Of a stretch of DNA of 64,000 nucleotides, positions 1 to 64,000 are shown piece by piece (the first letter of the stretch is position 1; each line of letters begins with the position of its first letter). The notes beneath the pieces were generated by a model, which was not told the DNA's origin, made no database searches, and saw only the letters and a list, made by a program, of their open reading frames with translations. The DNA is taken from IMG/VR virus record IMGVR_UViG_3300027708_000012, positions 248,001 through 312,000 of that record. One strand, 5' to 3'. Made by a program: the position numbers and the translations under genes.

Positions 1-96
1 CTGACTCATTTTTAGTATCCTGTGTTGGTGGCAAATATTTAGCACCATACGGTTGCGGCTGATAAATATTGTATATTATTAATAAGGATATTAAAT

Positions 97-420
97 ATGA
101 CCTATACTACTACGAGTACTTGTCTTAGACCCAGTTCTCAAGAGAAATTCTGGACTTTTGAATTACAAGACTCTATAGATAATATTCCGTACGAGTCCGG
201 AGCCGATGCTTATATAAAAGCAAAATATATCGATACTAACAAACTTCTTTCTCTGGGTTTTAGTGGAGCAGCTTACCCTCATGGATTAGAAAAAATAGTT
301 ACTAGAGAATGGGCGTCTGAAAATGATGCGATGGAGTTTTTTTCTGACGAGTTTTTAACGCCTTATTTTGTCAAAAGAGATTTTTATAATGAAACGCACG
401 GACACGTTGTACGTGTATAA
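97..420 (+). CDS. hypothetical protein
   Basis: 107-aa ORF, upstream AAGGA RBS and GATAAATA late-promoter-like motif at 61-68. Confidence 0.7.
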   Translation: MTYTTTSTCLRPSSQEKFWTFELQDSIDNIPYESGADAYIKAKYIDTNKLLSLGFSGAAYPHGLEKIVTREWASENDAMEFFSDEFLTPYFVKRDFYNETHGHVVRV

Positions 421-431
421 TATTTAAAATT

Positions 432-1295
432 ATGTTTAAAAATATACCTAAAGTATTTGCACATGTATCGTCTGTAAAAGATAGCAATTTTGTATTACCT
501 GAATATATTTTAAACTATAGTAATGATACGGCAAATTTGTTTCACAAATATTGTCCGCACAGGATGTATCCGTTAGGTTTGACAGGGGAGCATGTTAACA
601 ACATAACTTGCAAATTTCATAATTTTAAATGGAATAAAGACGGAACGCCTATTAATAATCCAAAAAAATTGCATTGTGGCAGTGCAGAAATAGGTCGCTC
701 CGGATTAGTATTTAAAAATTTTAAAGAACCAAATCATCAATGGGTGGATGATTTAGCCGACGAAAAAAACTTAGTATACAGTCATTCTTGTCGCGGCGAA
801 AGCAAAGGTAGTTGGTTATGGTTAATGGATGCCGAAGCAGATTACCTGCATATATATGGTGGGCAAGTACACCCTCGACTATCTTCTATCATTGATCTAG
901 AAGAATCAATAATGGATCAAGGAGAAGGATGGATTTATCAAGAGCACACTCCGGGCTGGTGGTCAGTATATATCTATCCGTATACTTTTATAGAACATAC
1001 AGATGGGTGTTTATCTGTAAACTATGTGGTACCGTCTAATTCAATTGATGAGTATGGGTTTGAGTGGATCACACAATTTTATTACGACCCGACAGTATCG
1101 ACTGATCTTAGAGAAGAATTTGAAACTCTAGAAACTGTATTCAGAGAAGATGTAGCTGTTGCTGAATTGCAGAAAGGAAATTATTTTCCTTTAATGAAAG
1201 CTATGAATCGCTACGAAGATCACTGTGTTCATTTTGGTCAGTGGTTTCGGAACCACCGATTGCCGCCATCAATCGAGATTCAGAAAGTAGAATAG
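432..1295 (+). CDS. Rieske non-heme iron oxygenase, alpha-subunit-like
   Basis: Rieske motif CPH-x17-CKFH; mononuclear iron ligands DYLH...VH and a C-terminal ED. Confidence 0.8.
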   Translation: MFKNIPKVFAHVSSVKDSNFVLPEYILNYSNDTANLFHKYCPHRMYPLGLTGEHVNNITCKFHNFKWNKDGTPINNPKKLHCGSAEIGRSGLVFKNFKEPNHQWVDDLADEKNLVYSHSCRGESKGSWLWLMDAEADYLHIYGGQVHPRLSSIIDLEESIMDQGEGWIYQEHTPGWWSVYIYPYTFIEHTDGCLSVNYVVPSNSIDEYGFEWITQFYYDPTVSTDLREEFETLETVFREDVAVAELQKGNYFPLMKAMNRYEDHCVHFGQWFRNHRLPPSIEIQKVE

Positions 1296-2172
1296 TTTCT
1301 GTTCTAACTCTAGTAAGAATATTTTTCATACCAAATTCAAGCATGAATCGTGGTTTTGATAATGCACCCGGTTCAAGGTCTCCTTCAAATCCTACCATTT
1401 TTTGTCTTGTTTGAATAGAAGGCCACCATTCTTGATGTATCCGTGCCTTACTGCTGCTTATTGATAATTTTCCAGGAATCAAATCGTTTATTAAATTTTG
1501 AACTATTGGCAAACGTGTATGCGCTACAGTTAGCTCAGGTGAATATTCAAACCAATCTGGAATGGCCGGCCTTCCTATAGTTTTGTGGTAAACAGACCAG
1601 TGCCGTGGACCTTCTGCAAATTCAAAAACCCAAGGACGTTTATTTGTCATATCTCTACTAGTTCTACGCCAATACGGCTCCCCGCTACCCATAATTGGTA
1701 ACCCATCACAATATTCTGTCATTTTCATATGCGGTAACCAGCCAGTGCTATTACTATAGCATTTGGTCCAAATATCATATGCTTCTTGTTCAAAAAATTT
1801 CTGTAAATTAAAGTCAATAACTTTTGGAGTTATATTTAACTCCTCGCATATTTTAAATGCATATGCAAGCTCTTTCCAATTGTAGTCATTTTCATATTTA
1901 AAAATATAAACATTGATTGGTATTTTTAAATCATGGTGTATACGCAATATAATTTCACTATCGACTCCGCCGGAAAATAAAAGATCTAATTCACCGGTGA
2001 ATGTATCTCGTATTGCTTTTGCATTTTCTACTAGTTCTTCATAATAACTCTTTATTGGACGTTTTATAACATTTTTAATTTTAATGCTATATTTAGAAGA
2101 AGGGCGTAGCTTTGGGCCGTAATCTTCTCCGTTATCATATGTCCATGCGAACCAGTTATCTCTGTAAAACAT
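1201..2172 (-). CDS. PP-loop adenine nucleotide alpha-hydrolase (asparagine-synthase-like)
   Basis: LLFSGGVDSE PP-loop; start moved to MFYRDNW (2172) to avoid overlap with the divergent gene. Confidence 0.65.
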   Translation of the reverse strand: MFYRDNWFAWTYDNGEDYGPKLRPSSKYSIKIKNVIKRPIKSYYEELVENAKAIRDTFTGELDLLFSGGVDSEIILRIHHDLKIPINVYIFKYENDYNWKELAYAFKICEELNITPKVIDFNLQKFFEQEAYDIWTKCYSNSTGWLPHMKMTEYCDGLPIMGSGEPYWRRTSRDMTNKRPWVFEFAEGPRHWSVYHKTIGRPAIPDWFEYSPELTVAHTRLPIVQNLINDLIPGKLSISSSKARIHQEWWPSIQTRQKMVGFEGDLEPGALSKPRFMLEFGMKNILTRVRTETILLSESRLMAAIGGSETTDQNEHSDLRSDS

Positions 2173-2248
2173 AAAGTTCCTTTGCGTAGGATATTTATTA
2201 GAACAATTAAAGCTATTGATAAATACCGATATAGCTGAGGAAGATAGC

Positions 2249-3049
2249 ATGTCTAGCAAAAATTTAAGCATTTTAAAATCTTTATGGTATCCAAGAGAAT
2301 GGTTTTTCATTGCCATGCAACTGTTAGCCGCGGGTGTATTTGTTTGGGCATTGCTTAATCCTGCAGGATTAAACTATTGGTTATTATCATTTTTTGGATA
2401 TTTTTTAATCACATGTCTGGGTATCACTGTAACATTCCACAGACTTTTAGCACACCGATCTTATAGATTAACAAAATTTCTAGTTCGTCTTTTTAGTTTT
2501 TTTGGCAATATTGGCTGTACTGGAAGTAGTGTAGGATGGGTATTTGTACATCGTGAACATCATAGGCATGCTGACCAAGAAGGTGATCCGCATAGTCCAG
2601 TAGTTTTAGGGCCAATTGGTGCAATTGTTGGAGATTATGGCACTCCTTTTAATAAGTGGTCAGTCAAAGATATTATTAATGATCCAATCCAACGTTTAAT
2701 GCATGAATATTATATTCTAATGATTTTAACTTTGCTAGTAGTCTTGTTTGTAATCGATCCGTTACTAGCAGTATACTTGTTTTTAATTCCAGTATTTTTT
2801 AATACTATTGCTTCACGTTTTAGTAACTGGATTGATCACGATCCTAAATTTGGTACACGCCCTGTTAATACTAGAGACGCAAGTCATAATGTATGGTGGT
2901 GGTCCTATCTAACATTTGGTGAAGGATGGCACAATAATCATCATGCCTATCCAGGGAATTATCGTATTGGTCAAAAATGGTACCAATTTGATCCTGGTCG
3001 CTATGTTATTGAAACTCTAATCTTTTTAAAATTAGCACATCCTAGATAA
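2249..3049 (+). CDS. membrane fatty-acid desaturase (delta-9 type)
   Basis: Three His boxes HRLLAH, HREHH, HNNHH plus hydrophobic segments; start at MSSKN after late-promoter motif 2217-2224. Confidence 0.9.
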   Translation: MSSKNLSILKSLWYPREWFFIAMQLLAAGVFVWALLNPAGLNYWLLSFFGYFLITCLGITVTFHRLLAHRSYRLTKFLVRLFSFFGNIGCTGSSVGWVFVHREHHRHADQEGDPHSPVVLGPIGAIVGDYGTPFNKWSVKDIINDPIQRLMHEYYILMILTLLVVLFVIDPLLAVYLFLIPVFFNTIASRFSNWIDHDPKFGTRPVNTRDASHNVWWWSYLTFGEGWHNNHHAYPGNYRIGQKWYQFDPGRYVIETLIFLKLAHPR

Positions 3050-3052
3050 AGT

Positions 3053-3610
3053 ATGGAACATTTTCGAGAAATTGAAATAGAAGATTTTGATACTATTGTT
3101 CAAAAATCTCTTGAATTTATTACATCCCAGACATTCTTTAATAATCCTAAACAAGATTGTTTTCATTATTTAGACTATGATGAGTTTATAAAGCATTGCC
3201 CTGAAATCCTGACGGCTTTTAGAATGTATAACATAACTCCTATCAGATTTTCAGCGTTCTGGATGACTAAAGACAGCGAATGTTTAATACACATAGATAG
3301 TCCTAATTACAATGCTCGTGTTAATTTACCTATTTTAAATTGCGATAATTCTGCAACAGCATTTTACAGTGCTAAGATTTTAGATCCTATAGTACAAACC
3401 AATGGACTTACGCTATATCCGTGCGATCAAGAAAGTGCGGTTGAAGTAGAAAGGATAACTATAAAAAAAGCTACAGTAATTAAAATTAATAGTCCGCACA
3501 AAGTTATTATGTTTACGGACGGAATACCACGTTTAACTTTATCAATACAGTTTGATAAAGATCCGGTATTCCTTATAACACCTATCAGTATTGTTTATTC
3601 ACCACTATGA
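3053..3610 (+). CDS. cupin / 2OG-Fe(II) oxygenase-like protein
   Basis: HID...PH facial triad; paralog of 4172-4714. Confidence 0.55.
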   Translation: MEHFREIEIEDFDTIVQKSLEFITSQTFFNNPKQDCFHYLDYDEFIKHCPEILTAFRMYNITPIRFSAFWMTKDSECLIHIDSPNYNARVNLPILNCDNSATAFYSAKILDPIVQTNGLTLYPCDQESAVEVERITIKKATVIKINSPHKVIMFTDGIPRLTLSIQFDKDPVFLITPISIVYSPL

Positions 3611-4185
3611 AAGATATTTACGATTTAACATCTATTTTATCATTAAATGATTTTCCTTGGATCGAGGTACAAAACGGTTTGATTGAAAGTGAAAACTTCC
3701 CGTCTGGATTTTATGGTATTAAAAAAGATGGTACCATGGGATATACTGTTTCTTTAACAGTTCAAAAAAATTCTGGTCCTTACCGTTGGTATATGTTAGA
3801 AATTTCTGAAGAGTGGGTAGACCATGAAAATAAAAAAAATTTCCCTTTGCTCTGTCAGTGGATAAAAAATTCCAATATATTTAAAAATACCGGAAGAATA
3901 ATATTTTTTGTCCAACCTCCTAATATTTCAACACCGGCTCATATAGATGAAGATTTATCTCGAGCACCAACAGAATATCAGAAGCCAAGGGAATTTATTT
4001 GGTTAACTCACCCAGACACCGGTAAGCAACTGTTTGTTAATAATACGCCTGCGCCATACGCCTGTTGGTTTAATAGCTACACGCTACATTCTTCAACTCC
4101 ATCAGAATTTATAACTTGGAGTTTGCGAATTGATGGAAATTTTACTGATAATTTTAAAAAGCTAATAGGATATGAAATATTATAA
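3607..4185 (+). CDS. 2OG-Fe(II) oxygenase-like protein (Asp/Asn beta-hydroxylase-like)
   Basis: PAHID...LHS motif. Confidence 0.5.
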   Translation: MKDIYDLTSILSLNDFPWIEVQNGLIESENFPSGFYGIKKDGTMGYTVSLTVQKNSGPYRWYMLEISEEWVDHENKKNFPLLCQWIKNSNIFKNTGRIIFFVQPPNISTPAHIDEDLSRAPTEYQKPREFIWLTHPDTGKQLFVNNTPAPYACWFNSYTLHSSTPSEFITWSLRIDGNFTDNFKKLIGYEIL

Positions 4186-4714
4186 AAAAATACCTTTAGA
4201 TTTTTTTGACATAATTGTTGCTAAATCACTGGCTTACATTCAGAAACATGATGACATTTACTATAGGAAAAAATCAGCATCTTTTTATCCTCTTAACACA
4301 ACTGAATTATTAACAGTTTGTCCAGAAATTAATCTAGCATTTGCTAATTATAATATTGTATGTAACTATGCCAGTGCGTATGTTACTTATAAAACTTCTG
4401 ATAATAATGTTCATATTGATGACTGGCATCATAAAGCTAGAATTAATTTACCAATTTTGAACTGTAAAAATACATATACTAATTTTTATAGTAATGTAAA
4501 AACTGAAAAGATAACAAACACGAGTACTGGGTTATCTCATTACAAAGTAATTAATACTGATTATATTTTAGATGATGCTGTAGAAATGGATAGTGCTACA
4601 GTTATTATGGTATCGCAAGGGCATAAAGTTGTCATGAACACCGATGTTGCTCCTAGGATTACACTTTCTTTAGGATTTGATAAAGATCCTGTTTTCATTA
4701 TTCATAATGAATAA
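4172..4714 (+). CDS. cupin / 2OG-Fe(II) oxygenase-like protein
   Basis: VHID..ARINLPILNC..GHKV, shared with 3053-3610. Confidence 0.55.
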   Translation: MKYYKKIPLDFFDIIVAKSLAYIQKHDDIYYRKKSASFYPLNTTELLTVCPEINLAFANYNIVCNYASAYVTYKTSDNNVHIDDWHHKARINLPILNCKNTYTNFYSNVKTEKITNTSTGLSHYKVINTDYILDDAVEMDSATVIMVSQGHKVVMNTDVAPRITLSLGFDKDPVFIIHNE

Positions 4715-5306
4715 AAGACGAGAAGGTTTGTTGACTTTCTTTTATAACTGATTCGTATTTGTTAATTTTAAAATTTCCGTAGTAAACAATTAATTGTTTG
4801 TGGTGTCCGTACCAAAAATCAGTTCCGTGTTTTGATTTATTATCCCAGTATAACCATGTATTGGATTCTTGGGGTAGTGTTTGATACAGAGTTTTATCTC
4901 CTGCCTTATAATAAAACGTAGGTTTGAAATTATTATCATATAGCATTGACCTAACGCTAATAGCAGGAACAGTGTGATCTTGATGAGGAATCACTGTAGC
5001 AAGACTGGACACTACTCGCATTACTTTAATTTCCATAGGAAATTCATCTAGGTTATCAAATAGACTAGGAAATAATTCAGGACAGTTTACATTAGTTGAC
5101 CTATACCCAGTCATTGCTTCTGGATCAGCGCCAGGCGCAACGTAGATATCAAAACCTCTCCAAAGTGCTCCGGTTTCATTATGATTTACTGCTACTTTAG
5201 GCACACGCTTACCTTCAGTTAGCCAAATTTTCCACCAAGCAGACCAATCTGTTGGTTGTATCTTAGGCCAAACTATAGGAGATGATATTATTTTTAAGTC
5301 GTTCAT
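4698..5306 (-). CDS. cupin / oxygenase-like hypothetical protein
   Basis: PHQD...KHG motif. Confidence 0.45.
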   Translation of the reverse strand: MNDLKIISSPIVWPKIQPTDWSAWWKIWLTEGKRVPKVAVNHNETGALWRGFDIYVAPGADPEAMTGYRSTNVNCPELFPSLFDNLDEFPMEIKVMRVVSSLATVIPHQDHTVPAISVRSMLYDNNFKPTFYYKAGDKTLYQTLPQESNTWLYWDNKSKHGTDFWYGHHKQLIVYYGNFKINKYESVIKESQQTFSSFIHYE

Positions 5307-5380
5307 AGCTTTATAAATATGTGTACATTAAATATTTATGCTGAAAATAAACTCTTAAAAATAATATAAAGGAATACACA

Positions 5381-6145
5381 ATGCATTTTGGATCTACTTC
5401 TAAAAATATCAATATATTCATGATGCTAGTTGCTATCTTTTCTATTTTAGGTTTATTTTATTTTCAATTTTCATTAATAAATTTTTCTATAACGCTTGTT
5501 AGTTTTTATATTTTAAATATACTAGGCAACTGGATGATGTTACATCGATATTATTCTCATCGTTCTTTTGAATTCAAGCATGATAGTGTGAGGAAATTTT
5601 TTACACTATTAAGTATATTAGCAGGAAGAGGAAGTCCTATTGGTTGGGTATATGTACATAGACAACATCATGCATACAGTGATACTGATAAAGATCCTCA
5701 CAGCCCTAAGATATTAGGATATTATAAATTATTTAGATCCAGACATCGAGAACAGGTAGAATCTGAAAAAATGAAAATCTTTTTAGTTAAAGATTTGATG
5801 AATAGCGAACAATTGTTTATACACAAATATTACATACTTTTTTTATTAGGATTTGGTTTGCTAGTAGGAGCATGCAGTATACAAGTACTGTACTTTGTTT
5901 GGATTTTGCCTTTATTTTTTGTGCATATGAGTCAGTTACATTTTAATTATTTTGGCCATATGTTTGGATACAGAACTTATCAAACAAAAGATGATAGCAG
6001 AAATAACAAATGGCTTTTTCCGTTTGTTCTTGGAGAAGCTTGGCACAACAACCATCATGCAAATCCAAAAGATATTTCTACAAAAAATAAACCTACAGAA
6101 TTTGATCCACTATCGTTCGTAATTAAATTTATTAAGGCGGATTAA
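5381..6145 (+). CDS. membrane fatty-acid desaturase
   Basis: His boxes HRYYSH, HRQHH, HNNHH. Confidence 0.9.
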   Translation: MHFGSTSKNINIFMMLVAIFSILGLFYFQFSLINFSITLVSFYILNILGNWMMLHRYYSHRSFEFKHDSVRKFFTLLSILAGRGSPIGWVYVHRQHHAYSDTDKDPHSPKILGYYKLFRSRHREQVESEKMKIFLVKDLMNSEQLFIHKYYILFLLGFGLLVGACSIQVLYFVWILPLFFVHMSQLHFNYFGHMFGYRTYQTKDDSRNNKWLFPFVLGEAWHNNHHANPKDISTKNKPTEFDPLSFVIKFIKAD

Positions 6146-6149
6146 TAAA

Positions 6150-6800
6150 TTATTCTTTTGGTATAATAGGTTTTGATTGTAATTCTTCTATAGAATACGG
6201 ACTAGTGTCTTTTTCTATCTCACTTACGTCGGTATAATCTTGCCTAAATTCTTCTTTAAGTATTCTATGTTTGACTGTCATAGCATCGGGTTTTGTTTGC
6301 TCACCTAGTAGTTTGTATAAGAATATCGATTCTGGAATAGTATTTTCTGGAATATGTGCGTAAGTGACTAAATTATACCTTCCTGTTTTAACCCAAGGAT
6401 TTTTTAACCATTGTCTTTGATAAACGTGTTCTAATCTTGATGCAATAACATAAAAATAATCCCAGTACTTTCTACGCTCTGCAATTTCGAAACAACCTTT
6501 CATTAAGTATCCCAATTCAGGTTTATCAAATGATAGTATATTATTGAATCGATTTGCCCACAATGAAGTGATAGTCCACAAGTTTATATTATCATATCTT
6601 GCAAAGCGTAAAGTGGCCCAACTTATTAATTTATCATCCTCATAATAACCCAATGCTAGTGCTCGCGGACTAGTTGTAAAATAATAGTAAAAACGTTCAT
6701 TTAACCGATCAGTTTTTGAAGTTCCGCCGACTCTTTCTTTAAGATTGGTCATGGCCATGGCTTCTCTAAAATCCATAATATTGAGAACTTTTAATTTCAT
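6150..6800 (-). CDS. hypothetical protein, possibly GNAT fold
   Basis: ORF; start moved to MKLKVLN (6800); function weakly inferred. Confidence 0.5.
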   Translation of the reverse strand: MKLKVLNIMDFREAMAMTNLKERVGGTSKTDRLNERFYYYFTTSPRALALGYYEDDKLISWATLRFARYDNINLWTITSLWANRFNNILSFDKPELGYLMKGCFEIAERRKYWDYFYVIASRLEHVYQRQWLKNPWVKTGRYNLVTYAHIPENTIPESIFLYKLLGEQTKPDAMTVKHRILKEEFRQDYTDVSEIEKDTSPYSIEELQSKPIIPKE

Positions 6801-6823
6801 AGGGTTGGGTATTCTATAAGTAT

Positions 6824-7429
6824 ATGTGTATGTATGCAATTTACGAATATAAAGATATCAATCGTGACTATTTTTTTGAATTTTTAAAAAAAGAGTTTCT
6901 AGAATATAAACACCCTGCCCGTGTGAACATATGGCACGACGACTGGCAAGAGTATCCAAATACACTTCCTTATCTATTAGAAATTACCAAAAGATTTAAT
7001 TCTGATAAAGGTAATTTTTTTATAATAACCGACGACGACAAAATTGTAGGTTGTAGCGGAGTGTATAAAAGTGACTTTAATGATAGAATAGCGATAGCTG
7101 GTGTTAGATCCTGGCTTAGTAAAAAATATAGAAATAAAAATTTGTTAAAAAAATTCTTATTTCCTAAACATAAAGAATGGGCGTTAAAAAATAATTGCGG
7201 GCAGATTGCTTTGTGTTTCAATGATTACAATAAAAACTTAATAGAGATTTTTAAAAGAACAAGGTTGTCTGAATCAGCCTTGAGAATTAAAAGTAGAGGT
7301 CCTGCTGATTTATTTTATACAGGTCTCCACGAAGTTGATGTTCCGGTAAATATACAATATACCCAACAATGGGTTATTTATGAAAAACTAGATTCTAAAT
7401 TTGATTTTGATTGGAAGATATTATTATGA
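6824..7429 (+). CDS. GNAT-like acetyltransferase
   Basis: IVGCSGV...RSWLSKKYRNKNL resembles the GNAT acetyl-CoA binding motif. Confidence 0.5.
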   Translation: MCMYAIYEYKDINRDYFFEFLKKEFLEYKHPARVNIWHDDWQEYPNTLPYLLEITKRFNSDKGNFFIITDDDKIVGCSGVYKSDFNDRIAIAGVRSWLSKKYRNKNLLKKFLFPKHKEWALKNNCGQIALCFNDYNKNLIEIFKRTRLSESALRIKSRGPADLFYTGLHEVDVPVNIQYTQQWVIYEKLDSKFDFDWKILL

Positions 7430-7947
7430 ATAGTTATTGCATTGATTTAAATTGGAACATTCCTTTATTATCCCCAACCGTCGATATTAATATTTTTAAA
7501 AAACAATATCATACAAAAGGCAGTATTACTGATATTCATCCGTTAATGTTAGAACACCTTAATAAAAAGGGAATAACTGTATCTTTATTAGAAACATTTT
7601 ATTCAAAACCTTATTATCATCAAGGAATACATATCGATGCAGCTGGCGGAGATTACGCAAAACTAAATTGGGTATTTGGCGGACAGGATAGTTTAATGTA
7701 TTGGTATAATTTGAAAGAAGGCGCAACTGTTGAAATTAAAACTAACAGTATAGGTAAACAATATTCTGAATATAATAAAGATCAAGTTGATTTAGTACAT
7801 TCGCAACAAATTGGTACTCCTAGCTTAATTCAAGTTGGTGTACCTCATAATATAATAAATGGTCCTGAAGAAAGATTGTGCATATGTCTTGTACCAATAA
7901 AAAATGGTAGAATACCTATGCAGGAAGCAATCAATTTATTGATGTAG
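7426..7947 (+). CDS. cupin / 2OG-Fe(II) oxygenase-like protein
   Basis: GIHID...VPHN; ATGA overlap with upstream stop fixes the start at 7426. Confidence 0.55.
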   Translation: MNSYCIDLNWNIPLLSPTVDINIFKKQYHTKGSITDIHPLMLEHLNKKGITVSLLETFYSKPYYHQGIHIDAAGGDYAKLNWVFGGQDSLMYWYNLKEGATVEIKTNSIGKQYSEYNKDQVDLVHSQQIGTPSLIQVGVPHNIINGPEERLCICLVPIKNGRIPMQEAINLLM

Positions 7948-7956
7948 CTAATTCAC

Positions 7957-9027
7957 TTAGGCAAGCACAACCCATGCTCCATTCTGACGTGCTGTGATTT
8001 TACTAGTTGAACTATCATAGAACATCATACCATTTAATGGAACTACTACGGCAGCATCGGCCGCCGCCGTTCCTGCAAATGTAGGAAGTATAGGCATTAC
8101 ACCAAATTGTATACTAGTTGCTGTATTTATTTGTGTAGATATATAAGTACCCGAAGTAGTTCTACAAGTGATTCTTAAATCGGCTTGAAACTGACTTGGC
8201 GATACTGTGCCGTATACATTTGAGTTTATAGTTGCTCCTGGAGATAGTACTGTACCATCGTATCCCATAAATCTTATTGTATGAATTCGATCACCTGTTG
8301 CTACAGCTAATGGTACCGCTTGAGTGCCTGCGTGTCTACCAAAATTAGTATAAGTGCTTAACGATGCACTTGGAATATAAGAGTAAACACCGAGTGAAGT
8401 TCCGCCGGGAGTATATTGTGCCAATCTAACTCCCATATCTGCATCTATTTCTAGTGGTGTATTTAAAACTCCTGTACCGTCTGCTAACTGAAATATCATC
8501 CTTCCTGGTACGGTACTAGTGGTAATTGGATATTTAGCTGATGCATGTACTATTATATTTGCAGAATTCTTATAAACGGTTCCATTATAACCGTTTGCCG
8601 CAAATCCGCCTAATATATCTCCAGTTATCACTGTTGTAGGAACAGAAATAGTTCCTCTACTGCGTTGCATTAAATAACTTGCTGATCCAGTGCTTGTTGC
8701 AATGTTTGTTCGAACATATCCATTAATAGTTATGTTCCCAGTTCCGTTTATGTTATTTCCATTTAATGCTAATGTTCCGCCGAGCGTAGGATTTGTATCT
8801 TGTGATACAGATGTTATGCCACTTGGATCCCGAAGTTTTAATGTTTGACTAAGACTATCGAAAATTAATCCCGATCCTGCTGATGTAGCTAAAATATTGT
8901 GTCCACCGATAGTAGTGCCGTCCCCAACAAAAAGCTGTTGGGTATCAGTAGTGTAGGCTAATTCACCTGAATCGAGTTGAACTGTTTGTCTTTGGGCGTC
9001 TGTTCCGCGTCTAATACGTAGCGACAT
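7957..9027 (-). CDS. tail fibre / major tropism determinant N-terminal domain protein
   Basis: N-terminal LRIRRGT...GELAYTTDTQQLFVGDG motif typical of phage fibre anchors; G/T/S-rich body. Confidence 0.75.
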   Translation of the reverse strand: MSLRIRRGTDAQRQTVQLDSGELAYTTDTQQLFVGDGTTIGGHNILATSAGSGLIFDSLSQTLKLRDPSGITSVSQDTNPTLGGTLALNGNNINGTGNITINGYVRTNIATSTGSASYLMQRSRGTISVPTTVITGDILGGFAANGYNGTVYKNSANIIVHASAKYPITTSTVPGRMIFQLADGTGVLNTPLEIDADMGVRLAQYTPGGTSLGVYSYIPSASLSTYTNFGRHAGTQAVPLAVATGDRIHTIRFMGYDGTVLSPGATINSNVYGTVSPSQFQADLRITCRTTSGTYISTQINTATSIQFGVMPILPTFAGTAAADAAVVVPLNGMMFYDSSTSKITARQNGAWVVLA

Positions 9028-9124
9028 GGGCTATCTCCGTTATTCTATAAGTGTATTTATTCGAATATACAGAAGCTATAGCCACAAAAATAGGGCCTGC
9101 AGGCCCTATTTTAAACTACTACTA

Positions 9125-9730
9125 TTACATAGTAGGTCCGTTTCCACTCTTAAATCCTATTGTTCCGCCTTCTGCTTCGATGTTCTTTATAACATCTTCA
9201 AACAGAATTGGGGCAAAATCTGGTGTTTGTTCTACACAAACACAATGATAACGAACATCGTTTTCATCGCTGTATAAAACTTCGCCAGTTCTGGCATCTA
9301 CTCCACGAGCTTTTTTCACACGATTTGCGTGAGTATGTCCATGAATGTTAACGCCAAAACGACCCATTGAATCTGAGTGTAACGGAATGTGGCTAAGGAT
9401 CATACCGTTCATAACGTGATAAGCTCTAAGTTCTCTGAAGTACTGACGATACTCGTCGTCCCTAAAGATATCGTGATTACCACGAATTAAAACTTTGTCG
9501 CCGTTAAGTCTGGATAAGACTTTTAACGCTTTCCGATTAATAACAACATCGCCCAAATGGTAGACCTTGTCAGTGGGTTTTACCCGTTCGTTCCACGCCT
9601 TAATCATTGCTTCGTCCATTTCATCTGGATCAGTCCAGGGACGAAGTTTTGTAACACCGTCGTTACGTGTAAAGCGGCATACACCTGTGTGTCCAAAGTG
9701 CGTGTCGCTTACTAAGAATACACTTGGCAT
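9125..9730 (-). CDS. calcineurin-like metallophosphoesterase
   Basis: SDTHFGH, HLGD, GNHD, HGHTH motifs. Confidence 0.9.
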   Translation of the reverse strand: MPSVFLVSDTHFGHTGVCRFTRNDGVTKLRPWTDPDEMDEAMIKAWNERVKPTDKVYHLGDVVINRKALKVLSRLNGDKVLIRGNHDIFRDDEYRQYFRELRAYHVMNGMILSHIPLHSDSMGRFGVNIHGHTHANRVKKARGVDARTGEVLYSDENDVRYHCVCVEQTPDFAPILFEDVIKNIEAEGGTIGFKSGNGPTM

Positions 9731-9745
9731 ATTCGCCTCCTTTCA

Positions 9746-9919
9746 TTAATAAGTTTCTTTTACAATATTGTACTCGCTAGCTGGCCACTTGGCTTTAAAT
9801 TCATCAGTCTTAACATAATCGTTAAATGATTTGGCATCAAAAAACACTTTGTGAAACTCTGTTTTCATTGAACCTTTTTTGGTTACTGTTAAGTAAACCG
9901 ATTTTGCTTTGCCAGCCAT
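9746..9919 (-). CDS. small hypothetical protein (57 aa, MAGKAKSVYL...)
   Basis: Hand-translated ORF below track cutoff, with GAAAGG RBS and upstream sigma70 promoter. Confidence 0.65.
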   Translation of the reverse strand: MAGKAKSVYLTVTKKGSMKTEFHKVFFDAKSFNDYVKTDEFKAKWPASEYNIVKETY

Positions 9920-9945
9920 TGAGTACCTTTCTTGTTTAAGTAGTT

Positions 9946-9974
9946 ATTATACTACTTATTCCGCAATCAGTCAA
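9946..9974 (-). promoter_or_regulatory. sigma70 promoter
   Basis: TTGACT-17 nt-TATAAT. Confidence 0.75.
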
Positions 9975-10446
9975 CCGATCTAAATGTGCGCCAATCGTCG
10001 AGATTTGGCTTTTCATCTGCATCGTAAGTCCAACCTAACACTTTCATCATGCGATGCTTGACTAGCAAGTTAGGACTGCGGAAACGTTCTGTATCATCAA
10101 AGCCCATCATGACGCCTACTTCACAAACTGCACCCGAGCGACAAATACCAGCGTAGCAATGCACAACCACATTCATTCGATTAGCCAATGCATGTTGTAA
10201 CAACCTAACAAGCTCTGCGGCCTGTTCATGACTACATTTCATTTCTTCCTCAAGAACTTCGTCCTTTTCTTCTACATCCAAAAACTCAAAGTTGTGAACT
10301 TCTTTGAACTGATGTTTTGGAACAGGCCGCCAGCTTGCCGGATCGACAATGCTGATCAACATACTATTAGGGCCAGCATCGTGATGAAATCCAATTGGGA
10401 TATCACTTGCAGCTACGTTTTCAATCCAAGGCATTATACTCTCCAA
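9967..10446 (-). CDS. protein-tyrosine / dual-specificity phosphatase-like
   Basis: HCYAGICRS (CX5R) active-site loop. Confidence 0.8.
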   Translation of the reverse strand: MESIMPWIENVAASDIPIGFHHDAGPNSMLISIVDPASWRPVPKHQFKEVHNFEFLDVEEKDEVLEEEMKCSHEQAAELVRLLQHALANRMNVVVHCYAGICRSGAVCEVGVMMGFDDTERFRSPNLLVKHRMMKVLGWTYDADEKPNLDDWRTFRSVD

Positions 10447-10895
10447 ATTTCTTTGAAACCTTCATCTTCAGTTGGCATTTCAAAATTATCAATCATTCCT
10501 TGTACGATATCCCAAGGCACTTCTTTACCTGGCCGACTAGCCAAACGCTCTTTCAATATTTCAATATCAGGTGTAGTAAACACTACAGCGATATGCTCGT
10601 AGTCTGGAAGCATATTAAACTTACGAGTACGGCTAGCGATAGTAGTGCTAGTTTGATCCCAAAATATAGTATGACCCAAAGTACGGGCTCTCACAACCTG
10701 TTCAGCCATTAAATTAACTGCGGTAGGCATATAATCTTTAAACACTTCTGAATAAGTCTTACCTTGTGATCTTGCATAGTCCTCTACAAACGCATCGGTC
10801 GAAACTACTGTTAAGCCCAATGCCCAGTCTTGGTTTTTAATCCAAGTACTTTTACCTGCGCATGGAACTCCAATTAGTTGATAACACTTTGACAT
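10434..10895 (-). CDS. P-loop kinase (AAA_33 / polynucleotide-kinase-like)
   Basis: Walker A GVPCAGKST, STD, WDQT motifs. Confidence 0.8.
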   Translation of the reverse strand: MSKCYQLIGVPCAGKSTWIKNQDWALGLTVVSTDAFVEDYARSQGKTYSEVFKDYMPTAVNLMAEQVVRARTLGHTIFWDQTSTTIASRTRKFNMLPDYEHIAVVFTTPDIEILKERLASRPGKEVPWDIVQGMIDNFEMPTEDEGFKEIWRV

Positions 10896-11110
10896 TACAT
10901 TAAACCTACCATTCTAAAGTATTCATCATGCGGTACATAAAAATCTGTTTTTGGATCCCAGTACTTACCTTCTTTTGGATCATAGTACAGGATGCGTCCT
11001 GCAACTAAAAATGGTCCTTCGAGTTTAGGCAAAGGACCGTATCCTTGATACAAGTCTGTTGTTTTTCCCAAAATTTTGAATCCCATTTCTCGCTCCTTTT
11101 TTGTTACCAT
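10895..11110 (-). CDS. hypothetical protein
   Basis: 71-aa ORF coupled to the downstream kinase. Confidence 0.7.
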   Translation of the reverse strand: MVTKKEREMGFKILGKTTDLYQGYGPLPKLEGPFLVAGRILYYDPKEGKYWDPKTDFYVPHDEYFRMVGLM

Positions 11111-11116
11111 ACCAAT

Positions 11117-11165
11117 ATTATAATGTCAAAAAAAAACCCTGTCAACTTCACAGCTAACAGGGTTT
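11117..11165 (-). terminator. intrinsic terminator overlapping a sigma70 promoter
   Basis: AACCCTGT/ACAGGGTT hairpin plus U9 after DUF2828; TTGACA(11140-11145)-17-TATAAT(11117-11122) embedded. Confidence 0.75.
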
Positions 11166-11190
11166 AAAACTGTTGTATTATTACAACGGT

Positions 11191-12603
11191 TTATAGTGCG
11201 TAACGATCACTCATTACAGTCTTCAGCATGATGCCTTCTGGAGTGAACTGATCCAAATCAGCGGCTAGCAAGCTAGTCATGATTGATGGACTGAATCCAC
11301 TTACCAATGCGACACCACTCTTGTCTGCCTTAACAGGTACGTTGTCTGAACTGTTTAGGTTCCAGAAAACAATCTGTGGCACAGTGTATCCTGCATCTGC
11401 AAACTTGCGTTCGATCATTTGCATTGCTGTGTCATCGTAATGAGCACATTGGTTAAACTGCATGTCTGACAAGATTAGCAACATGCCAGGCATGTCGCTA
11501 GCTGGTACTGAACCCTTAACCGCAACGTCTAGGATCTTGTCCATAGCCGCATGCAAGTTAGTGCTCATGTCCCAATCGCTACGAGACATTTGAGTAACCT
11601 TTTCAACAATGTTACCCTTTAGAGTAACAAGTTGTGGCTTGTCTGAGAAAGTCAAGAATGTGTCCTTGAACACGCCCTTGTTCTTATCTGCTAGGTACAA
11701 GCCCAAGCTGATTGAAATGTCCATGCAAGTTACATTAGAGTTCTTTCCTGCTGGGCAAGACATAGAACCACTAACGTCTACGATTGGCATGATGCTAGCA
11801 TCTCCAACGTAGTTTGGCAAGCTATCCCATTGTGCGATAACATGACTAGTTTCAGTCATATCCATCTTAGCACGATAGTGCCCAATCACACCCTTCAACA
11901 CATCATGTGGGAAGATTGCGCTGGCGTTAACCTTAACAGTCTTATCACCACTTACCAACTTGGCAACATACTCAGCGAACGCTGGGCTGTGACGGTTGAA
12001 AGCCTTCTTGTAGATTCGAGAAGCTACAGAAGGAACGTGACTGAAGTTGATGTTATCCCAATCTCCTGCACACATTTGGGTTTCAACAACCTTTGTAAGA
12101 GCTACAAGACTCTTACGGTATTGCTTTGGAGTCATGCCAAAGAAGGCACGAACTTCAGCGGCAATTTGCCCCTTACGAGGAGTCCACTTTGCGGCCAAAC
12201 CGTTATTAGCACGTAGGGCATCGCCCAACATGGTATAAGCGGCTGACTTTAGAACTGGGTCTTGGAAGACAAAGATGTCATCCCAACGACCAACTTCTGG
12301 GATCTTCTTTAGAAGAGCCAAAGCGGCGTCTGGGTCACGCTTTTCTAGATGAACTAGAATATCGCGGAACAGTTGACGTTCACCTGCACCACCGCGGACA
12401 TCACGTGCCCATTGTGCGATGCGTAGTGCAACGTCTTGGTTTTCCACATAAGCGGCTGTAAAGTCGCCTGTGATGTCCTTACCACGGCTTGCGCCGATAT
12501 TATAGAACAAGTCAACACAAGCCTTAGCTGTTGACTTACGTGCCTTCATACCGTTTTCGGTACGGGCTTCTTGATTTGCCACTGCATTTACAAATGCGTT
12601 CAT
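11191..12603 (-). CDS. DUF2828-family vWA protein (TROVE/Ro60-like architecture)
   Basis: Helical N-terminus with RDVRGGAGER and GRWDD; C-terminal vWA with MIDAS DVSGSM and LSDMQF. Confidence 0.8.
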   Translation of the reverse strand: MNAFVNAVANQEARTENGMKARKSTAKACVDLFYNIGASRGKDITGDFTAAYVENQDVALRIAQWARDVRGGAGERQLFRDILVHLEKRDPDAALALLKKIPEVGRWDDIFVFQDPVLKSAAYTMLGDALRANNGLAAKWTPRKGQIAAEVRAFFGMTPKQYRKSLVALTKVVETQMCAGDWDNINFSHVPSVASRIYKKAFNRHSPAFAEYVAKLVSGDKTVKVNASAIFPHDVLKGVIGHYRAKMDMTETSHVIAQWDSLPNYVGDASIMPIVDVSGSMSCPAGKNSNVTCMDISISLGLYLADKNKGVFKDTFLTFSDKPQLVTLKGNIVEKVTQMSRSDWDMSTNLHAAMDKILDVAVKGSVPASDMPGMLLILSDMQFNQCAHYDDTAMQMIERKFADAGYTVPQIVFWNLNSSDNVPVKADKSGVALVSGFSPSIMTSLLAADLDQFTPEGIMLKTVMSDRYAL

Positions 12604-12614
12604 GATATTTCCTT

Positions 12615-12671
12615 TACAGAATGTGTTGTTTTTCGATATAAGTGAAAAATTAAATTTGCTGTTAACATTCT
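12615..12671 (-). ncRNA. ACAGCAA element A (Ile-UAU anticodon-like loop)
   Basis: Stem AGAAUGU/ACAUUCU, UAACAGCAA, inner hairpin UUUUUC-A-CUUAUAU-C-GAAAAA; abuts the DUF2828 RBS. Confidence 0.65.
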
Positions 12672-12677
12672 AAATTT

Positions 12678-12834
12678 AACAGGATCGTTTTCTACTTTTT
12701 GTTTTTATCGAGGAGACTTGTCGAAACTCCTCTATCTAATCCTATCATTGCTAATAACCTTCAAAACCCTTTCAGGCTCCAGCTATTAGCATAAGATTAG
12801 CGTTCCATGTAATATGAATTGCTGTACCGATCCT
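12678..12834 (-). ncRNA. ACAGCAA element B (long form)
   Basis: Stem AGGAUCG/CGAUCCU, GUACAGCAA, inner stems GCUAAUAGC/GUUAUUAGC and GAGGAG/CUCCUC. Confidence 0.65.
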
Positions 12835-12868
12835 AAAACTCTTTAGCATTGTTACTTGCTATACGACT

Positions 12869-12897
12869 ATTATAGTACAGAATCAAGTCTGTGTCTA
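12869..12897 (-). promoter_or_regulatory. sigma70 promoter for elements B, A and DUF2828
   Basis: TAGACA-17-TATAAT. Confidence 0.7.
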
Positions 12898-12910
12898 TAC
12901 ATTTTGGTGA

Positions 12911-12963
12911 AACAGGATACATTTTTCTTCATTTGCAGTGAAATAAATTGCTGTTAGTATCCT
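12911..12963 (-). ncRNA. ACAGCAA element C (Cys-GCA anticodon-like loop)
   Basis: Stem AGGAUAC/GUAUCCU, UAACAGCAA, inner hairpin UUCA-CUGCAAA-UGAA. Confidence 0.65.
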
Positions 12964-13012
12964 AATTGGGGCGACACAGTTAAGTGAAGCTTCCACCAGC
13001 TAGTTTAGAAAA

Positions 13013-13861
13013 CTAGCAAACGTTTGGAGCAACGGGAGGGATTTGAACCCCCGGTTTTCCGGATTTGCAATCCGCTGCATTGGACCTCTCTGCCACCGTT
13101 GCATTAAATTTCGTCATATCAGCACAAGTGTACTTTTGATACGACTGTTCTAGTTCTTTAGGCATTGCTATATTTTCTATAACTGATGGATATTTGTTTC
13201 CTATCTCAATTGCAATGTCATAAAAACTTTTTGTTTTACCTGTACCCAAATTCCAAAGGCCCGATTCTTTAATTTCTAAAAATTTTAAATGTGCATTGAC
13301 TACTTCACTTACATGAATAAAATCTCTGTGATAGTTTCTGCTGTTGTCGAATAATGCAATTCGGCTTTTTATTTGGGCCTGTTTGGTAAACTTATAGTAC
13401 GGACTAGCCTGGTCGCCTTTATGTTCTTCGCCTTCTGGACCGTATACATTAAAGTAACGGAAACCTTGCACAACCGCACCCGCTGGATGATTTCGAACAT
13501 AACGTTCAAACAGATATTTGCTCCACGCATAAGGAGTACGTGGATCAACAGGCGCAGATTCTTTAAAGTCAGTATTCAACCCGTATACACTAGCACTACT
13601 GGAATATTGGAAATTAACTCCATATGTTTTGCAAGCATTGTACAATTGACAACTAAAGTCAAAATTTTGTCTGAATACTTTATCCACATCTCGCTCTGTT
13701 GTACTGCTAATCGCACCAATGTGTATAACCCAGTCTTGTTCCATTACACTAGGAAGCACTTCTCCCCATTCGTAAGTACTTACACAATGTCCAGCGGCTT
13801 CTAATGCTGTTAACATGTGACTACCAATAAAACCTTTATGACCAGTTAATAATATATTCAT
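13013..13861 (-). CDS. hldD: ADP-L-glycero-D-manno-heptose 6-epimerase-like (NAD-dependent epimerase)
   Basis: TGHKGFIG, YSSSASVYG, YAWSK, RYFNVYG; start at MNILLTG. Confidence 0.75.
   Translation of the reverse strand: MNILLTGHKGFIGSHMLTALEAAGHCVSTYEWGEVLPSVMEQDWVIHIGAISSTTERDVDKVFRQNFDFSCQLYNACKTYGVNFQYSSSASVYGLNTDFKESAPVDPRTPYAWSKYLFERYVRNHPAGAVVQGFRYFNVYGPEGEEHKGDQASPYYKFTKQAQIKSRIALFDNSRNYHRDFIHVSEVVNAHLKFLEIKESGLWNLGTGKTKSFYDIAIEIGNKYPSVIENIAMPKELEQSYQKYTCADMTKFNATVAERSNAADCKSGKPGVQIPPVAPNVC
13025..13102 (-). tRNA. tRNA-Cys(GCA)
   Basis: Cloverleaf, loop TTGCAAA, encoded CCA; lies inside the 3' end of hldD. Confidence 0.9.
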
Positions 13862-14616
13862 ATTTCTGTTATTGAAGGAGAGTAACAACCAAAATGTTGT
13901 ACTGTAATTGCGCTTGCTCTTACAGCAAATTTAATAGCTTGCTCAATATTTTTAGTATTTAAATATTCAACGGTTAATGCTGCAAGAAATGTATCTCCTG
14001 CACCAGTAACATCACTTACTTCTACTATAGGTGCGGGACAAGTAAAGTCATGATGTATTGCACTTGCGCCGTGAGCACCATGTGTAACAATTAATCCAGA
14101 ACATTCACTAGTAATTTTACTATACTCTAGATCATTAATCTTTACCCAAGCACCTTGCATACGTTCTAAGTCTGTTTTCTTTGTATCAATAAAAATAGGA
14201 ATACTTAAAGAAATTAATTCTTCTATTAGTTCGTAGCTAACTGTTCCTTTATTGTAATCGCTGACTACAACAGCATCATATACATCGGGTATTGCTGTTT
14301 CAAATGTGATAGGAGTTGATTTAATATCGTTATCTATTCGAACAATCTGTTGTTTACTACGTGCATCAATAATTCTAGTTTTAGTACTTGTTTCGCCGTG
14401 CAGATAGCTAACTTCACAACCTAATGCTTTCAAGTTGTTGTAGACATTGCCGGCCATGCCGTCACGCTCTTCTGTGTAAGTAGGAACAAATACCGGAACA
14501 GGAGCTTCTGGACTTAGTCTATCTATTGTACCGTATTGATAAATGTCTTTACAGTTATCGCCTATCAGCAATATCTTGAATTGTTTTTGTTGTTGAGTAA
14601 TCGCCGACTCTGTCAT
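13858..14616 (-). CDS. PfkB-family heptose-7-phosphate kinase (HldE kinase domain)
   Basis: RLSPEAPVPV, SDYNKG, DVTGAGDTF. Confidence 0.85.
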   Translation of the reverse strand: MTESAITQQQKQFKILLIGDNCKDIYQYGTIDRLSPEAPVPVFVPTYTEERDGMAGNVYNNLKALGCEVSYLHGETSTKTRIIDARSKQQIVRIDNDIKSTPITFETAIPDVYDAVVVSDYNKGTVSYELIEELISLSIPIFIDTKKTDLERMQGAWVKINDLEYSKITSECSGLIVTHGAHGASAIHHDFTCPAPIVEVSDVTGAGDTFLAALTVEYLNTKNIEQAIKFAVRASAITVQHFGCYSPSITEI

Positions 14617-14956
14617 AAAATATCACTTGATTAACATGTTCTTTTGCAACTATACTTTTGCCTCTCCAGTCACTACCTTTAACCATAATGTCTGGTTTGT
14701 ACAATTTAATTAATTCTACTAACTCTTCTTTGGTGTTAAAAACTTTAACATAGTCTACACATTTTAGACTATTCAACATAAACATCCTATCTGTTTGGTT
14801 GTTTATGGGTCGTGTAGGACCTTTAAGTTGTTGAACACGTTCGTCAGAATCAATACAAACTAAAAGATAATCGCCTTGACTTTTTGCATAATGTAACATT
14901 TCTAAATGTCCACGATGAAGTATGTCAAATGTTCCGTTTACTATTACTTTGGTCAT
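14555..14956 (-). CDS. heptose-1-phosphate adenylyltransferase (HldE C-terminal domain, cytidylyltransferase fold)
   Basis: GTFDILHRGH, KGPTRPIN, KGSDW, YSTT. Confidence 0.85.
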   Translation of the reverse strand: MTKVIVNGTFDILHRGHLEMLHYAKSQGDYLLVCIDSDERVQQLKGPTRPINNQTDRMFMLNSLKCVDYVKVFNTKEELVELIKLYKPDIMVKGSDWRGKSIVAKEHVNQVIFYDRVGDYSTTKTIQDIADRR

Positions 14957-14962
14957 ATTGTT

Positions 14963-15037
14963 TGGTACCTGGTGACAGTTTCGAACTGCCGACCCTCTCG
15001 GTGTAAACGAGACGCTCTACCCCTGAGCTAACCAGGC
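14963..15037 (-). tRNA. tRNA-Val(TAC)
   Basis: Cloverleaf, loop TTTACAC, CCA. Confidence 0.95.
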
Positions 15038-15040
15038 AAT

Positions 15041-15760
15041 TTATTCCATTAAATTATCTTTAACTTCTTTAATTATATATTTGTGCATTTTTGCATTACG
15101 ATATAGATCGTAATAATATTTCAACGGCTCTACCATTTTTGATTTATAGTGCCTAGCCGTTACATTGTGTGATATTAATGTTTCTAATTTTTTAGTAGGA
15201 AAAAACTTCTTTAAAGTAACTTTTTCATCTGTTAAAAACTTTACATTTAAAAAATCATCACCTGTCTTAATATCAATTCTATCTACATTATTTTTTACAA
15301 TAAATGCACAGTCAATAGGTCGAACCCATTTTGCAATATCAAATTGTCCTGGAACTATCATAGTCTTGTTAACAAAATCGTTATCACTAAAATAGCATCC
15401 AGTAACATCAATGTTTAAACTTTCTTCTGCAATAAACAAATAAAACAAATTAAAAGATAATAATTTATCTGGCATCGATCTAATATTTAAAACTGTATTA
15501 AAAAAAGTTTGATCGTGCATATTAGAGGATATGTTCCCATTTGAAAATAATAAATTATAATCAAATGGAAATTGTAATCTAAAACTATTTTGAATCTGTT
15601 GTTTAAATGCCGGGCATGGGTAAAAATTAGTGCCAGGCAAATTATCTTTTACATTTATCTTTGGAAGTAAAGACGATTCACTTTTAGGCTCTAAAAATTT
15701 TATCATAGGAACAGCAGGTTCGTGTTCCTGTGTAACTAGCACTGACCAGTATACGTTCAT
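15041..15760 (-). CDS. hypothetical phage protein
   Basis: 239-aa ORF with a CPAF motif. Confidence 0.7.
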   Translation of the reverse strand: MNVYWSVLVTQEHEPAVPMIKFLEPKSESSLLPKINVKDNLPGTNFYPCPAFKQQIQNSFRLQFPFDYNLLFSNGNISSNMHDQTFFNTVLNIRSMPDKLLSFNLFYLFIAEESLNIDVTGCYFSDNDFVNKTMIVPGQFDIAKWVRPIDCAFIVKNNVDRIDIKTGDDFLNVKFLTDEKVTLKKFFPTKKLETLISHNVTARHYKSKMVEPLKYYYDLYRNAKMHKYIIKEVKDNLME

Positions 15761-15990
15761 TGTACTCGTTTTAGATATTCTGTACCAACCTTGCCTTCTT
15801 GAATTTCCATCAATGCTGTAAGATTAGAATATACATGCTCACGTTTATCGCTTTCGCGGTGTTGACGTTTGATCTCACGTGCTCTAACAGCGGCAATTAA
15901 TACTAGATTAAATCTATTTCCGCCTGATAATTCTACACATTGATTAGTATCAATTGTTGGTCCACGACTAAGTCCGATTGTTTTGCTCAT
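15757..15990 (-). CDS. rpoZ: RNA polymerase omega subunit-like
   Basis: NRFNLVLIAAVRAREI...ALMEIQEGKV matches the omega core. Confidence 0.75.
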   Translation of the reverse strand: MSKTIGLSRGPTIDTNQCVELSGGNRFNLVLIAAVRAREIKRQHRESDKREHVYSNLTALMEIQEGKVGTEYLKRVQ

Positions 15991-16035
15991 ATATGCCTCT
16001 TAAAAATATTATTATAACTTATATTCGTTCTACTG

Positions 16036-16605
16036 TCAATACTCATAGGACACATCTGCAGCAATAATAAATCTATATTCATCACTTTGTGCTATTCCCG
16101 GCCTGTGCCATGTTTCGCTTGGATATATAAACCAAGAAAAACTATTTGGTTGGATGAAATATTTTCCATCACCGTCTGGACCATTTGGCGCAATTTCAGT
16201 GCCGCATGTTGTTATATCTTTAACATCTTTGGGTATATGCAAATACATAATGCCGCTAAGACTCTTAGTTCCGTGTTTATCATGATGGTGCCAGTACGTA
16301 TCTCTATTTTCTTGGGTTGCTGTATTAGTCATGAAACTCCATGCCATCATGTTACTCACACGAACTTCTCGCCCCAAGTACATAAACACACTCATTAAAA
16401 AACTCATTCGATATTTTAGCCATACAGTCTCAGACCGCCCAAAAATATTTTCTTTAGTTTGGTATGGTGGGCTATTTGTAAAGTAATTTCCACTATCAAT
16501 TATAGATTTAATTATACCAATAGCTTCGTCAACATCATGTTGTCCAATGATACTACTAAAATTATATTGCTTTACAATATCGCTTGAGTTTTTATCTATG
16601 ATCAT
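16036..16605 (-). CDS. 2OG-Fe(II) oxygenase
   Basis: WHHHD, LSGIMYL, WHRP, YRF. Confidence 0.7.
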   Translation of the reverse strand: MIIDKNSSDIVKQYNFSSIIGQHDVDEAIGIIKSIIDSGNYFTNSPPYQTKENIFGRSETVWLKYRMSFLMSVFMYLGREVRVSNMMAWSFMTNTATQENRDTYWHHHDKHGTKSLSGIMYLHIPKDVKDITTCGTEIAPNGPDGDGKYFIQPNSFSWFIYPSETWHRPGIAQSDEYRFIIAADVSYEY

Positions 16606-16886
16606 CAGGCAGTACGTTTGATAATATGCCAGCCGAATTGTGTTTGGACAGGCTGACTTACTTCGCCAACTTGTAATGCAAATGCTGCATCTTCGAAAGG
16701 TTTAACCATTCGTCCTCTTGTAAAGAATCCTAAATTGCCACCGGAGTCTTTACTAGGGCATTTACTTATACCAAGTGCTAATCCTTCAAATGTAGCCCGT
16801 GTTCCAGGCACATCTAAATCTTTTCTTATTGATGCTGCTTGGCGTTCAGTCTCAACTAAAATATGACTTGCTTGAATTTGATTCAT
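16605..16886 (-). CDS. ppiC: parvulin-type peptidyl-prolyl isomerase
   Basis: ASHILV, SKCPS, GGNLG, MVKPFE, TQFGWHII. Confidence 0.9.
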   Translation of the reverse strand: MNQIQASHILVETERQAASIRKDLDVPGTRATFEGLALGISKCPSKDSGGNLGFFTRGRMVKPFEDAAFALQVGEVSQPVQTQFGWHIIKRTA

Positions 16887-16897
16887 GCTATTCTCCT

Positions 16898-17488
16898 TTA
16901 GAAATGTCTATCAAATGTAATATTAAACGATACACTGACTCGTTCATTATCAGTTGTATTGGTTAGGACACCGTGCTCTAACCAACCTGGAAATAATATT
17001 ATCCTCCCAGGTTCTGGTTTATATGTTACCCTATCGTACAATTGATTATACACATGGGATGCTGTCATTAGCTTATTTGGATTTTGAAAAAATATATTAC
17101 CATCTTCACCGCTTGATTTTACATAATATACACCACTAATGTCTGCATCAGCGTGACTATGTATATGCGCATATTCTTTTTTAGAGTAGCTAGTCATCCA
17201 ACTAGACATTAATTTAAATCTAGTATTTTGATTGCCAAAATTAATAGCATTGATATATGTAAACACATGTTTAGTCAATGCATTCATAAATTCATTACAA
17301 TTGTATTTTTCTATTAAATTTTCTTTAAATGTCGGATCACTTAGTTTAAGACTTTGCCAATCTTCTCTTAAACGGAATTTACCCTCGTCGGTAATTTGTT
17401 TGTGTACATCTAGAAATTTTTCTAATACACCTGCTTCTTCCACTATTGCAGAATAAATTGGTGTTTGAAATAAGCCGTCTATTATCAT
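16898..17488 (-). CDS. 2OG-Fe(II) oxygenase (TIGR02466-like)
   Basis: HIHSH..DISGVYY, FPGWLEH, RVSVSFN; start trimmed to exclude tRNA-Pro. Confidence 0.8.
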   Translation of the reverse strand: MIIDGLFQTPIYSAIVEEAGVLEKFLDVHKQITDEGKFRLREDWQSLKLSDPTFKENLIEKYNCNEFMNALTKHVFTYINAINFGNQNTRFKLMSSWMTSYSKKEYAHIHSHADADISGVYYVKSSGEDGNIFFQNPNKLMTASHVYNQLYDRVTYKPEPGRIILFPGWLEHGVLTNTTDNERVSVSFNITFDRHF

Positions 17489-17507
17489 TTTTCTCTTTAT
17501 ATCAAAT

Positions 17508-17584
17508 TGGTCGGAGTACAAGGATTCGAACCTTGGACCCCCTGGTCCCAAACCAGGTGCGCTACCAGACTGCGCTACACTCCG
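17508..17584 (-). tRNA. tRNA-Pro(TGG)
   Basis: Cloverleaf, loop TTTGGGA, CCA. Confidence 0.95.
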
Positions 17585-17589
17585 AAACT

Positions 17590-17663
17590 TGGAGCGGGTG
17601 AGGAGAATCGAACTCCTGACTTTAGCTTGGAAGGCTAAGGTAATACCATTTTACGACACCCGC
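17590..17663 (-). tRNA. tRNA-Gly(TCC)
   Basis: Cloverleaf, loop CTTCCAA, U73, CCA. Confidence 0.95.
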
Positions 17664-17671
17664 ATAATTCT

Positions 17672-18241
17672 TTATTCTAAATAGGTCATCCATCCTGTGA
17701 TAATATACTTATTACCGCTCAATGGAGGATTTCCTCTATGTGTATGTGTAAAACCACTCGGCCAAATTAACACTCTGCCTGCTTGTGGTTTTATTCTTTT
17801 ATGCAAATATAAAAATTCTGTTTCACCACCGTCATCCACATCGTTCAAATACATCATGTAAGTTATGAACCTTGGACTTGATAGCAAACTACTAGTCTCA
17901 AAATGCCAAATATGAAAACCTTGTCCAGGTCTGGTTTTTTGTAATTTTAATTGTAGTAGTCCATGTTTAGCTGAATCTCCAACTACTCCGTATCGTTCTA
18001 CGTAATTGTTGTAGCACGGACCCAGTCTACTTAAAAATAATTGTAATGCTGTTTGTGTATGATCTAGTGACATTTCTTCAAACTCAGACATTAACACACT
18101 TTCATCTTCGACGCCTGTGCGCTTTTCCGGTTCTCTGTTGAAAGTCAAGTTAAGACTTTTCATATTTTCAAAATATTGAATCAAATGATCACATTCTTCT
18201 CTGGAACACACATTATCGTATACACCTATAAAATCATCCAT
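17672..18241 (-). CDS. 2OG-Fe(II) oxygenase (prolyl-4-hydroxylase-like)
   Basis: WHFE, YLNDVDDGGETEF, THTHRG, KYIITGW. Confidence 0.85.
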   Translation of the reverse strand: MDDFIGVYDNVCSREECDHLIQYFENMKSLNLTFNREPEKRTGVEDESVLMSEFEEMSLDHTQTALQLFLSRLGPCYNNYVERYGVVGDSAKHGLLQLKLQKTRPGQGFHIWHFETSSLLSSPRFITYMMYLNDVDDGGETEFLYLHKRIKPQAGRVLIWPSGFTHTHRGNPPLSGNKYIITGWMTYLE

Positions 18242-18252
18242 ATAATATACTC

Positions 18253-18846
18253 TTAATTAAAATTCATATTGATAACAATTCTGTTATGTTCTCTACCAAC
18301 ACCGTTACCGTGATATCTATGTCCGTCAAAGAGTACACCTGTACCTTTGACAGGCGCCATTCTTTTTTCTAAAACTCTTTTATTAAAATTTTCTTGTCCT
18401 TGAACAAAAAAATCTTTATAAAAAAATGTATCACCGTCGCATTGATTTACATAATAAATTAATGTTTTGTGCGGAAGCGGATCGTCTATATGAGGTGTAA
18501 GATAATTTTCTAAATCCCAAGATGGATCTTTGTAAGTTAATACTGCTCTCATTCTTAAAAGATTGCTAGTTTTAAACCCTGATTTTTCTTCTAAAAAATA
18601 TAGTAGTGGTTTTATTAAACCAAAATATGGACTTACAATATTACTTTCAGCTGCATAGAATAAATGAATAAATGCATCTCGTTTTACAATATTAGTGTCG
18701 TTTGTAAACACAGTCGGATGATTAGGTTGACCTGAAACATCATGCTTATAACTCCATGGAAACATTAACGAAGTCATTTCGTGTTCGATTTCATCTTGAT
18801 AAGATTTAGGAATTAAATCAGGTATAGTTAAAATGTCATTATCCAT
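18253..18846 (-). CDS. 2OG-Fe(II) oxygenase
   Basis: PHID, IYYVN..DGDT, FDGHRYH, RIVIN; start trimmed to exclude tRNA-Thr. Confidence 0.8.
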   Translation of the reverse strand: MDNDILTIPDLIPKSYQDEIEHEMTSLMFPWSYKHDVSGQPNHPTVFTNDTNIVKRDAFIHLFYAAESNIVSPYFGLIKPLLYFLEEKSGFKTSNLLRMRAVLTYKDPSWDLENYLTPHIDDPLPHKTLIYYVNQCDGDTFFYKDFFVQGQENFNKRVLEKRMAPVKGTGVLFDGHRYHGNGVGREHNRIVINMNFN

Positions 18847-18857
18847 ATTGTCTTTAT

Positions 18858-18933
18858 TGGTGCCCTCAGTCGGATTCGAACTGACCACCTGCCGCTTACA
18901 AGGCGGCTGCTCTACCAAATGAGCTATAAGGGC
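18858..18933 (-). tRNA. tRNA-Thr(TGT)
   Basis: Cloverleaf, loop CTTGTAA, CCA. Confidence 0.95.
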
Positions 18934-18980
18934 TTTTAATTATTTTACTTATCGTGTAACACGGCCTTGCAAGAAATTTC

Positions 18981-19586
18981 TTAATACCTATCAAAGTAAA
19001 TGTTAAACGAAATACTGACTCGTTCAGAGTCGGTTGTATTTTGAGTTACAGCATGTTCTAAGTATCCAGGGAACAATAGCAATTGTCCTACCTTAGGTTT
19101 ATAGAATACTTTTTTCTGTGACTCGTTAGTGAATACGATTGAACGATCCATTAATAATCTGCATGGAGATTTAAAAAATATTTCACCGTCTTGTTCATTT
19201 GTTTTATAATAGTATGCACCTGATATATCTGCAGATCCATGTGCATGTAAATGACTAGATTGTCCTTTAACAGTTAATGTCATCCAGGAATGAGGTATTT
19301 CAAAATTTGGTATTTCGTAAGGAAATGCTTCTATTGTTTTTACAAACTCTAGTACATGTTTACGCAACTCGATTTTAAACGCTACTAAATTATAGTCGTC
19401 GATTAAACTTTTTTCAAATTTTGGATCACTTAAAAACTGACTCGTTGCATCCCATCCTGGACGTTGCTGGAATATTTTATTATTTTTTAAATCTAAGAAT
19501 GCTCGTTCAAAGTCTTTTTGGATAATATCCAAATTATCTACTTGTGTATAATAGATAGGCGAAGGAAAACAAGCTTCTACTGGCAT
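18981..19586 (-). CDS. 2OG-Fe(II) oxygenase (TIGR02466-like)
   Basis: HLHAH..DISGAYY, FPGYLEH, RVSISFN. Confidence 0.8.
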   Translation of the reverse strand: MPVEACFPSPIYYTQVDNLDIIQKDFERAFLDLKNNKIFQQRPGWDATSQFLSDPKFEKSLIDDYNLVAFKIELRKHVLEFVKTIEAFPYEIPNFEIPHSWMTLTVKGQSSHLHAHGSADISGAYYYKTNEQDGEIFFKSPCRLLMDRSIVFTNESQKKVFYKPKVGQLLLFPGYLEHAVTQNTTDSERVSISFNIYFDRY

Positions 19587-19587
19587 T

Positions 19588-19803
19588 TTATGCTATTGTT
19601 GAATCTGTTGCTGTATAAGCATTTGTAGATCTTGCACCGCTGTCTCTTTGCTTAGGTGCAGATTTAATAACAATCTCACTGCATAACTGCGCATCGATCA
19701 TCATATTCTTGTATTGATTGCGTTGCTCTGCTGTAGAGCCTTTCATCAATCCAATCATACGTTTTGTAGTCTTACTCAATTTGAATGTCTTACCTGGTTT
19801 CAT
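19588..19803 (-). CDS. hypothetical protein
   Basis: 71-aa basic ORF with AAGG RBS. Confidence 0.65.
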   Translation of the reverse strand: MKPGKTFKLSKTTKRMIGLMKGSTAEQRNQYKNMMIDAQLCSEIVIKSAPKQRDSGARSTNAYTATDSTIA

Positions 19804-19821
19804 ATTTTACCTTTTTAAAAT

Positions 19822-19911
19822 TGGCGGAGCGACTGGGAGTCGAACCCAGTCAACGCTATTAAACGTTGTACGGATTAGCAATCCGCTGCCTTACCGTTCG
19901 GCCACCGCTCC
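19822..19911 (-). tRNA. tRNA-Ser(GCT)
   Basis: Long variable arm, loop TTGCTAA, G73, CCA. Confidence 0.95.
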
Positions 19912-19917
19912 TTGTTC

Positions 19918-20061
19918 TTATCTTGTTACCTTACGTACTAATTTATACCAATAATATTTTATGCCACGCCAAGTTGGAAAAAAATTCCAATCAATTGCAT
20001 AACCTACTTCTTTAGGAACATTACAGTACGCTCTATTAATAACATCTTCTTGTTTTGACAT
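19918..20061 (-). CDS. small hypothetical protein (47 aa, MSKQEDVINRAY...)
   Basis: Hand-translated ORF with AAAGGA RBS between two tRNAs. Confidence 0.6.
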   Translation of the reverse strand: MSKQEDVINRAYCNVPKEVGYAIDWNFFPTWRGIKYYWYKLVRKVTR

Positions 20062-20080
20062 ACAGTAATTCCTTTATTAT

Positions 20081-20165
20081 TGGTGCGACTAGCCGGAATC
20101 GAACCGGCACGCCCGAAAGCGAGAGATTTTAAGTCTCTTGTGTCTACCTATTTCACCACAGTCGC
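20081..20165 (-). tRNA. tRNA-Leu(TAA)
   Basis: Long variable arm, loop CTTAAAA, CCA. Confidence 0.95.
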
Positions 20166-20185
20166 GCTATCTCTTGCTTGCTTCT

Positions 20186-20214
20186 ATTATATAGCAACCG
20201 CTATTTAATGTCAA
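20186..20214 (-). promoter_or_regulatory. sigma70 promoter inside tRNA array
   Basis: TTGACA-17-TATAAT. Confidence 0.8.
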
Positions 20215-20223
20215 CACTTATTT

Positions 20224-20299
20224 TGGCGTACCGCGAGAGCCTCGAACTCCCAACCCCTGGTTTTGGAGACCAGTGCTCTGCCAATTGAGCTAGCGATAC
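20224..20299 (-). tRNA. tRNA-Trp(CCA)
   Basis: Cloverleaf, loop CTCCAAA, G73, CCA. Confidence 0.95.
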
Positions 20300-20305
20300 A
20301 ATGTA

Positions 20306-20395
20306 TGGCGGAAACTGTGAGATTCGAACTCACGGAACATTTCTGTTCGACAGTTTTCAAGACTGTTGCAATAAACCGGACTCTGCCAAGTTTCC
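20306..20395 (-). tRNA. tRNA-Ser(TGA)
   Basis: Long variable arm, loop CTTGAAA, CCA. Confidence 0.95.
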
Positions 20396-20399
20396 TTAT

Positions 20400-20474
20400 T
20401 GGTTGCGGGGGAAGGAATCGAACCTCCGGCTTCCAGGTTATGAGCCTGACGGTCTACCGCTGACGTACCCCGCG
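20400..20474 (-). tRNA. tRNA-fMet(CAT), initiator
   Basis: C1:A72 mismatch, loop CTCATAA, CCA. Confidence 0.9.
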
Positions 20475-20480
20475 ATAACT

Positions 20481-20868
20481 TTATTAAAATACATTTAGGC
20501 CTTTTTCATCACGCTGATGGTGGCCGGTCCTTGCTACTCAAACTATGTTCAAGCTAAATGTACTTTATTGAAACACACTGCTGTGGCCACAGACTACCGT
20601 TACCAGCTAGTGAGTTTGGTGCGACCATTCCCAGGCTACTGAATACTCGTCACAATGCGTTTCAATAAAGTGTCTAGCTACTCCCACCACAGGAGCCCTA
20701 GACTGAGCTGTTACTCTGTCCACGTTCTTTTTCCATTTAGACGGGCAATCGTCCCCGCCTTTGTGATTTCTCAAGTCGCCTTAAATGGGCCTTGCGGTAG
20801 ATCCAATGCACCGTACAGTTATCGTTACTGTAATGACGCACTTCCTTAACGTAGAAGTGTAGACGGGT
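20481..20868 (-). ncRNA. block of structured intergenic RNA(s)
   Basis: Stems AAAGUACAUUUAG/CUAAAUGUAUUUU and UUAUUGAAACGCAUUG/CAGUGUGUUUCAAUAA plus several further hairpins; GC-richer than flanks. Confidence 0.55.
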
Positions 20869-20872
20869 TTCT

Positions 20873-20955
20873 TGGTGCCCCAAGCGAGACTCGAACTCGC
20901 ACGCCTAAGCACTGGCTTCTAAGACCAGCGTGTCTACCAATTCCACCATCGGGGC
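20873..20955 (-). tRNA. tRNA-Leu(TAG)
   Basis: Long variable arm, loop CTTAGAA, CCA. Confidence 0.95.
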
Positions 20956-20971
20956 AAATATTTTGTTATTT

Positions 20972-21508
20972 TTAATTTTGAAAATTTTTCAAAATTTCTA
21001 TCATTTCTAAATACGTTAACTTACATTCTTTACTTACAGTATAAGAAAGTAAATACCTGTCCTTTTCATCTAAATTGAATACTCCGTGCGGTATTTGTGC
21101 ATTAAACAGATACCAAGTTTTCGGAGTATAAGGCAAATTTATTATATTACAATTTGTTTTAAGTGCATTTTCTTGAACAGTATCTTCTTCTGTTGCTTTG
21201 AATAAACTAAAACTATTATAGGACTCAAATGTATAATTGAAGTTATACTTGTTGTAAACGTCTGTATGGAAAAAGTAGTAAGTCATTGCAGGGTACTTAT
21301 ACAATTCTAATTTTCCTGAATCTTTTACATAGCTATTTAGGTACGTTAAAAATTTATCTTTTTGCACTAATTCTTGAGAAACACCTTTACCAACCCATTG
21401 AATTTTATCAAATGTTGGAATAAATTTAATATTATTGAGTTTAATGTCTTCAAATATACTATCCATTAAAGGACTTGTAATAGACGTATTATAAAAATAT
21501 TTGTTCAT
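20972..21508 (-). CDS. cupin / oxygenase-like hypothetical protein
   Basis: FHTD...PHG motif. Confidence 0.5.
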   Translation of the reverse strand: MNKYFYNTSITSPLMDSIFEDIKLNNIKFIPTFDKIQWVGKGVSQELVQKDKFLTYLNSYVKDSGKLELYKYPAMTYYFFHTDVYNKYNFNYTFESYNSFSLFKATEEDTVQENALKTNCNIINLPYTPKTWYLFNAQIPHGVFNLDEKDRYLLSYTVSKECKLTYLEMIEILKNFQN

Positions 21509-21525
21509 AATAAATTATTTATATT

Positions 21526-21601
21526 CATATTAAAATACACTAGGAGCAATGCTGTCTTACTATTCGGGCCAAGCCGATGTTGCCTAGTATACTTTAATAT
21601 G
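21526..21601 (-). ncRNA. hairpin RNA downstream of tRNA-Glu
   Basis: 19-bp basal stem CAUAUUAAAGUAUACUAGG/CCUAGUGUAUUUUAAUAUG. Confidence 0.5.
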
Positions 21602-21674
21602 GAGACGCATAGGGGAATCGAACCCCTCTTGCCAGGATGAAAACCTAGTGTCCTAACCGATAGACGAATGCGTC
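21600..21674 (-). tRNA. tRNA-Glu(TTC)
   Basis: Cloverleaf, loop TTTTCAT, CCA. Confidence 0.9.
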
Positions 21675-21726
21675 AAATTGTCTCTTAAATTTTTAATGAA
21701 CATCACTAATTGCTTAGTATGTGACT

Positions 21727-21755
21727 ATTATATAGCCTATGCTAGACAATGTCAA
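21727..21755 (-). promoter_or_regulatory. sigma70 promoter inside tRNA array
   Basis: TTGACA-17-TATAAT. Confidence 0.8.
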
Positions 21756-21774
21756 CAGTTATTTTAAAATATTT

Positions 21775-21849
21775 TGGCCGGCCTTGAGAGGATCGAACTC
21801 CCACCGCTGGTTTCGAAGACCAGAATGATATCCATTTCACCAAAGGCCG
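21775..21849 (-). tRNA. tRNA-Arg(TCG)
   Basis: Cloverleaf, loop CTTCGAA, CCA. Confidence 0.9.
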
Positions 21850-21896
21850 TATGTCACAATTAATTATCTATATTTGTTAATAGACTAATTAATTGT

Positions 21897-22478
21897 ATGG
21901 AAATTAAAGAACTATTCCCCACACTTGTTATGGTTGATTCTAATATTGAATTAGCCAAAAAACTTTTACCTGTTTGTAATTATTTTACAGAAAAAACTAA
22001 AACAAATTGTTTAGGTATTGATAATTTTCCCAGTACATTGAGTAATGAAGAACTCGGTCCTGAAGTTAATAGTCACCCTGTTGTACGCGAAGCTTTTGAA
22101 TATATTATCAATAGTTGTCTAATTCCTTTTGAAAAACATAGAGGATTGGAAGCTAAAGGCATGTTACGACCTTATGGGTTTTTCAGTTCAATGGAACAAA
22201 ATTCACATTGTATTAATCATATACATCTAGAATGTAGATATTCTGGAATTATATATTTAGAAATTGGCCCAGCTGTGCCACCGTTGGTGTTTCACGATCC
22301 TCGACCGCATATTGATTTTATCAGATACAATATCGAAACACCTGGTCCTTATAACAATCAAGTATATTTTGAACAACCTGTTGTGGGTAAAATATTACTT
22401 TGGGATAGTTGGATACATCATAGTATTCCTATGAAACTTACAACTGATCCAAGAAAGACGTTTGTCTTCAATTTGTAA
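21897..22478 (+). CDS. 2OG-Fe(II) oxygenase (TIGR02466-like)
   Basis: NHIH..YSGIIY, WDSWIHHS, RKTFVFN. Confidence 0.75.
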   Translation: MEIKELFPTLVMVDSNIELAKKLLPVCNYFTEKTKTNCLGIDNFPSTLSNEELGPEVNSHPVVREAFEYIINSCLIPFEKHRGLEAKGMLRPYGFFSSMEQNSHCINHIHLECRYSGIIYLEIGPAVPPLVFHDPRPHIDFIRYNIETPGPYNNQVYFEQPVVGKILLWDSWIHHSIPMKLTTDPRKTFVFNL

Positions 22479-22479
22479 T

Positions 22480-22554
22480 TGGCCCGGCCACCAGGAATCG
22501 AACCTGGATCTATAGCTTAGAAGGCTACTGCACTATCCATTGTGCTATGGCCAG
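22480..22554 (-). tRNA. tRNA-Arg(TCT)
   Basis: Cloverleaf, loop CTTCTAA, CCA. Confidence 0.95.
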
Positions 22555-22563
22555 TAAGTGTAC

Positions 22564-22592
22564 ATTATACAGCTATTTTACAAATAAGTCAA
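22564..22592 (-). promoter_or_regulatory. sigma70 promoter inside tRNA array
   Basis: TTGACT-17-TATAAT. Confidence 0.75.
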
Positions 22593-22610
22593 TCGCTATT
22601 GGTAATTATT

Positions 22611-22684
22611 TGGAGCGGGTAGCGAGAATCGAACTCGCGAATAAACCTTGGCAAGGTTTCAGGTTACCATTACATCATACCCGC
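22611..22684 (-). tRNA. tRNA-Gly(GCC)
   Basis: Cloverleaf, loop TTGCCAA, U73, CCA. Confidence 0.9.
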
Positions 22685-22689
22685 ATAAA

Positions 22690-22943
22690 GATATTAGTAG
22701 AAAACACCAAGAGTTTTGGTCCCTGTCAGGGAAACATTGGCCACCCGCGGTTTACAGCCGCGCTCTATTAGTCTAGCAAACATGGAGCAAATTGCACAGC
22801 TAAGAATCTCCCAGACTGTAAATCCTGATTCTCTCAATGCTGGCTCACATACAGTTTATAACTGTCCTTTCTCCGCAACTTTCCGGGTTACAAATACTTG
22901 TCTTTACAGAATGCTTATATGCCTTGTGTCTTCTACTAATGTC
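22690..22943 (-). ncRNA. ~254-nt stem-enclosed RNA with a Tyr anticodon-like stem-loop
   Basis: 17/18-bp basal stem; CGCGG-CUGUAAA-CCGCG at 22746-22762. Confidence 0.55.
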
Positions 22944-22944
22944 T

Positions 22945-23487
22945 TTATTTAATACCAATTATCATGTACCGAGTGAAACTCCAGTCGGGATAATTGAAAT
23001 CCATTGTACCTTTGTACAATACTTCTTCTAATTTATATTTTTCTTCAAAATCTTCCAAATCTATAGCATTACCAAAATGGTCATCGTGTACTAGGTCGTT
23101 GCCTTGTAGGATAACTCTGGTCCCTGGAGAAATCATATCAAACCATGCCATTTGTTCGAAATGTTCTGTACTAGTGTTTATGATTAAATCAGGATTACCG
23201 GGTAACGGATAATTGCAGTCAGCGGTATGTGCTTTAAATTTCCATTCTTTAAAAACCCAGTTGTTGTTAATCATATCTGCAATAGGTTCGCACGACTTGT
23301 CTTGGTCAAAACTTTCAATACGATCAACTTGAAACTGTTCTCTACTTAACAACAAGAAGCCCAGTACACCGTACCACCCACCATATATATGAGTTAGTTT
23401 GCTAGACCAATTTAATTTTTCAAGCTCGCGACAAAGCCAAAGTTTACTATCTATTTGTCCATTTGAAAACGCATCTTTATTAAACAT
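22945..23487 (-). CDS. SAM-dependent methyltransferase-like phage protein
   Basis: IYGGWYG glycine loop, SFDQD, INTSTEH; start at MFNKDAF. Confidence 0.6.
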   Translation of the reverse strand: MFNKDAFSNGQIDSKLWLCRELEKLNWSSKLTHIYGGWYGVLGFLLLSREQFQVDRIESFDQDKSCEPIADMINNNWVFKEWKFKAHTADCNYPLPGNPDLIINTSTEHFEQMAWFDMISPGTRVILQGNDLVHDDHFGNAIDLEDFEEKYKLEEVLYKGTMDFNYPDWSFTRYMIIGIK

Positions 23488-23515
23488 AAAAGTATGTATG
23501 CTTGTACTAAGTTGG

Positions 23516-24175
23516 TCACTGTATATCTGGCTGATGTACTTCAAATGTACGACTAAAGACTTTTGACCAATAACCGGTTGATGGAACCATAATCCAAATT
23601 TTAGAGTTTGCGGGAACAATAAGTGTTCTGGGTAATTCGAAACGAACAGTAGCAATTGCTTGGACAACTCCTAAATGTTTGTGATTAAAATCATCACCTA
23701 CTAGTAGTGTATTTTCACTTGAAAATTTTCTTATATCTTTTAAGACACTATCTAAAGAATGATTGGCATCTATAAAAACTAGGTCAAATTCTTTAGTTAA
23801 TTCATAATCTACACTAGATGCAACATTTATTTTAATTTGATTAGCAATTCTAGGTGTTAAGCAATATCGAAATGCATCTAGCCAACTATTTGAATTGGCC
23901 ATTATATTTTTAATTTTATTTTTGTAATCAATATGACCGTTTAAATATTTAGAATCTGTAATATCCTTAGTATATTCTTTATCAATTTGAAATATGTCTA
24001 CTACTTCCAACTTTGCACTAGAAGGTTTTCCATAATATAATGCAGATGTTGATCTTCCAAGGAAACAACCAACTTCTAATATATTTCCGTTTTCAGGAAC
24101 ATATGAAGCAAGTCGATTCAAAATTTCTAAATCAGTAACTGACATCCATCCTGGTATATTTAAATCATATTTCAT
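23516..24175 (-). CDS. class I SAM-dependent methyltransferase
   Basis: LEVGCFLGRST, FIDANH, GDDF. Confidence 0.85.
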   Translation of the reverse strand: MKYDLNIPGWMSVTDLEILNRLASYVPENGNILEVGCFLGRSTSALYYGKPSSAKLEVVDIFQIDKEYTKDITDSKYLNGHIDYKNKIKNIMANSNSWLDAFRYCLTPRIANQIKINVASSVDYELTKEFDLVFIDANHSLDSVLKDIRKFSSENTLLVGDDFNHKHLGVVQAIATVRFELPRTLIVPANSKIWIMVPSTGYWSKVFSRTFEVHQPDIQ

Positions 24176-24179
24176 CTAT

Positions 24180-24187
24180 TATTTATA
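24180..24187 (-). promoter_or_regulatory. T4-type late promoter
   Basis: Exact TATAAATA immediately upstream of the methyltransferase start. Confidence 0.65.
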
Positions 24188-24235
24188 AAGTGTCAGATTG
24201 TTCACCGCACAACCTGACAAAGCGGGGGTCTGTCT

Positions 24236-24311
24236 TGGTACACCCTGTTGGAATCGAACCAACTTCCACGGCTCTTCAGGCCGCCGCTATGACCACATCA
24301 GCTAAAGGTGC
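24236..24311 (-). tRNA. tRNA-Phe(GAA)
   Basis: Cloverleaf, loop CTGAAGA, CCA. Confidence 0.9.
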
Positions 24312-24316
24312 ATATT

Positions 24317-24392
24317 TGGGGTGTCTTACCGGTATCGATCCGGTACTACCGCTTTCACAGAGCAGGGTGCAGGCCACTACACTAAAGACACC
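24317..24392 (-). tRNA. tRNA-His(GTG)
   Basis: 8-bp acceptor with G-1:C73, loop CTGTGAA, T-loop ATCGATA. Confidence 0.9.
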
Positions 24393-24398
24393 ATAGAT

Positions 24399-24473
24399 TG
24401 GTACCGCCACGAGGAATCGAACCTCAATTACCAGTTCCGCAAACTAGTGTATTATCCATTATACGATAGCGAT
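24399..24473 (-). tRNA. tRNA-Arg(GCG)
   Basis: Cloverleaf, loop TTGCGGA, CCA; rare anticodon. Confidence 0.85.
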
Positions 24474-24479
24474 AAAATT

Positions 24480-24553
24480 TGGCAGGCGCACTAGGGATCG
24501 AACCTAGACTAACAGAGTCAAAGTCTGTTGTGCTACCATTACACAATGCGCCA
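24480..24553 (-). tRNA. tRNA-Gln(TTG)
   Basis: Cloverleaf, loop CTTTGAC, G73, CCA. Confidence 0.95.
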
Positions 24554-24590
24554 ATAATAAAGAATAAATATTGTTTTCTTATATTAAAAT

Positions 24591-25142
24591 ATGACAGAAA
24601 AAGTTTATAAATTAAACCTGCCTTCAATTGAAGAAATAATGCTACCTGGAAAATTTCAAGAACTTTTCCCTAGTAATATTTTTCCTAAAAATAATTCTGA
24701 AATGAGTTTGCTTGATCCAAAAACTTACCTTTTACCAGAAAATTTAAAAATTGGTCATTATGATGTTGATCATAGTATTTTATTTCATAAATCTCACGGT
24801 CAAAAAGGACTAATACATAGTGATACAAACGGTATATGGGCAATTAATTATATAGTTGGAGGGTCCGGTATTCTACATTATTATAACCCAGAAGACTTAG
24901 GTCCTCCAAATTCAAAACCAGATCCAACCGGTGTAGTTAGACCCGTTTGGGGGGATACATCAGCTTTACCCATTAAAACATATTTCATGGATCAAGGAGT
25001 GTATCTTGTTTGTACCGAGGATCCACATTTAGCTGTTGGTAATGGGAATAGGTATTCTTTAAGTATACGAGTACATCCAACACAACAGAAATCATGGCAA
25101 AGTGCTGTTGATTTTTTTCGGCCGTTCATTGAATTTTGGTAG
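24591..25142 (+). CDS. cupin / oxygenase-like hypothetical protein
   Basis: IHSD...PHLA...RYSLSIR. Confidence 0.5.
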   Translation: MTEKVYKLNLPSIEEIMLPGKFQELFPSNIFPKNNSEMSLLDPKTYLLPENLKIGHYDVDHSILFHKSHGQKGLIHSDTNGIWAINYIVGGSGILHYYNPEDLGPPNSKPDPTGVVRPVWGDTSALPIKTYFMDQGVYLVCTEDPHLAVGNGNRYSLSIRVHPTQQKSWQSAVDFFRPFIEFW

Positions 25143-25212
25143 TAACGGTCGGACTCGAACCGACGATAAACACCGTATGAAGGTGGTGCATTAGCCACTA
25201 TGCTACGTTACC
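25137..25212 (-). tRNA. tRNA-Met(CAT), probably elongator
   Basis: Acceptor GGTAACG resembles elongator Met; loop TTCATAC; Ile2 identity not excluded. Confidence 0.85.
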
Positions 25213-25453
25213 ATAAGGATAACAACTAAGATGCGCCACCATCGTTATTGGCGCCATTCACCTGTTTATACAAGGTCGACCAGGACTCGGTACGTCACTT
25301 GGGATTCATCCAGTTGATACGCCACCTGTATACCTCCACCGTTCGACGGCGATAAGTCGGGAATCGAACCCGCAACCTTTTACTACCTCGGTCCTTCGAA
25401 GAAACCTTATTAGCATGACTTCACTTGCTGACACTTAATTGTTATTCTTATGG
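25211..25453 (-). ncRNA. ~243-nt stem-enclosed RNA between tRNA-Lys and tRNA-Met
   Basis: 19/20-bp basal stem; internal T-arm-like GCGGG-UUCGAUU-CCCG. Confidence 0.55.
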
Positions 25454-25526
25454 TAGGACTGCCCGGACTCGAACCGGGAATTGACGGATTAAAAGTCCGC
25501 TGTGATTACCATTTCACCACAATCCC
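25451..25526 (-). tRNA. tRNA-Lys(TTT)
   Basis: Cloverleaf, loop CTTTTAA, CCA. Confidence 0.95.
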
Positions 25527-25530
25527 ATAT

Positions 25531-25606
25531 TGGTCCACTCAGTCGGATTCGAACCGACACCTCATTGATTAAGAGTCAAGTGCGCTACCATTAACGCTAC
25601 GAGTGG
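25531..25606 (-). tRNA. tRNA-Lys(CTT)
   Basis: Cloverleaf, loop CTCTTAA, CCA. Confidence 0.95.
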
Positions 25607-25667
25607 TTGGTCGTAATTAAATTGATTTAATGTGCCAACCAAGACCAATACGGGGTCAAGATTGACA

Positions 25668-25688
25668 CTAACGTTTAGCACGTTTCAT
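25668..25688 (-). other. minigene MKRAKR* with strong RBS
   Basis: AAAGGAGAACGAC-ATG AAA CGT GCT AAA CGT TAG. Confidence 0.45.
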
Positions 25689-25717
25689 GTCGTTCTCCTT
25701 TGAACATTAATTAAAAA

Positions 25718-25781
25718 AACAGGATGCATTTTTACTGGTTAGATTAAAAGTCTAGTGTAATAAATTTGCTGTTAGCATCCT
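25718..25781 (-). ncRNA. ACAGCAA element D (Lys-UUU anticodon-like loop)
   Basis: Stem AGGAUGC/GCAUCCU, UAACAGCAA, inner hairpin UAGA-CUUUUAA-UCUA. Confidence 0.7.
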
Positions 25782-25785
25782 AAAC

Positions 25786-25877
25786 TGGTACCCCCGGCGG
25801 GAATCGAACCCACATTAACCAATTATCTGTTGCATACGGGATATAAATCCGCTGTTTTACCATTAAACTACAGGGGC
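25786..25877 (-). tRNA. tRNA-Ile(TAT) with 22-nt variable region
   Basis: Acceptor GCCCCTG/CGGGGGT, loop TTTATAT, A31:C39 mismatch, CCA. Confidence 0.75.
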
Positions 25878-25881
25878 ATAT

Positions 25882-25956
25882 TGGTACTCCGAACGGGTTT
25901 CGATCCCGCTTCTTCGCCTTGAAAGGGCAACGTTCTAGCCAGTAAACTACCGGAGT
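25882..25956 (-). tRNA. tRNA-Glu(TTC), second copy
   Basis: Loop CTTTCAA, T-loop ATCGAAA, CCA. Confidence 0.85.
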
Positions 25957-25963
25957 ATAAAAT

Positions 25964-26038
25964 TGGTAGCCAATGATGGGAACGATCCATCGACCCTCGC
26001 CTTATCAAGACGATGCTCTACCACTGAGCTAATTGGCT
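25964..26038 (-). tRNA. tRNA-Ile(GAT)
   Basis: Loop TTGATAA, T-loop ATCGTTC, CCA. Confidence 0.9.
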
Positions 26039-26043
26039 ATAAT

Positions 26044-26119
26044 TGGTGGAGAAGAGGGGGATCGAACCCCTGACCTTCTGCTTGCAAAGCAGTTGCTCTC
26101 CCAGCTGAGCTACATCCCC
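26044..26119 (-). tRNA. tRNA-Ala(TGC)
   Basis: G3:U70, loop TTTGCAA, CCA. Confidence 0.95.
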
Positions 26120-26135
26120 AAAAGATTTTAGTGAT

Positions 26136-26807
26136 TCACCAAAAAATTATTCCACTATCATTTTGTAGATTAACATGCATTTGCATTGTTAACCTCATAT
26201 CGTTCGAATCTGATAATGAAAATGGTGCAATACTATGTACTAATTTAGATGGCCACATTGCCATCATACCTTGTGTATAACAGAATTCCTCGTCAGTATC
26301 TACCTGATAATTTCTAGGAATTTTTCCTATTGTGTTATCATATAACAATGATCCACCACTGTTTGGCAATACAATAGGAATTATAATTGATTCTAATTTT
26401 CCAGGATTTAATAAATCTTTTAATTTTGGAAATTGATCTATATGAAAATTAACATATGGAAATTTAACATTTCTGTTTCCAATATTATTTAAAAATACAT
26501 GGAATCCTGGAAATTGTAAATTAGGCGAATAATTTATAGGAATATTATAATAAGATGAAAGTTTATTTTTTATTTTATCATAATAATAAGAAAAATGTTC
26601 TAACATTATTTCGTTATTAGCCGTTATCTCTTTTTCGGAAAAATGAAAAGTATACGCTCCTGGTGGAAGTACACTAGAAAATACTGTTGGATTGATATGT
26701 TTTTCTCTTACACTTTTCCAATGAGATTTTAACATAAAAACTTTTGTTTTTATATCATCTAATTCAGATTGATCGAAAAAATTATTATCAATAACAACAG
26801 GTTTCAT
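26136..26807 (-). CDS. 2OG-Fe(II) oxygenase-like protein
   Basis: FHID...VHSI...RLTMQMH. Confidence 0.65.
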   Translation of the reverse strand: MKPVVIDNNFFDQSELDDIKTKVFMLKSHWKSVREKHINPTVFSSVLPPGAYTFHFSEKEITANNEIMLEHFSYYYDKIKNKLSSYYNIPINYSPNLQFPGFHVFLNNIGNRNVKFPYVNFHIDQFPKLKDLLNPGKLESIIIPIVLPNSGGSLLYDNTIGKIPRNYQVDTDEEFCYTQGMMAMWPSKLVHSIAPFSLSDSNDMRLTMQMHVNLQNDSGIIFW

Positions 26808-26811
26808 TTTA

Positions 26812-26819
26812 TATTTATA
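26812..26819 (-). promoter_or_regulatory. T4-type late promoter
   Basis: Exact TATAAATA just upstream of the 26807 start. Confidence 0.65.
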
Positions 26820-26820
26820 C

Positions 26821-26896
26821 TGGCTCCCCAGCGTGGGATCGAACCACGGACACCTTGATTAACAGTCAAGTGCAACTACCGCTGTGCTACTGGGGA
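26821..26896 (-). tRNA. tRNA-Asn(GTT)
   Basis: Cloverleaf, loop CTGTTAA, G73, CCA. Confidence 0.95.
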
Positions 26897-27556
26897 ATAA
26901 AATTTGTTCTTTTTACTTATGACTAGGCGACTTGGCCAGTCTACAGTTTTGTTATATAAATTCATTGTTGTTGAGTTTATACTTACAATACTAAGATACG
27001 GATCTATTGATGACACAATGTCTTCAACAGATAATTGATGTGGTATGATACTTAAATTTAAAGCAGACAATTTTAATAATGTGTCAGTTGACATACTTTT
27101 AAAGTCTCTTCCTGAAATGCTTAACCAAATACCGTTAGGTCTAAGCACTCTAGATACAGATTTAGCAAATGCATGTCTTAGAGAACTATCTAAATCGTAT
27201 GTATGAAAACAGCCTCGATCTACTACGTAGTCAAAACTATTTTCTTCAAAACTATTTTTTAAAATATCAGTTGCTTGCAATTTAATTTTTGCATTTTCTT
27301 TTTTAGAAAGAGCAGAAATAATTGCTACATCAGATATATCTATTGCTGTTACATCTAATCCTCTTTGTTGTAACCAAACAGCATTTACAGGATCAGCGCC
27401 GCAACCTAATTCAAGTACAGTACCGCTAACTATATTTTGTTTAGAAAACCAATCTACAATATTGTGATCTACATCACCTTCCCAAGGATGGCTGGATGCA
27501 TTTGCAAAAATGCTATTCCATTTTTCTGTATTTTCTAAATTATTGTAGTTTGTCAT
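26876..27556 (-). CDS. class I SAM-dependent methyltransferase (TPMT/TehB-like)
   Basis: VLELGCG, IDIS, FDYVVDRGCFH, LRPNG. Confidence 0.85.
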   Translation of the reverse strand: MTNYNNLENTEKWNSIFANASSHPWEGDVDHNIVDWFSKQNIVSGTVLELGCGADPVNAVWLQQRGLDVTAIDISDVAIISALSKKENAKIKLQATDILKNSFEENSFDYVVDRGCFHTYDLDSSLRHAFAKSVSRVLRPNGIWLSISGRDFKSMSTDTLLKLSALNLSIIPHQLSVEDIVSSIDPYLSIVSINSTTMNLYNKTVDWPSRLVISKKNKFYSPVAQR

Positions 27557-27569
27557 TTTTCACTCAATT

Positions 27570-27644
27570 TGGCGGCTCCAAGGGGAATCGAACCCCTATT
27601 AATGGCGTGACAAGCCACCGTACTAACCATTATACTATGAAGCC
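27570..27644 (-). tRNA. tRNA-Asp(GTC)
   Basis: Cloverleaf, loop TTGTCAC, G73, CCA. Confidence 0.95.
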
Positions 27645-27651
27645 TAAAACT

Positions 27652-27737
27652 TGGTGGAGTATCCTGGGATCGAACCAGGCGTGCCATTACGACGGCGGAT
27701 TTACAGTCCACTGCATCACCATTGATGCTTCTACTCC
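27652..27737 (-). tRNA. tRNA-Tyr(GTA)
   Basis: Long variable arm, loop CTGTAAA, CCA. Confidence 0.9.
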
Positions 27738-27745
27738 ATGTCTCT

Positions 27746-27774
27746 ATTGTAACACTCTCCTTTGACTATGTCAA
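27746..27774 (-). promoter_or_regulatory. sigma70 promoter in front of the first tRNA
   Basis: TTGACA-17-TACAAT with TGn extension. Confidence 0.75.
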
Positions 27775-27796
27775 GCACTATTTCAGGTAGTGTTGG

Positions 27797-27964
27797 AAAG
27801 TGTGTATTAAAGCACTCTACATGGATGAACCCACTTGCCCTAAGGCCTGAGAATGCTTTAATACGCTACGATTTTTCGCTCCAGAAGAGGAGTTTCATCC
27901 CGTAGGCCGCCCATTCGCCCATGTTTTAAGTGCAGGCTAGGATCTCGTTTCCTATACACACTTT
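27797..27964 (-). ncRNA. ~168-nt multi-stem RNA
   Basis: Outer stem AAAGUGUGUA/UACACACUUU; inner GCGUAUUAAAGCAUUCU/AGAGUGCUUUAAUACAC; further hairpins. Confidence 0.55.
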
Positions 27965-27970
27965 GCGATA

Positions 27971-28123
27971 CTAACGACTCTCTACCAGAGTCTCTCGCTT
28001 TTTTAAAGCATTCATGTATTCAATTGCACGTTTCATCTTTTCTTGTATCAACTTTTGTTGATCTTCCTTAGATAAGGTATACAATTTCATCCACTCTGCT
28101 TGTTTTTCTTGTTTCTCTTTCAT
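27971..28123 (-). CDS. small charged helical protein (50 aa, MKEKQEKQAEWM...)
   Basis: Hand-translated ORF with CAGGAGA RBS right after the attenuator terminator. Confidence 0.65.
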   Translation of the reverse strand: MKEKQEKQAEWMKLYTLSKEDQQKLIQEKMKRAIEYMNALKKRETLVESR

Positions 28124-28135
28124 GTTTCTCCTGCG

Positions 28136-28172
28136 AAAAACAAAAAACCCCAGGGTTTTTAATCCTAGGGTC
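28136..28172 (-). terminator. attenuator terminator hairpin
   Basis: ACCCUAGG-loop-CCUGGGGU followed by UUUUUGUUUUU. Confidence 0.75.
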
Positions 28173-28199
28173 CTTGAAGTTTGCGGTGTATGTTTTACT

Positions 28200-28346
28200 T
28201 TACACTACGTCCTCCCGGACCCTTGAAATCTCTGGTGTACGATCATATGATAAACTTCCGCTATTAATCGCTGACCAAGAACAGGCTATAACGCCTGCCT
28301 GTTTGGGCATCGTATTAAACAGCTGATGTCTAAAATTTGATTGCAT
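28200..28346 (-). CDS. putative leader peptide (48 aa, MQSNFRHQLF...RVREDVV*)
   Basis: ORF between a sigma70 promoter and the terminator; its 3' end carries the anti-terminator arm AGGGUCC. Confidence 0.6.
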   Translation of the reverse strand: MQSNFRHQLFNTMPKQAGVIACSWSAINSGSLSYDRTPEISRVREDVV

Positions 28347-28401
28347 TTTGTTTCTCGTTTATCTCTTTAAAATTTGCTAGCTCTATTGCTAACTAGTCTC
28401 T

Positions 28402-28534
28402 ATTGTAGCACCTGCTACGTCTGTTGTCAAACAGTTTTGGTAAAATACTTTGTTGTATTTTTACAACGATATTTTATTTATCCTTTTATGTTAACAACAG
28501 TGTTTATTATACATTTATTTAGTCTCTGTGTCAA
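28402..28534 (-). promoter_or_regulatory. tandem sigma70 promoters driving the leader
   Basis: TTGACA-17-TACAAT (28402-28430) and TTGACA-17-TATAAT (28506-28534), both with TGn. Confidence 0.8.
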
Positions 28535-29723
28535 GCAGATAATTATTTTCTTTAAGAAATTCTTGTGCTTGTTTCCAAACTTTGTTATCTTCATCTAAAA
28601 AACCTCTGCCAGTATAACATCGATACCGTCTTTCTAAATTTATCTTAGAATCTGCTTCTGTTTTTCTAAATGCACCAGTTCGATTTAATATTTTATTTTT
28701 AATATCATCTCTAGTGCTATTATGCATGATTGTTTGATGTCTGTCACTCCCTATGGCACAAACGCTGTAATCTGTCCATTGTACTCTATGTTTATAATTT
28801 AATTTTGTTGCTTGTAGACTCACTCTAATAAATCCGGGTATGTAATAGTTATTACATGTATAGCCCAATGGAGTTGTAAAAGTTTCCCATTTTTTTGATT
28901 TTGATGCTAGTAATCCATGTACTCTATTGTATGTATCTATGTCGCCCTCGGTATAGCATAGATCAATATCATTGGGGTTCCAAGAAACTTTTCCGTATTC
29001 TAGTGCTATAAGATATGTTAGCGATCCACCGATCATATAGAATCCTTTTTCAAAGTCTGTTTGAAGGAATTCATGAATGAATTTTACTTGTTCTTTGATT
29101 GTTATCGGATATTCAGGTTCTTGAATCTTATTTTGCTCAAATCCCCATTTTCGTTCGTTGCAACCATTGCACTCGTTACATCGACCCATTTCTAATCTAG
29201 AACAACTATGAGTTATTGGAAACAAATCCCGGCGATGTGTTTGCACACATAAATTTATTATATGTCCTTTATTTAAATTTTGTAATGGAGTTTTAAAATG
29301 TTCGTTTTCTTTTGAAGGAATAGGTTGCCAGTTAACCATATGTTGAGGAAGCTGTTCGATTACTCCACAATATACAACATCAAACCCTAAGGTGTGTGCT
29401 TCCTTAACTGCTGACTTTACTTGTTCGTCTTCTGGCAAAGTGTTGTCGCCTACAATGGTAACAGGAGTTTGGGGCAAGTTGTGAATTTCATGTATTTTAT
29501 CAACTACACCTTGCGCAAAATACTTAGATCCTTCTTTTCGCATGACAGTTAAAGGTGTAATAGTGTGTAGTTCGTTAGTAAATCTATTTTCTAAATGTAT
29601 CAAATAATATAATAACGCACTATCTATGCCACCACTAACTAATACTGCTATTTTACTAGGTGAGTCTGGAAGTGTTAGATTAAAAATTCTTCTATCGTTT
29701 AATGATCCGCATGTAATATTCAT
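28515..29723 (-). CDS. QueC-like PP-loop ATPase fused to a nucleotidyltransferase-like domain
   Basis: SGGIDS and SC-x6-CNECNGC; C-terminal IGGS...NDIDL motif. Confidence 0.6.
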   Translation of the reverse strand: MNITCGSLNDRRIFNLTLPDSPSKIAVLVSGGIDSALLYYLIHLENRFTNELHTITPLTVMRKEGSKYFAQGVVDKIHEIHNLPQTPVTIVGDNTLPEDEQVKSAVKEAHTLGFDVVYCGVIEQLPQHMVNWQPIPSKENEHFKTPLQNLNKGHIINLCVQTHRRDLFPITHSCSRLEMGRCNECNGCNERKWGFEQNKIQEPEYPITIKEQVKFIHEFLQTDFEKGFYMIGGSLTYLIALEYGKVSWNPNDIDLCYTEGDIDTYNRVHGLLASKSKKWETFTTPLGYTCNNYYIPGFIRVSLQATKLNYKHRVQWTDYSVCAIGSDRHQTIMHNSTRDDIKNKILNRTGAFRKTEADSKINLERRYRCYTGRGFLDEDNKVWKQAQEFLKENNYLLDTETK

Positions 29724-29800
29724 CTTGTATATATCATTATAATTTTAATCGTAAAAAAAGGCTACCAAAGTAGCCTTTTTATAATTCTAAAAATTAAGAA

Positions 29801-30364
29801 TTAAAATGAACGTGTATAAAACACGTTGTAACCATCTTGACGTGAATCACCTGTGATCTTGTCGAAACGGAAACCAACTGCATTTTGTTTGTTGATTGCG
29901 TATGAAACACCAAGACGAAGTGTATCAGTTGTGTCGTTGTTTACATTAGGATTGCTAACAGACGTACGGAAACGATATCCTACTTGTGCTGTAAGACCAG
30001 TGTTACCAATTGGAGCTTTAACTCCTGGCTCTACTGAATAATATGCAAACTGACCGTTTGTGCTGTACTTGTTACCAACAGCAACTTTAGTGTAACCAAG
30101 AACTGGGCCATACAACGGAACAGTTGCAGTACCACCAACTTCTAATCGTGTACTAACTGCATTTGTAGTATCAGTTTGTGTAGACGATAGTTGTGTATGA
30201 ACACTGAATGTGCTGTTGATTGACTCACTTAATGTAAAATTAGTATTCATTTGATCTTTACCACCGTTTTTAGTGTCTAATTGAGCACCTTCGATTGTAA
30301 CTGATCCAGCAAATACCATTCCACTAATTGCCAAAGCAACCAAACCTGTTAAAATTTTCTTCAT
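29801..30364 (-). CDS. outer-membrane beta-barrel / porin-like protein
   Basis: Signal peptide, amphipathic strands, C-terminal YTRSF. Confidence 0.7.
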   Translation of the reverse strand: MKKILTGLVALAISGMVFAGSVTIEGAQLDTKNGGKDQMNTNFTLSESINSTFSVHTQLSSTQTDTTNAVSTRLEVGGTATVPLYGPVLGYTKVAVGNKYSTNGQFAYYSVEPGVKAPIGNTGLTAQVGYRFRTSVSNPNVNNDTTDTLRLGVSYAINKQNAVGFRFDKITGDSRQDGYNVFYTRSF

Positions 30365-30452
30365 TTCTATTTCCTTTTTTTAAATGACTCGATGTCATTG
30401 ACTATTATATATGCCTTTGCATCAGATAGTCAAGAATATTTAACCCAATGTA

Positions 30453-31637
30453 TCAAGTAGTTAAACTACTAGTTTTCTTAAAAATATATATTCCTTCGCT
30501 TTTATACCCATTTTGCAACTTGTTATTACCTGCGCCTGGGCGTACATTTAGGGTCATATTTACAGTTTCTACATATCTAAACCCTAATTTCTTACTCATG
30601 TCAATCCAACGATCGACAATTTGAAATTGTTCATTTCCAGATTTATAATCTGCAATATTCACAGCGTATATTGCATCATCTGCTAGTGCTTTATTCAACA
30701 TTTTTACAGTGGGTTCTGCATATAGGTCAAACCATGCATCTAAATTAGTACAACGATTCATACATTGTGTAGGTTCATCGCTATACGTTTCTAAATTAAA
30801 ATAGGGTGGGCTTGAAAATGCCGCATCATATTTGCCTGGTTCTGGATCAAAGTCTTCACTAGGAATATTATGCATCTCATAGCCTGCACCTTGTCTGCAC
30901 TCTGTCATTAGTTCGCCCAATGCTTGTAAACCTTGGAATGTTTTTGTATTAGGATCAATACCGGTATAATGATATTTCATCTTACTACTCATTGCACCCA
31001 TCATTCTACCACCATAGCCGCTACTAAAGTCTAAAACATTTCCACCCATCATAACTGGACAGATATATTCCCATACGGCGCGAGCATTCATAGGTTTAAA
31101 GTTTTGTATACTACCACCACTTACTAATTCTAATGCTCTTCGAATATTATGTGGCAATACAGCATGTTCGCTTTCATCTCTGTGTACATAACACAAGTTA
31201 ATTGCACGTTTTAATTTATTGTCATTATTAAAACGCCCACGTAGACTAACTTCTTTGTCTTTACGTGTAAACGCATCTTGCATATTTTCAAACCAAAATC
31301 TTCCTAACTTTAAACCTTCATTGTTTCCTACGGCTAGTGTTTTATTTTCTATTTTTTTCTTTTTATCTGCAAGTTCAAAAATTTGATCAACACACCCTTC
31401 AAGATTATAGTAGTTGATTGGCAAAATATTGATGCCACGATAAATGTCAAAAACTTCCTGTTGTATTGCAACTTTGCCTGCATCATCCGCACTCGTCCAT
31501 AGTTCTTTACTCAGTTGTCTTAAACGAGCTTCGACATTCTCATAACCAGTTACTATCTTAGTATTAGGAGTAACTCCCCACTGGCTACAAAGATAGTTGT
31601 AGTAGTTAATTATTATTGGATTTGTAATGGGTTGCAT
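30453..31637 (-). CDS. DNA amino-methyltransferase
   Basis: LDFSSGYGGR (motif I), FSSPPY (motif IV). Confidence 0.8.
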   Translation of the reverse strand: MQPITNPIIINYYNYLCSQWGVTPNTKIVTGYENVEARLRQLSKELWTSADDAGKVAIQQEVFDIYRGINILPINYYNLEGCVDQIFELADKKKKIENKTLAVGNNEGLKLGRFWFENMQDAFTRKDKEVSLRGRFNNDNKLKRAINLCYVHRDESEHAVLPHNIRRALELVSGGSIQNFKPMNARAVWEYICPVMMGGNVLDFSSGYGGRMMGAMSSKMKYHYTGIDPNTKTFQGLQALGELMTECRQGAGYEMHNIPSEDFDPEPGKYDAAFSSPPYFNLETYSDEPTQCMNRCTNLDAWFDLYAEPTVKMLNKALADDAIYAVNIADYKSGNEQFQIVDRWIDMSKKLGFRYVETVNMTLNVRPGAGNNKLQNGYKSEGIYIFKKTSSLTT

Positions 31638-32811
31638 AAATGCTTTTTATCTTTTCAATATGTTTAACATTTGGCACTAGTTGCCAAAACTCTACACCAT
31701 TTGCAGGACTAGTTTCTTTTAGAATACATACTAATTTATCGTATGCAGGTTCCTTGCTCCAAACTTTGTTGATCTTCTCAAACTCTTTTTCATCTTTAAC
31801 AGTGATCCAAAGTGTAGTGTGTCCTAGTGCAACATCAGGTCCGGCAAATTTAATAATACTCTTTTGCCCGCGATTGCCGTTTTTACTTACTACCAGTTTG
31901 TTTACACCTAGTCCGTCACGTTCTGAAACAATACGTTTGCTTACTTTAAACTCTTGCCCATAGTTTGATTCTTCGTTACCTACGCCAAAAATTACTAGTT
32001 GATGACCTTTGTTATTACGGCAAGTTTCACGACTAAGGCTACCATAGTTAGCTGTATAACCATCCAAATTCAATGCCAATACTTCGCTGGCATACAAATA
32101 GCCTGTTAAGTCCGCACCTGGTAAGAAAGTAGGTTTAGCAATAGTAACATATTGTTCGCCATCTGTAAACCTCACTCCTGCCGTTTTCTTTGTACGACTA
32201 AAATACATAACACACAATGGCACAAGACTCTTTTGGCTAATGCCTAAAAATCTGTATGTGTAAATGTCATCAATACGTTTTGACTCGTAGGCATTTTTAT
32301 TTGCACGAGTTACAACCAATACTGCTTCGCTTAGATTTTTATAAAAAGGAATAAAGTTATTGGTTGTTTCAAAGTCAATTGATGATATTGTGTACTTGGT
32401 AGTAAACTGTCTTTTGAAACAATCTTCGTTTGCTACATTAACTGGAAAATCATTATTGCCTAATGCCCGCAACAAGTTAGCACGAGCAATGCGTGTTTGT
32501 GTTCGGTCAATGTCGCTTAGGAACAACTGGTTGCGAAAAATGTGATCTAGTCGTGCTTGCTCATCAGGGATAGCCTTAGACAGAGTTGTCATAAGTTTAT
32601 CAGCAAGTGACAACATAATAGAACCAGTGCCGCATTGGGGATCTTGGTATGTTGTAGTAGGATCGGCTAAATCCTTAGCATCAATCATGCTGAGAACAGT
32701 CCTAGTACGTTCTGTACTAAGAATGATCTGTGTTCCTTCTCTGTTGAACAGTGGAATCTGTTGAATTACTTTTTTAATATTATTGCAAAGCATTATACTG
32801 TCCAATCGCAC
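31606..32811 (-). CDS. N6-DNA-methylase-like protein lacking an obvious NPPY motif
   Basis: YQDPQCGTGS motif I; no (D/N/S)PP(Y/F) seen. Confidence 0.6.
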   Translation of the reverse strand: MRLDSIMLCNNIKKVIQQIPLFNREGTQIILSTERTRTVLSMIDAKDLADPTTTYQDPQCGTGSIMLSLADKLMTTLSKAIPDEQARLDHIFRNQLFLSDIDRTQTRIARANLLRALGNNDFPVNVANEDCFKRQFTTKYTISSIDFETTNNFIPFYKNLSEAVLVVTRANKNAYESKRIDDIYTYRFLGISQKSLVPLCVMYFSRTKKTAGVRFTDGEQYVTIAKPTFLPGADLTGYLYASEVLALNLDGYTANYGSLSRETCRNNKGHQLVIFGVGNEESNYGQEFKVSKRIVSERDGLGVNKLVVSKNGNRGQKSIIKFAGPDVALGHTTLWITVKDEKEFEKINKVWSKEPAYDKLVCILKETSPANGVEFWQLVPNVKHIEKIKSIYATHYKSNNN

Positions 32812-34996
32812 GATTTAAACTGGTTGTGTCAATGGCTGGCAAAACTTTACACCATTCTTTAGGAGTGATGCCTGTTACATCTTCAACTAGTTCAAAATCG
32901 CTAGAATTAATTATATCCTCAATACGTTTAATTTCCCAACCTTCTGACCAAGCAATGTTAATCAATTCGTAAATTTGTTTAACAGCAAATCTAAGTCGTT
33001 GCACAGCATCCTCAATTGGATCAACGGCTTGGTTCTTTTTAGTGCCAGGCAATGGATTGATAGTTTTCTTATTAGAGCCAGCTAGTACGTCATTTGTATT
33101 TAATTTACTAGTAGCTGTAACTTGATTACTGTCTTTCTTTAATGATGCAACAATGGCCATAATCTCAGCTGTAATGCCATTGCGGTCAATTGCTTGGCTC
33201 AAACGTTCCATGTGATTGTTAATGTCGCTGAGGAAACGTTCACTAATATCTTCACCTGTAAGCATGTTCCATTGATTACCAGTGTAGTCGTAAACTTCAC
33301 TAACATCCAGCCATTCTGTGATTAGTGTATTAGTAGCTGTACCTGTAATTGTACTGACTTGTTCGCAATGCTGATAAACAACACTGACAAGACGTTCAGG
33401 TGCATAGTCAAATACTAGTACACTTTCCTTCTCACCTTTAGCCCACGGAGTTTTACAACGGAAACAGCCTTGGAAGTAATCGCTAGCACTCTTGTCGTTG
33501 TTCATTTGATGCACACTCCACCATTCGGGAATACTAGTTCCTTCAAGGAAACGCCCGCAAGTTAGTGTAATAGTACCAAGCCCGCCTTCGATAGTGTCAC
33601 GTTGAATCAAATCTTTAACAGTTTGAATGTCTTTAACACCTTTGCCGCTAGCATTAATAATTCGTCGCTTGCCAAAAAATTGATGTTGTTTCAACATCTT
33701 TTCCAATGCGGCAATTGCAGCAACATCGTTTGGCAATACCCAAAGAGTGTGTCGGCTAACTTTGTCTGCAAAACTAATAAAACGTTTTGGTGGTTTCTTG
33801 TAAGTTGTCACAGCAAATGACAAAAATTCATTTACAGCCATTGTGTTTTTAAATGTGCCTTGCTCAGTGGCAAATAGTTTAGGAAATGTAAAGCCATCTT
33901 CGCCTAAGAGATCTTTAACCTTGTCTGGAACATTAACCATGGCATAGTTAATATCGGCACGATACTTGAATTGCTTGGCAAGAACTGTATCAGGAGTCAA
34001 CAATGCTTGTTTACGCAACTGTTGTTCTTCAACATAGTCAAAGTTATAAATTAGATCTTGTTCATAACGTCCACTAAGCACAGTCTTATAAGGTGTACCA
34101 CTCAATTCAACTTTCTTACTGAATTTTAATTTGTCCCACAATCGTTGTGTGTTGTCAGTAGTGGTTGCATAATGTTGCTCATCGAATGCTACCAAATCCC
34201 AATACACATTAAAGATATCTTTAAGCAGCTTATTAGGATTATCAAAATGTTTGTTAATAAATTGCAAACTGACAAATACTACATTTACAGGTCGTTCGCA
34301 CTTTAGCGTTTTAACTCGTTTGTAATCATGATATTGCCAGTCAGCATAGTTAACGTGACTTTCTTCTCCGTTAGGCAACAACGCACTCCAGCTGTCATTG
34401 ACACCAACTTTGGCCGTAACTACCAGTACAGTCTTTGCTTTTTGTGCTCGAGCAATTTCATAAGTCATAAAACATTTGCCAGCCCGCATAATAGCATTGA
34501 CCAGAATGTCATTTTTAGTTTTAAATTTATCAACAGCCCAGTCAACAATTTTTTGTTGGTAAGGAAATGCAGGAAAGTCTTCCAAGGCCATAACACCGTG
34601 ACGAACTTCGTTAATAAGTTGTTTACCAATATTAACTACATTGTCTACACTTTCTTGTTTTGGATCAAAGAACCATTCAGATGCGGTATTATCGCTAGGT
34701 ACCCACATACCCATACGTTTTTGTTTTGGGTGTAGCACACTTTGTTCTAGTTGACGGAGTTTACTCAAACTTTCGTGCTTGTCGCCCGTTTCACATATAT
34801 CACTTACATCTTCAACCCAGAGGATTTCGTAAGGATCGGCAGAATTTGCAGCTGTTAGCTGTTCTTTAATTCGAATTTCGGCTGCCTCATGAGCACTATT
34901 GGCTTTACGTCTAGCAGAGCCATTTTTAACCTGATGCGCTTTTCGATTTAGCTTAGTAGTATACCAATACATCACGCTATAATACTGCATCTTCAC
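32780..34996 (-). CDS. SF2 helicase / restriction-subunit-like protein
   Basis: Walker A AGKCFMT, DEQH, LSGTP; N-terminus resembles a T5orf172/GIY-YIG-like domain. Confidence 0.75.
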   Translation of the reverse strand: MKMQYYSVMYWYTTKLNRKAHQVKNGSARRKANSAHEAAEIRIKEQLTAANSADPYEILWVEDVSDICETGDKHESLSKLRQLEQSVLHPKQKRMGMWVPSDNTASEWFFDPKQESVDNVVNIGKQLINEVRHGVMALEDFPAFPYQQKIVDWAVDKFKTKNDILVNAIMRAGKCFMTYEIARAQKAKTVLVVTAKVGVNDSWSALLPNGEESHVNYADWQYHDYKRVKTLKCERPVNVVFVSLQFINKHFDNPNKLLKDIFNVYWDLVAFDEQHYATTTDNTQRLWDKLKFSKKVELSGTPYKTVLSGRYEQDLIYNFDYVEEQQLRKQALLTPDTVLAKQFKYRADINYAMVNVPDKVKDLLGEDGFTFPKLFATEQGTFKNTMAVNEFLSFAVTTYKKPPKRFISFADKVSRHTLWVLPNDVAAIAALEKMLKQHQFFGKRRIINASGKGVKDIQTVKDLIQRDTIEGGLGTITLTCGRFLEGTSIPEWWSVHQMNNDKSASDYFQGCFRCKTPWAKGEKESVLVFDYAPERLVSVVYQHCEQVSTITGTATNTLITEWLDVSEVYDYTGNQWNMLTGEDISERFLSDINNHMERLSQAIDRNGITAEIMAIVASLKKDSNQVTATSKLNTNDVLAGSNKKTINPLPGTKKNQAVDPIEDAVQRLRFAVKQIYELINIAWSEGWEIKRIEDIINSSDFELVEDVTGITPKEWCKVLPAIDTTSLNRAIGQYNALQ

Positions 34997-35019
34997 TCCA
35001 ATTTACTGTTAATGTAATT

Positions 35020-35048
35020 ATTATACACTCAATATTTAAACAAGTCAA
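35020..35048 (-). promoter_or_regulatory. sigma70 promoter for the helicase-methylase operon
   Basis: TTGACT-17-TATAAT. Confidence 0.7.
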
Positions 35049-35055
35049 CCATAAA

Positions 35056-35078
35056 GAAACCCGCCGAAGCGGGTTCTA
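35056..35078 (-). terminator. intrinsic terminator after tmRNA
   Basis: AACCCGC-UUCG-GCGGGUU followed by a U-rich tail. Confidence 0.8.
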
Positions 35079-35079
35079 C

Positions 35080-35455
35080 TATTTTTGGTGACAAAGCATA
35101 GTTGCTTCGCGAGGGCAGTTTTTTAGGCTGCTAATGCAAATTCTGCATCATTGGCAGAAGCCAATGTTACTGGAACTTGAAAATACTCGAATGTAGATGT
35201 TTTAGCATTTACTTTAATTTGCTTGATTTACAGTCATCGCCTACTGAGTTGCCGTCTTCAATATCTAACCCCGTCGAAACCATGGCAGGCCCATCATAAA
35301 CACACTCAAATCTGAAAGGTGTCGCCTGTGACGCCTTGTGTTTATAACACCACCACTCGGGACTCAAACCCGCATGTGTTTATGGTGGACCTGGCGGGAG
35401 TCGAACCCGCGTCCGAGATTCCTTCTATCCAAAGGAATTACAACTATTTCATTTA
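35080..35455 (-). ncRNA. ssrA: circularly permuted two-piece tmRNA
   Basis: Acceptor piece ending GGUUCGACUCCCGCCAGGUCCACCA (35383), hairpin spacer, coding piece starting GGGCCUG (35292) with G3:U70; tag frame 35123-35206 ends ANDAEFALAA*. Confidence 0.9.
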
Positions 35456-35461
35456 ACCCAA

Positions 35462-35665
35462 TTACTTGGGTTGAATATTTGCTGCCTGCAAGCCTTTTTG
35501 ACCTTGTACCACATCAAATGTCACTGATTGATTCTCTTGCAGAACTTTGAATCCTGATGTTTGAATCGCTGAGTAGTGTGCGAAAAGATCCTCGCCGCCG
35601 CCGTCTGGAGTAATAAACCCAAAACCTTTGGTTTCATTAAACCATTTTACTTTACCTGTTGCCAT
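35462..35665 (-). CDS. cspA: cold-shock protein
   Basis: [21 protein letters not shown]. Confidence 0.95.
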
Positions 35666-35773
35666 TTACTTAATTTCCTGTTAAAACACTATTATAGTGT
35701 ATTTTATTTATCAGAGCAAACATTTTGGCTAGAAAAACTAAATACTAGTACATTAAACACCGGGAGCGAATCG

Positions 35774-36364
35774 ATGGCATTAGTCGACTCAGTATTAAAT
35801 TTAATTAACAAGCAACCAAAAGATCCCAACGCACCAAAGCCTCTAGTAGGATCACGTAGCGAACGTGAAGCCAAACTAAAAGACAAAGCAGGTATGGTAA
35901 TCAGTGTATTTGCACTATTACTTGCTGTCAACAGCTGGTACGGTGGCACACTCAGCAGTAAGGTATTAAACAATACCATTGCTTCAAACAATGTATGGGC
36001 ATTTTATCAAGCTAAAAGTATCAAACAAACTCTAGCAGAACAAAGCCTTGACGATGCTACTTATCGCAAAGAAACAGAAAAAATGGCTAAATTACAAGCC
36101 AAGATCGATCGTTACGAAAGCGATCCTAAAACAGGCGAAGGCAAAAAAGAATTAATGGAAAAGGCACGTGCGTTAGAAGCAGAGCGTGACGAAGCTAAAA
36201 AACGTAGCCCATGGATTGGTTATGCCAGTACAATGTATCAATTGAGTATTGTGGTGTTGTCAGCAAGTATTCTTGCTGTTAGCATGAGCATGTTCTGGGG
36301 TAGCTTCTTTGTTGCTGGTTTAGGTGTATTGTTGTCAGCACAAGGCGTATACTTATTTTTCTAA
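35774..36364 (+). CDS. DUF4337-like membrane protein
   Basis: Two hydrophobic regions around a coiled coil, WAFYQAKSIK; start at MALVDS. Confidence 0.7.
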   Translation: MALVDSVLNLINKQPKDPNAPKPLVGSRSEREAKLKDKAGMVISVFALLLAVNSWYGGTLSSKVLNNTIASNNVWAFYQAKSIKQTLAEQSLDDATYRKETEKMAKLQAKIDRYESDPKTGEGKKELMEKARALEAERDEAKKRSPWIGYASTMYQLSIVVLSASILAVSMSMFWGSFFVAGLGVLLSAQGVYLFF

Positions 36365-36485
36365 TTTAAAGAACCCACCTTAGGGCACGTTAGTCGTCAC
36401 GGTTATAGGCGTCCGAGCAATTGAACTGCACCTCGTTAGTGTGCCGGGAGATAAAGTAACTCCCACTTTTTTGGGTAAATATATA

Positions 36486-37190
36486 ATGAATCCAATTATA
36501 TATACCCTGATAGTAACACATATTACTATCGTCTGTGTTACCCTATTTTTACATAGAGGTCAAGCACACAAAGGAATAGAATTCCACCCAATTCTAAGTC
36601 ATTTTATGCGATTCTGGTTGTGGTTAACAACTGGAATGATTACTCGTCAATGGGTAGCTATACATCGTAAACATCATGTGTTCAGTGATAAGGAAGGCGA
36701 TCCGCATAGTCCGCATATATTTGGCATTTGGAATATAGTATTTAAGGGTGTTACATTTTACGCTCGAGAAGGACGTAACGCTCAAACTATGATGAGTTAC
36801 GGAAAAGGTACTCCTAATGATTGGATTGAACGTAATTTGTATACCCCATATAATTTCTACGGAATTCTTTTAATGTTGATTATAGATCTTGTATTATTTG
36901 GTCTGTGGGGATTAGTAATATGGGGTATACAAATGGTGTGGATACCTTTTTGGGCAGCAGGAGTTATTAACGGAATAGGACATTGGTATGGATATCGTAA
37001 CGGTACTACAAGGGATGGGAGTCGTAACATTAGTAACATTGGCATACTTATTGGTGGCGAAGAGTTGCACAATAATCACCACTTGGATCCAGCGAGTGTT
37101 AAACTAAGTCGGCGCTGGTTTGAATTAGATATAGGCTGGATGTGGTTAAGTTTATTTAGATTTTTAAGACTAGCTAAACTTACACGTTAA
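36486..37190 (+). CDS. fatty-acid desaturase
   Basis: HRGQAH, HRKHH, HNNHH; start at MNPIIY. Confidence 0.9.
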   Translation: MNPIIYTLIVTHITIVCVTLFLHRGQAHKGIEFHPILSHFMRFWLWLTTGMITRQWVAIHRKHHVFSDKEGDPHSPHIFGIWNIVFKGVTFYAREGRNAQTMMSYGKGTPNDWIERNLYTPYNFYGILLMLIIDLVLFGLWGLVIWGIQMVWIPFWAAGVINGIGHWYGYRNGTTRDGSRNISNIGILIGGEELHNNHHLDPASVKLSRRWFELDIGWMWLSLFRFLRLAKLTR

Positions 37191-37191
37191 C

Positions 37192-37950
37192 TTATAGATT
37201 ACTTGCGTATTTTGTTGCTGTTGGAGCACGTTTAGCGGCTTGTACTTTGGCATTAGCTGGTCTTTCAAACTTGTGTGTCCATGCTCTACTGGCGGCATCT
37301 GCACTAGGGTACTCTCGTCCTATATATCTTGCACCGTCTGGCTCGGATAATGCAAAATCAATTTGTCCTTGCCAGTTATCTTTCCAACTTGGACCTAATT
37401 TTTGTTTTAATTGCGCAAATCGAGGACCGTTATGTTGAAATAATCCTCCACTAGGTAAGCCGTTAGAATCAATAGTTTCAACTCCTGATCTAAAGCCAGA
37501 CTCGTGTGCTATGTTAGCCATCATGCCTGCAATCTGTGTTATGCTCATATTCCATTTTTGTTTGCAATGACGAGCGATATCCCGCCAAGGAACAGAACCT
37601 GCAACTTGTTTAATTTCAACTTTAGGTTTAGCTACTGGCGGCGCCTTTGCTGTTTGTACTGGTGGCAAGGATTTAGGCTTGGCCGCTGGTGTAGCAACTG
37701 CTGTTGCTTTGGCTTTTGCAATATCTGCAGGACCAGTCATTCTTGTGTCAACGCCCGGAGGGCCAAATGGTGCTCTGCTAGGTATAGATTTTGGATCTAG
37801 TTTACCTGATCCTATTTTAGCAATATCGTCTTCTGCTTCTAGTGCATCAGCAAACTGTTGAGCTGGCGAATTAGTTTTTGGTGCTAGGCCTTTAGCTTGT
37901 AACAGATTGTCTAAATCGTCTTCTTTAATAGTAAATTCGTTTGCTCTCAT
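37192..37950 (-). CDS. phage tail lysozyme-domain protein
   Basis: GMMANIAHESGF...GGLFQH...KFERP. Confidence 0.75.
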   Translation of the reverse strand: MRANEFTIKEDDLDNLLQAKGLAPKTNSPAQQFADALEAEDDIAKIGSGKLDPKSIPSRAPFGPPGVDTRMTGPADIAKAKATAVATPAAKPKSLPPVQTAKAPPVAKPKVEIKQVAGSVPWRDIARHCKQKWNMSITQIAGMMANIAHESGFRSGVETIDSNGLPSGGLFQHNGPRFAQLKQKLGPSWKDNWQGQIDFALSEPDGARYIGREYPSADAASRAWTHKFERPANAKVQAAKRAPTATKYASNL

Positions 37951-37957
37951 ACACTAT

Positions 37958-38599
37958 TTATCGCTTTCTTAGTTCGTTGACAAAATCTAACAGTAGCGCA
38001 TGATGTTTTCCATTGTGGTACTTGCCTTTCATCCAACTATAGCTATTGTACCAAAATTGTTCACTTTCTGGATGAGCGCCAATCAGTCCTATACGTCCTT
38101 TTATTATAGCCATAGGGTCGTCGTTAGCATACTTGGCAATAGTATCATAATACCCTGTACCAGTAAAGGCACAGCCATCGTACCAAAACATGTTCATTGG
38201 GGTTCCTAGCCATTCTATTTTTATGTTTTTAGCATGCGGGCGGCGAGTATCTGTATTAGGTTGTTTTAGATACTGTACAGCATCTATATCGCCTAGTAAA
38301 TTAAAATAATGTTTGCCAGCCCAATACGCCCCCATGCATATACCAAGATAATAACCACCATTAGCTATAAACTGCTTAATACGAGCACCGTTATACTTAA
38401 ACGCACGATTGAAGCTACTAGCATCACCGAAGCCGCCAGGAACTGCTACAATATCTACGCCATCAAAGAAGTTGTCTTCTAATTCGTTGATGCCAAAGAT
38501 TTTAAAATTATAAAAGGCACTAAGTGCCTTTATAATACCATTTCCACTCTGCACTGAACACTTAGGATCGTACAAGAATAGTGCAATTGTAGGTTTCAT
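37958..38599 (-). CDS. class I glutamine amidotransferase-like (BPL N-terminal-type) protein
   Basis: VPGG, YLGICMGAY, GAHPE; start at MKPTIAL. Confidence 0.75.
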   Translation of the reverse strand: MKPTIALFLYDPKCSVQSGNGIIKALSAFYNFKIFGINELEDNFFDGVDIVAVPGGFGDASSFNRAFKYNGARIKQFIANGGYYLGICMGAYWAGKHYFNLLGDIDAVQYLKQPNTDTRRPHAKNIKIEWLGTPMNMFWYDGCAFTGTGYYDTIAKYANDDPMAIIKGRIGLIGAHPESEQFWYNSYSWMKGKYHNGKHHALLLDFVNELRKR

Positions 38600-38987
38600 T
38601 TGAATAGTGTATGTTCTGCGTTGATCCACATGATTAACAGTATTAACCATAATACTCTTAATACGTTGTCAAAAATTCGTTCGTACCAATCTAATAATGT
38701 TTTAGTTTCTTTTTGTTGTGTCATTTTTTACTTCTATTTGTTGTACTTCTGGCTCAATATATTTGTCCCAGACTTTCTGTCCCGAGTTCCAACCAAATAC
38801 TGTACAAAATCCAATAGCAACATAAGTTAGAATAAATCCCATGTCTGTGTCCTTTCATTAACTACTACTATTTAGCCGGGCCGTAAAAATAGGAACCAAA
38901 GTTCCTACTGTGGATTACGGATTCCCACGACACCTTATCTTGTGCCCGATTTAAAAATGCTTCCGAAAAAATTACGGAAGCTGCTTA

Positions 38988-39632
38988 TTACTTCCCCAAT
39001 AGGCTATCAACCTTTGCTTCAGCAATGTCTAAACGAGCTTCGATAGCATCTAATGCTGGATCTGCTGGAACTGCAACTGCTTCAACAACTTGTTGAACTA
39101 CTTCTGGAGCAACTTCTTCACCTGTTGCGGCTGCAATAACTTCAGCAACTGCGTCAGCGGCAGCTTGTGCTACTTCTGGAGCTGGCGTTGGCATGTCAGC
39201 AACTGCGGCGATGATAGCGGCTGTGATTGCCACTGGATCAACTACAACTTCTGGCTCTGCTACAACAACTGCCATAACTGCGGCTGAAACAATATCAGCA
39301 ACTTCTGAGTGCTCAACTGGTTCTGCTTCGTACTGTGCTGTAACAACATCAGCAACTATGTCAGCGGCTTCTGCATGATCGGCACTTGGAGATAGTGCAA
39401 CTACTTCTTCAACTTCAAAAGGTGCATCATTTGCTACGGCAGCAATGATAGCATCAATGTGAGCTTCTGTTTTTTCGGCAATTAAGTGATCAACTTGAAC
39501 TTCAACTAGAGACAATCGTGCGTCTAGTTCTTCGATGCTTGTGGCATTGTCTGTATTAACTGATGTACCAGTTAGTGTTGCTAACTTGGCTTCTACGGAA
39601 ACTAATCTTGCGGCTAAATCTTCTAATCTCAT
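38988..39632 (-). CDS. Ala/Val/Glu-rich low-complexity protein
   Basis: Repeated ARL..VE..coiled-coil motif at both ends; acidic. Confidence 0.7.
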   Translation of the reverse strand: MRLEDLAARLVSVEAKLATLTGTSVNTDNATSIEELDARLSLVEVQVDHLIAEKTEAHIDAIIAAVANDAPFEVEEVVALSPSADHAEAADIVADVVTAQYEAEPVEHSEVADIVSAAVMAVVVAEPEVVVDPVAITAAIIAAVADMPTPAPEVAQAAADAVAEVIAAATGEEVAPEVVQQVVEAVAVPADPALDAIEARLDIAEAKVDSLLGK

Positions 39633-39715
39633 GTGATGCTCCTTAAGGGTTATGAGTGTGTACCACTACGGCACACATCTATTTAAGTGATAACCGATTA
39701 CAGCAGTATTACAAG

Positions 39716-40438
39716 TTAACTCCAATATCGATTATGGTATAAACTATCCCAGTAGGCTTTGTTATTGCGATTGATAAAATTCTTAACAAGGTACTTGCCC
39801 ATGCCAAGGTATCCCATCTTTTTAAATCTACGCGAGTCTTGCCCAAGGTGGTGGCGAACAATCCTAAACTTCCTAGGATTGTATTTTTTAGATAAAAAGT
39901 AATCTTCACTTGTTAATAAGTTCTCAGGAAACCCGCCGTACTCTTCAAACTTATCTCTGCGTGTGAGCATAAACGCACCGACCGCAAATGGACTAAAGAA
40001 TTTTAGCGTATGGTTAATTAAATTAAATGCTGTGAATCCAATCTTTGCCCTAATATCCTTATCATAGCATTTGATATTCAATCCAATAAGGTCTAGTTTT
40101 TTACGTTCAATTAATCTAACAGCATCACGAATAACAGTGGGTTTAAAAAATCGTACATCAGCATCAATGAATAAGATATAAGGTGTAGTGACTAGTCTAG
40201 CACCATTGTTTTTAGCAATACTAACAGGGCCGCCATCGATAATTTCTACATTTAAGTTACCCTTCATCAATTGAATAACTTCACGTGTATTGTCCGTTGA
40301 ACAGTCTGCAATGATGATTCTAGTGCTACCTATCATTTGATTGCGTAGGTGTGTTAATAGATAGGGAATATAGTTTTCCTCATTCTTACAAGGAATTACA
40401 ATAGTAATCTTATCGCTGAATATCATTGTTTCTTGCAT
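39716..40438 (-). CDS. glycosyltransferase family 2
   Basis: IVIPCKNEE, DCSTD, FIDAD, SED. Confidence 0.9.
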   Translation of the reverse strand: MQETMIFSDKITIVIPCKNEENYIPYLLTHLRNQMIGSTRIIIADCSTDNTREVIQLMKGNLNVEIIDGGPVSIAKNNGARLVTTPYILFIDADVRFFKPTVIRDAVRLIERKKLDLIGLNIKCYDKDIRAKIGFTAFNLINHTLKFFSPFAVGAFMLTRRDKFEEYGGFPENLLTSEDYFLSKKYNPRKFRIVRHHLGQDSRRFKKMGYLGMGKYLVKNFINRNNKAYWDSLYHNRYWS

Positions 40439-40459
40439 TCGCCTACTACCTTAAAACTT

Positions 40460-41347
40460 TTAAACTTTAGTTGCCACTTCAATGTGCTTAGGACTTGCTC
40501 GCAAGTCTTTTGATCGTGGAATGTTAGTTCTACTTTTCCTGGCTGATCCGTCGGATCGTTTACGTGTATCGCTATTAGGATCAATAACCACATTGTCTTT
40601 CTCCTGTGTCCATGTAACTATCTCCCAAGTACCGTTATGATGTTCTACTAGGGCTGTACAACTTTCAACCCAATCGCCATCATTCATATAAACAACATCA
40701 TCTATGTTTTTAATTTCAGCATGATGTATGTGCCCGCATATAACACCATCAAAGCCACGCTTTTTACAATATCCAGCAAGGTTCTTTTCAAAGTGGAACA
40801 TAAAGTCCACAGCTTTCTTTACTCGCTTCTTAAGGTACTGACTAAGGCTAAAGTACCCAAAACCAAAGCGATGGCGTAGCCAATTGAACTTGCTATTAAT
40901 CGATAAAATGACATCATATGCTTTGTCTCCTAAAAATGCTATCCACGGTGCTAGTCTAGTAATGCCATCAAACAAGTCACCGTGTGTAACTAAGTAATGA
41001 TTGCCGTCAGCACCTATGTGTTCTATTTGATTGTGTATCTCAACGAGTCCAAAACTGAATCCATAAGGAATCATTGGTCTTAAAAATTCGTCGTGATTTC
41101 CTGCAATATAAACGACACGAGTACCACGTTTAGCATGACCGAGAACACGACGCACCACATTAGTGTGGCTCTGTTTCCATCTCCATTTATTTTGTTGGAT
41201 TCGCCAGGCATCAATTATATCTCCTACAAGGTATAGGGTATCACAAGAGTTGTGTTTAAGAAAGTTGTTTAACTTATCTGCTTGACAATCCCTTGTGCCT
41301 AAATGCACATCACTAATGAAAATGCTACGATAAGTTTTGGTTTCCAT
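40460..41347 (-). CDS. UDP-2,3-diacylglucosamine hydrolase (LpxH)-like metallophosphoesterase
   Basis: SDVHLG, GDIID, GNHD, HGD, GHIH, NDGDW. Confidence 0.8.
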   Translation of the reverse strand: METKTYRSIFISDVHLGTRDCQADKLNNFLKHNSCDTLYLVGDIIDAWRIQQNKWRWKQSHTNVVRRVLGHAKRGTRVVYIAGNHDEFLRPMIPYGFSFGLVEIHNQIEHIGADGNHYLVTHGDLFDGITRLAPWIAFLGDKAYDVILSINSKFNWLRHRFGFGYFSLSQYLKKRVKKAVDFMFHFEKNLAGYCKKRGFDGVICGHIHHAEIKNIDDVVYMNDGDWVESCTALVEHHNGTWEIVTWTQEKDNVVIDPNSDTRKRSDGSARKSRTNIPRSKDLRASPKHIEVATKV

Positions 41348-41391
41348 ACCATTATTTATCGTAGCATTATGTATGCAATATTACAAGAGCG

Positions 41392-41550
41392 TTACACTTG
41401 TACTACTGTCCACTTGTGTGTGAATGGTTTGCCTTCGGCCTTGTGTTTCAAGATTTTGGCGAACTCTTTCAAGCGAAGTTCGTATTGTTTCTCGGCATCG
41501 TGGTCGACGCAAGCCTTGTACAGTTTAGCTATTAGCTTTTTCTGTTTCAT
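41392..41550 (-). CDS. small hypothetical protein (52 aa, [10 protein letters not shown]...)
   Basis: Hand-translated ORF with AAGGAGG RBS. Confidence 0.65.
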
Positions 41551-41570
41551 GGTTGTGTCCTCCTTGATAG

Positions 41571-42170
41571 TTATTTATTCGCTAACGGATTATCAACCGC
41601 TTGTTTAATCTTGTTATCAACTTCTGCTCTTAACGCACGAATCTCAGCTTGTTGTTCTTTTTGATTCTTAACCAACTCGCGATTGATATCTTTTAGTGTA
41701 GCATCAACATCACGCTTGATTTCTTTCACAGTGCCATCGACATCGCGCTTAATTTCCTTCATTCCTGAATCTGTTAGTCGTTGATCTGTTTTACTTGAAC
41801 GCTCAACATTTTCAACAACAGCTTCTAGTCTGCGAACATCGCCTTTAAGATCGTTCTTGATGTTGTTGGTATACTCGGTCATCTTGCTAGTATTGGCATC
41901 CAACACTTCCATCTTTTTATAGATTTCAGCAAGATCAGGTGTAACATATTCCGCAATCTTTTTCTTCATCCCCATGTAGTCTTTATACACCTCAAAGCAC
42001 CCATAAAGCCCGCCCAATAATGATGACGCTAGGGTGAATGCTACCATAAGTTTGGCTGGTGTGAATTCATAACCACCAATACTGATAACAGTATCTTTGC
42101 TGGCATACTTTTTTACAGCCGCTTCAGCTTCGTCTATTTTTGCATTGACGTCTTTAATTTCTTCTGTCAT
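41571..42170 (-). CDS. membrane-anchored coiled-coil protein
   Basis: One TM-like segment followed by heptad repeats. Confidence 0.7.
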
Positions 42171-42171
42171 T

Positions 42172-44268
42172 TTACTCTCCTTGCTTATATTGCATGTCTA
42201 CCATTCTTTTATGTAGGCTATCGCTACTCATTTGTCGCAGTACTTGTACGTTGTCTATGACTTTTTGGCCTTTATAAACTTCTTTAGGTTCATAAAAAGC
42301 CGTATCTCTTAATACAAACGAATATGCTTCAAATCCTCTTGGTTGTGTAGCCATTGATGCAAGATCAACACCTGCGGCTAGATCGTTTGGTTGTACATTT
42401 CTATTAACTGTACTTGTCTGTGACTGTATATTTTCTTGCATTAACTCAAAACGCTGTTGCATCATCATTTCTGACAATGGATTGCCAGCCTTACCCATGC
42501 CGCCAAAACTAGCAACTTGCATTGGTGGTGTTTCTACTTCCATAATACGTTCTTGTAATCGTGGCTGATATACAGGTGCGGTTTGTGTAGGTGCTGGACT
42601 TATACTAGATAAATTTAATGACCCTAGTGGATTGTAGGCAAACGGATTTCGACTAACTGTTAATCCTGTACCACTACTGGCTTGTTGTTGGGATTCTGTT
42701 GCTGCAGGTGCTGTAGGTTTTAACATAGCTACTGATGTTGACTGTGTTTCTTGTTGTGCTTGTTGCGGTGGTGTATATGCAGCTTGTTGAATCTGTACAA
42801 CACTTCCATTAGATTGTTGTTGTACTTCTTGTTGTACTTCTTGTTGTACTTGTTGTACTACACGACTAGTCTGTTGCTGTTGCGTAGTAGTCTGTTGCTG
42901 TTGTTGCGTATTTTGACTTGTTTGAATTGCGGTCTGCTGGCTAGCTTGTGTATTTTGACTGGAGAACTGTGCGGCTGCTGTGGCACTGTTAGCACTCATA
43001 TCTTGATTCATACTGATTGCAAGATTACTAGCGGCTTGTGAACTTTGTTGGGTATTTTCAAATGCTTTGGCAGCATTTTGTACGGCTGATTGTTGTATTG
43101 CTTGTTCTTTGGCCTGTGCTGATTTGACCACACTCATTGCTAATTTGCTAGGGCCACCTCCGCTGGTTGCAGAGCCTGCTTGTTGTGGGCCTGCCTGACT
43201 TGGTCCAGCACTTGGTGGAGGTGCAGATTGTGCTACTTGAGGAGGACCGCCGGCTGGTTGAGGTTGTGTTGGTGCAGGCCCAGCTTGTTGCGGGCTAGGC
43301 TGTGCCGGATTATCTTGTGCTACCGCAGGATTTTGATTTGGATCTTGCCCCGGTTGCTGAGTTGGTAGTCCTTGTTGTGCAGGTGCTTGCTGTGCAGGTT
43401 GTTGTGCTTGCTGTTGTGGACTTGCTTGAGCTAATGCAGGTGCCGCATCGGCTACAGCAGGGGGTGCCGCCGCTGGTGCAGGTGATGTATAGTTCATTGC
43501 AGGTACAAATGAAGTAGCACTTGCATTTGAAACTGTAGATCCTAGTATAGAATTTTTAACAGTAGCTAAAGCGTATCCTGGGCAAGTAGGACTTGATAAT
43601 GGGTCGTTTATACACGGATCGGGCTTTACTGTATATTTCAAGCTAAAATTAACATTAATAATTTCTGGACCATAATTGCCAGCCCAATAATTATTGTCTC
43701 GGCCTACAAAGCCTACCTGTGCATTACTAAAGCTAGTTGCTGGTACAGGACTAGAAAAAGTTTCACTGAAGTTAAAGTTAGTCCAGTTATATTTCCTATT
43801 TGTTTGACTAGTATAATCATAGTTTGCTGCTAGTCCTCCACCGCTATTATAGAACTTAACATACGCACCTAAATAATCTTGACGTCCATCATCCCAGCCG
43901 TTGCCGTTCTTAGCAGTAAACCCGAAATTAAATCCTCCAAGTTGTACACCACTTCCGCCTATAGACAATGCCTTGTTTATACTGACAATTTGATTTAAGT
44001 CTGTAGTGCCGTATGAATAGTTAATAACACCATCTGGTCTTATACTTGGTTTAGGACCACAGTTACCAGCCTGACCGGCCTGGAAGCACAGTGTATTAAC
44101 ATAGACACCGTTGTTCCAAATGCTAGTCGTATCTGTAGGCGCAGTACCGTTATTAATTAAATTACCGGTAGTAGCGTCTACTTGAGCATTAGTGGAAGCC
44201 GAATATACGATAAGCAATAACGCCCAGTATACTACCGATACCAACTTTCTTATAAGTGTCATCTTCAC
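42172..44268 (-). CDS. secreted Gln/Pro/Ala-rich protein
   Basis: Signal peptide, globular N-domain, long QPA-rich linker. Confidence 0.75.
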   Translation of the reverse strand: MKMTLIRKLVSVVYWALLLIVYSASTNAQVDATTGNLINNGTAPTDTTSIWNNGVYVNTLCFQAGQAGNCGPKPSIRPDGVINYSYGTTDLNQIVSINKALSIGGSGVQLGGFNFGFTAKNGNGWDDGRQDYLGAYVKFYNSGGGLAANYDYTSQTNRKYNWTNFNFSETFSSPVPATSFSNAQVGFVGRDNNYWAGNYGPEIINVNFSLKYTVKPDPCINDPLSSPTCPGYALATVKNSILGSTVSNASATSFVPAMNYTSPAPAAAPPAVADAAPALAQASPQQQAQQPAQQAPAQQGLPTQQPGQDPNQNPAVAQDNPAQPSPQQAGPAPTQPQPAGGPPQVAQSAPPPSAGPSQAGPQQAGSATSGGGPSKLAMSVVKSAQAKEQAIQQSAVQNAAKAFENTQQSSQAASNLAISMNQDMSANSATAAAQFSSQNTQASQQTAIQTSQNTQQQQQTTTQQQQTSRVVQQVQQEVQQEVQQQSNGSVVQIQQAAYTPPQQAQQETQSTSVAMLKPTAPAATESQQQASSGTGLTVSRNPFAYNPLGSLNLSSISPAPTQTAPVYQPRLQERIMEVETPPMQVASFGGMGKAGNPLSEMMMQQRFELMQENIQSQTSTVNRNVQPNDLAAGVDLASMATQPRGFEAYSFVLRDTAFYEPKEVYKGQKVIDNVQVLRQMSSDSLHKRMVDMQYKQGE

Positions 44269-45556
44269 TCACCTCTGTTTCTTTTGGTAATTTTTCTGGA
44301 TTTGATTCCCACTCTACTTTAGCTTGGGCTCCAATCTTACCTTCGTACGGGCATGGTGTGCCTGCTGCCATCATAGCATCAAATACACGACGATCTTGAC
44401 ACATAGTAGCAACTGCGGCAACTTTCATCCCCATGTCGTATAATGTCTTGCTTAATTTTAATCGTTCACAATTCATATCACGAACTGTGCCGCCTGAACT
44501 AACACCAAAGATTTGTGTTTGTACTGAACCGCTTGTGCCTGTTGTACATAGGTCAGCATTACCACCTGACATCATTGCTGGTGCAACGGCTGTTGGTGGA
44601 GGTTGAATAACACGCTGAGTAATATCACTTGTATTAACATTGTTATTTGTCATTGAACCACTGTTAATATTCTGATTAACGTTATTATTTGCATTAGTAC
44701 TTGTACTAGCATTAGTATTATTATTGTTATTGGTCATTGTACCGTTATTGGTATTCTGATTAATATTAGTCATCGTTCCTGTGTTAATATTGTTATTAGT
44801 ATTGCTAGTAGTAGCTGTTGTAGTGTTGATATTACGATTGGTCATATCACCTGTATTAACATTATTATTTGTGTTAACACTGGTACTCGTATTAACATTG
44901 TTGTTATTGTTAGTCATTGTACCATACTGGTAGTTAGTATTGGTGCTTGTACTAGTGTTAACATTGTTGTTATTGTTAGTATTAACACTAGTGCTAGAAC
45001 TAACATTATTATTGTTATAAGTCATTGTACCTGAATTAATGTTATTATTGGTGTTGACATTATTGCTAGTACTTGCGCTGACATTGTTGTTATTGTACGT
45101 CATTGTACCAGTATTAATATTGTTATTGGTGTTAACATTATTGCTAGTACTGGTACTTGTATTGACATTGTTGTTATTGTTAGTCATTGTACCTGTATTA
45201 ACATTATTATTATTAAATGTCTGAGTACCGCTATTAACGTTATTGTTGTTATTAGTGTAGGTTACTGCGCCACTCATAACGTTGTTATTGTTATTATTGT
45301 TGGTCATAGTACCACTATTAACGTTATTGTTGTTATTAGTGTTAGTTGTACCGCCACTTAGCACAGTATTATTATTTGTAGTTGTAGTACCGCTATTAAC
45401 ATTATTTGTGTTAATTGTACTTGTGCTAACGCTTGTACTATTAGTATCTACGAGACTTTTAGAATCGTAGCCGCCTTGGTTAATCACAGTTTGAGGTAGC
45501 ACGGTGGTGCTTGATAGTACCAACATTAATGCTGGCATTATATTTTTAATACGCAT
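44189..45556 (-). CDS. secreted Asn/Thr-repeat protein
   Basis: Signal peptide, TMTNNNNNVN-like repeats, Cys-containing C-domain. Confidence 0.75.
   Translation of the reverse strand: MRIKNIMPALMLVLSSTTVLPQTVINQGGYDSKSLVDTNSTSVSTSTINTNNVNSGTTTTNNNTVLSGGTTNTNNNNNVNSGTMTNNNNNNNVMSGAVTYTNNNNNVNSGTQTFNNNNVNTGTMTNNNNNVNTSTSTSNNVNTNNNINTGTMTYNNNNVSASTSNNVNTNNNINSGTMTYNNNNVSSSTSVNTNNNNNVNTSTSTNTNYQYGTMTNNNNNVNTSTSVNTNNNVNTGDMTNRNINTTTATTSNTNNNINTGTMTNINQNTNNGTMTNNNNNTNASTSTNANNNVNQNINSGSMTNNNVNTSDITQRVIQPPPTAVAPAMMSGGNADLCTTGTSGSVQTQIFGVSSGGTVRDMNCERLKLSKTLYDMGMKVAAVATMCQDRRVFDAMMAAGTPCPYEGKIGAQAKVEWESNPEKLPKETEVSEDDTYKKVGIGSILGVIAYRIFGFH
44640..45470 (-). repeat. imperfect coding tandem repeats (Asn-rich)
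   Basis: Recurrent aacattattattgttattagtcattgtacc-like units in frame. Confidence 0.75.
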
Positions 45557-45616
45557 GGCTTCGCTCCAAATTGCATTAGTATTTAAGTGAGCAATTGTAC
45601 GAGTAATACTACTGTA

Positions 45617-46303
45617 TTATTTTTTGAATTCTATTATTGCGGATTTTACCAAGCTATCAATACTGTTTATTAATGGGATTTCTTGATATTGTTTTTCTCT
45701 GACAACTAATGGTATTTCTGTACAGCCTAAAACCACAGCTTGCGCACCTTTTTCAATTAACGATTTAACCACAGTCATCAGCATGCCATGTGCTAATATA
45801 GGCTTGTTTGCTTTGATCAAATCTATTCCAGGCTGAACATAGTCTTCCATTTCTTTGCTAGTTGGTGTTATGCAAGTCCATCCTAATTTGGACAAATGAT
45901 TGTTATATAAGCCTAGTTGCATTGTAGCCCTAGTTCCCATTACACCAATAGTACCAGTTATGTTTTGAGCTCGTAATTCATCTGCTACACTATCTACAAT
46001 ATGCGTAATTGGCACACCTAGTGCTGTTAATCTGTCATACCAAAAATGTGCTGTATTGCAAGGAATTACAATGTGATCGCAATCTGCATTTTTTAAACCT
46101 TGTATCCCACGTTTAAGTTTTTCCCAAGGCAAATCGTCTTTGTTGAGTAAACTTGTACTACGATCTGGAACTGTAGGATCACTCCATAGTATTACTGGAA
46201 TATGTTCTTGATCGCAGGTTGCTGGAGTTTGTTCAGTTAGGCGTACTAGGAATTCTGCACTGGCCGCTGGCCCCATTCCACCAAGTACACCTAGGCGTTT
46301 CAT
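45617..46303 (-). CDS. aspartate/glutamate racemase family protein
   Basis: GGMGP, IPCNTAH, LGCTE (two catalytic Cys). Confidence 0.9.
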   Translation of the reverse strand: MKRLGVLGGMGPAASAEFLVRLTEQTPATCDQEHIPVILWSDPTVPDRSTSLLNKDDLPWEKLKRGIQGLKNADCDHIVIPCNTAHFWYDRLTALGVPITHIVDSVADELRAQNITGTIGVMGTRATMQLGLYNNHLSKLGWTCITPTSKEMEDYVQPGIDLIKANKPILAHGMLMTVVKSLIEKGAQAVVLGCTEIPLVVREKQYQEIPLINSIDSLVKSAIIEFKK

Positions 46304-46905
46304 TTTTTATTGTATAGTAAACTGGATGCCACTATCATAACAGTCTGTGCCATCTCAATATCTGAAGGTTTTTCCTTCCATCCGACACTAATTTGCCCGA
46401 TAAACAAACCTGGTTCTGCTGGAACACTTATGCGACACATGTAGTTTACACCAGATGCTTTATAAGTAAATCCAATATAGCTTTGAGGTCTGTTATAGTC
46501 TGCACAGGGAATTTTGCCTGACATTAGACCAATAACATCTTCATTGTTATTTAGATTTTTCGTTAACAGGCCAACATCTGCACCGTCGTGAGTTTTATCA
46601 TGGCCGCCACTACGACTGGTTAAGTAAGTTAATTTTCTAGTGTTAAGCACAGTATTAACTTCAAACAATGCTACTAGTTCTGCATCTGTATTTTTCAGTA
46701 TAAAGTTTGCGGCTTCTTCATACTTGCCATTCATTTTGGGTAGTGCTTGTTGAGCACGATAACTGGCCATAAAGTTATCTTTTTCGCTGTATACGATCCA
46801 GCCTCCAAAAGTAAGGAGGCATAGAAACACAACCGTAAATAGGCGAAAAGGACTTTCGCCTATGAACTTCAATAGTTCAAGCAGGAACTCTTTCAGCTTG
46901 TCCAT
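46300..46905 (-). CDS. hypothetical membrane-anchored protein
   Basis: N-terminal TM segment; overlaps both neighbours. Confidence 0.7.
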   Translation of the reverse strand: MDKLKEFLLELLKFIGESPFRLFTVVFLCLLTFGGWIVYSEKDNFMASYRAQQALPKMNGKYEEAANFILKNTDAELVALFEVNTVLNTRKLTYLTSRSGGHDKTHDGADVGLLTKNLNNNEDVIGLMSGKIPCADYNRPQSYIGFTYKASGVNYMCRISVPAEPGLFIGQISVGWKEKPSDIEMAQTVMIVASSLLYNKK

Positions 46906-48157
46906 GGTCCACGTCTGCTACAAATGCTGTTACACCCATATTACCAATAACATGGCTGGCTGTGCGAATCATATCCATTAGAGGATCAACAGCAATAAAC
47001 AAGACCAATACTGCTTCGCTTGGTAGTTTTAACAAGTCACAAACAACTGCCACTGTAGCCACTGTTAGAATACCTGTAGTACCTGCACTTGCTAGTCCTG
47101 CTAAAATGCTACCAAGCAATATAACAATCAATCCACTGGCACCTAATGATAAATCATAAATGCCAGCAATAAACGCTGTGGCAATGGCATAGTAAACAAT
47201 ACTTCCAATACGGTTAACAGTAAAGCTCAAGGGAGTAGTTAGTTCTACGGCATCTTTATTATAGCCTAGTTTAACTAAAGCTTCTTGGCTGTAAGGAATA
47301 CAAGCTAGGCTTGAACGACTACTAACAGCAATCATAAATGTTTCTTGTATGCCATGCATTGTGTCTATAATACTCTTGCGAGATTTCCAGGCAATATATG
47401 CTGTAGCAATAGCAACAATAATAAATCCGCCCACAGTCTGCTGAATAATAAAATCAACCATAGTACCAAAAATGCCTACGCCTACCTTGGCTACTTGTGT
47501 TGATATCATGGCAAATAGTGCAATTGGTAAGAAGTAGTTTAAGAACTTGAAAATACTAATACTGGCCTGTTGGACACTTTTGAAGATATCAATCATAACT
47601 TCTTGTCCCACAGACTTTATGTTGCCCAGGGCAATACCGAAGATTAAACAGAAAATAACAATCTTAAGACTTTCACCAGATTCTAAACTTTGAAAGATAT
47701 TTTCTGGAATAAACTTCTGTATCATTGCACCAGCACTTGGCTTAGGTACAACTAGCATTGGCTCTTTTAGTGTAATTGACATTTCGGTCCCTTGGTCTTT
47801 GTTGTTGACCAATGCACCAAGTTGTACTTTCTTTTCGGGAGTCATTTCGCTGCCAGTTAATACTGTCGAACCAACGCCAACGACAGAAGCCATGAACATA
47901 CTAACAACAAAGCCAATGACAATCTTTTTAATCATCGACTGGCTACCTTCTTTCTGTAGCAGTCCAACTACACCAACTAGAATAGTGGCAAATAAGAAAG
48001 GTAATACAACAACCTTTAATAAACTGATGTAGATACTACCAATAGATTCTAATGCCATAACTTCGTGAGGCAAATATACCCCGCCAGCTACAGCCAACAG
48101 AATACTGCCTAAAATAGTCCAAGGACTAGCTAAAAATTTCTTTATATCGATTTTCAT
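46877..48157 (-). CDS. dicarboxylate/amino acid:cation symporter (DAACS/GltP family)
   Basis: Multi-TM; SSRSSLA, DPLMDMIRTASHV motifs. Confidence 0.85.
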   Translation of the reverse strand: MKIDIKKFLASPWTILGSILLAVAGGVYLPHEVMALESIGSIYISLLKVVVLPFLFATILVGVVGLLQKEGSQSMIKKIVIGFVVSMFMASVVGVGSTVLTGSEMTPEKKVQLGALVNNKDQGTEMSITLKEPMLVVPKPSAGAMIQKFIPENIFQSLESGESLKIVIFCLIFGIALGNIKSVGQEVMIDIFKSVQQASISIFKFLNYFLPIALFAMISTQVAKVGVGIFGTMVDFIIQQTVGGFIIVAIATAYIAWKSRKSIIDTMHGIQETFMIAVSSRSSLACIPYSQEALVKLGYNKDAVELTTPLSFTVNRIGSIVYYAIATAFIAGIYDLSLGASGLIVILLGSILAGLASAGTTGILTVATVAVVCDLLKLPSEAVLVLFIAVDPLMDMIRTASHVIGNMGVTAFVADVDHGQAERVPA

Positions 48158-48975
48158 TTGTTTTCCTTGTATCTATTCATTAATTTTTTAACATCGATGT
48201 CACGGTATTCACTGGAAATGACAAAGTTAGCAATGCCTAATAATTGTAAGCAATTGGGTCTAACAGCCACGCCAATTTGATCTACGCTGTCACTAATTGT
48301 GATTGTTTTTGTAGTCAAGGCCGCTTCAGGTTTTTCAAAACTAATTTTCTTAATTTCAAACTCGTCACGATAAGCGGCATTAATTTTACCACTTGTAACA
48401 TTTGCTATGACCACGCCCCAGTCATCTTCTGGTAAGAATGTAGCTTTGGGAAAGTTGATACGAGCATAAGTGTCGTAGCTGGAGTTACGTATAAAACTAA
48501 TCTTACCATTGAAGTCTCGAATAACTTCATAAGGTTCACGTCCTTTAGTATTCTGACTTAACCAAAGACGATTGATAATTATGCTTTGTTTTAGTGTTAC
48601 ATAAGGAGCACTGAATCTCAATGCTTGTAGTCGAGGTCCGGTAATACTTAATTTGCTAATAGCAATGTCAGCACGACCATCGCGAACTTGTTCTGCCACT
48701 TCAGCAAAGCTGGCAGCATCTCTACGGAATTCTACTGGCACGCCTAGTTGTTTGCCAATGCTACGAGCAATGTCAACATCTAGTCCGTGTAGGTTATCGT
48801 CCTTACCACTAAAGAATGGAGGACTGTCTTTGCCGTTCATGGCCACCACTAATTTGCCTGCTTTTTTAATAGCGGCAATGTCAGTGGGCAAAGGAACTTT
48901 AGAGTCGGGCATTTGTGCATAGCTAGGAAGTATAGCTAACACGCTGAATGTTAAGGATATTAGTAAGTTTTTCAT
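48154..48975 (-). CDS. amino-acid substrate-binding protein (SBP family 3)
   Basis: Signal peptide, GLDVDIAR, ADIAIS, ITGPR..FSAPY. Confidence 0.85.
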   Translation of the reverse strand: MKNLLISLTFSVLAILPSYAQMPDSKVPLPTDIAAIKKAGKLVVAMNGKDSPPFFSGKDDNLHGLDVDIARSIGKQLGVPVEFRRDAASFAEVAEQVRDGRADIAISKLSITGPRLQALRFSAPYVTLKQSIIINRLWLSQNTKGREPYEVIRDFNGKISFIRNSSYDTYARINFPKATFLPEDDWGVVIANVTSGKINAAYRDEFEIKKISFEKPEAALTTKTITISDSVDQIGVAVRPNCLQLLGIANFVISSEYRDIDVKKLMNRYKENK

Positions 48976-48980
48976 AGCAG

Positions 48981-48988
48981 TATTTATA
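48981..48988 (-). promoter_or_regulatory. T4-type late promoter
   Basis: Exact TATAAATA upstream of the SBP start. Confidence 0.65.
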
Positions 48989-49070
48989 CTATGAAAATAA
49001 ATTAAACTATCGTATTATTACAGTGATATTACTATAGTTTAAGGGTGTTGGAAAATTGACACCTTAGAAA

Positions 49071-50942
49071 TTAACGTGCTTTTTCAATTTTAGGAGATTT
49101 TGCCACAGCAAGGTATGCAGGAGTTGCACTTTGCTGATCATCGTTAAAGTGGAATCCGCCAGAAACTCTAACAGATGCTTCGCCTTTGCCCATCATTTTG
49201 TCAGCCAAGTCGTCACCGTTTTGAATAATGCTGTAATCTAGCGTTTCTGTATTCAAGAACATGATAGCTTCTACACCGTCTGCACGGTTATAACTAGCAT
49301 AGGCCAATTTGGTGTATGCTTCCATCATGGCAGGTACTATAATTGTGCCGTCTTCCATAATTGCATTGCCTATCAGTTCTTCTGCGTCTACGCCAGGAAA
49401 AGCAATTTTTCCATCTGGTGTTAATTTTGGAGACTGTTTACCCTTGCCGGCATTTATCATAACTGGTTCAGCAACGTCGTCCAAATTGGTTATAAGTTTT
49501 GATATGGTACTATAAAACAAATCATATGTTTTGTTATAATCGCTATAGATCAAAACTTCATCATTTAAACGTCCTAACATTTTATAAGACCAATTGTAAT
49601 TACAAGCCTCTTTAAATCTGCCATTGGTCTTGTTGTACGTATTAGGTGAGTAATTTTCTTTGGTCATTACTTCTTGTTCGCCGTCTTTTCTTGTTCTAAT
49701 ACCTAATTCTGTTCCAGAAGGGAGTTTTTTGGCTGGTGCAGTTCTGATAATCTTTGTGATTTTTTCAGTCCAGGTGGGCCATGCAGCTGGTCCTTTGAGA
49801 ATCTTCTTGCTGTTCAGTCTACCGCCGGACGTTGCACCTGCTTTGATTTCCAAGTTGGTGCCAGCTACAATCAAATCGCCACCGTGCTGTGCTTTTTGTG
49901 CAGGACTACCCATCATACTCAATGCCATTTCGCCCGGCCCGATAGCACCACTAGATTTACCAGGGCTCCATGAGAACACTCCGTAGCTGGAGAACAAGTC
50001 CAGCATGTCTTCAAAGTTGGTATTAACATGCTGTTTTACATTTCCCACATCTTGCGATATCAACGACTCCATGTCAATAACTTGGCCGTTATAACAGGCA
50101 TCTAAAAATTCCACAATACGTGCTCTGTTAAGTTCTTTATTTTGACTCAACATACGCATAATCATGCCAAAGAAGGCTTGTTTGAATACTGCGGCAAAGT
50201 TCTTTGCGTTATCATGTACTTTCTTTTCTGCTTTGGTCAGCGACTTGTATGTGCCCTCATCGATAGCAGTATAGCCTTGTACTTTATTTGCTAGGGCTTC
50301 GAGTTTGTCAAATATACTATTAGTAATCTCTTCAGCTTTTTGTTGCCATACACCTTCTAGTTTGTTAAATTCATTACTAACTTTTTTCTTTTTAGCCACT
50401 GCCACTGCCAGTTGAGCCACATCTAAGGTTTGATCTAATTTAATCAATCCTTGCACTTCTAACTCTCTAATTGCCGCTAAAATAACAGCTTCTCTACTAG
50501 GCGATACAATTTTAGTCGCAGCTTCAGTTAATTCAATGTCAGGCTCTAAATTGTTAATAAGTTTGATAACTAATTCTTTAGTAGGTTCCCAGTCAGGCAA
50601 AGCATTGGCATCTGCTATTAATCTTTTTAATTTGCTAGTAACAACATTTGCAATAATTGGAACATTTTTAATTGTTGCCGGTTGCTGTTGTCTAGGTGCA
50701 GGCTGTGCTATTGGCTGCTGTTGTGCTGGTTGAATAGGTGCCGGAACTGGCTGTTGTGCAGGTTCAGCTGGTTGTTGTTCTGGAGCAGGTTCAGCTGGTT
50801 GTTGTTCTGGAGCAGGTTCGACAGGCGGCTGTTCTGGAGCAGGTTCGACAGGCGGCTGTTGCCCGGGAAAAGCGGAAAGACGTTTTTCGTCCTCTTCTGG
50901 AGTTGTAGGGGCAAATTCTTTTAAAATATCTAGTACACGCAT
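49071..50942 (-). CDS. hypothetical protein with PAPEQ repeats and a possible PD-(D/E)xK-like domain
   Basis: N-terminal EPAPEQ tandem repeats; GPGE...GDL...LEIK. Confidence 0.65.
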   Translation of the reverse strand: MRVLDILKEFAPTTPEEDEKRLSAFPGQQPPVEPAPEQPPVEPAPEQQPAEPAPEQQPAEPAQQPVPAPIQPAQQQPIAQPAPRQQQPATIKNVPIIANVVTSKLKRLIADANALPDWEPTKELVIKLINNLEPDIELTEAATKIVSPSREAVILAAIRELEVQGLIKLDQTLDVAQLAVAVAKKKKVSNEFNKLEGVWQQKAEEITNSIFDKLEALANKVQGYTAIDEGTYKSLTKAEKKVHDNAKNFAAVFKQAFFGMIMRMLSQNKELNRARIVEFLDACYNGQVIDMESLISQDVGNVKQHVNTNFEDMLDLFSSYGVFSWSPGKSSGAIGPGEMALSMMGSPAQKAQHGGDLIVAGTNLEIKAGATSGGRLNSKKILKGPAAWPTWTEKITKIIRTAPAKKLPSGTELGIRTRKDGEQEVMTKENYSPNTYNKTNGRFKEACNYNWSYKMLGRLNDEVLIYSDYNKTYDLFYSTISKLITNLDDVAEPVMINAGKGKQSPKLTPDGKIAFPGVDAEELIGNAIMEDGTIIVPAMMEAYTKLAYASYNRADGVEAIMFLNTETLDYSIIQNGDDLADKMMGKGEASVRVSGGFHFNDDQQSATPAYLAVAKSPKIEKAR

Positions 50943-50953
50943 AGTACTAATAT

Positions 50954-51649
50954 TTATGCTATTTCAGGGAACAAGCAATCCTGTATGAAAACCTGTACAT
51001 CCTCTTCACTAAGCCCTAAGCTAACCATAACTTTAGGAGTATGTGGGTTTTTCTTCTGATTCTCACAATAGTAATTCTGAGCGTCAGTAGTATTAGGATG
51101 TGTACGTTCGGTTTCTTTTACTGTGGCCAAATAGTGTGTTAGATTCTTACGGGCCATGGCAAGTATTTGCTCTAGTTCTGCTTCATCGCTGACATTTCCC
51201 GCGGCCACCATAGAACCTGTAAAAATACGCTCTGCCCAATCTGGTAACTTGCGAGTTTTATTCCACTCTAGACGACGAGCTTCTTCAGCAAACCAATCAA
51301 TCATCGGATGTTCGCTGTCGCCTGCAGGACTAAAATCATGGAAACAGCCTGTGATTTTATTTTTACCAGCTACAACATCAAATCCAAAGATAGGTGCAGG
51401 GTTATCTGTATGCGGGAAAATACAGCAATGCATCATCCATAGACCTTTAGTCTCGCGGGCATCAACTACATCAATATGAGCCCTACGATAAGCACTACTT
51501 GTCCAAACTTTGTTTACCCAACCTGGTTGATTAAAACGTTCCATACCAGGCTCTTGAATAATACTACCAGTTGCATACAACTGACTTTCAAAGTATTCTT
51601 CAATTTTAATTAGTGTGTCCCAGACATTACTCATCTTTATACTCGACAA
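50954..51649 (-). CDS. ferredoxin-dependent bilin reductase (PcyA/PcyX-like)
   Basis: RRAHIDVVD, HCCIFP..APIFGFD, FHDFSP; adjacent to heme oxygenase. Confidence 0.85.
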   Translation of the reverse strand: MSSIKMSNVWDTLIKIEEYFESQLYATGSIIQEPGMERFNQPGWVNKVWTSSAYRRAHIDVVDARETKGLWMMHCCIFPHTDNPAPIFGFDVVAGKNKITGCFHDFSPAGDSEHPMIDWFAEEARRLEWNKTRKLPDWAERIFTGSMVAAGNVSDEAELEQILAMARKNLTHYLATVKETERTHPNTTDAQNYYCENQKKNPHTPKVMVSLGLSEEDVQVFIQDCLFPEIA

Positions 51650-52175
51650 TTTCCATCATTTGTTGGAAGAACCTTGTGGCGAAATCAAAACATACTTTAG
51701 CTTCGTCTGCCATGTCGTCGCTTATACGTTCTCTAATAGCTGCCTTAAGTGCTTCAGGATCTTCAAATTGGTACATGGTGCCCGACCCAGGAACACGTTT
51801 GGCAATCATCTGTCCACCAGCTAGATCACCCATGTGTCGCACATATAAGTGCGCCATTAGTTTTTTTGGATTATCTCTGATACTCATGATATAATCCATA
51901 TATTCTTGGACTATAGGAAGTAGTTCTGCATCGTCCTCATCTGTCCATAGTTCTTTATAGTCCGCATTAATTTTTGGTGCTCTGCGAATATCAGGCATGC
52001 CGGCCAGCATACCGGTTGCCATAGCACACACTTCTAGTATCTCATATTGCGGATGTTGATTTTTTAAATAAGTTGCATACAGTTTAGGATTTATTGTGCC
52101 TGAAAACAAAATTTTTACAAATTCCTGTCTTTCAGCATTGGTATGCGCTTCTTTAGTTAAATCTCGTAAGCTCAT
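51627..52175 (-). CDS. heme oxygenase
   Basis: LTKEAH proximal His, AHLYVRHMGDLAGGQ. Confidence 0.9.
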   Translation of the reverse strand: MSLRDLTKEAHTNAERQEFVKILFSGTINPKLYATYLKNQHPQYEILEVCAMATGMLAGMPDIRRAPKINADYKELWTDEDDAELLPIVQEYMDYIMSIRDNPKKLMAHLYVRHMGDLAGGQMIAKRVPGSGTMYQFEDPEALKAAIRERISDDMADEAKVCFDFATRFFQQMMEIVEYKDE

Positions 52176-52474
52176 TCTTCCTCCAATTTAATTTGGAGAG
52201 GAAAATTATTTTCTCTAGCTGTAGATGTTGTTTCTACGGCCTTAGCCTCGGCAATTTCAAAACTATAAATTCCCGCTACTCCACTTCCAGTCTCGTGAAT
52301 TTGAAGCATAATGTCTCTGGCCGAATCAGTTGAATGCCTAAAGATATTGGATAAAATTGATATCACAAACTCCATCGGGGTTACATCGTCATTAAGTATA
52401 ATGACCTTCCAACGTTTTGGTTCACTGATTACTACTTTAATTTTCTCGTCAATTGCGATATCTGTACTTGACAT
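52172..52474 (-). CDS. clpS: ClpS adaptor
   Basis: KVIILNDDVTPMEFV, MLQIHETGSGVAG. Confidence 0.95.
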   Translation of the reverse strand: MSSTDIAIDEKIKVVISEPKRWKVIILNDDVTPMEFVISILSNIFRHSTDSARDIMLQIHETGSGVAGIYSFEIAEAKAVETTSTARENNFPLQIKLEEE

Positions 52475-52516
52475 TGTGTTCTCTTTAAAAAAGGGGGAGT
52501 TGCCTCCCCCGGTTGA

Positions 52517-52948
52517 TTATTTAACTGTAATGATACGTGGCTTCAGTGATTCTGGTACAATACGTTCAATCCTAATGATTAACATACCGTCCTTTACTTC
52601 AGCGTCTTTGATTTCCATGTACTCAGCAAGAGTCCATGTCTGTTCAAAGTTACGGCTAGCAAGACCTCGATGTAAATACTCTTTGTCTTCTGCTGAAATA
52701 TCAGTTTGCATACCGCGAACAACTAATTGATCTTGGTCTACTTCAACTGTAATTTGATCTTTGCTGAAACCTGCTACAGCTACTTCAATTGCATAATCTG
52801 TGTCACTATATTTTACAATATTATGTGGCGGATAATTATTTGATTGTTGCTGTAATCTTTGATTAAAGATTTGATCAAATCCAACTAAAGCTCTACTTAG
52901 TTGTGCAAAGTCCGCTGGACTCACTGTTTTTAATTGCATTGTTGCCAT
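52517..52948 (-). CDS. small heat-shock protein Hsp20 (IbpA-like)
   Basis: YPPHNI, EVAVAGF, YLHRGLASRNF, DGML. Confidence 0.95.
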   Translation of the reverse strand: MATMQLKTVSPADFAQLSRALVGFDQIFNQRLQQQSNNYPPHNIVKYSDTDYAIEVAVAGFSKDQITVEVDQDQLVVRGMQTDISAEDKEYLHRGLASRNFEQTWTLAEYMEIKDAEVKDGMLIIRIERIVPESLKPRIITVK

Positions 52949-52954
52949 TTTTTA

Positions 52955-53002
52955 TCTCCTTATATTAAGCAAGAATGTATGGGGCCCCATAATGGGCACC
53001 CC
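52955..53002 (-). promoter_or_regulatory. ROSE-like RNA thermometer upstream of hsp20
   Basis: UCUUGCUU pairs with SD AAGGAGA with a bulged G; preceded by a GC hairpin. Confidence 0.65.
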
Positions 53003-53016
53003 ATGTTTGTATTATA

Positions 53017-54924
53017 TTACTTTTTGTCAGTAGGGTCAACCTCTGTGAAAGCCGCATTAACTGACTGGCCTTCTTCAGGTTGTACTGGTGCTGATTGCGC
53101 TGCACTTTCTGCAGCTTGCTTCTTGGCCATAACTGGACCTGCTGCCTCAAAAAATGTTTCAACTGATTTTTGAATAACATCTTTGTCGTCCCCTGCGCAA
53201 GCAGTTTCTACTGCTTTAACAGCATCGTCAAACTTAGTCTTTTCTTCTTCAGTCAATTGATCTTTGTATGTATCATAGTCTTTCTTGATACTGTGTGTAG
53301 TACCTTCAGCATTGTTACGTGCTGTGATTAATTCTGCTTGTTTCTTATCTGCTTCGGCATTTTCCTCAGCTTCTTGAACCATGCGTTTGATCTCAGCTTC
53401 TGTCAATCCGCTATCTGACTTGATAGTGATTTTGTTTTCTTTGCCGGTCTTTTTATCCCTGGCACTTACATTTAAAATACCGTTTGCATCGATATCTAAT
53501 GTAACTTCAATCTGTGGCATGCCACGTGGTGCAGGATCAATACCTTCCAAGTTAAACTCGCCAAGCGATTTATTGTACTTGAATAAGTCACGTTCGCCCT
53601 GAGCAACCTTAATAGTTACTGCTGGCTGATTGTCATCTGCTGTACTAAATGTTTGGCTATGTTTGGTCGGGATAGTTGTGTTTTTAGCAATCAGCTTGGT
53701 AAACACACCGCCCATTGTTTCAATACCTAGTGTCAATGGAGTAACGTCCAACAACAATACGTCTGTCTTGTCGCCAGCTAGAACAGCGCCTTGTACTGCG
53801 GCACCAGCGGCAACTGCTTCGTCTGGGTTAACGTCTTTACGTGGAGCCTTACCAAACAGTTTCTCAACTGCTTCTTGTACTTTAGGCATACGTGTTTGAC
53901 CACCAACTAGAATAACTTCGTCGATGTCTGCGGCGCTAACTTTAGCATCTGCCATAGCAACTTTACATGGCTCAATTGAACGCTGGATCAGTCCGTCTAC
54001 CATTGCTTCAAACTTAGCACGGCTGATAGTTACATTCATGTGCTTAGGACCGTTTGCATCTGCTGTAATGTAAGGCAAGTTAACACTTGTACTTGCGGCT
54101 GTAGATAATTCAATCTTGGCTTTTTCAGCAGACTCTTTCAAACGTTGTAATGCAAGAACGTCTTGCTTCAAATCAACTCCGTTGTCTTTCTTGAACTCGT
54201 CTACCAAATAGTCCATGATAGCTTGGTCAAAGTCTTCACCGCCTAGGAATGTATCGCCGTTTGTTGACAATACTTCAATTTGCTTGTCGCCATCAATGTT
54301 AGCGATTTCAATGATTGAAATATCAAATGTACCACCACCCAAGTCATAGACTGCAATCTTGCGATCTTTCTTGTCTGCTTTGTCAACACCATAAGCCAAT
54401 GCGGCCGCTGTCGGCTCGTTGATAATACGTAGAACTTCTAAGCCTGCAATACGTCCGGCATCTTTAGTAGCTTGACGCTGGCTATCGTTGAAGTAAGCTG
54501 GAACTGTAATAACAGCTTGGGTCACTGTTGTACCTAAATAGTCTTCAGCAGTTTTTTTCATTTTGCGAAGTACTTCAGCTGATACTTGCTGTGGTGCAAG
54601 TTTTTCGCCGTTTGCTTCGATCCAAGCATCACCGTTGTCTGCTTTAATAATGCTGTAGGGCATCAAGTCAATATCTTTTTGCACAGCAGCTTCGTCAAAC
54701 TTGCGACCAATAAGGCGCTTGCTGGCGTAAATTGTATTTTTTGGGTTTGTGACTGCTTGTCGTTTTGCTGTTGCACCAACTAGGATTTCGTCCTTTGTAT
54801 ATGCAATGATTGATGGTGTTGTTCTTGCGCCTTCGCTATTTTCAATAACTTTTGCTACTCCATTTTCTAGGATAGCTACGCAACTGTTTGTTGTACCTAA
54901 ATCGATACCGATGATTTTACTCAT
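53017..54924 (-). CDS. dnaK: Hsp70 chaperone DnaK
   Basis: [26 protein letters not shown], full length. Confidence 0.98.
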
Positions 54925-54929
54925 AATTT

Positions 54930-54998
54930 TCTCCTTTAATTAAGCGAGTAATGCGGGCACCATGCCCTTGTACTAAACCCTTACGGCGTTTCAGCACG
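54930..54998 (-). promoter_or_regulatory. ROSE-like RNA thermometer upstream of dnaK
   Basis: CUCGCUU pairs with AAGGAG with a bulged G; two upstream hairpins. Confidence 0.6.
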
Positions 54999-55014
54999 TA
55001 ATTATTTATGTCTG

Positions 55015-55296
55015 TCAAACAGTTTCTTTGAAAATATTTGACCAGATTTTTAGTTTTTCTCGCTTGGCTTCTGCCGCTTGTTCAATGTTGGTCCAGCTAA
55101 CTACATCTAGTTCTTGCAGGATTTCAATCATAGCATACAAGTCGCCCAATTCTTCTTCCAAGTGTTCCCTATTAGTTTTGGGTTTACCTGGCTTAAGATT
55201 GTCTAGGCCAAAGCGACTAATCTTACTTACCGCTTGAATAACTTCTGCACATTCTTCTTGGAGAATGTCCATTACTTCTTTAGTTTGTGAATCCAT
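55015..55296 (-). CDS. MazG-like nucleotide pyrophosphohydrolase
   Basis: EECAE...EEELGD acidic motif. Confidence 0.7.
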   Translation of the reverse strand: MDSQTKEVMDILQEECAEVIQAVSKISRFGLDNLKPGKPKTNREHLEEELGDLYAMIEILQELDVVSWTNIEQAAEAKREKLKIWSNIFKETV

Positions 55297-55298
55297 AA

Positions 55299-55883
55299 TT
55301 ACCTCTGATTTGCAAACGGAGCAATATAAGTACCTCCGCTAGTTGTACTTGTTCTTAGTGTGTTATAGACATTTTGAATGCCTACCGCCTGGTTCCACGC
55401 ATCCTCTAAAGCATGGTGGGCCGTTACCGGTGGACGTTGTGGGTTGATTCCTAAATCAAACGCTGTACGCACATCACGCACTTCCCAAAATTTCCAAGGA
55501 ATAGCTCTATTGATTTTACGGAATACATGTTCACAAATGATAATATCAAAACAACTGCCATTTGACCATACACGTTTAGCACCCCAGCAAAATTTATAAA
55601 GACGAGCAAATGCTTCTTCAATATCAATTCTATCTTCGGGGTCAAAGGCAGCTTCCTGTGCCTCTTTGCTTTGATTAGCCCACCAAGCGATTGTGTCATC
55701 GTTAGTGGTCAATCCAATCCTATCACAACTATCTAAATCTACTTTACAGTAAAAACTATCCATATCTGGTTCTTTTAATTCGGAACCAAACGGATCAAAT
55801 TTTACTGCTCCTATTGTTAAAATTGAAGCATCTGGAGTAGTATTAAGTGTCTCCAAATCTATCATTATATCTGTTTTAGCCAT
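55299..55883 (-). CDS. DEDD 3'-5' exonuclease (Rv2179c-like)
   Basis: IDLET, WSNGSCFD, RDVRT, HHALED. Confidence 0.85.
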   Translation of the reverse strand: MAKTDIMIDLETLNTTPDASILTIGAVKFDPFGSELKEPDMDSFYCKVDLDSCDRIGLTTNDDTIAWWANQSKEAQEAAFDPEDRIDIEEAFARLYKFCWGAKRVWSNGSCFDIIICEHVFRKINRAIPWKFWEVRDVRTAFDLGINPQRPPVTAHHALEDAWNQAVGIQNVYNTLRTSTTSGGTYIAPFANQR

Positions 55884-55910
55884 TAAGTTCTTTCTTTATT
55901 GTGAACTTAT

Positions 55911-55939
55911 ATTATAACAGATTTACTATATAATGTCAA
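55911..55939 (-). promoter_or_regulatory. sigma70 promoter
   Basis: TTGACA-17-TATAAT. Confidence 0.75.
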
Positions 55940-56169
55940 TAGAGTTTTGGTGGAAGTTGTTGATCACGTAGTTTTTTATTCCAACGACTTTTGGCTGCAC
56001 CCTTTTTACGTTTGCGTTCAGTCGTTGGTTTTTCGTAAAACTCTTTGGCACGTAAAGCATCTAGTGTACCTGCTTCTTCAACCTTACGTTTAAATCTTCG
56101 AAGAGAAACGTTGATATTTTCCCCGTCTTTGACAGTAATACCAGTTCCCTTACTCTTCTTGTGAATCAT
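55936..56169 (-). CDS. rpsU: ribosomal protein bS21
   Basis: LRRFKRKVE...[14 protein letters not shown]; start at MIHKK. Confidence 0.9.
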
Positions 56170-56587
56170 TATCGTTTTCCTCGTCTTCGTCTTGGTTCTC
56201 CAATTGTTCAACAATCAAATCAAGATTATAAATTCGATTTTTACTAATTAGACCGTATGGAGTTATTTCGTCGCTAGTTATGTAGCTTGCATTAGGTTGG
56301 GCAATAATAAAAGTAACAAATTTTTGTGTAATGCTGTCACAGTTATCCACATCTACTATTACACAATCTGCTTGTTGGCATATACTTAAAAGCCAACCAA
56401 TATCATTATCATCAGTGTCATAGATAAAAACATTTAAATCATCGATGCTTTTACTTAAAATTGTTTGAAATTGTTCTTTAACTGATGTACTAGGTTTAAT
56501 TAGTAGATAACTCAAGTTCATATTAAACAGTTTATCAGGAGGCGTTATTAATGTTATTTTTCCTAAGTTCATATATCTTTTCTGCAA
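56150..56587 (-). CDS. hypothetical protein
   Basis: 145-aa ORF with acidic tail. Confidence 0.7.
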
Positions 56588-56888
56588 AATAGTCTAGTTC
56601 TTCCGTGGGGTAATCGTTAAATTTCGTAGTACCAGTTTTTATATCATTTATAAACTTAACTAACTCGGGTTCTGTTTTAGAATCAAATATTAAATTGTTA
56701 AATTTATTTTCACTATATTCTATATACAATCTGTCTATTGTTTTAAATGGATCTGTGCGACTAGTATTTTTTATACGTTGCCAAAAACTTTTTGGATCTT
56801 TTTGCTCTTCGTTCTGAACATATGTTATTCTTTGTTCTTCACTTGGATTTTCCCCGTTTGATCCTTGATCATATATGTCTTTTTTTTT
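56535..56888 (-). CDS. -1 frame extension of the upstream gene (no own ATG)
   Basis: Frame open from the A9 run (56880-56888) to the stop at 56535. Confidence 0.55.
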   Translation of the reverse strand, partial: KKKDIYDQGSNGENPSEEQRITYVQNEEQKDPKSFWQRIKNTSRTDPFKTIDRLYIEYSENKFNNLIFDSKTEPELVKFINDIKTGTTKFNDYPTEELDYFAEKIYELRKNNINNAS

Positions 56889-57973
56889 GATTCTTCTTCG
56901 ACTTTTGTTTCTTCGCCGTTACTATTAATATATGTTTCACCAACAGCTAAACGTTCTTCAATTGTAGACTCTTCTAGTTTAACTTCTTCAACTACGATTG
57001 GTGTTTGATCTAATTCACTAATTACAACTGTTGAATCTGCCGTTGTAGTATTATTTGGTACTTCAAATTCTGGACCAGTTTGTATCCACTCACCACCAGG
57101 TTCTCGGACACCTTCAAAGTCTGTTTTAGTTTCTTTAGATTCCTCTACTACAATTGGAGCATTGAAAGCTTCAGTTAATTCATCTGCTTGATCATCAATC
57201 CATGTTTTTTCTTTTTGTTCTCTAGCCCAACCAAATGTCATTTGTGCGGCCAATAGCATGATAACTGCCAGCGGATCAAAGACAACAACAATTAAAATGA
57301 TGATCCAAGTTACAGCACGTTCGAGCATCGACTCGTCTGGTGCTCGATCGTAGATAAATGCCGCGATATACTTAATTGGGCCAACTTCGGCTTCGACCTT
57401 GCGTACTTCTGCACGTATTGGGGCCGCTTCGTCGTTAAGACTTGCAATAAGTTTCTGTTGGGCTTCAATATCTTTGGCAAGCGCAATGCGGTCTTTCTGT
57501 TGACTCTTACGTACAGCGTTGGCTTTGTCCGCACCTTTTTCATCTGTTGAGCGACCCATAATTTGGTCCACCGCTTCATCCATCTGTTTAAGTTGCTTCC
57601 TGTCAGCTTCGATATTCTCTTTGGCTGTTTTGATTTTCTCATCATATATCGCTATCTTACTTCCAACATCACCACTTACTAGTGTTTGATCATTGTGTGC
57701 TTTAGAGAGGAATCCGAAGATACCCATTGATGTAATTAACATTAACACAACTACAGCAATGGTCATGTAATACTTCATGAAACGTGGAACACGTTCCCAA
57801 TTTGCTTTTAACCAAGAGGCACAAACAAGTTTACCTACTTCCAGGGCAGAGCCCATGATAATAATCGGAATAGCGGCAGCAGAAAAAATAGCGGTGAGAC
57901 CTACTACGGAATAGTAAATCGCCACCGCTGAGATTGTTAATCCTGTAAGCAGAAGCAAATAAGCTAATATCAT
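56825..57973 (-). CDS. membrane / coiled-coil protein with acidic tail
   Basis: N-terminal TMs, coiled coil, FDPLA motif; ends shortly after A AAA AAG. Confidence 0.8.
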   Translation of the reverse strand: MILAYLLLLTGLTISAVAIYYSVVGLTAIFSAAAIPIIIMGSALEVGKLVCASWLKANWERVPRFMKYYMTIAVVVLMLITSMGIFGFLSKAHNDQTLVSGDVGSKIAIYDEKIKTAKENIEADRKQLKQMDEAVDQIMGRSTDEKGADKANAVRKSQQKDRIALAKDIEAQQKLIASLNDEAAPIRAEVRKVEAEVGPIKYIAAFIYDRAPDESMLERAVTWIIILIVVVFDPLAVIMLLAAQMTFGWAREQKEKTWIDDQADELTEAFNAPIVVEESKETKTDFEGVREPGGEWIQTGPEFEVPNNTTTADSTVVISELDQTPIVVEEVKLEESTIEERLAVGETYINSNGEETKVEEESKKKTYMIKDQTGKIQVKNKE

Positions 57974-57976
57974 TGA

Positions 57977-58585
57977 TTATGCATTAATAACTGTAGTTGT
58001 ATCAATTAATGTTACAGTAACTTTACCAAGTAAAGTGGATTGTGTAACATTGGCGTTTGCTGTAACAGCTTGGTCCGTACCTTCACCAGTAGTTGGATTA
58101 TAAACACGACCCATTTCTGTAGTACCGTTATACAAGCCAAATGCAACTGCGTTTCTAATCACTTTAGCAGTTGTGTCCATAGCAACATTGGCGGCATCGT
58201 TGCCCACTGTTTCAGCACCAATTTTAGCACCAGTCAATGGGATAAATGAATCTCTATCATACTTAACTGTAAAAGTTAATGAAGTTGCTTGTGCATCTGC
58301 ATTAGCTTCAGTAATAGTAACATCTAAAACTTGGCAATCTGCTAGTCCAGACAATTGATTGATTACTTGTTTAAAACGCAAATTACCACGAGCACGACTC
58401 ATTGCATGAGCTGTTGTGCTAGGTAAGCTACCTGCAGGGAAAAAGTCCCATGCATTTGGTGTGCATCCGCCATCTGCATGATTAATATCTGTAGTTGGGA
58501 ACGCTGTTGAATTAGTCATATCAATTGCAACACGGTAAAAGTTTGGCTGTAATTGGTTTGTATCTTGTTGAAATCCTGATGGCAT
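57977..58585 (-). CDS. hypothetical, probably virion-associated, protein
   Basis: T/A/N-rich ORF after GATAAATA late-like motif. Confidence 0.65.
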   Translation of the reverse strand: MPSGFQQDTNQLQPNFYRVAIDMTNSTAFPTTDINHADGGCTPNAWDFFPAGSLPSTTAHAMSRARGNLRFKQVINQLSGLADCQVLDVTITEANADAQATSLTFTVKYDRDSFIPLTGAKIGAETVGNDAANVAMDTTAKVIRNAVAFGLYNGTTEMGRVYNPTTGEGTDQAVTANANVTQSTLLGKVTVTLIDTTTVINA

Positions 58586-58665
58586 TATTATGCTCCTTAA
58601 TTATCTAGTATTTATCGCAGTAAGCCTAATGTATTATTCTACACTAGACTATGCGCTAAATCAAG

Positions 58666-59007
58666 TTATTTGAATACAATTAATGCTAACATTGCAGCTT
58701 GTACAAAGAACCCTAATCCGATGGTTACAATGTTTAACAAGTCCTTTTGTATAGTAGCTTTTAGAAAAAAGCAGAACAATCCAGCCCAGCTAAAAAGCAC
58801 CATGTCCACAGGGGGCATTTTTTCAGTTAGCCCTGTTAGAACAGCTAGTTCTGTAGGGATTGTTGCCAAATGCAACAAAATTACAGCAACCCAGCCCATT
58901 GTTTCTGCACTTACATGGGGGGCATGTGTTTTGACATTTTCTACCCACAAGTTCAAATCAAAAAAGTTTTGTACACCTGTTTTAATTTTTTCTACAATTG
59001 CGTTCAT
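58666..59007 (-). CDS. small membrane protein
   Basis: Three hydrophobic helices. Confidence 0.7.
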   Translation of the reverse strand: MNAIVEKIKTGVQNFFDLNLWVENVKTHAPHVSAETMGWVAVILLHLATIPTELAVLTGLTEKMPPVDMVLFSWAGLFCFFLKATIQKDLLNIVTIGLGFFVQAAMLALIVFK

Positions 59008-59016
59008 TTTTAATCC

Positions 59017-59547
59017 TTAATTATAAAATATATGTCGACCAATTTTTGCCACGGGTTTTTTATTCCAACCTGGATTTATATAATCTCCGTGAAAGTAAAG
59101 TGCTTTCTTTAAATCGGGAAGTCTAAATCCTTCTAACAACACCTTTTTGGCTACTTCCATACTTTCTGTATAAATTGGACCGTTCATAGGTTTTTTGGCG
59201 CTTGGGCCTTCGCAATACCAACTGAACTGGCAAAGTACTTTTTCATATACTATATTTTTTTGGTAAACTACCTTGCAGATATCTCCGGGAAATTGTCCGC
59301 TTTCTGCACGGTTAATTGTTACTTGAGCCACTGCTACTTTACCTTCAAAAGGTTCGTACCCGGCTTCATGATAGATATTACGAGCTAGACAATCTAATTG
59401 AGCTTGTCTCATTTGTGCTGTAATTGGACTCGCTGTTTCTCGAGCTTCTTCTAAATGCTGAAATTTCAGCAAAACTACGTGTTGGACTGTAAGTCCGATT
59501 GCTAGTATAACTAGTAAGTTTACTGCTAATTTGATAATCCGTATCAT
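59017..59547 (-). CDS. cell-wall hydrolase (SleB / Hydrolase_2)
   Basis: CLARNIYHEAG, AVAQVTINR, CQFSW, IGRHIFY; start at MIRIIK. Confidence 0.9.
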   Translation of the reverse strand: MIRIIKLAVNLLVILAIGLTVQHVVLLKFQHLEEARETASPITAQMRQAQLDCLARNIYHEAGYEPFEGKVAVAQVTINRAESGQFPGDICKVVYQKNIVYEKVLCQFSWYCEGPSAKKPMNGPIYTESMEVAKKVLLEGFRLPDLKKALYFHGDYINPGWNKKPVAKIGRHIFYN

Positions 59548-59715
59548 TTTTTTCTCCTTTACGGTGGATGAGGTATCGCTACTACCATCATTGATTATTG
59601 CTTGGCTGTGTTTGTTTCTCCTTTTAGTAGCCTTGCCCTCTAAATCTTTAGTGGACAATATATAGTTATCCTCTGCTGACAACGGTAAACAACTATTATT
59701 ATTGTCGACCATGCT

Positions 59716-60123
59716 TTAACGCCTCATACGAGCGATATCAACTGCTTCCTCATCGCTAAAAATTGGCACGGCATTGCTTTTGTGCATGGTTGCAATACCT
59801 TTTACCTTGGTTCCTGTATAAACTTTTGGTGCAGACAAAGTAGCATTACCGCCGGTGTCTACACTTTTGAGATGAGATGTAGTATCACGACCTTCGGGAA
59901 TTTTCAAACTATAATGCCCACTCAAACTGGGTGCTTTCAAAGCACGAGTACGTTTCTTTTCTTCTGCCTCGATGCCCCATTTCTTTTGGAGCTCTTTCCA
60001 AGATTCGTCCAATTCTCTAGCCTTTCGTGCGTGTTCTGCCGATGCGAATTTCTGTTTGCCCTTCTTCTTGCCATTAAGGCTAAGACTAGGGTGATGCAAA
60101 TGCATACTCAAAATATTCTCCAA
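59716..60123 (-). CDS. conserved hypothetical phage protein
   Basis: C-terminal YTGTKVKGIATMHKSNAVP motif familiar from T4-like phages. Confidence 0.7.
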   Translation of the reverse strand: MENILSMHLHHPSLSLNGKKKGKQKFASAEHARKARELDESWKELQKKWGIEAEEKKRTRALKAPSLSGHYSLKIPEGRDTTSHLKSVDTGGNATLSAPKVYTGTKVKGIATMHKSNAVPIFSDEEAVDIARMRR

Positions 60124-60142
60124 AAGTTATAACAATACTAGT

Positions 60143-60171
60143 ATTATACTAGATTATACTATTACTGTCAA
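60143..60171 (-). promoter_or_regulatory. sigma70 promoter
   Basis: TTGACA-17-TATAAT. Confidence 0.75.
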
Positions 60172-60177
60172 ACAGGT

Positions 60178-60504
60178 TTATACTCGAAAACTTTCACCGC
60201 AACCGCAACGGTCACGTTCATTTGGATTGATAAAATCAAATCCTTCATTGAGTCCATTGCGGACCCAGTCCATTGTTAGTCCGTTTAAGTAGACAAATGA
60301 CTTTTCATCTACTAATACTACAAAATCATTTTGAGCAAAGTTGATTACTCCAACTTCATGTTCGTAGCTGTCTACATATTCTAGAACATATGCTAATCCG
60401 CTACATCCAGTGGTTCTAACACCTATGCGTATTCCAACGCCTTTACCACGACGTTCTAAAGTTTGTTTAATTTTTTTACTTGCCGTGTTGGTTATATTAA
60501 TCAT
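60178..60504 (-). CDS. iscA: Fe-S cluster A-type carrier
   Basis: GCSGLAY, CGCGESF. Confidence 0.95.
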   Translation of the reverse strand: MINITNTASKKIKQTLERRGKGVGIRIGVRTTGCSGLAYVLEYVDSYEHEVGVINFAQNDFVVLVDEKSFVYLNGLTMDWVRNGLNEGFDFINPNERDRCGCGESFRV

Positions 60505-61642
60505 TTATTAAATTATTTAATCTTGGATATAAATCTAAGTTTCCTAAATTTAATTTTAAATTCCAATATTCCCACATTGCATATTGAATTTCAAATGCAG
60601 GGACACTTGGATCAATAATTTTTAATAACTCTCTAAACTTAGGATCTTCTGCTTTTGATAATATATGATTGTATGCCGATAGTCTAGCATGTTTCCAAAA
60701 TGCAGTATTATATTTGTTTGAACTAAAATAATGCAATAAAATTATTGTTTCAATTTCTGAAACTAGTTGGAGGAAATAATTATTAACCGCCTCAACCGGG
60801 ACATTATTATTCCATTGATCATAGGCAAGTTGCTGAACTTTAGTAGAAAGCCATAATGGAGTAGTTTCCATAGGTTCTAAAAACATACTTGCACTACCAT
60901 TGTATACTATTCGTTTAGTAAAATTTTCTTTACGAAAGTAATTTTTCCAAGAAAATGTGCCAGTGTTCTCGCTAGGTATTAATTGGTATTCTTCAAAGAC
61001 ATTAACAACATCGTCTTTGATGTCATCGACATTATTAATATCTGTATTATATACATACCCAACAGCACACCTGTTTTGCAACGGTACACAAAACACCCAC
61101 CCGTATGGTCTAGCAATAGTCAGTGTTTCATTAAACTTAGGGTAATCCCAGTAACACTGAGTTATATAAGCGCCGTTTACTGGGATTGAACTAGTAGTCG
61201 AATAATCATCAAAATTTGTTGGCCTGCCTGAACAATCAATTACAAAGTCAGAATCTATATCTTCATTTGCAATATTTTTATCAATAAGTTTTATTCTTGG
61301 ATTAGTCGATGCATAGTTAACTATATATTCTTGTAGTTTAACAGCATTAAAATGATATCCTACAGCAGGTGGTGCAAAATAATTTAAAATAGGTTTTTCT
61401 GAAAACCCAATTTTTTTAACACCTGTTTTAAAAGTACCATCTATTAAATGCAAATCACTATGTGTAAATCCAAATAAATCGTGAAGCTGTTGTGTAAATC
61501 CAACAAAGCCGCCTTCACCTACTGGTTGCGGCTTTATATTGCTGTCAAAGTACCAGTCTATTTCCCAATCGGTGTATTTTAGAAAATGTCCCACATTCAT
61601 GCAACCTGCGGTGCCTTTTCCAACTATGGCTAATTTTTTCAT
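60497..61642 (-). CDS. tryptophan-halogenase-like flavoprotein
   Basis: VGKGTAG, VGEG, IDCSG, GWVFCVPL, FLEPME. Confidence 0.8.
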   Translation of the reverse strand: MKKLAIVGKGTAGCMNVGHFLKYTDWEIDWYFDSNIKPQPVGEGGFVGFTQQLHDLFGFTHSDLHLIDGTFKTGVKKIGFSEKPILNYFAPPAVGYHFNAVKLQEYIVNYASTNPRIKLIDKNIANEDIDSDFVIDCSGRPTNFDDYSTTSSIPVNGAYITQCYWDYPKFNETLTIARPYGWVFCVPLQNRCAVGYVYNTDINNVDDIKDDVVNVFEEYQLIPSENTGTFSWKNYFRKENFTKRIVYNGSASMFLEPMETTPLWLSTKVQQLAYDQWNNNVPVEAVNNYFLQLVSEIETIILLHYFSSNKYNTAFWKHARLSAYNHILSKAEDPKFRELLKIIDPSVPAFEIQYAMWEYWNLKLNLGNLDLYPRLNNLIND

Positions 61643-62019
61643 TTGTGTTTTTCTTTATAGTCTGCTATTGCAGCTTTGATAGCATCTTCTGCTAGAATTG
61701 AACAATGTATCTTTACAGGCGGGAGTGCAAGCTCTTCTGCGATCTGGGAGTTTTTAAGGTTAACAGCATCATTAATATGCATACCCTTAACCCACTCTGT
61801 AACCAACGACGAACTGGCGATTGCTGAACCGCATCCATATGTCTTGAAACGAGCATCTCTAATAATACCATCTTTGTCTACCTTTATTTGTAGTTTCATT
61901 ACATCACCGCAGGCTGGTGCTCCAACCATTCCAGTTCCTATACCATCTTCATCTTTGGCAAAAGAACCTACATTTCGGGGATTTTCGTAATGATCTATTA
62001 CCTTGTCTGAATATGCCAT
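61639..62019 (-). CDS. iscU: Fe-S scaffold protein
   Basis: HYENPRNVG, APACGD, YGCGSAIA, KIHCS. Confidence 0.97.
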   Translation of the reverse strand: MAYSDKVIDHYENPRNVGSFAKDEDGIGTGMVGAPACGDVMKLQIKVDKDGIIRDARFKTYGCGSAIASSSLVTEWVKGMHINDAVNLKNSQIAEELALPPVKIHCSILAEDAIKAAIADYKEKHK

Positions 62020-62024
62020 TGTAA

Positions 62025-63659
62025 TTAACCTTTTGTTATTAATTTATTTACCTCGGGGAGATAAAGGTATTTAATTCCTGATCTCCTCAAAGTGCTTAAT
62101 GCATCATCAATTGTTTCTACTAAGGGTTCTCCTCCTAAATTAAAACTAGTATTAAATAAAATTGGAACACCAGTTTGATTATTAAACTCAGTTATCAAAT
62201 TATAAAAATGAAAATTTTGTTCAATATTAATTGTTTGTACTCGACACGTATTATCCACATGTACAATGCTTGGTATTTGATTTTTCTTATTTTCTAAAAC
62301 ATTCACAGCATACATCATAAATGGACTGTTAGACGTGTTACGCATATCAAACCATTCGTGTACATGCTCTTCTAATACAGTTCCGGCAAACGGCCTGTAC
62401 CATTCTCTTCCTTTTACACGATTAACAATGTCTTTACCTTGTTGTACTCTAGGGTCGAACAAAATACTACGATTGCCTAATGCACGAGGTCCAGCTTCTG
62501 AACCTCCTTGAAATATAGCTACTATATTTTCAGAAACTAATAGATTAACAATGTCCGAGTAACTAACTGTTTGCTCAGTTTCATTTGATTCTAATTTATA
62601 ATTGTAACTAGGAGTTGGACCTAGACAAAAAGATAATTGTTTATTTGGAGTCGTATTATTAGTAGTACTATAATAAGCCAGTTTAGCTATACCTATACTT
62701 TGCCCCCCATCGTGCGCAGGAGGGTCTATGAATACATTAACGTCTTTAGGAATGTGTTTTAAATATTCATAATTAGCTACACAATTTAATGCATAGCCGC
62801 CTGATATTACTAAATTTTTAGAATTGGATAATTTAAGTGCGGTTAAAATTAAATCAGTGGCTACTGATTGAGTAGATTGCTGTACAGCATAACAAAGATT
62901 GGCCGCATCATATTGTTCTACTTCGTCAAGGAATGGCGCAGCATACATTGCTGTATTAGGCCTAAACAACTGTTTGTTAGGTGTTTTTTTACCGTTAACA
63001 GTTACATATATTTGTGGAATAGTTTCATCGTTCTTTCCGTACGAACTTAATCCCATTGCCTTGCCGCACTCTAAATTTGTATGCCCTAAAGCAATACTTA
63101 GTGCAGAGTATATACTGGCAATACCTTGCTCATTAGCAAAGACTTTTTCTTCGTGAAACTTAGTAAGTTGATTATAGTTATTTCCAAACTTTTTATATAT
63201 AGATGTAAATGTTTTTGGAAATTTTGCTAGATATATGCTTTCAACTTCGTATCCGGCTTTGCCAGCTTGGTCTAATTCGATATATTTTCCAGCAGCATCT
63301 ATAACTACACATACCGCTTGGTCAAAACCAGAACTATAAAATCCACTGGTTGCATGATATAGATGATGCTCACCATTATTAAACACTTGCCTGTGATTGT
63401 CAATTAATCCAAGTTTTAAGGCAAATTTAATAAACGGGCCTGCTTCATTTGTAGTATCTGATGACCCTACAGATATGGCTAGACAATCTACTTTATTCGT
63501 GTATTCAAGAACTTTAAGTAGTCCTAAGAATGGACTATCGTCGTATTTTTTTCGACTTAGTCTTTCTTCTTCTACATAAAAAACAATATTACCATTTTTA
63601 AGTAAACAAGTAGATGCGTTATGCCCTGTACTTATACCTACAATCCAGTTGTCACGCAT
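62025..63659 (-). CDS. carbamoyltransferase (NodU/CmcH family)
   Basis: EEERLSRKK, EHHLYHA, GGYALNC, GPRALGNRS, NTSFN. Confidence 0.9.
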   Translation of the reverse strand: MRDNWIVGISTGHNASTCLLKNGNIVFYVEEERLSRKKYDDSPFLGLLKVLEYTNKVDCLAISVGSSDTTNEAGPFIKFALKLGLIDNHRQVFNNGEHHLYHATSGFYSSGFDQAVCVVIDAAGKYIELDQAGKAGYEVESIYLAKFPKTFTSIYKKFGNNYNQLTKFHEEKVFANEQGIASIYSALSIALGHTNLECGKAMGLSSYGKNDETIPQIYVTVNGKKTPNKQLFRPNTAMYAAPFLDEVEQYDAANLCYAVQQSTQSVATDLILTALKLSNSKNLVISGGYALNCVANYEYLKHIPKDVNVFIDPPAHDGGQSIGIAKLAYYSTTNNTTPNKQLSFCLGPTPSYNYKLESNETEQTVSYSDIVNLLVSENIVAIFQGGSEAGPRALGNRSILFDPRVQQGKDIVNRVKGREWYRPFAGTVLEEHVHEWFDMRNTSNSPFMMYAVNVLENKKNQIPSIVHVDNTCRVQTINIEQNFHFYNLITEFNNQTGVPILFNTSFNLGGEPLVETIDDALSTLRRSGIKYLYLPEVNKLITKG

Positions 63660-63672
63660 TTACTCGCTCATA

Positions 63673-63984
63673 TTAATTTGGTACTGCTACGATTTTTCTA
63701 GTATTAGTTTGTGGATCGATCATTTCTTCCCAATGATATCCTAATGGCGGTGTTTGCACATAGGGTTGAGGTTGTTGTATAATTACAGGCGGTTGTTGAA
63801 CAACAACTTGCTGATTGGCACGATTAATTTCGTAACCAATTACTCCACCAATAATTAACGGTGCAACCCAATTACCGCCACTGTAATAACCACCACCACG
63901 ATAGTAACCACCATGATGGTGCCATTGTGCGTTAGCCGACCCTACTACTGCCAATAATGACAAAGCTAAAATTAACTTTTTCAT
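63673..63984 (-). CDS. small secreted Gly/Pro-rich protein
   Basis: Signal peptide, GGY repeats, GxxG helix. Confidence 0.75.
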   Translation of the reverse strand: MKKLILALSLLAVVGSANAQWHHHGGYYRGGGYYSGGNWVAPLIIGGVIGYEINRANQQVVVQQPPVIIQQPQPYVQTPPLGYHWEEMIDPQTNTRKIVAVPN

Positions 63985-64000
63985 AATATACTCCTTTAAG

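What the first reader, a model, noticed from the sequence alone, without database searches (positions are those of the whole stretch)
54925..55000. Second ROSE-like thermometer on phage dnaK
Seen: CUCGCUU-AAUUA-AAGGAG with the same bulged G, plus two upstream hairpins. ROSE elements are known mainly from small heat-shock genes, so one on dnaK is unusual. Inference: the phage controls its chaperones by RNA thermosensing rather than sigma32.
Basis: partly seen in the sequence, partly recalled or inferred. Interest (0 to 1): 0.6.

Follow-up and report, generated by a model that had tools for sequence, protein, structure and literature searches.

The report
ROSE-like RNA leader on phage dnaK
A 345-kb T4-like freshwater phage has put the same heat-shock RNA leader found before small heat-shock genes in front of its own Hsp70 (dnaK) gene, a gene class on which this leader has not been reported, which suggests the phage gates translation of two of its chaperones at the RNA level; this has not been tested at the bench.

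Summary
On the minus strand, 54948-54931 reads CUCGCUU-AAUUA-AAGGAG, with G54945 unpaired, six bases before the dnaK AUG. Two hairpins lie upstream of it. In the whole 345-kb genome the motif occurs only before dnaK and before the next gene, an IbpA-like hsp20.

All 80 related viral contigs (DnaK 77-93% identical) keep YUY(G/A)CUU-loop-AAGGAG, while loop, spacer and linker vary.

A covariance model built only from hsp20 leaders finds the dnaK leaders. It also finds the ibpA-type leaders of SAR11 and of Burkholderiales-labelled genome bins, the hsp20 leaders of cultured cyanophages and a pelagiphage, and, weakly, E. coli ibpA. So this is a copy of a short ROSE-like sHSP leader moved onto dnaK.

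Neither gene has a sigma32-type promoter. dnaK has a T4-late-like ATAAATA and hsp20 has TTGACC-17-TATAAT.

Not shown:
- Temperature response was not tested.
- Rfam ROSE models stay far below their thresholds.
- Thermodynamic folding is ambiguous. In dnaK the anti-SD can instead pair with AUGAGUAA.

A live rival or complement is feedback by the phage sHSP, which keeps the IbpA residues R93 and Y34 needed for binding its own mRNA.

Verdict: a new variant of a known kind, moderately interesting.

The parts
53017..54924 (-). dnaK (Hsp70), 635 aa
   Evidence: Pfam HSP70 E 5e-255. NCBIfam DnaK 962.8 bits, above its cut-off.
55003..55010 (-). CATAAATA, a T4-late-type promoter-like element. The inferred transcript start is about 54997.
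   Evidence: ATAAATA occurs 72 times in the genome. 54 of these lie within 120 nt upstream of an ORF start, against 5.6 expected. 59 of 60 relatives have it 62-91 nt before the dnaK ATG. The genome encodes a T4 gp23-type capsid protein. The start site is inferred, not mapped.
54970..54997 (-). Leader hairpin I (GUGCUGAAACGCC-GUAA-GGGUUUAGUAC)
   Evidence: Present in every predicted fold from 5 to 50 C. The homologous hairpin in hsp20 leaders has compensatory changes in 8 of 9 pairs, with 0 of 500 shuffles reaching the observed covariation score. RNAalifold also predicts it in single-hairpin dnaK leaders.
54955..54967 (-). Leader hairpin II (GGGCA-UGG-UGCCC), an extra hairpin found in only some relatives
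   Evidence: Predicted folds. Present in about a third of the relatives' dnaK leaders and absent from the rest.
54942..54948 (-). Anti-SD CUCGCUU, holding the ROSE motif UCGCU, with unpaired G54945
   Evidence: Read directly from the sequence. The motif is kept as YUY(G/A)CUU in all 80 related loci, one of them cut short.
54931..54936 (-). Shine-Dalgarno AAGGAG, the 3' arm of the SD hairpin; the loop AAUUA lies at 54937-54941
   Evidence: The loop varies from 3 to 7 nt in length and in sequence among relatives, while both arms stay fixed.
54917..54928 (-). Start codon region. AAUUA (54928-54924) and UGAGUAA (54923-54917) form the rival partner of the anti-SD segment.
   Evidence: Minimum-energy fold at 37 C. 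The anti-SD:start duplex averages -6.4 kcal/mol in dnaK leaders and -2.2 in hsp20 leaders. RNAalifold picks GCUUA/UGAGC in single-hairpin dnaK leaders, but those pairs never vary.
53011..53039 (-). Sigma70-type promoter TTGACC-17-TATAAT for hsp20, inside the 3' end of dnaK
   Evidence: 11 of 12 matches, the best site in the region. A TATAAT-like hexamer is present in 51 of 56 relatives.
52949..53004 (-). hsp20 leader, the sister element: hairpin I at 53004-52979, then CUUGCUU-AAUAU-AAGGAG at 52973-52956
   Evidence: Rfam ROSE_2 26.5 bits, E 0.0075, full model length, below threshold. Model R1 scores 79.4 bits.
52517..52948 (-). IbpA-like small heat shock protein (Hsp20), 143 aa
   Evidence: Pfam HSP20. 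The best NCBIfam match is IbpA at 111.6 bits, below the equivalog cut-off. It is 35% identical to E. coli IbpA, and the equivalents of R93 and Y34 are conserved.
52493..52510 (-). Intrinsic terminator-like hairpin followed by a T run, after hsp20
   Evidence: RNA-library contigs lie on 52523-54927.

Best explanation
The dnaK leader is a cis-acting element of the short ROSE-like type that blocks the ribosome binding site. It is a paralogue of the leader of the neighbouring ibpA-like hsp20 gene.

Proposed mechanism:
1. dnaK mRNA starts just after a T4-late-type ATAAATA promoter.
2. Its roughly 73-nt 5' UTR folds into two stable upstream hairpins and a weak, A-U-rich 3' hairpin. In that hairpin CUCGCUU, with G54945 unpaired, covers the Shine-Dalgarno AAGGAG.
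3. In dnaK the same anti-SD segment can alternatively pair with the start codon region.
4. At low ambient temperature the ribosome binding site is occluded. Warming melts the weak helix, and titration of a bound sHSP may do the same, so that translation can begin.
5. DnaK and the sHSP are therefore made on demand, without the host's sigma32.

Shown: the anatomy, its conservation, its homology to sHSP leaders, and the promoter types.
Inferred: the transcript start, the fold actually adopted, and the response to temperature.
For: - The motif is present and unique.
- All 80 related loci keep the anti-SD and the SD, while loop length (3-7 nt), spacer and linker vary.
- The only variation in the anti-SD arm opposite the SD is C/U opposite G (C-G or U-G), both of which can pair.
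- Model R1, built from hsp20 leaders alone, hits the window's dnaK leader at 29.2 bits, E 4e-4 for the whole genome. It hits the relatives' dnaK leaders at 20-60 bits, and nothing else in the 345-kb genome is significant.
- R1 also hits leaders of ibpA-type genes in SAR11 and in Burkholderiales-labelled bins at 20-57 bits, and the E. coli ibpA thermometer over its full length at 12.5 bits.
- The upstream hairpin shows strong covariation.
- The predicted probability that GGAG is paired falls from 0.85 at 5 C to 0.25 at 37 C.
- No sigma32-like promoter appears in 60 dnaK and 56 hsp20 upstream regions.
- In four lake metatranscriptome runs, contigs lie on hsp20 and dnaK but not on the 1.2 kb upstream.
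- The defining features of ROSE-like elements are taken from PMC3669281 and PMC4152365.
Against: - No experiment supports the mechanism.
- The Rfam ROSE models are far below threshold. They find nothing at E<=1 in eight relatives searched together.
- The SD arm cannot covary, so the SD helix has no compensatory support.
- ViennaRNA and RNAalifold often prefer pairing of the anti-SD with the start codon region.
- The same folding assay fails to reproduce the behaviour of the validated E. coli ibpA thermometer, so it cannot settle the question either way.
- Measured on a -60..+20 stretch, predicted SD pairing ranks low among the genome's genes.
- The RNA contigs are assemblies. They show neither strand, nor 5' end, nor expression level.
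Confidence: 0.6

Rival explanations
1. The leader is mainly an operator for the phage's own IbpA-like sHSP, working as an aggregation sensor. Free Hsp20 oligomers bind the structured leaders of both hsp20 and dnaK mRNA and repress translation. When unfolded proteins, for example a late flood of virion proteins, draw the sHSP away, both mRNAs are derepressed. Temperature would then be secondary. This can coexist with thermosensing, as it does in E. coli ibpA.
For: - E. coli IbpA represses ibpA, ibpB and rpoH translation by binding their structured 5' UTRs. Titration by aggregates relieves the repression (bioRxiv 10.1101/2020.04.20.050740; PMC10410725).
- mRNA binding needs R93, and translational repression also needs an aromatic residue at position 34 (PMC10474464).
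- The equivalents of both residues are conserved in all phage Hsp20s aligned, while IbpB, which lacks the activity, has Q and F there.
- The two leaders are homologous and are the only two copies in the genome, as expected for a shared operator.
- In phages L076 and L081 the unpaired G is an A in both leaders at once.
Against: - No binding data exist.
- The RNA features that IbpA recognises are not defined in the cited papers, so recognition cannot be tested from sequence.
- The phage protein is only 35-41% identical to IbpA and lacks R97 and K98.
Confidence: 0.3
2. The working structure in dnaK is not the SD hairpin. It is a longer helix between the anti-SD segment and the start codon region: UUACUCG/UGAGUAA plus UAAUU/AAUUA. 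This leaves the SD in a loop and hides the AUG. The element would still occlude the ribosome binding site, but by a different geometry from canonical ROSE.
For: - It is the minimum-energy fold at 37 C, -23.1 kcal/mol, z -2.2.
- RNAalifold predicts GCUUA/UGAGC in 40 single-hairpin dnaK leaders.
- The anti-SD:start duplex is at or below -5 kcal/mol in 82% of dnaK leaders.
- CUCGCUU goes with codon AGU in 7 of 7 cases, and CUUGCUU goes with AGC in 47 of 48. Each combination keeps a 7-bp helix in its own register.
- On the gene tree, 4 of 6 independent contrasts go the same way and none goes the other way.
Against: - The sign test gives p 0.125. The two sites lie 27 nt apart, so a recombined leader block would give the same pattern.
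- The pairs predicted by RNAalifold never vary.
- hsp20 leaders keep the same anti-SD without any conserved complement at their start codons: mean -2.2 kcal/mol, 5% at or below -5. The SD pairing is therefore the feature the two leaders share.
Confidence: 0.3
3. There is no regulation. The upstream hairpins only stabilise the 5' end of the mRNA, and the conserved UYGCUU is kept for another reason, such as a processing site or a translational enhancer.
For: - The SD helix is predicted to be only marginally stable.
- One RNA-library contig ends at 54927 followed by adapter sequence. This could be an RNA end, but it is a single record.
Against: The same motif, in the same position opposite the SD, recurs before ibpA-type genes in distant bacteria and phages, where ROSE-like elements have been shown to regulate (PMC3669281). 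In this genome it occurs only before two chaperone genes.
Confidence: 0.08

Closest known systems
Short ROSE-like RNA thermometers of Pseudomonas ibpA (PMC3669281)
   Same: - A short 5' UTR (61-62 nt there; about 55 nt for hsp20 and about 73 nt for dnaK here).
- A conserved upstream hairpin.
- The SD in the 3' hairpin, imperfectly paired to U(U/C)GCU.
- An unpaired G.
- The loop is variable while the stems are conserved.
   Different: - The gene is dnaK, not an sHSP gene.
- The carrier is a phage.
- The promoter is T4-late-like instead of sigma32-type.
- The SD helix is richer in A-U (CUU/AAG).
- dnaK has a competing helix with its start codon.
- There is no experimental test.
E. coli ibpA thermometer, Rfam ROSE_2 (RF01832), and its IbpA-mediated feedback
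   Same: - The same order of parts, and the same UCUCGCU anti-SD with a 4-5 nt loop before AGGAG.
- The neighbouring phage sHSP is IbpA-like and keeps R93 and Y34.
   Different: - It scores 19 bits against a threshold of 65.
- E. coli has three hairpins of different sequence.
- In E. coli the known mRNA targets of IbpA are ibpA, ibpB and rpoH, not dnaK.
Leaders of ibpA-type genes in SAR11 (Pelagibacterales) and in Burkholderiales-labelled genome bins, found here
   Same: Hairpin I with a GCC...GGG core, then ACUUGCUUA-loop-AAGGAGG. R1 scores 20-57 bits.
   Different: - The SAR11 copies sit behind sigma32-like CTTGAAA...CCCATAT promoters.
- In the three cellular genomes where R1 found anything, every hit lay before an ibpA-type gene.
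hsp20 leaders of cultured T4-like cyanophages (S-CRM01, S-SKS1, S-RIM2, P-HM2, S-SSM7) and pelagiphage HTVC115P, found here
   Same: A phage setting, an IbpA-like hsp20, and a hairpin followed by ACUCGCUU-loop-AAGGAG. R1 scores 17.8-31.5 bits.
   Different: Those phages have the leader on hsp20 only. No dnaK copy is known in them.
Phage lambda cIII RNA thermometer (PMC4166951)
   Same: A phage mRNA whose translation depends on temperature through RNA structure.
   Different: It is a two-state switch that is open at low temperature and closed at 45 C. It is unrelated in sequence and has the opposite logic.

Membership tests
ROSE-like RNA thermometers | Lies in the 5' UTR of a heat shock gene | tested here: met
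   It lies between a promoter-like ATAAATA and the dnaK AUG. The transcript start is inferred.
ROSE-like RNA thermometers | [quoted passage not shown] | tested here: not met
   The downstream gene is dnaK. The sister copy, on hsp20, does meet this feature.
ROSE-like RNA thermometers | Two to four hairpins, with the SD in the 3'-proximal one | tested here: inconclusive
   Three hairpins are predicted at 20-30 C or below, depending on the stretch folded. At 37 C the third hairpin is replaced by a helix with the start codon. The upstream hairpin is supported by covariation in the sister leaders.
ROSE-like RNA thermometers | Conserved U(U/C)GCU anti-SD opposite the SD (PMC3669281) | tested here: met
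   UCGCU lies at 54947-54943. In all but one lineage of the 80 relatives the motif is UCGCU or UUGCU. L076 and L081 have UCACU in dnaK and UUACU in hsp20.
ROSE-like RNA thermometers | Unpaired (bulged) G within the anti-SD (PMC4152365) | tested here: met
   G54945 has no partner when CUC/GAG and CUU/AAG pair. The position is G in 59 of 61 distinct dnaK leaders.
ROSE-like RNA thermometers | Reaches the Rfam gathering score of ROSE, ROSE_2 or ROSE_3 | tested here: not met
   ROSE_2 scores 19 bits against 65, and ROSE_3 scores 16.4 against 43. There is no hit at gathering thresholds, and none at E<=1 in eight relatives.
ROSE-like RNA thermometers | Sequence and structure homology to an accepted ROSE-like sHSP leader | tested here: met
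   R1, built from hsp20 leaders, hits the dnaK leader at 29.2 bits, E 4e-4. It also hits E. coli ibpA over its full length, weakly, at 12.5 bits.
ROSE-like RNA thermometers | Translation rises with temperature through melting of the SD helix | not testable with these tools
   Only a thermodynamic model is available, and it fails on the validated E. coli element.
IbpA-bound autoregulatory 5' UTRs | A cognate IbpA with R93 and an aromatic residue at position 34 (PMC10474464) | tested here: met
   Both residues are conserved in the window's Hsp20 and in 7 relatives aligned with E. coli IbpA and IbpB.
IbpA-bound autoregulatory 5' UTRs | The sHSP binds the leader RNA and represses its translation | not testable with these tools
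   No tool here models protein-RNA binding.
fourU thermometers | A run of four U paired with AGGA of the SD | tested here: not met
   The strand opposite the SD is CUCGCUU.
T4-type late promoters (TATAAATA) | The motif lies upstream of genes, in a phage with T4-type morphogenesis genes | tested here: met
   CATAAATA lies at 55010-55003. ATAAATA is enriched about tenfold upstream of ORFs. A gp23-type capsid gene is present. A gp55-type sigma factor was not looked for.

The most novel reading that the evidence does not exclude
This lineage of T4-like jumbo phages has built a two-gene proteostasis unit that works after transcription and is independent of the host heat-shock sigma factor. One ROSE-like leader was duplicated from the ibpA-like gene onto dnaK. 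Both mRNAs are read out by temperature and by the phage's own IbpA-like protein, which would act as an aggregation sensor. If so, this would be the first Hsp70 gene under ROSE/IbpA-type translational control and the first virus-encoded sensor of this kind. ROSE-like leaders would also be a common, overlooked feature of hsp20 genes in marine and freshwater T4-like phages.
Probability: 0.3. Interest if true: 0.8.

Novelty: new variant of a known kind. Interest (0 to 1): 0.62.

Why it matters
ROSE-type thermometers are textbook regulators of small heat-shock genes in alpha- and gamma-proteobacteria. The major chaperones are thought to be controlled at transcription.

Here the same leader sits on an Hsp70 gene, in a virus, behind phage and housekeeping-type promoters instead of sigma32. 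It is conserved across at least 80 environmental phage contigs.

This would show how a phage can make chaperone synthesis depend on temperature or protein-folding stress without the host's heat-shock regulon. It also points to an unreported class of RNA regulators on the hsp20 genes of cultured cyanophages, where the idea can be tested directly. Finally, it offers naturally low-melting thermometer variants from cold and temperate lakes.

Tried and rejected
- **Rfam.** At gathering thresholds it finds only tRNAs and a tmRNA in the window. ROSE hits appear only in very small search spaces and below threshold. Nothing appears in eight relatives searched together. Rfam membership is therefore not claimed.
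- **freshwater-2 RNA (RF02980).** It matched both leaders weakly, at 21 and 15 bits, mostly through AAGGAGAAAA...AUG. I rejected it as the identity of the element.
- **SD accessibility ranking.** I ranked dnaK and hsp20 among 170 SD-bearing ORFs of the genome by predicted SD pairing. They ranked low. The assay depends on the stretch folded, and it also mis-predicts the validated E. coli element, so it gives no verdict.
- **Covariation between the anti-SD variant and codon 2.** Four of six independent contrasts went the same way, p 0.125, and linkage cannot be excluded.
- **Chance sigma70 -35.** TTGACA at 55018-55013 has no properly spaced -10 and is not conserved in relatives.
- **Other genes with the leader.** The weak R1 hits elsewhere in the genome (13-19 bits) have no UYGCU and precede unrelated genes.
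- **Identifying the phage among sequenced isolates.** There is no near DNA match. The DnaK hits in isolate 'phage' records at 66-70% identity carry names and annotation that point to bacterial DNA. The host remains unknown. The DnaK and the IbpA-like protein look proteobacterial, and the tmRNA matches the beta-proteobacterial and permuted models.
- **'Moraphages'.** These are large aquatic phages with DnaK/DnaJ and predicted Bacteroidota hosts (PMC12619734). Nothing ties this genome to them.
- **RNA-library contigs.** They could not give a transcript start.
- **Literature.** Searches found no report of ROSE-like elements on phage genes or on dnaK. The library lacks most subscription journals, so absence is not proven.

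Full report
**1. What is at the coordinates**

The window is bases 248001-312000 of a 345,369-bp viral record with 38% G+C. The gene next to the finding is a full-length DnaK on the minus strand, 53017-54924 (Pfam HSP70 E 5e-255; NCBIfam DnaK 962.8 bits). A MazG-like ORF (55015-55296) lies upstream of it. Downstream lie an Hsp20 (52517-52948), ClpS and a heme oxygenase.

Read on the minus strand, the 90-nt gap between mazG and dnaK holds these parts:
- CAUAAAUA, 55010-55003
- a long hairpin, 54997-54970
- GGGCAUGGUGCCC, 54967-54955
- CUCGCUU, 54948-54942
- AAUUA
- AAGGAG, 54936-54931
- AAAAUU
- AUG, 54924-54922

**2. More than chance**

The exact pattern occurs once in the window and in none of 100 shuffles. 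Across the whole genome, a looser pattern (YTYGCT, gap, AGGAG, gap, start codon) precedes only two real genes, dnaK and hsp20. The hsp20 leader reads CUUGCUU-AAUAU-AAGGAG behind a G+C-rich hairpin.

**3. Conservation**

A scan of viral contigs with the DnaK protein returned 80 loci with DnaK 77-93% identical, some on contigs of 356 and 383 kb. All 80, one of them cut short, keep YUY(G/A)CUU, a loop, and AAGGAG before the dnaK start.

Among 61 distinct leaders the anti-SD and the SD are invariant or nearly so. The loop varies (3-7 nt, several sequences), and so do the SD-AUG spacer and the linker to the upstream hairpin.

In 73 of the 80 loci, hsp20 follows dnaK with its own copy of the element. 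In 57 distinct hsp20 leaders the upstream hairpin has compensatory changes in 8 of 9 pairs, and 0 of 500 shuffles reach the observed covariation score. The SD helix is paired in 97.7% of cells but cannot covary, because the SD is fixed. Its only arm variation is C/U opposite G.

**4. The two leaders are homologous, and both belong with sHSP leaders**

I built covariance model R1 from the hsp20 leaders alone. Its hits were:
- The relatives' dnaK leaders at 20-60 bits.
- The window's dnaK leader (54974-54913) at 29.2 bits. E is 6e-4 in a 523-kb search and 4e-4 in the phage's own genome, where nothing else is significant. The weak remaining hits lack the motif and precede unrelated genes.
- The leaders of most cellular ibpA-type genes examined, at 20-57 bits.
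- The validated E. coli ibpA thermometer over its full length, though only at 12.5 bits, and the ibpB leader.
- The hsp20 leaders of all six cultured phages checked: S-CRM01, S-SKS1, S-RIM2, P-HM2, S-SSM7 and pelagiphage HTVC115P, at 17.8-31.5 bits.

The Hsp20 is IbpA-like. IbpA is its best NCBIfam match (111.6 bits over the full length), and it is 35% identical to E. coli IbpA.

A scan of one genome per prokaryote species with an Hsp20 alignment gave 63 loci at 25-46% identity. Most are Pelagibacterales, with several bins labelled Burkholderiaceae, Rubrivivax or Polynucleobacter. The SAR11 copies read: sigma32-like CTTGAAAA...CCCATAT, then a hairpin, then ACUUGCUUAACAAAGGAGG.

In the three whole cellular genomes where R1 found anything, every hit lay before an ibpA-type gene.

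**5. Comparison with the definition of ROSE-like elements**

The literature defines short ROSE-like thermometers as follows:
- two hairpins, with the SD in the second one, imperfectly paired to the conserved U(U/C)GCU (PMC3669281);
- a bulged G in that motif, whose deletion abolishes heat induction in related elements (PMC4152365).

The dnaK leader meets these sequence features. It fails two tests. The gene is not an sHSP gene, and the Rfam ROSE models stay far below threshold: ROSE_2 at 19 bits against 65 and ROSE_3 at 16.4 against 43 in a 126-nt search, with nothing in 60 kb of relatives.

I therefore file it as working like a ROSE-like element and homologous to sHSP leaders of that type, but not as a member of the curated Rfam families.

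**6. Which fold?**

ViennaRNA places the SD hairpin in the minimum-energy structure only at 30 C or below with a 110-nt leader, and at 20 C or below with a 91-nt leader. Above that, UUACUCG pairs with UGAGUAA and UAAUU with AAUUA. This hides the AUG and leaves the SD in a loop.

The predicted probability that GGAG is paired falls from 0.85 at 5 C to 0.46 at 25 C and 0.25 at 37 C. That range would suit a lake organism. However, the same calculation gives the wrong trend for the validated E. coli ibpA element, so I do not lean on it.

The start-codon helix is strong in dnaK leaders (mean -6.4 kcal/mol) and absent from hsp20 leaders (mean -2.2 kcal/mol). The SD pairing is thus the feature common to both leaders, and the AUG helix is a dnaK-specific extra or competitor.

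The anti-SD variant and the wobble base of codon 2 change together: CUCGCUU with AGU, CUUGCUU with AGC. On the gene tree, 4 of 6 independent contrasts agree and none disagrees (p 0.125). The sites are 27 nt apart, so transfer of a recombined leader block would give the same result.

**7. Promoters and the sigma32 claim**

- ATAAATA occurs 72 times in the genome. 54 of these lie within 120 nt upstream of an ORF, against 5.6 expected.
- The genome encodes a T4 gp23-type capsid protein.
- 59 of 60 dnaK leaders have ATAAATA 62-91 nt before the ATG, much farther than most other copies in the genome, which lie under 40 nt from their ORF start. The structured leader fills that gap.
- hsp20 has TTGACC-17-TATAAT inside the end of dnaK (53039-53011), the best sigma70-type site in the region. 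A terminator-like hairpin follows at 52510-52493.
- No sigma32-like promoter was found in any of the 116 phage upstream regions, unlike the SAR11 homologues.

'Its chaperones' means two genes only. A DnaJ-like gene elsewhere has no such leader, and no GrpE or GroEL was found.

**8. Expression**

Four lake metatranscriptome runs from four studies hold contigs, several of them identical to the window, across 52523-54927. They hold none on 55074-56237 and little downstream of the terminator. One contig spans the dnaK-hsp20 junction.

This argues against plain DNA carry-over and for a well-transcribed dnaK-hsp20 unit. Contigs, however, give no strand, no 5' end and no expression level. The leader itself (54928-55000) is barely covered.

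**9. A second mechanism that must be considered**

E. coli IbpA binds the structured 5' UTRs of ibpA, ibpB and rpoH mRNA and represses their translation. Protein aggregates titrate it away (bioRxiv 10.1101/2020.04.20.050740; PMC10410725). mRNA binding needs R93, and repression also needs an aromatic residue at position 34; IbpB lacks the activity (PMC10474464).

Aligned with the real E. coli sequences, the window's Hsp20 and seven relatives keep both residues. IbpB has Q and F there.

Two homologous leaders next to the gene of an IbpA-like protein are what a shared operator would look like. In two phages (L076, L081) the unpaired G is an A in both leaders. This fits joint tuning, but it does not tell the models apart.

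**10. Verdict**

The most likely reading is a ROSE-like leader that occludes the ribosome binding site, copied from the phage's ibpA-like gene onto dnaK, and opened by warmth, by loss of bound sHSP, or by both.

I found no report of such an element on dnaK or on any phage gene in the searchable literature. One review states that ROSE is always associated with small heat-shock genes (PMC4166951), and another paper states that other Hsps are controlled only at transcription (bioRxiv 10.1101/2020.04.20.050740).

It is a new variant of a known kind, and it can be tested with simple reporters.

Noticed in passing
window 52949-53004 (-): The hsp20 leader is the sister ROSE-like element: a hairpin followed by CUUGCUU-AAUAU-AAGGAG. 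It gives the best Rfam ROSE_2 hit in the region (26.5 bits, below threshold). The protein is IbpA-like.
   Followed up: yes
L153-L158 (Pelagibacter phage HTVC115P, S-SKS1, S-SSM7, S-RIM2, P-HM2, S-CRM01): The hsp20 genes of cultured T4-like cyanophages and of a pelagiphage carry the same kind of leader: a hairpin followed by ACUCGCUU-loop-AAGGAG. I found no paper describing this.
   Followed up: partly
L094, L102, L106, L108-L110, L114, L116 and other Pelagibacterales loci, just upstream of the sHSP gene: SAR11 ibpA-type genes have a sigma32-like CTTGAAAA...CCCATAT promoter followed by the same two-hairpin ROSE-like leader. There the anti-SD region can also pair with AUGAGUAAUGCUUU.
   Followed up: partly
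L076 and L081, dnaK and hsp20 leaders: In this one phage lineage the unpaired G of the anti-SD is an A in both leaders at once (CUCACUU and CUUACUU).
   Followed up: no
window 13028-27737 (-) and 35055-35497 (-): The window holds an array of about 30 tRNA genes and a permuted (two-piece) tmRNA. The tmRNA matches the beta-proteobacterial model at 106 bits and the permuted model at 126 bits.
   Followed up: no
whole genome G000; e.g. upstream of a 499-aa ORF whose N-terminus recalls tail sheath proteins (not checked by a family scan), near G000:39229: ATAAATA (the T4-late-type TATAAATA) is about tenfold enriched just upstream of ORFs. The genome has a T4 gp23-type capsid gene at G000:88979-89956.
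   Followed up: partly
G000:C1:184717 (-), outside the window: A DnaJ-like gene (289 aa) sits behind a TTGACA-17-TATAAT promoter and has no ROSE-like leader. No GrpE or GroEL was found in the genome.
   Followed up: partly
L092, L098, L130, L138, L141, L142, L144, L147, L149 (contigs of MAGs labelled Fischerella, Polynucleobacter, Rhodobacteraceae, Planctomycetaceae, Flavobacteriaceae and others): These sHSP loci have GTATAAATA-type promoters like T4-like phages. Several are short contigs. They may be phage contigs binned into bacterial MAGs.
   Followed up: no
L157 (Prochlorococcus phage P-HM2), hsp20: The annotated start (locus 335) lies upstream of the SD/AUG that the leader model aligns (about locus 403-405). 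The annotated start may be too early.
   Followed up: no
window 54927: One metatranscriptome contig (run X9) ends at 54927, three bases before the AUG, and is followed by Illumina adapter sequence. It is a single record and is not interpreted.
   Followed up: no
window 51627-52474, 55015-55883, 60497-63659: Neighbouring genes include ClpS, a heme oxygenase, a MazG-like protein, an Rv2179c-like 3'-5' exoribonuclease, a tryptophan-halogenase-like protein and a carbamoyltransferase. This is an auxiliary gene set reminiscent of cyanophages, although the DnaK and the IbpA-like protein look proteobacterial.
   Followed up: no
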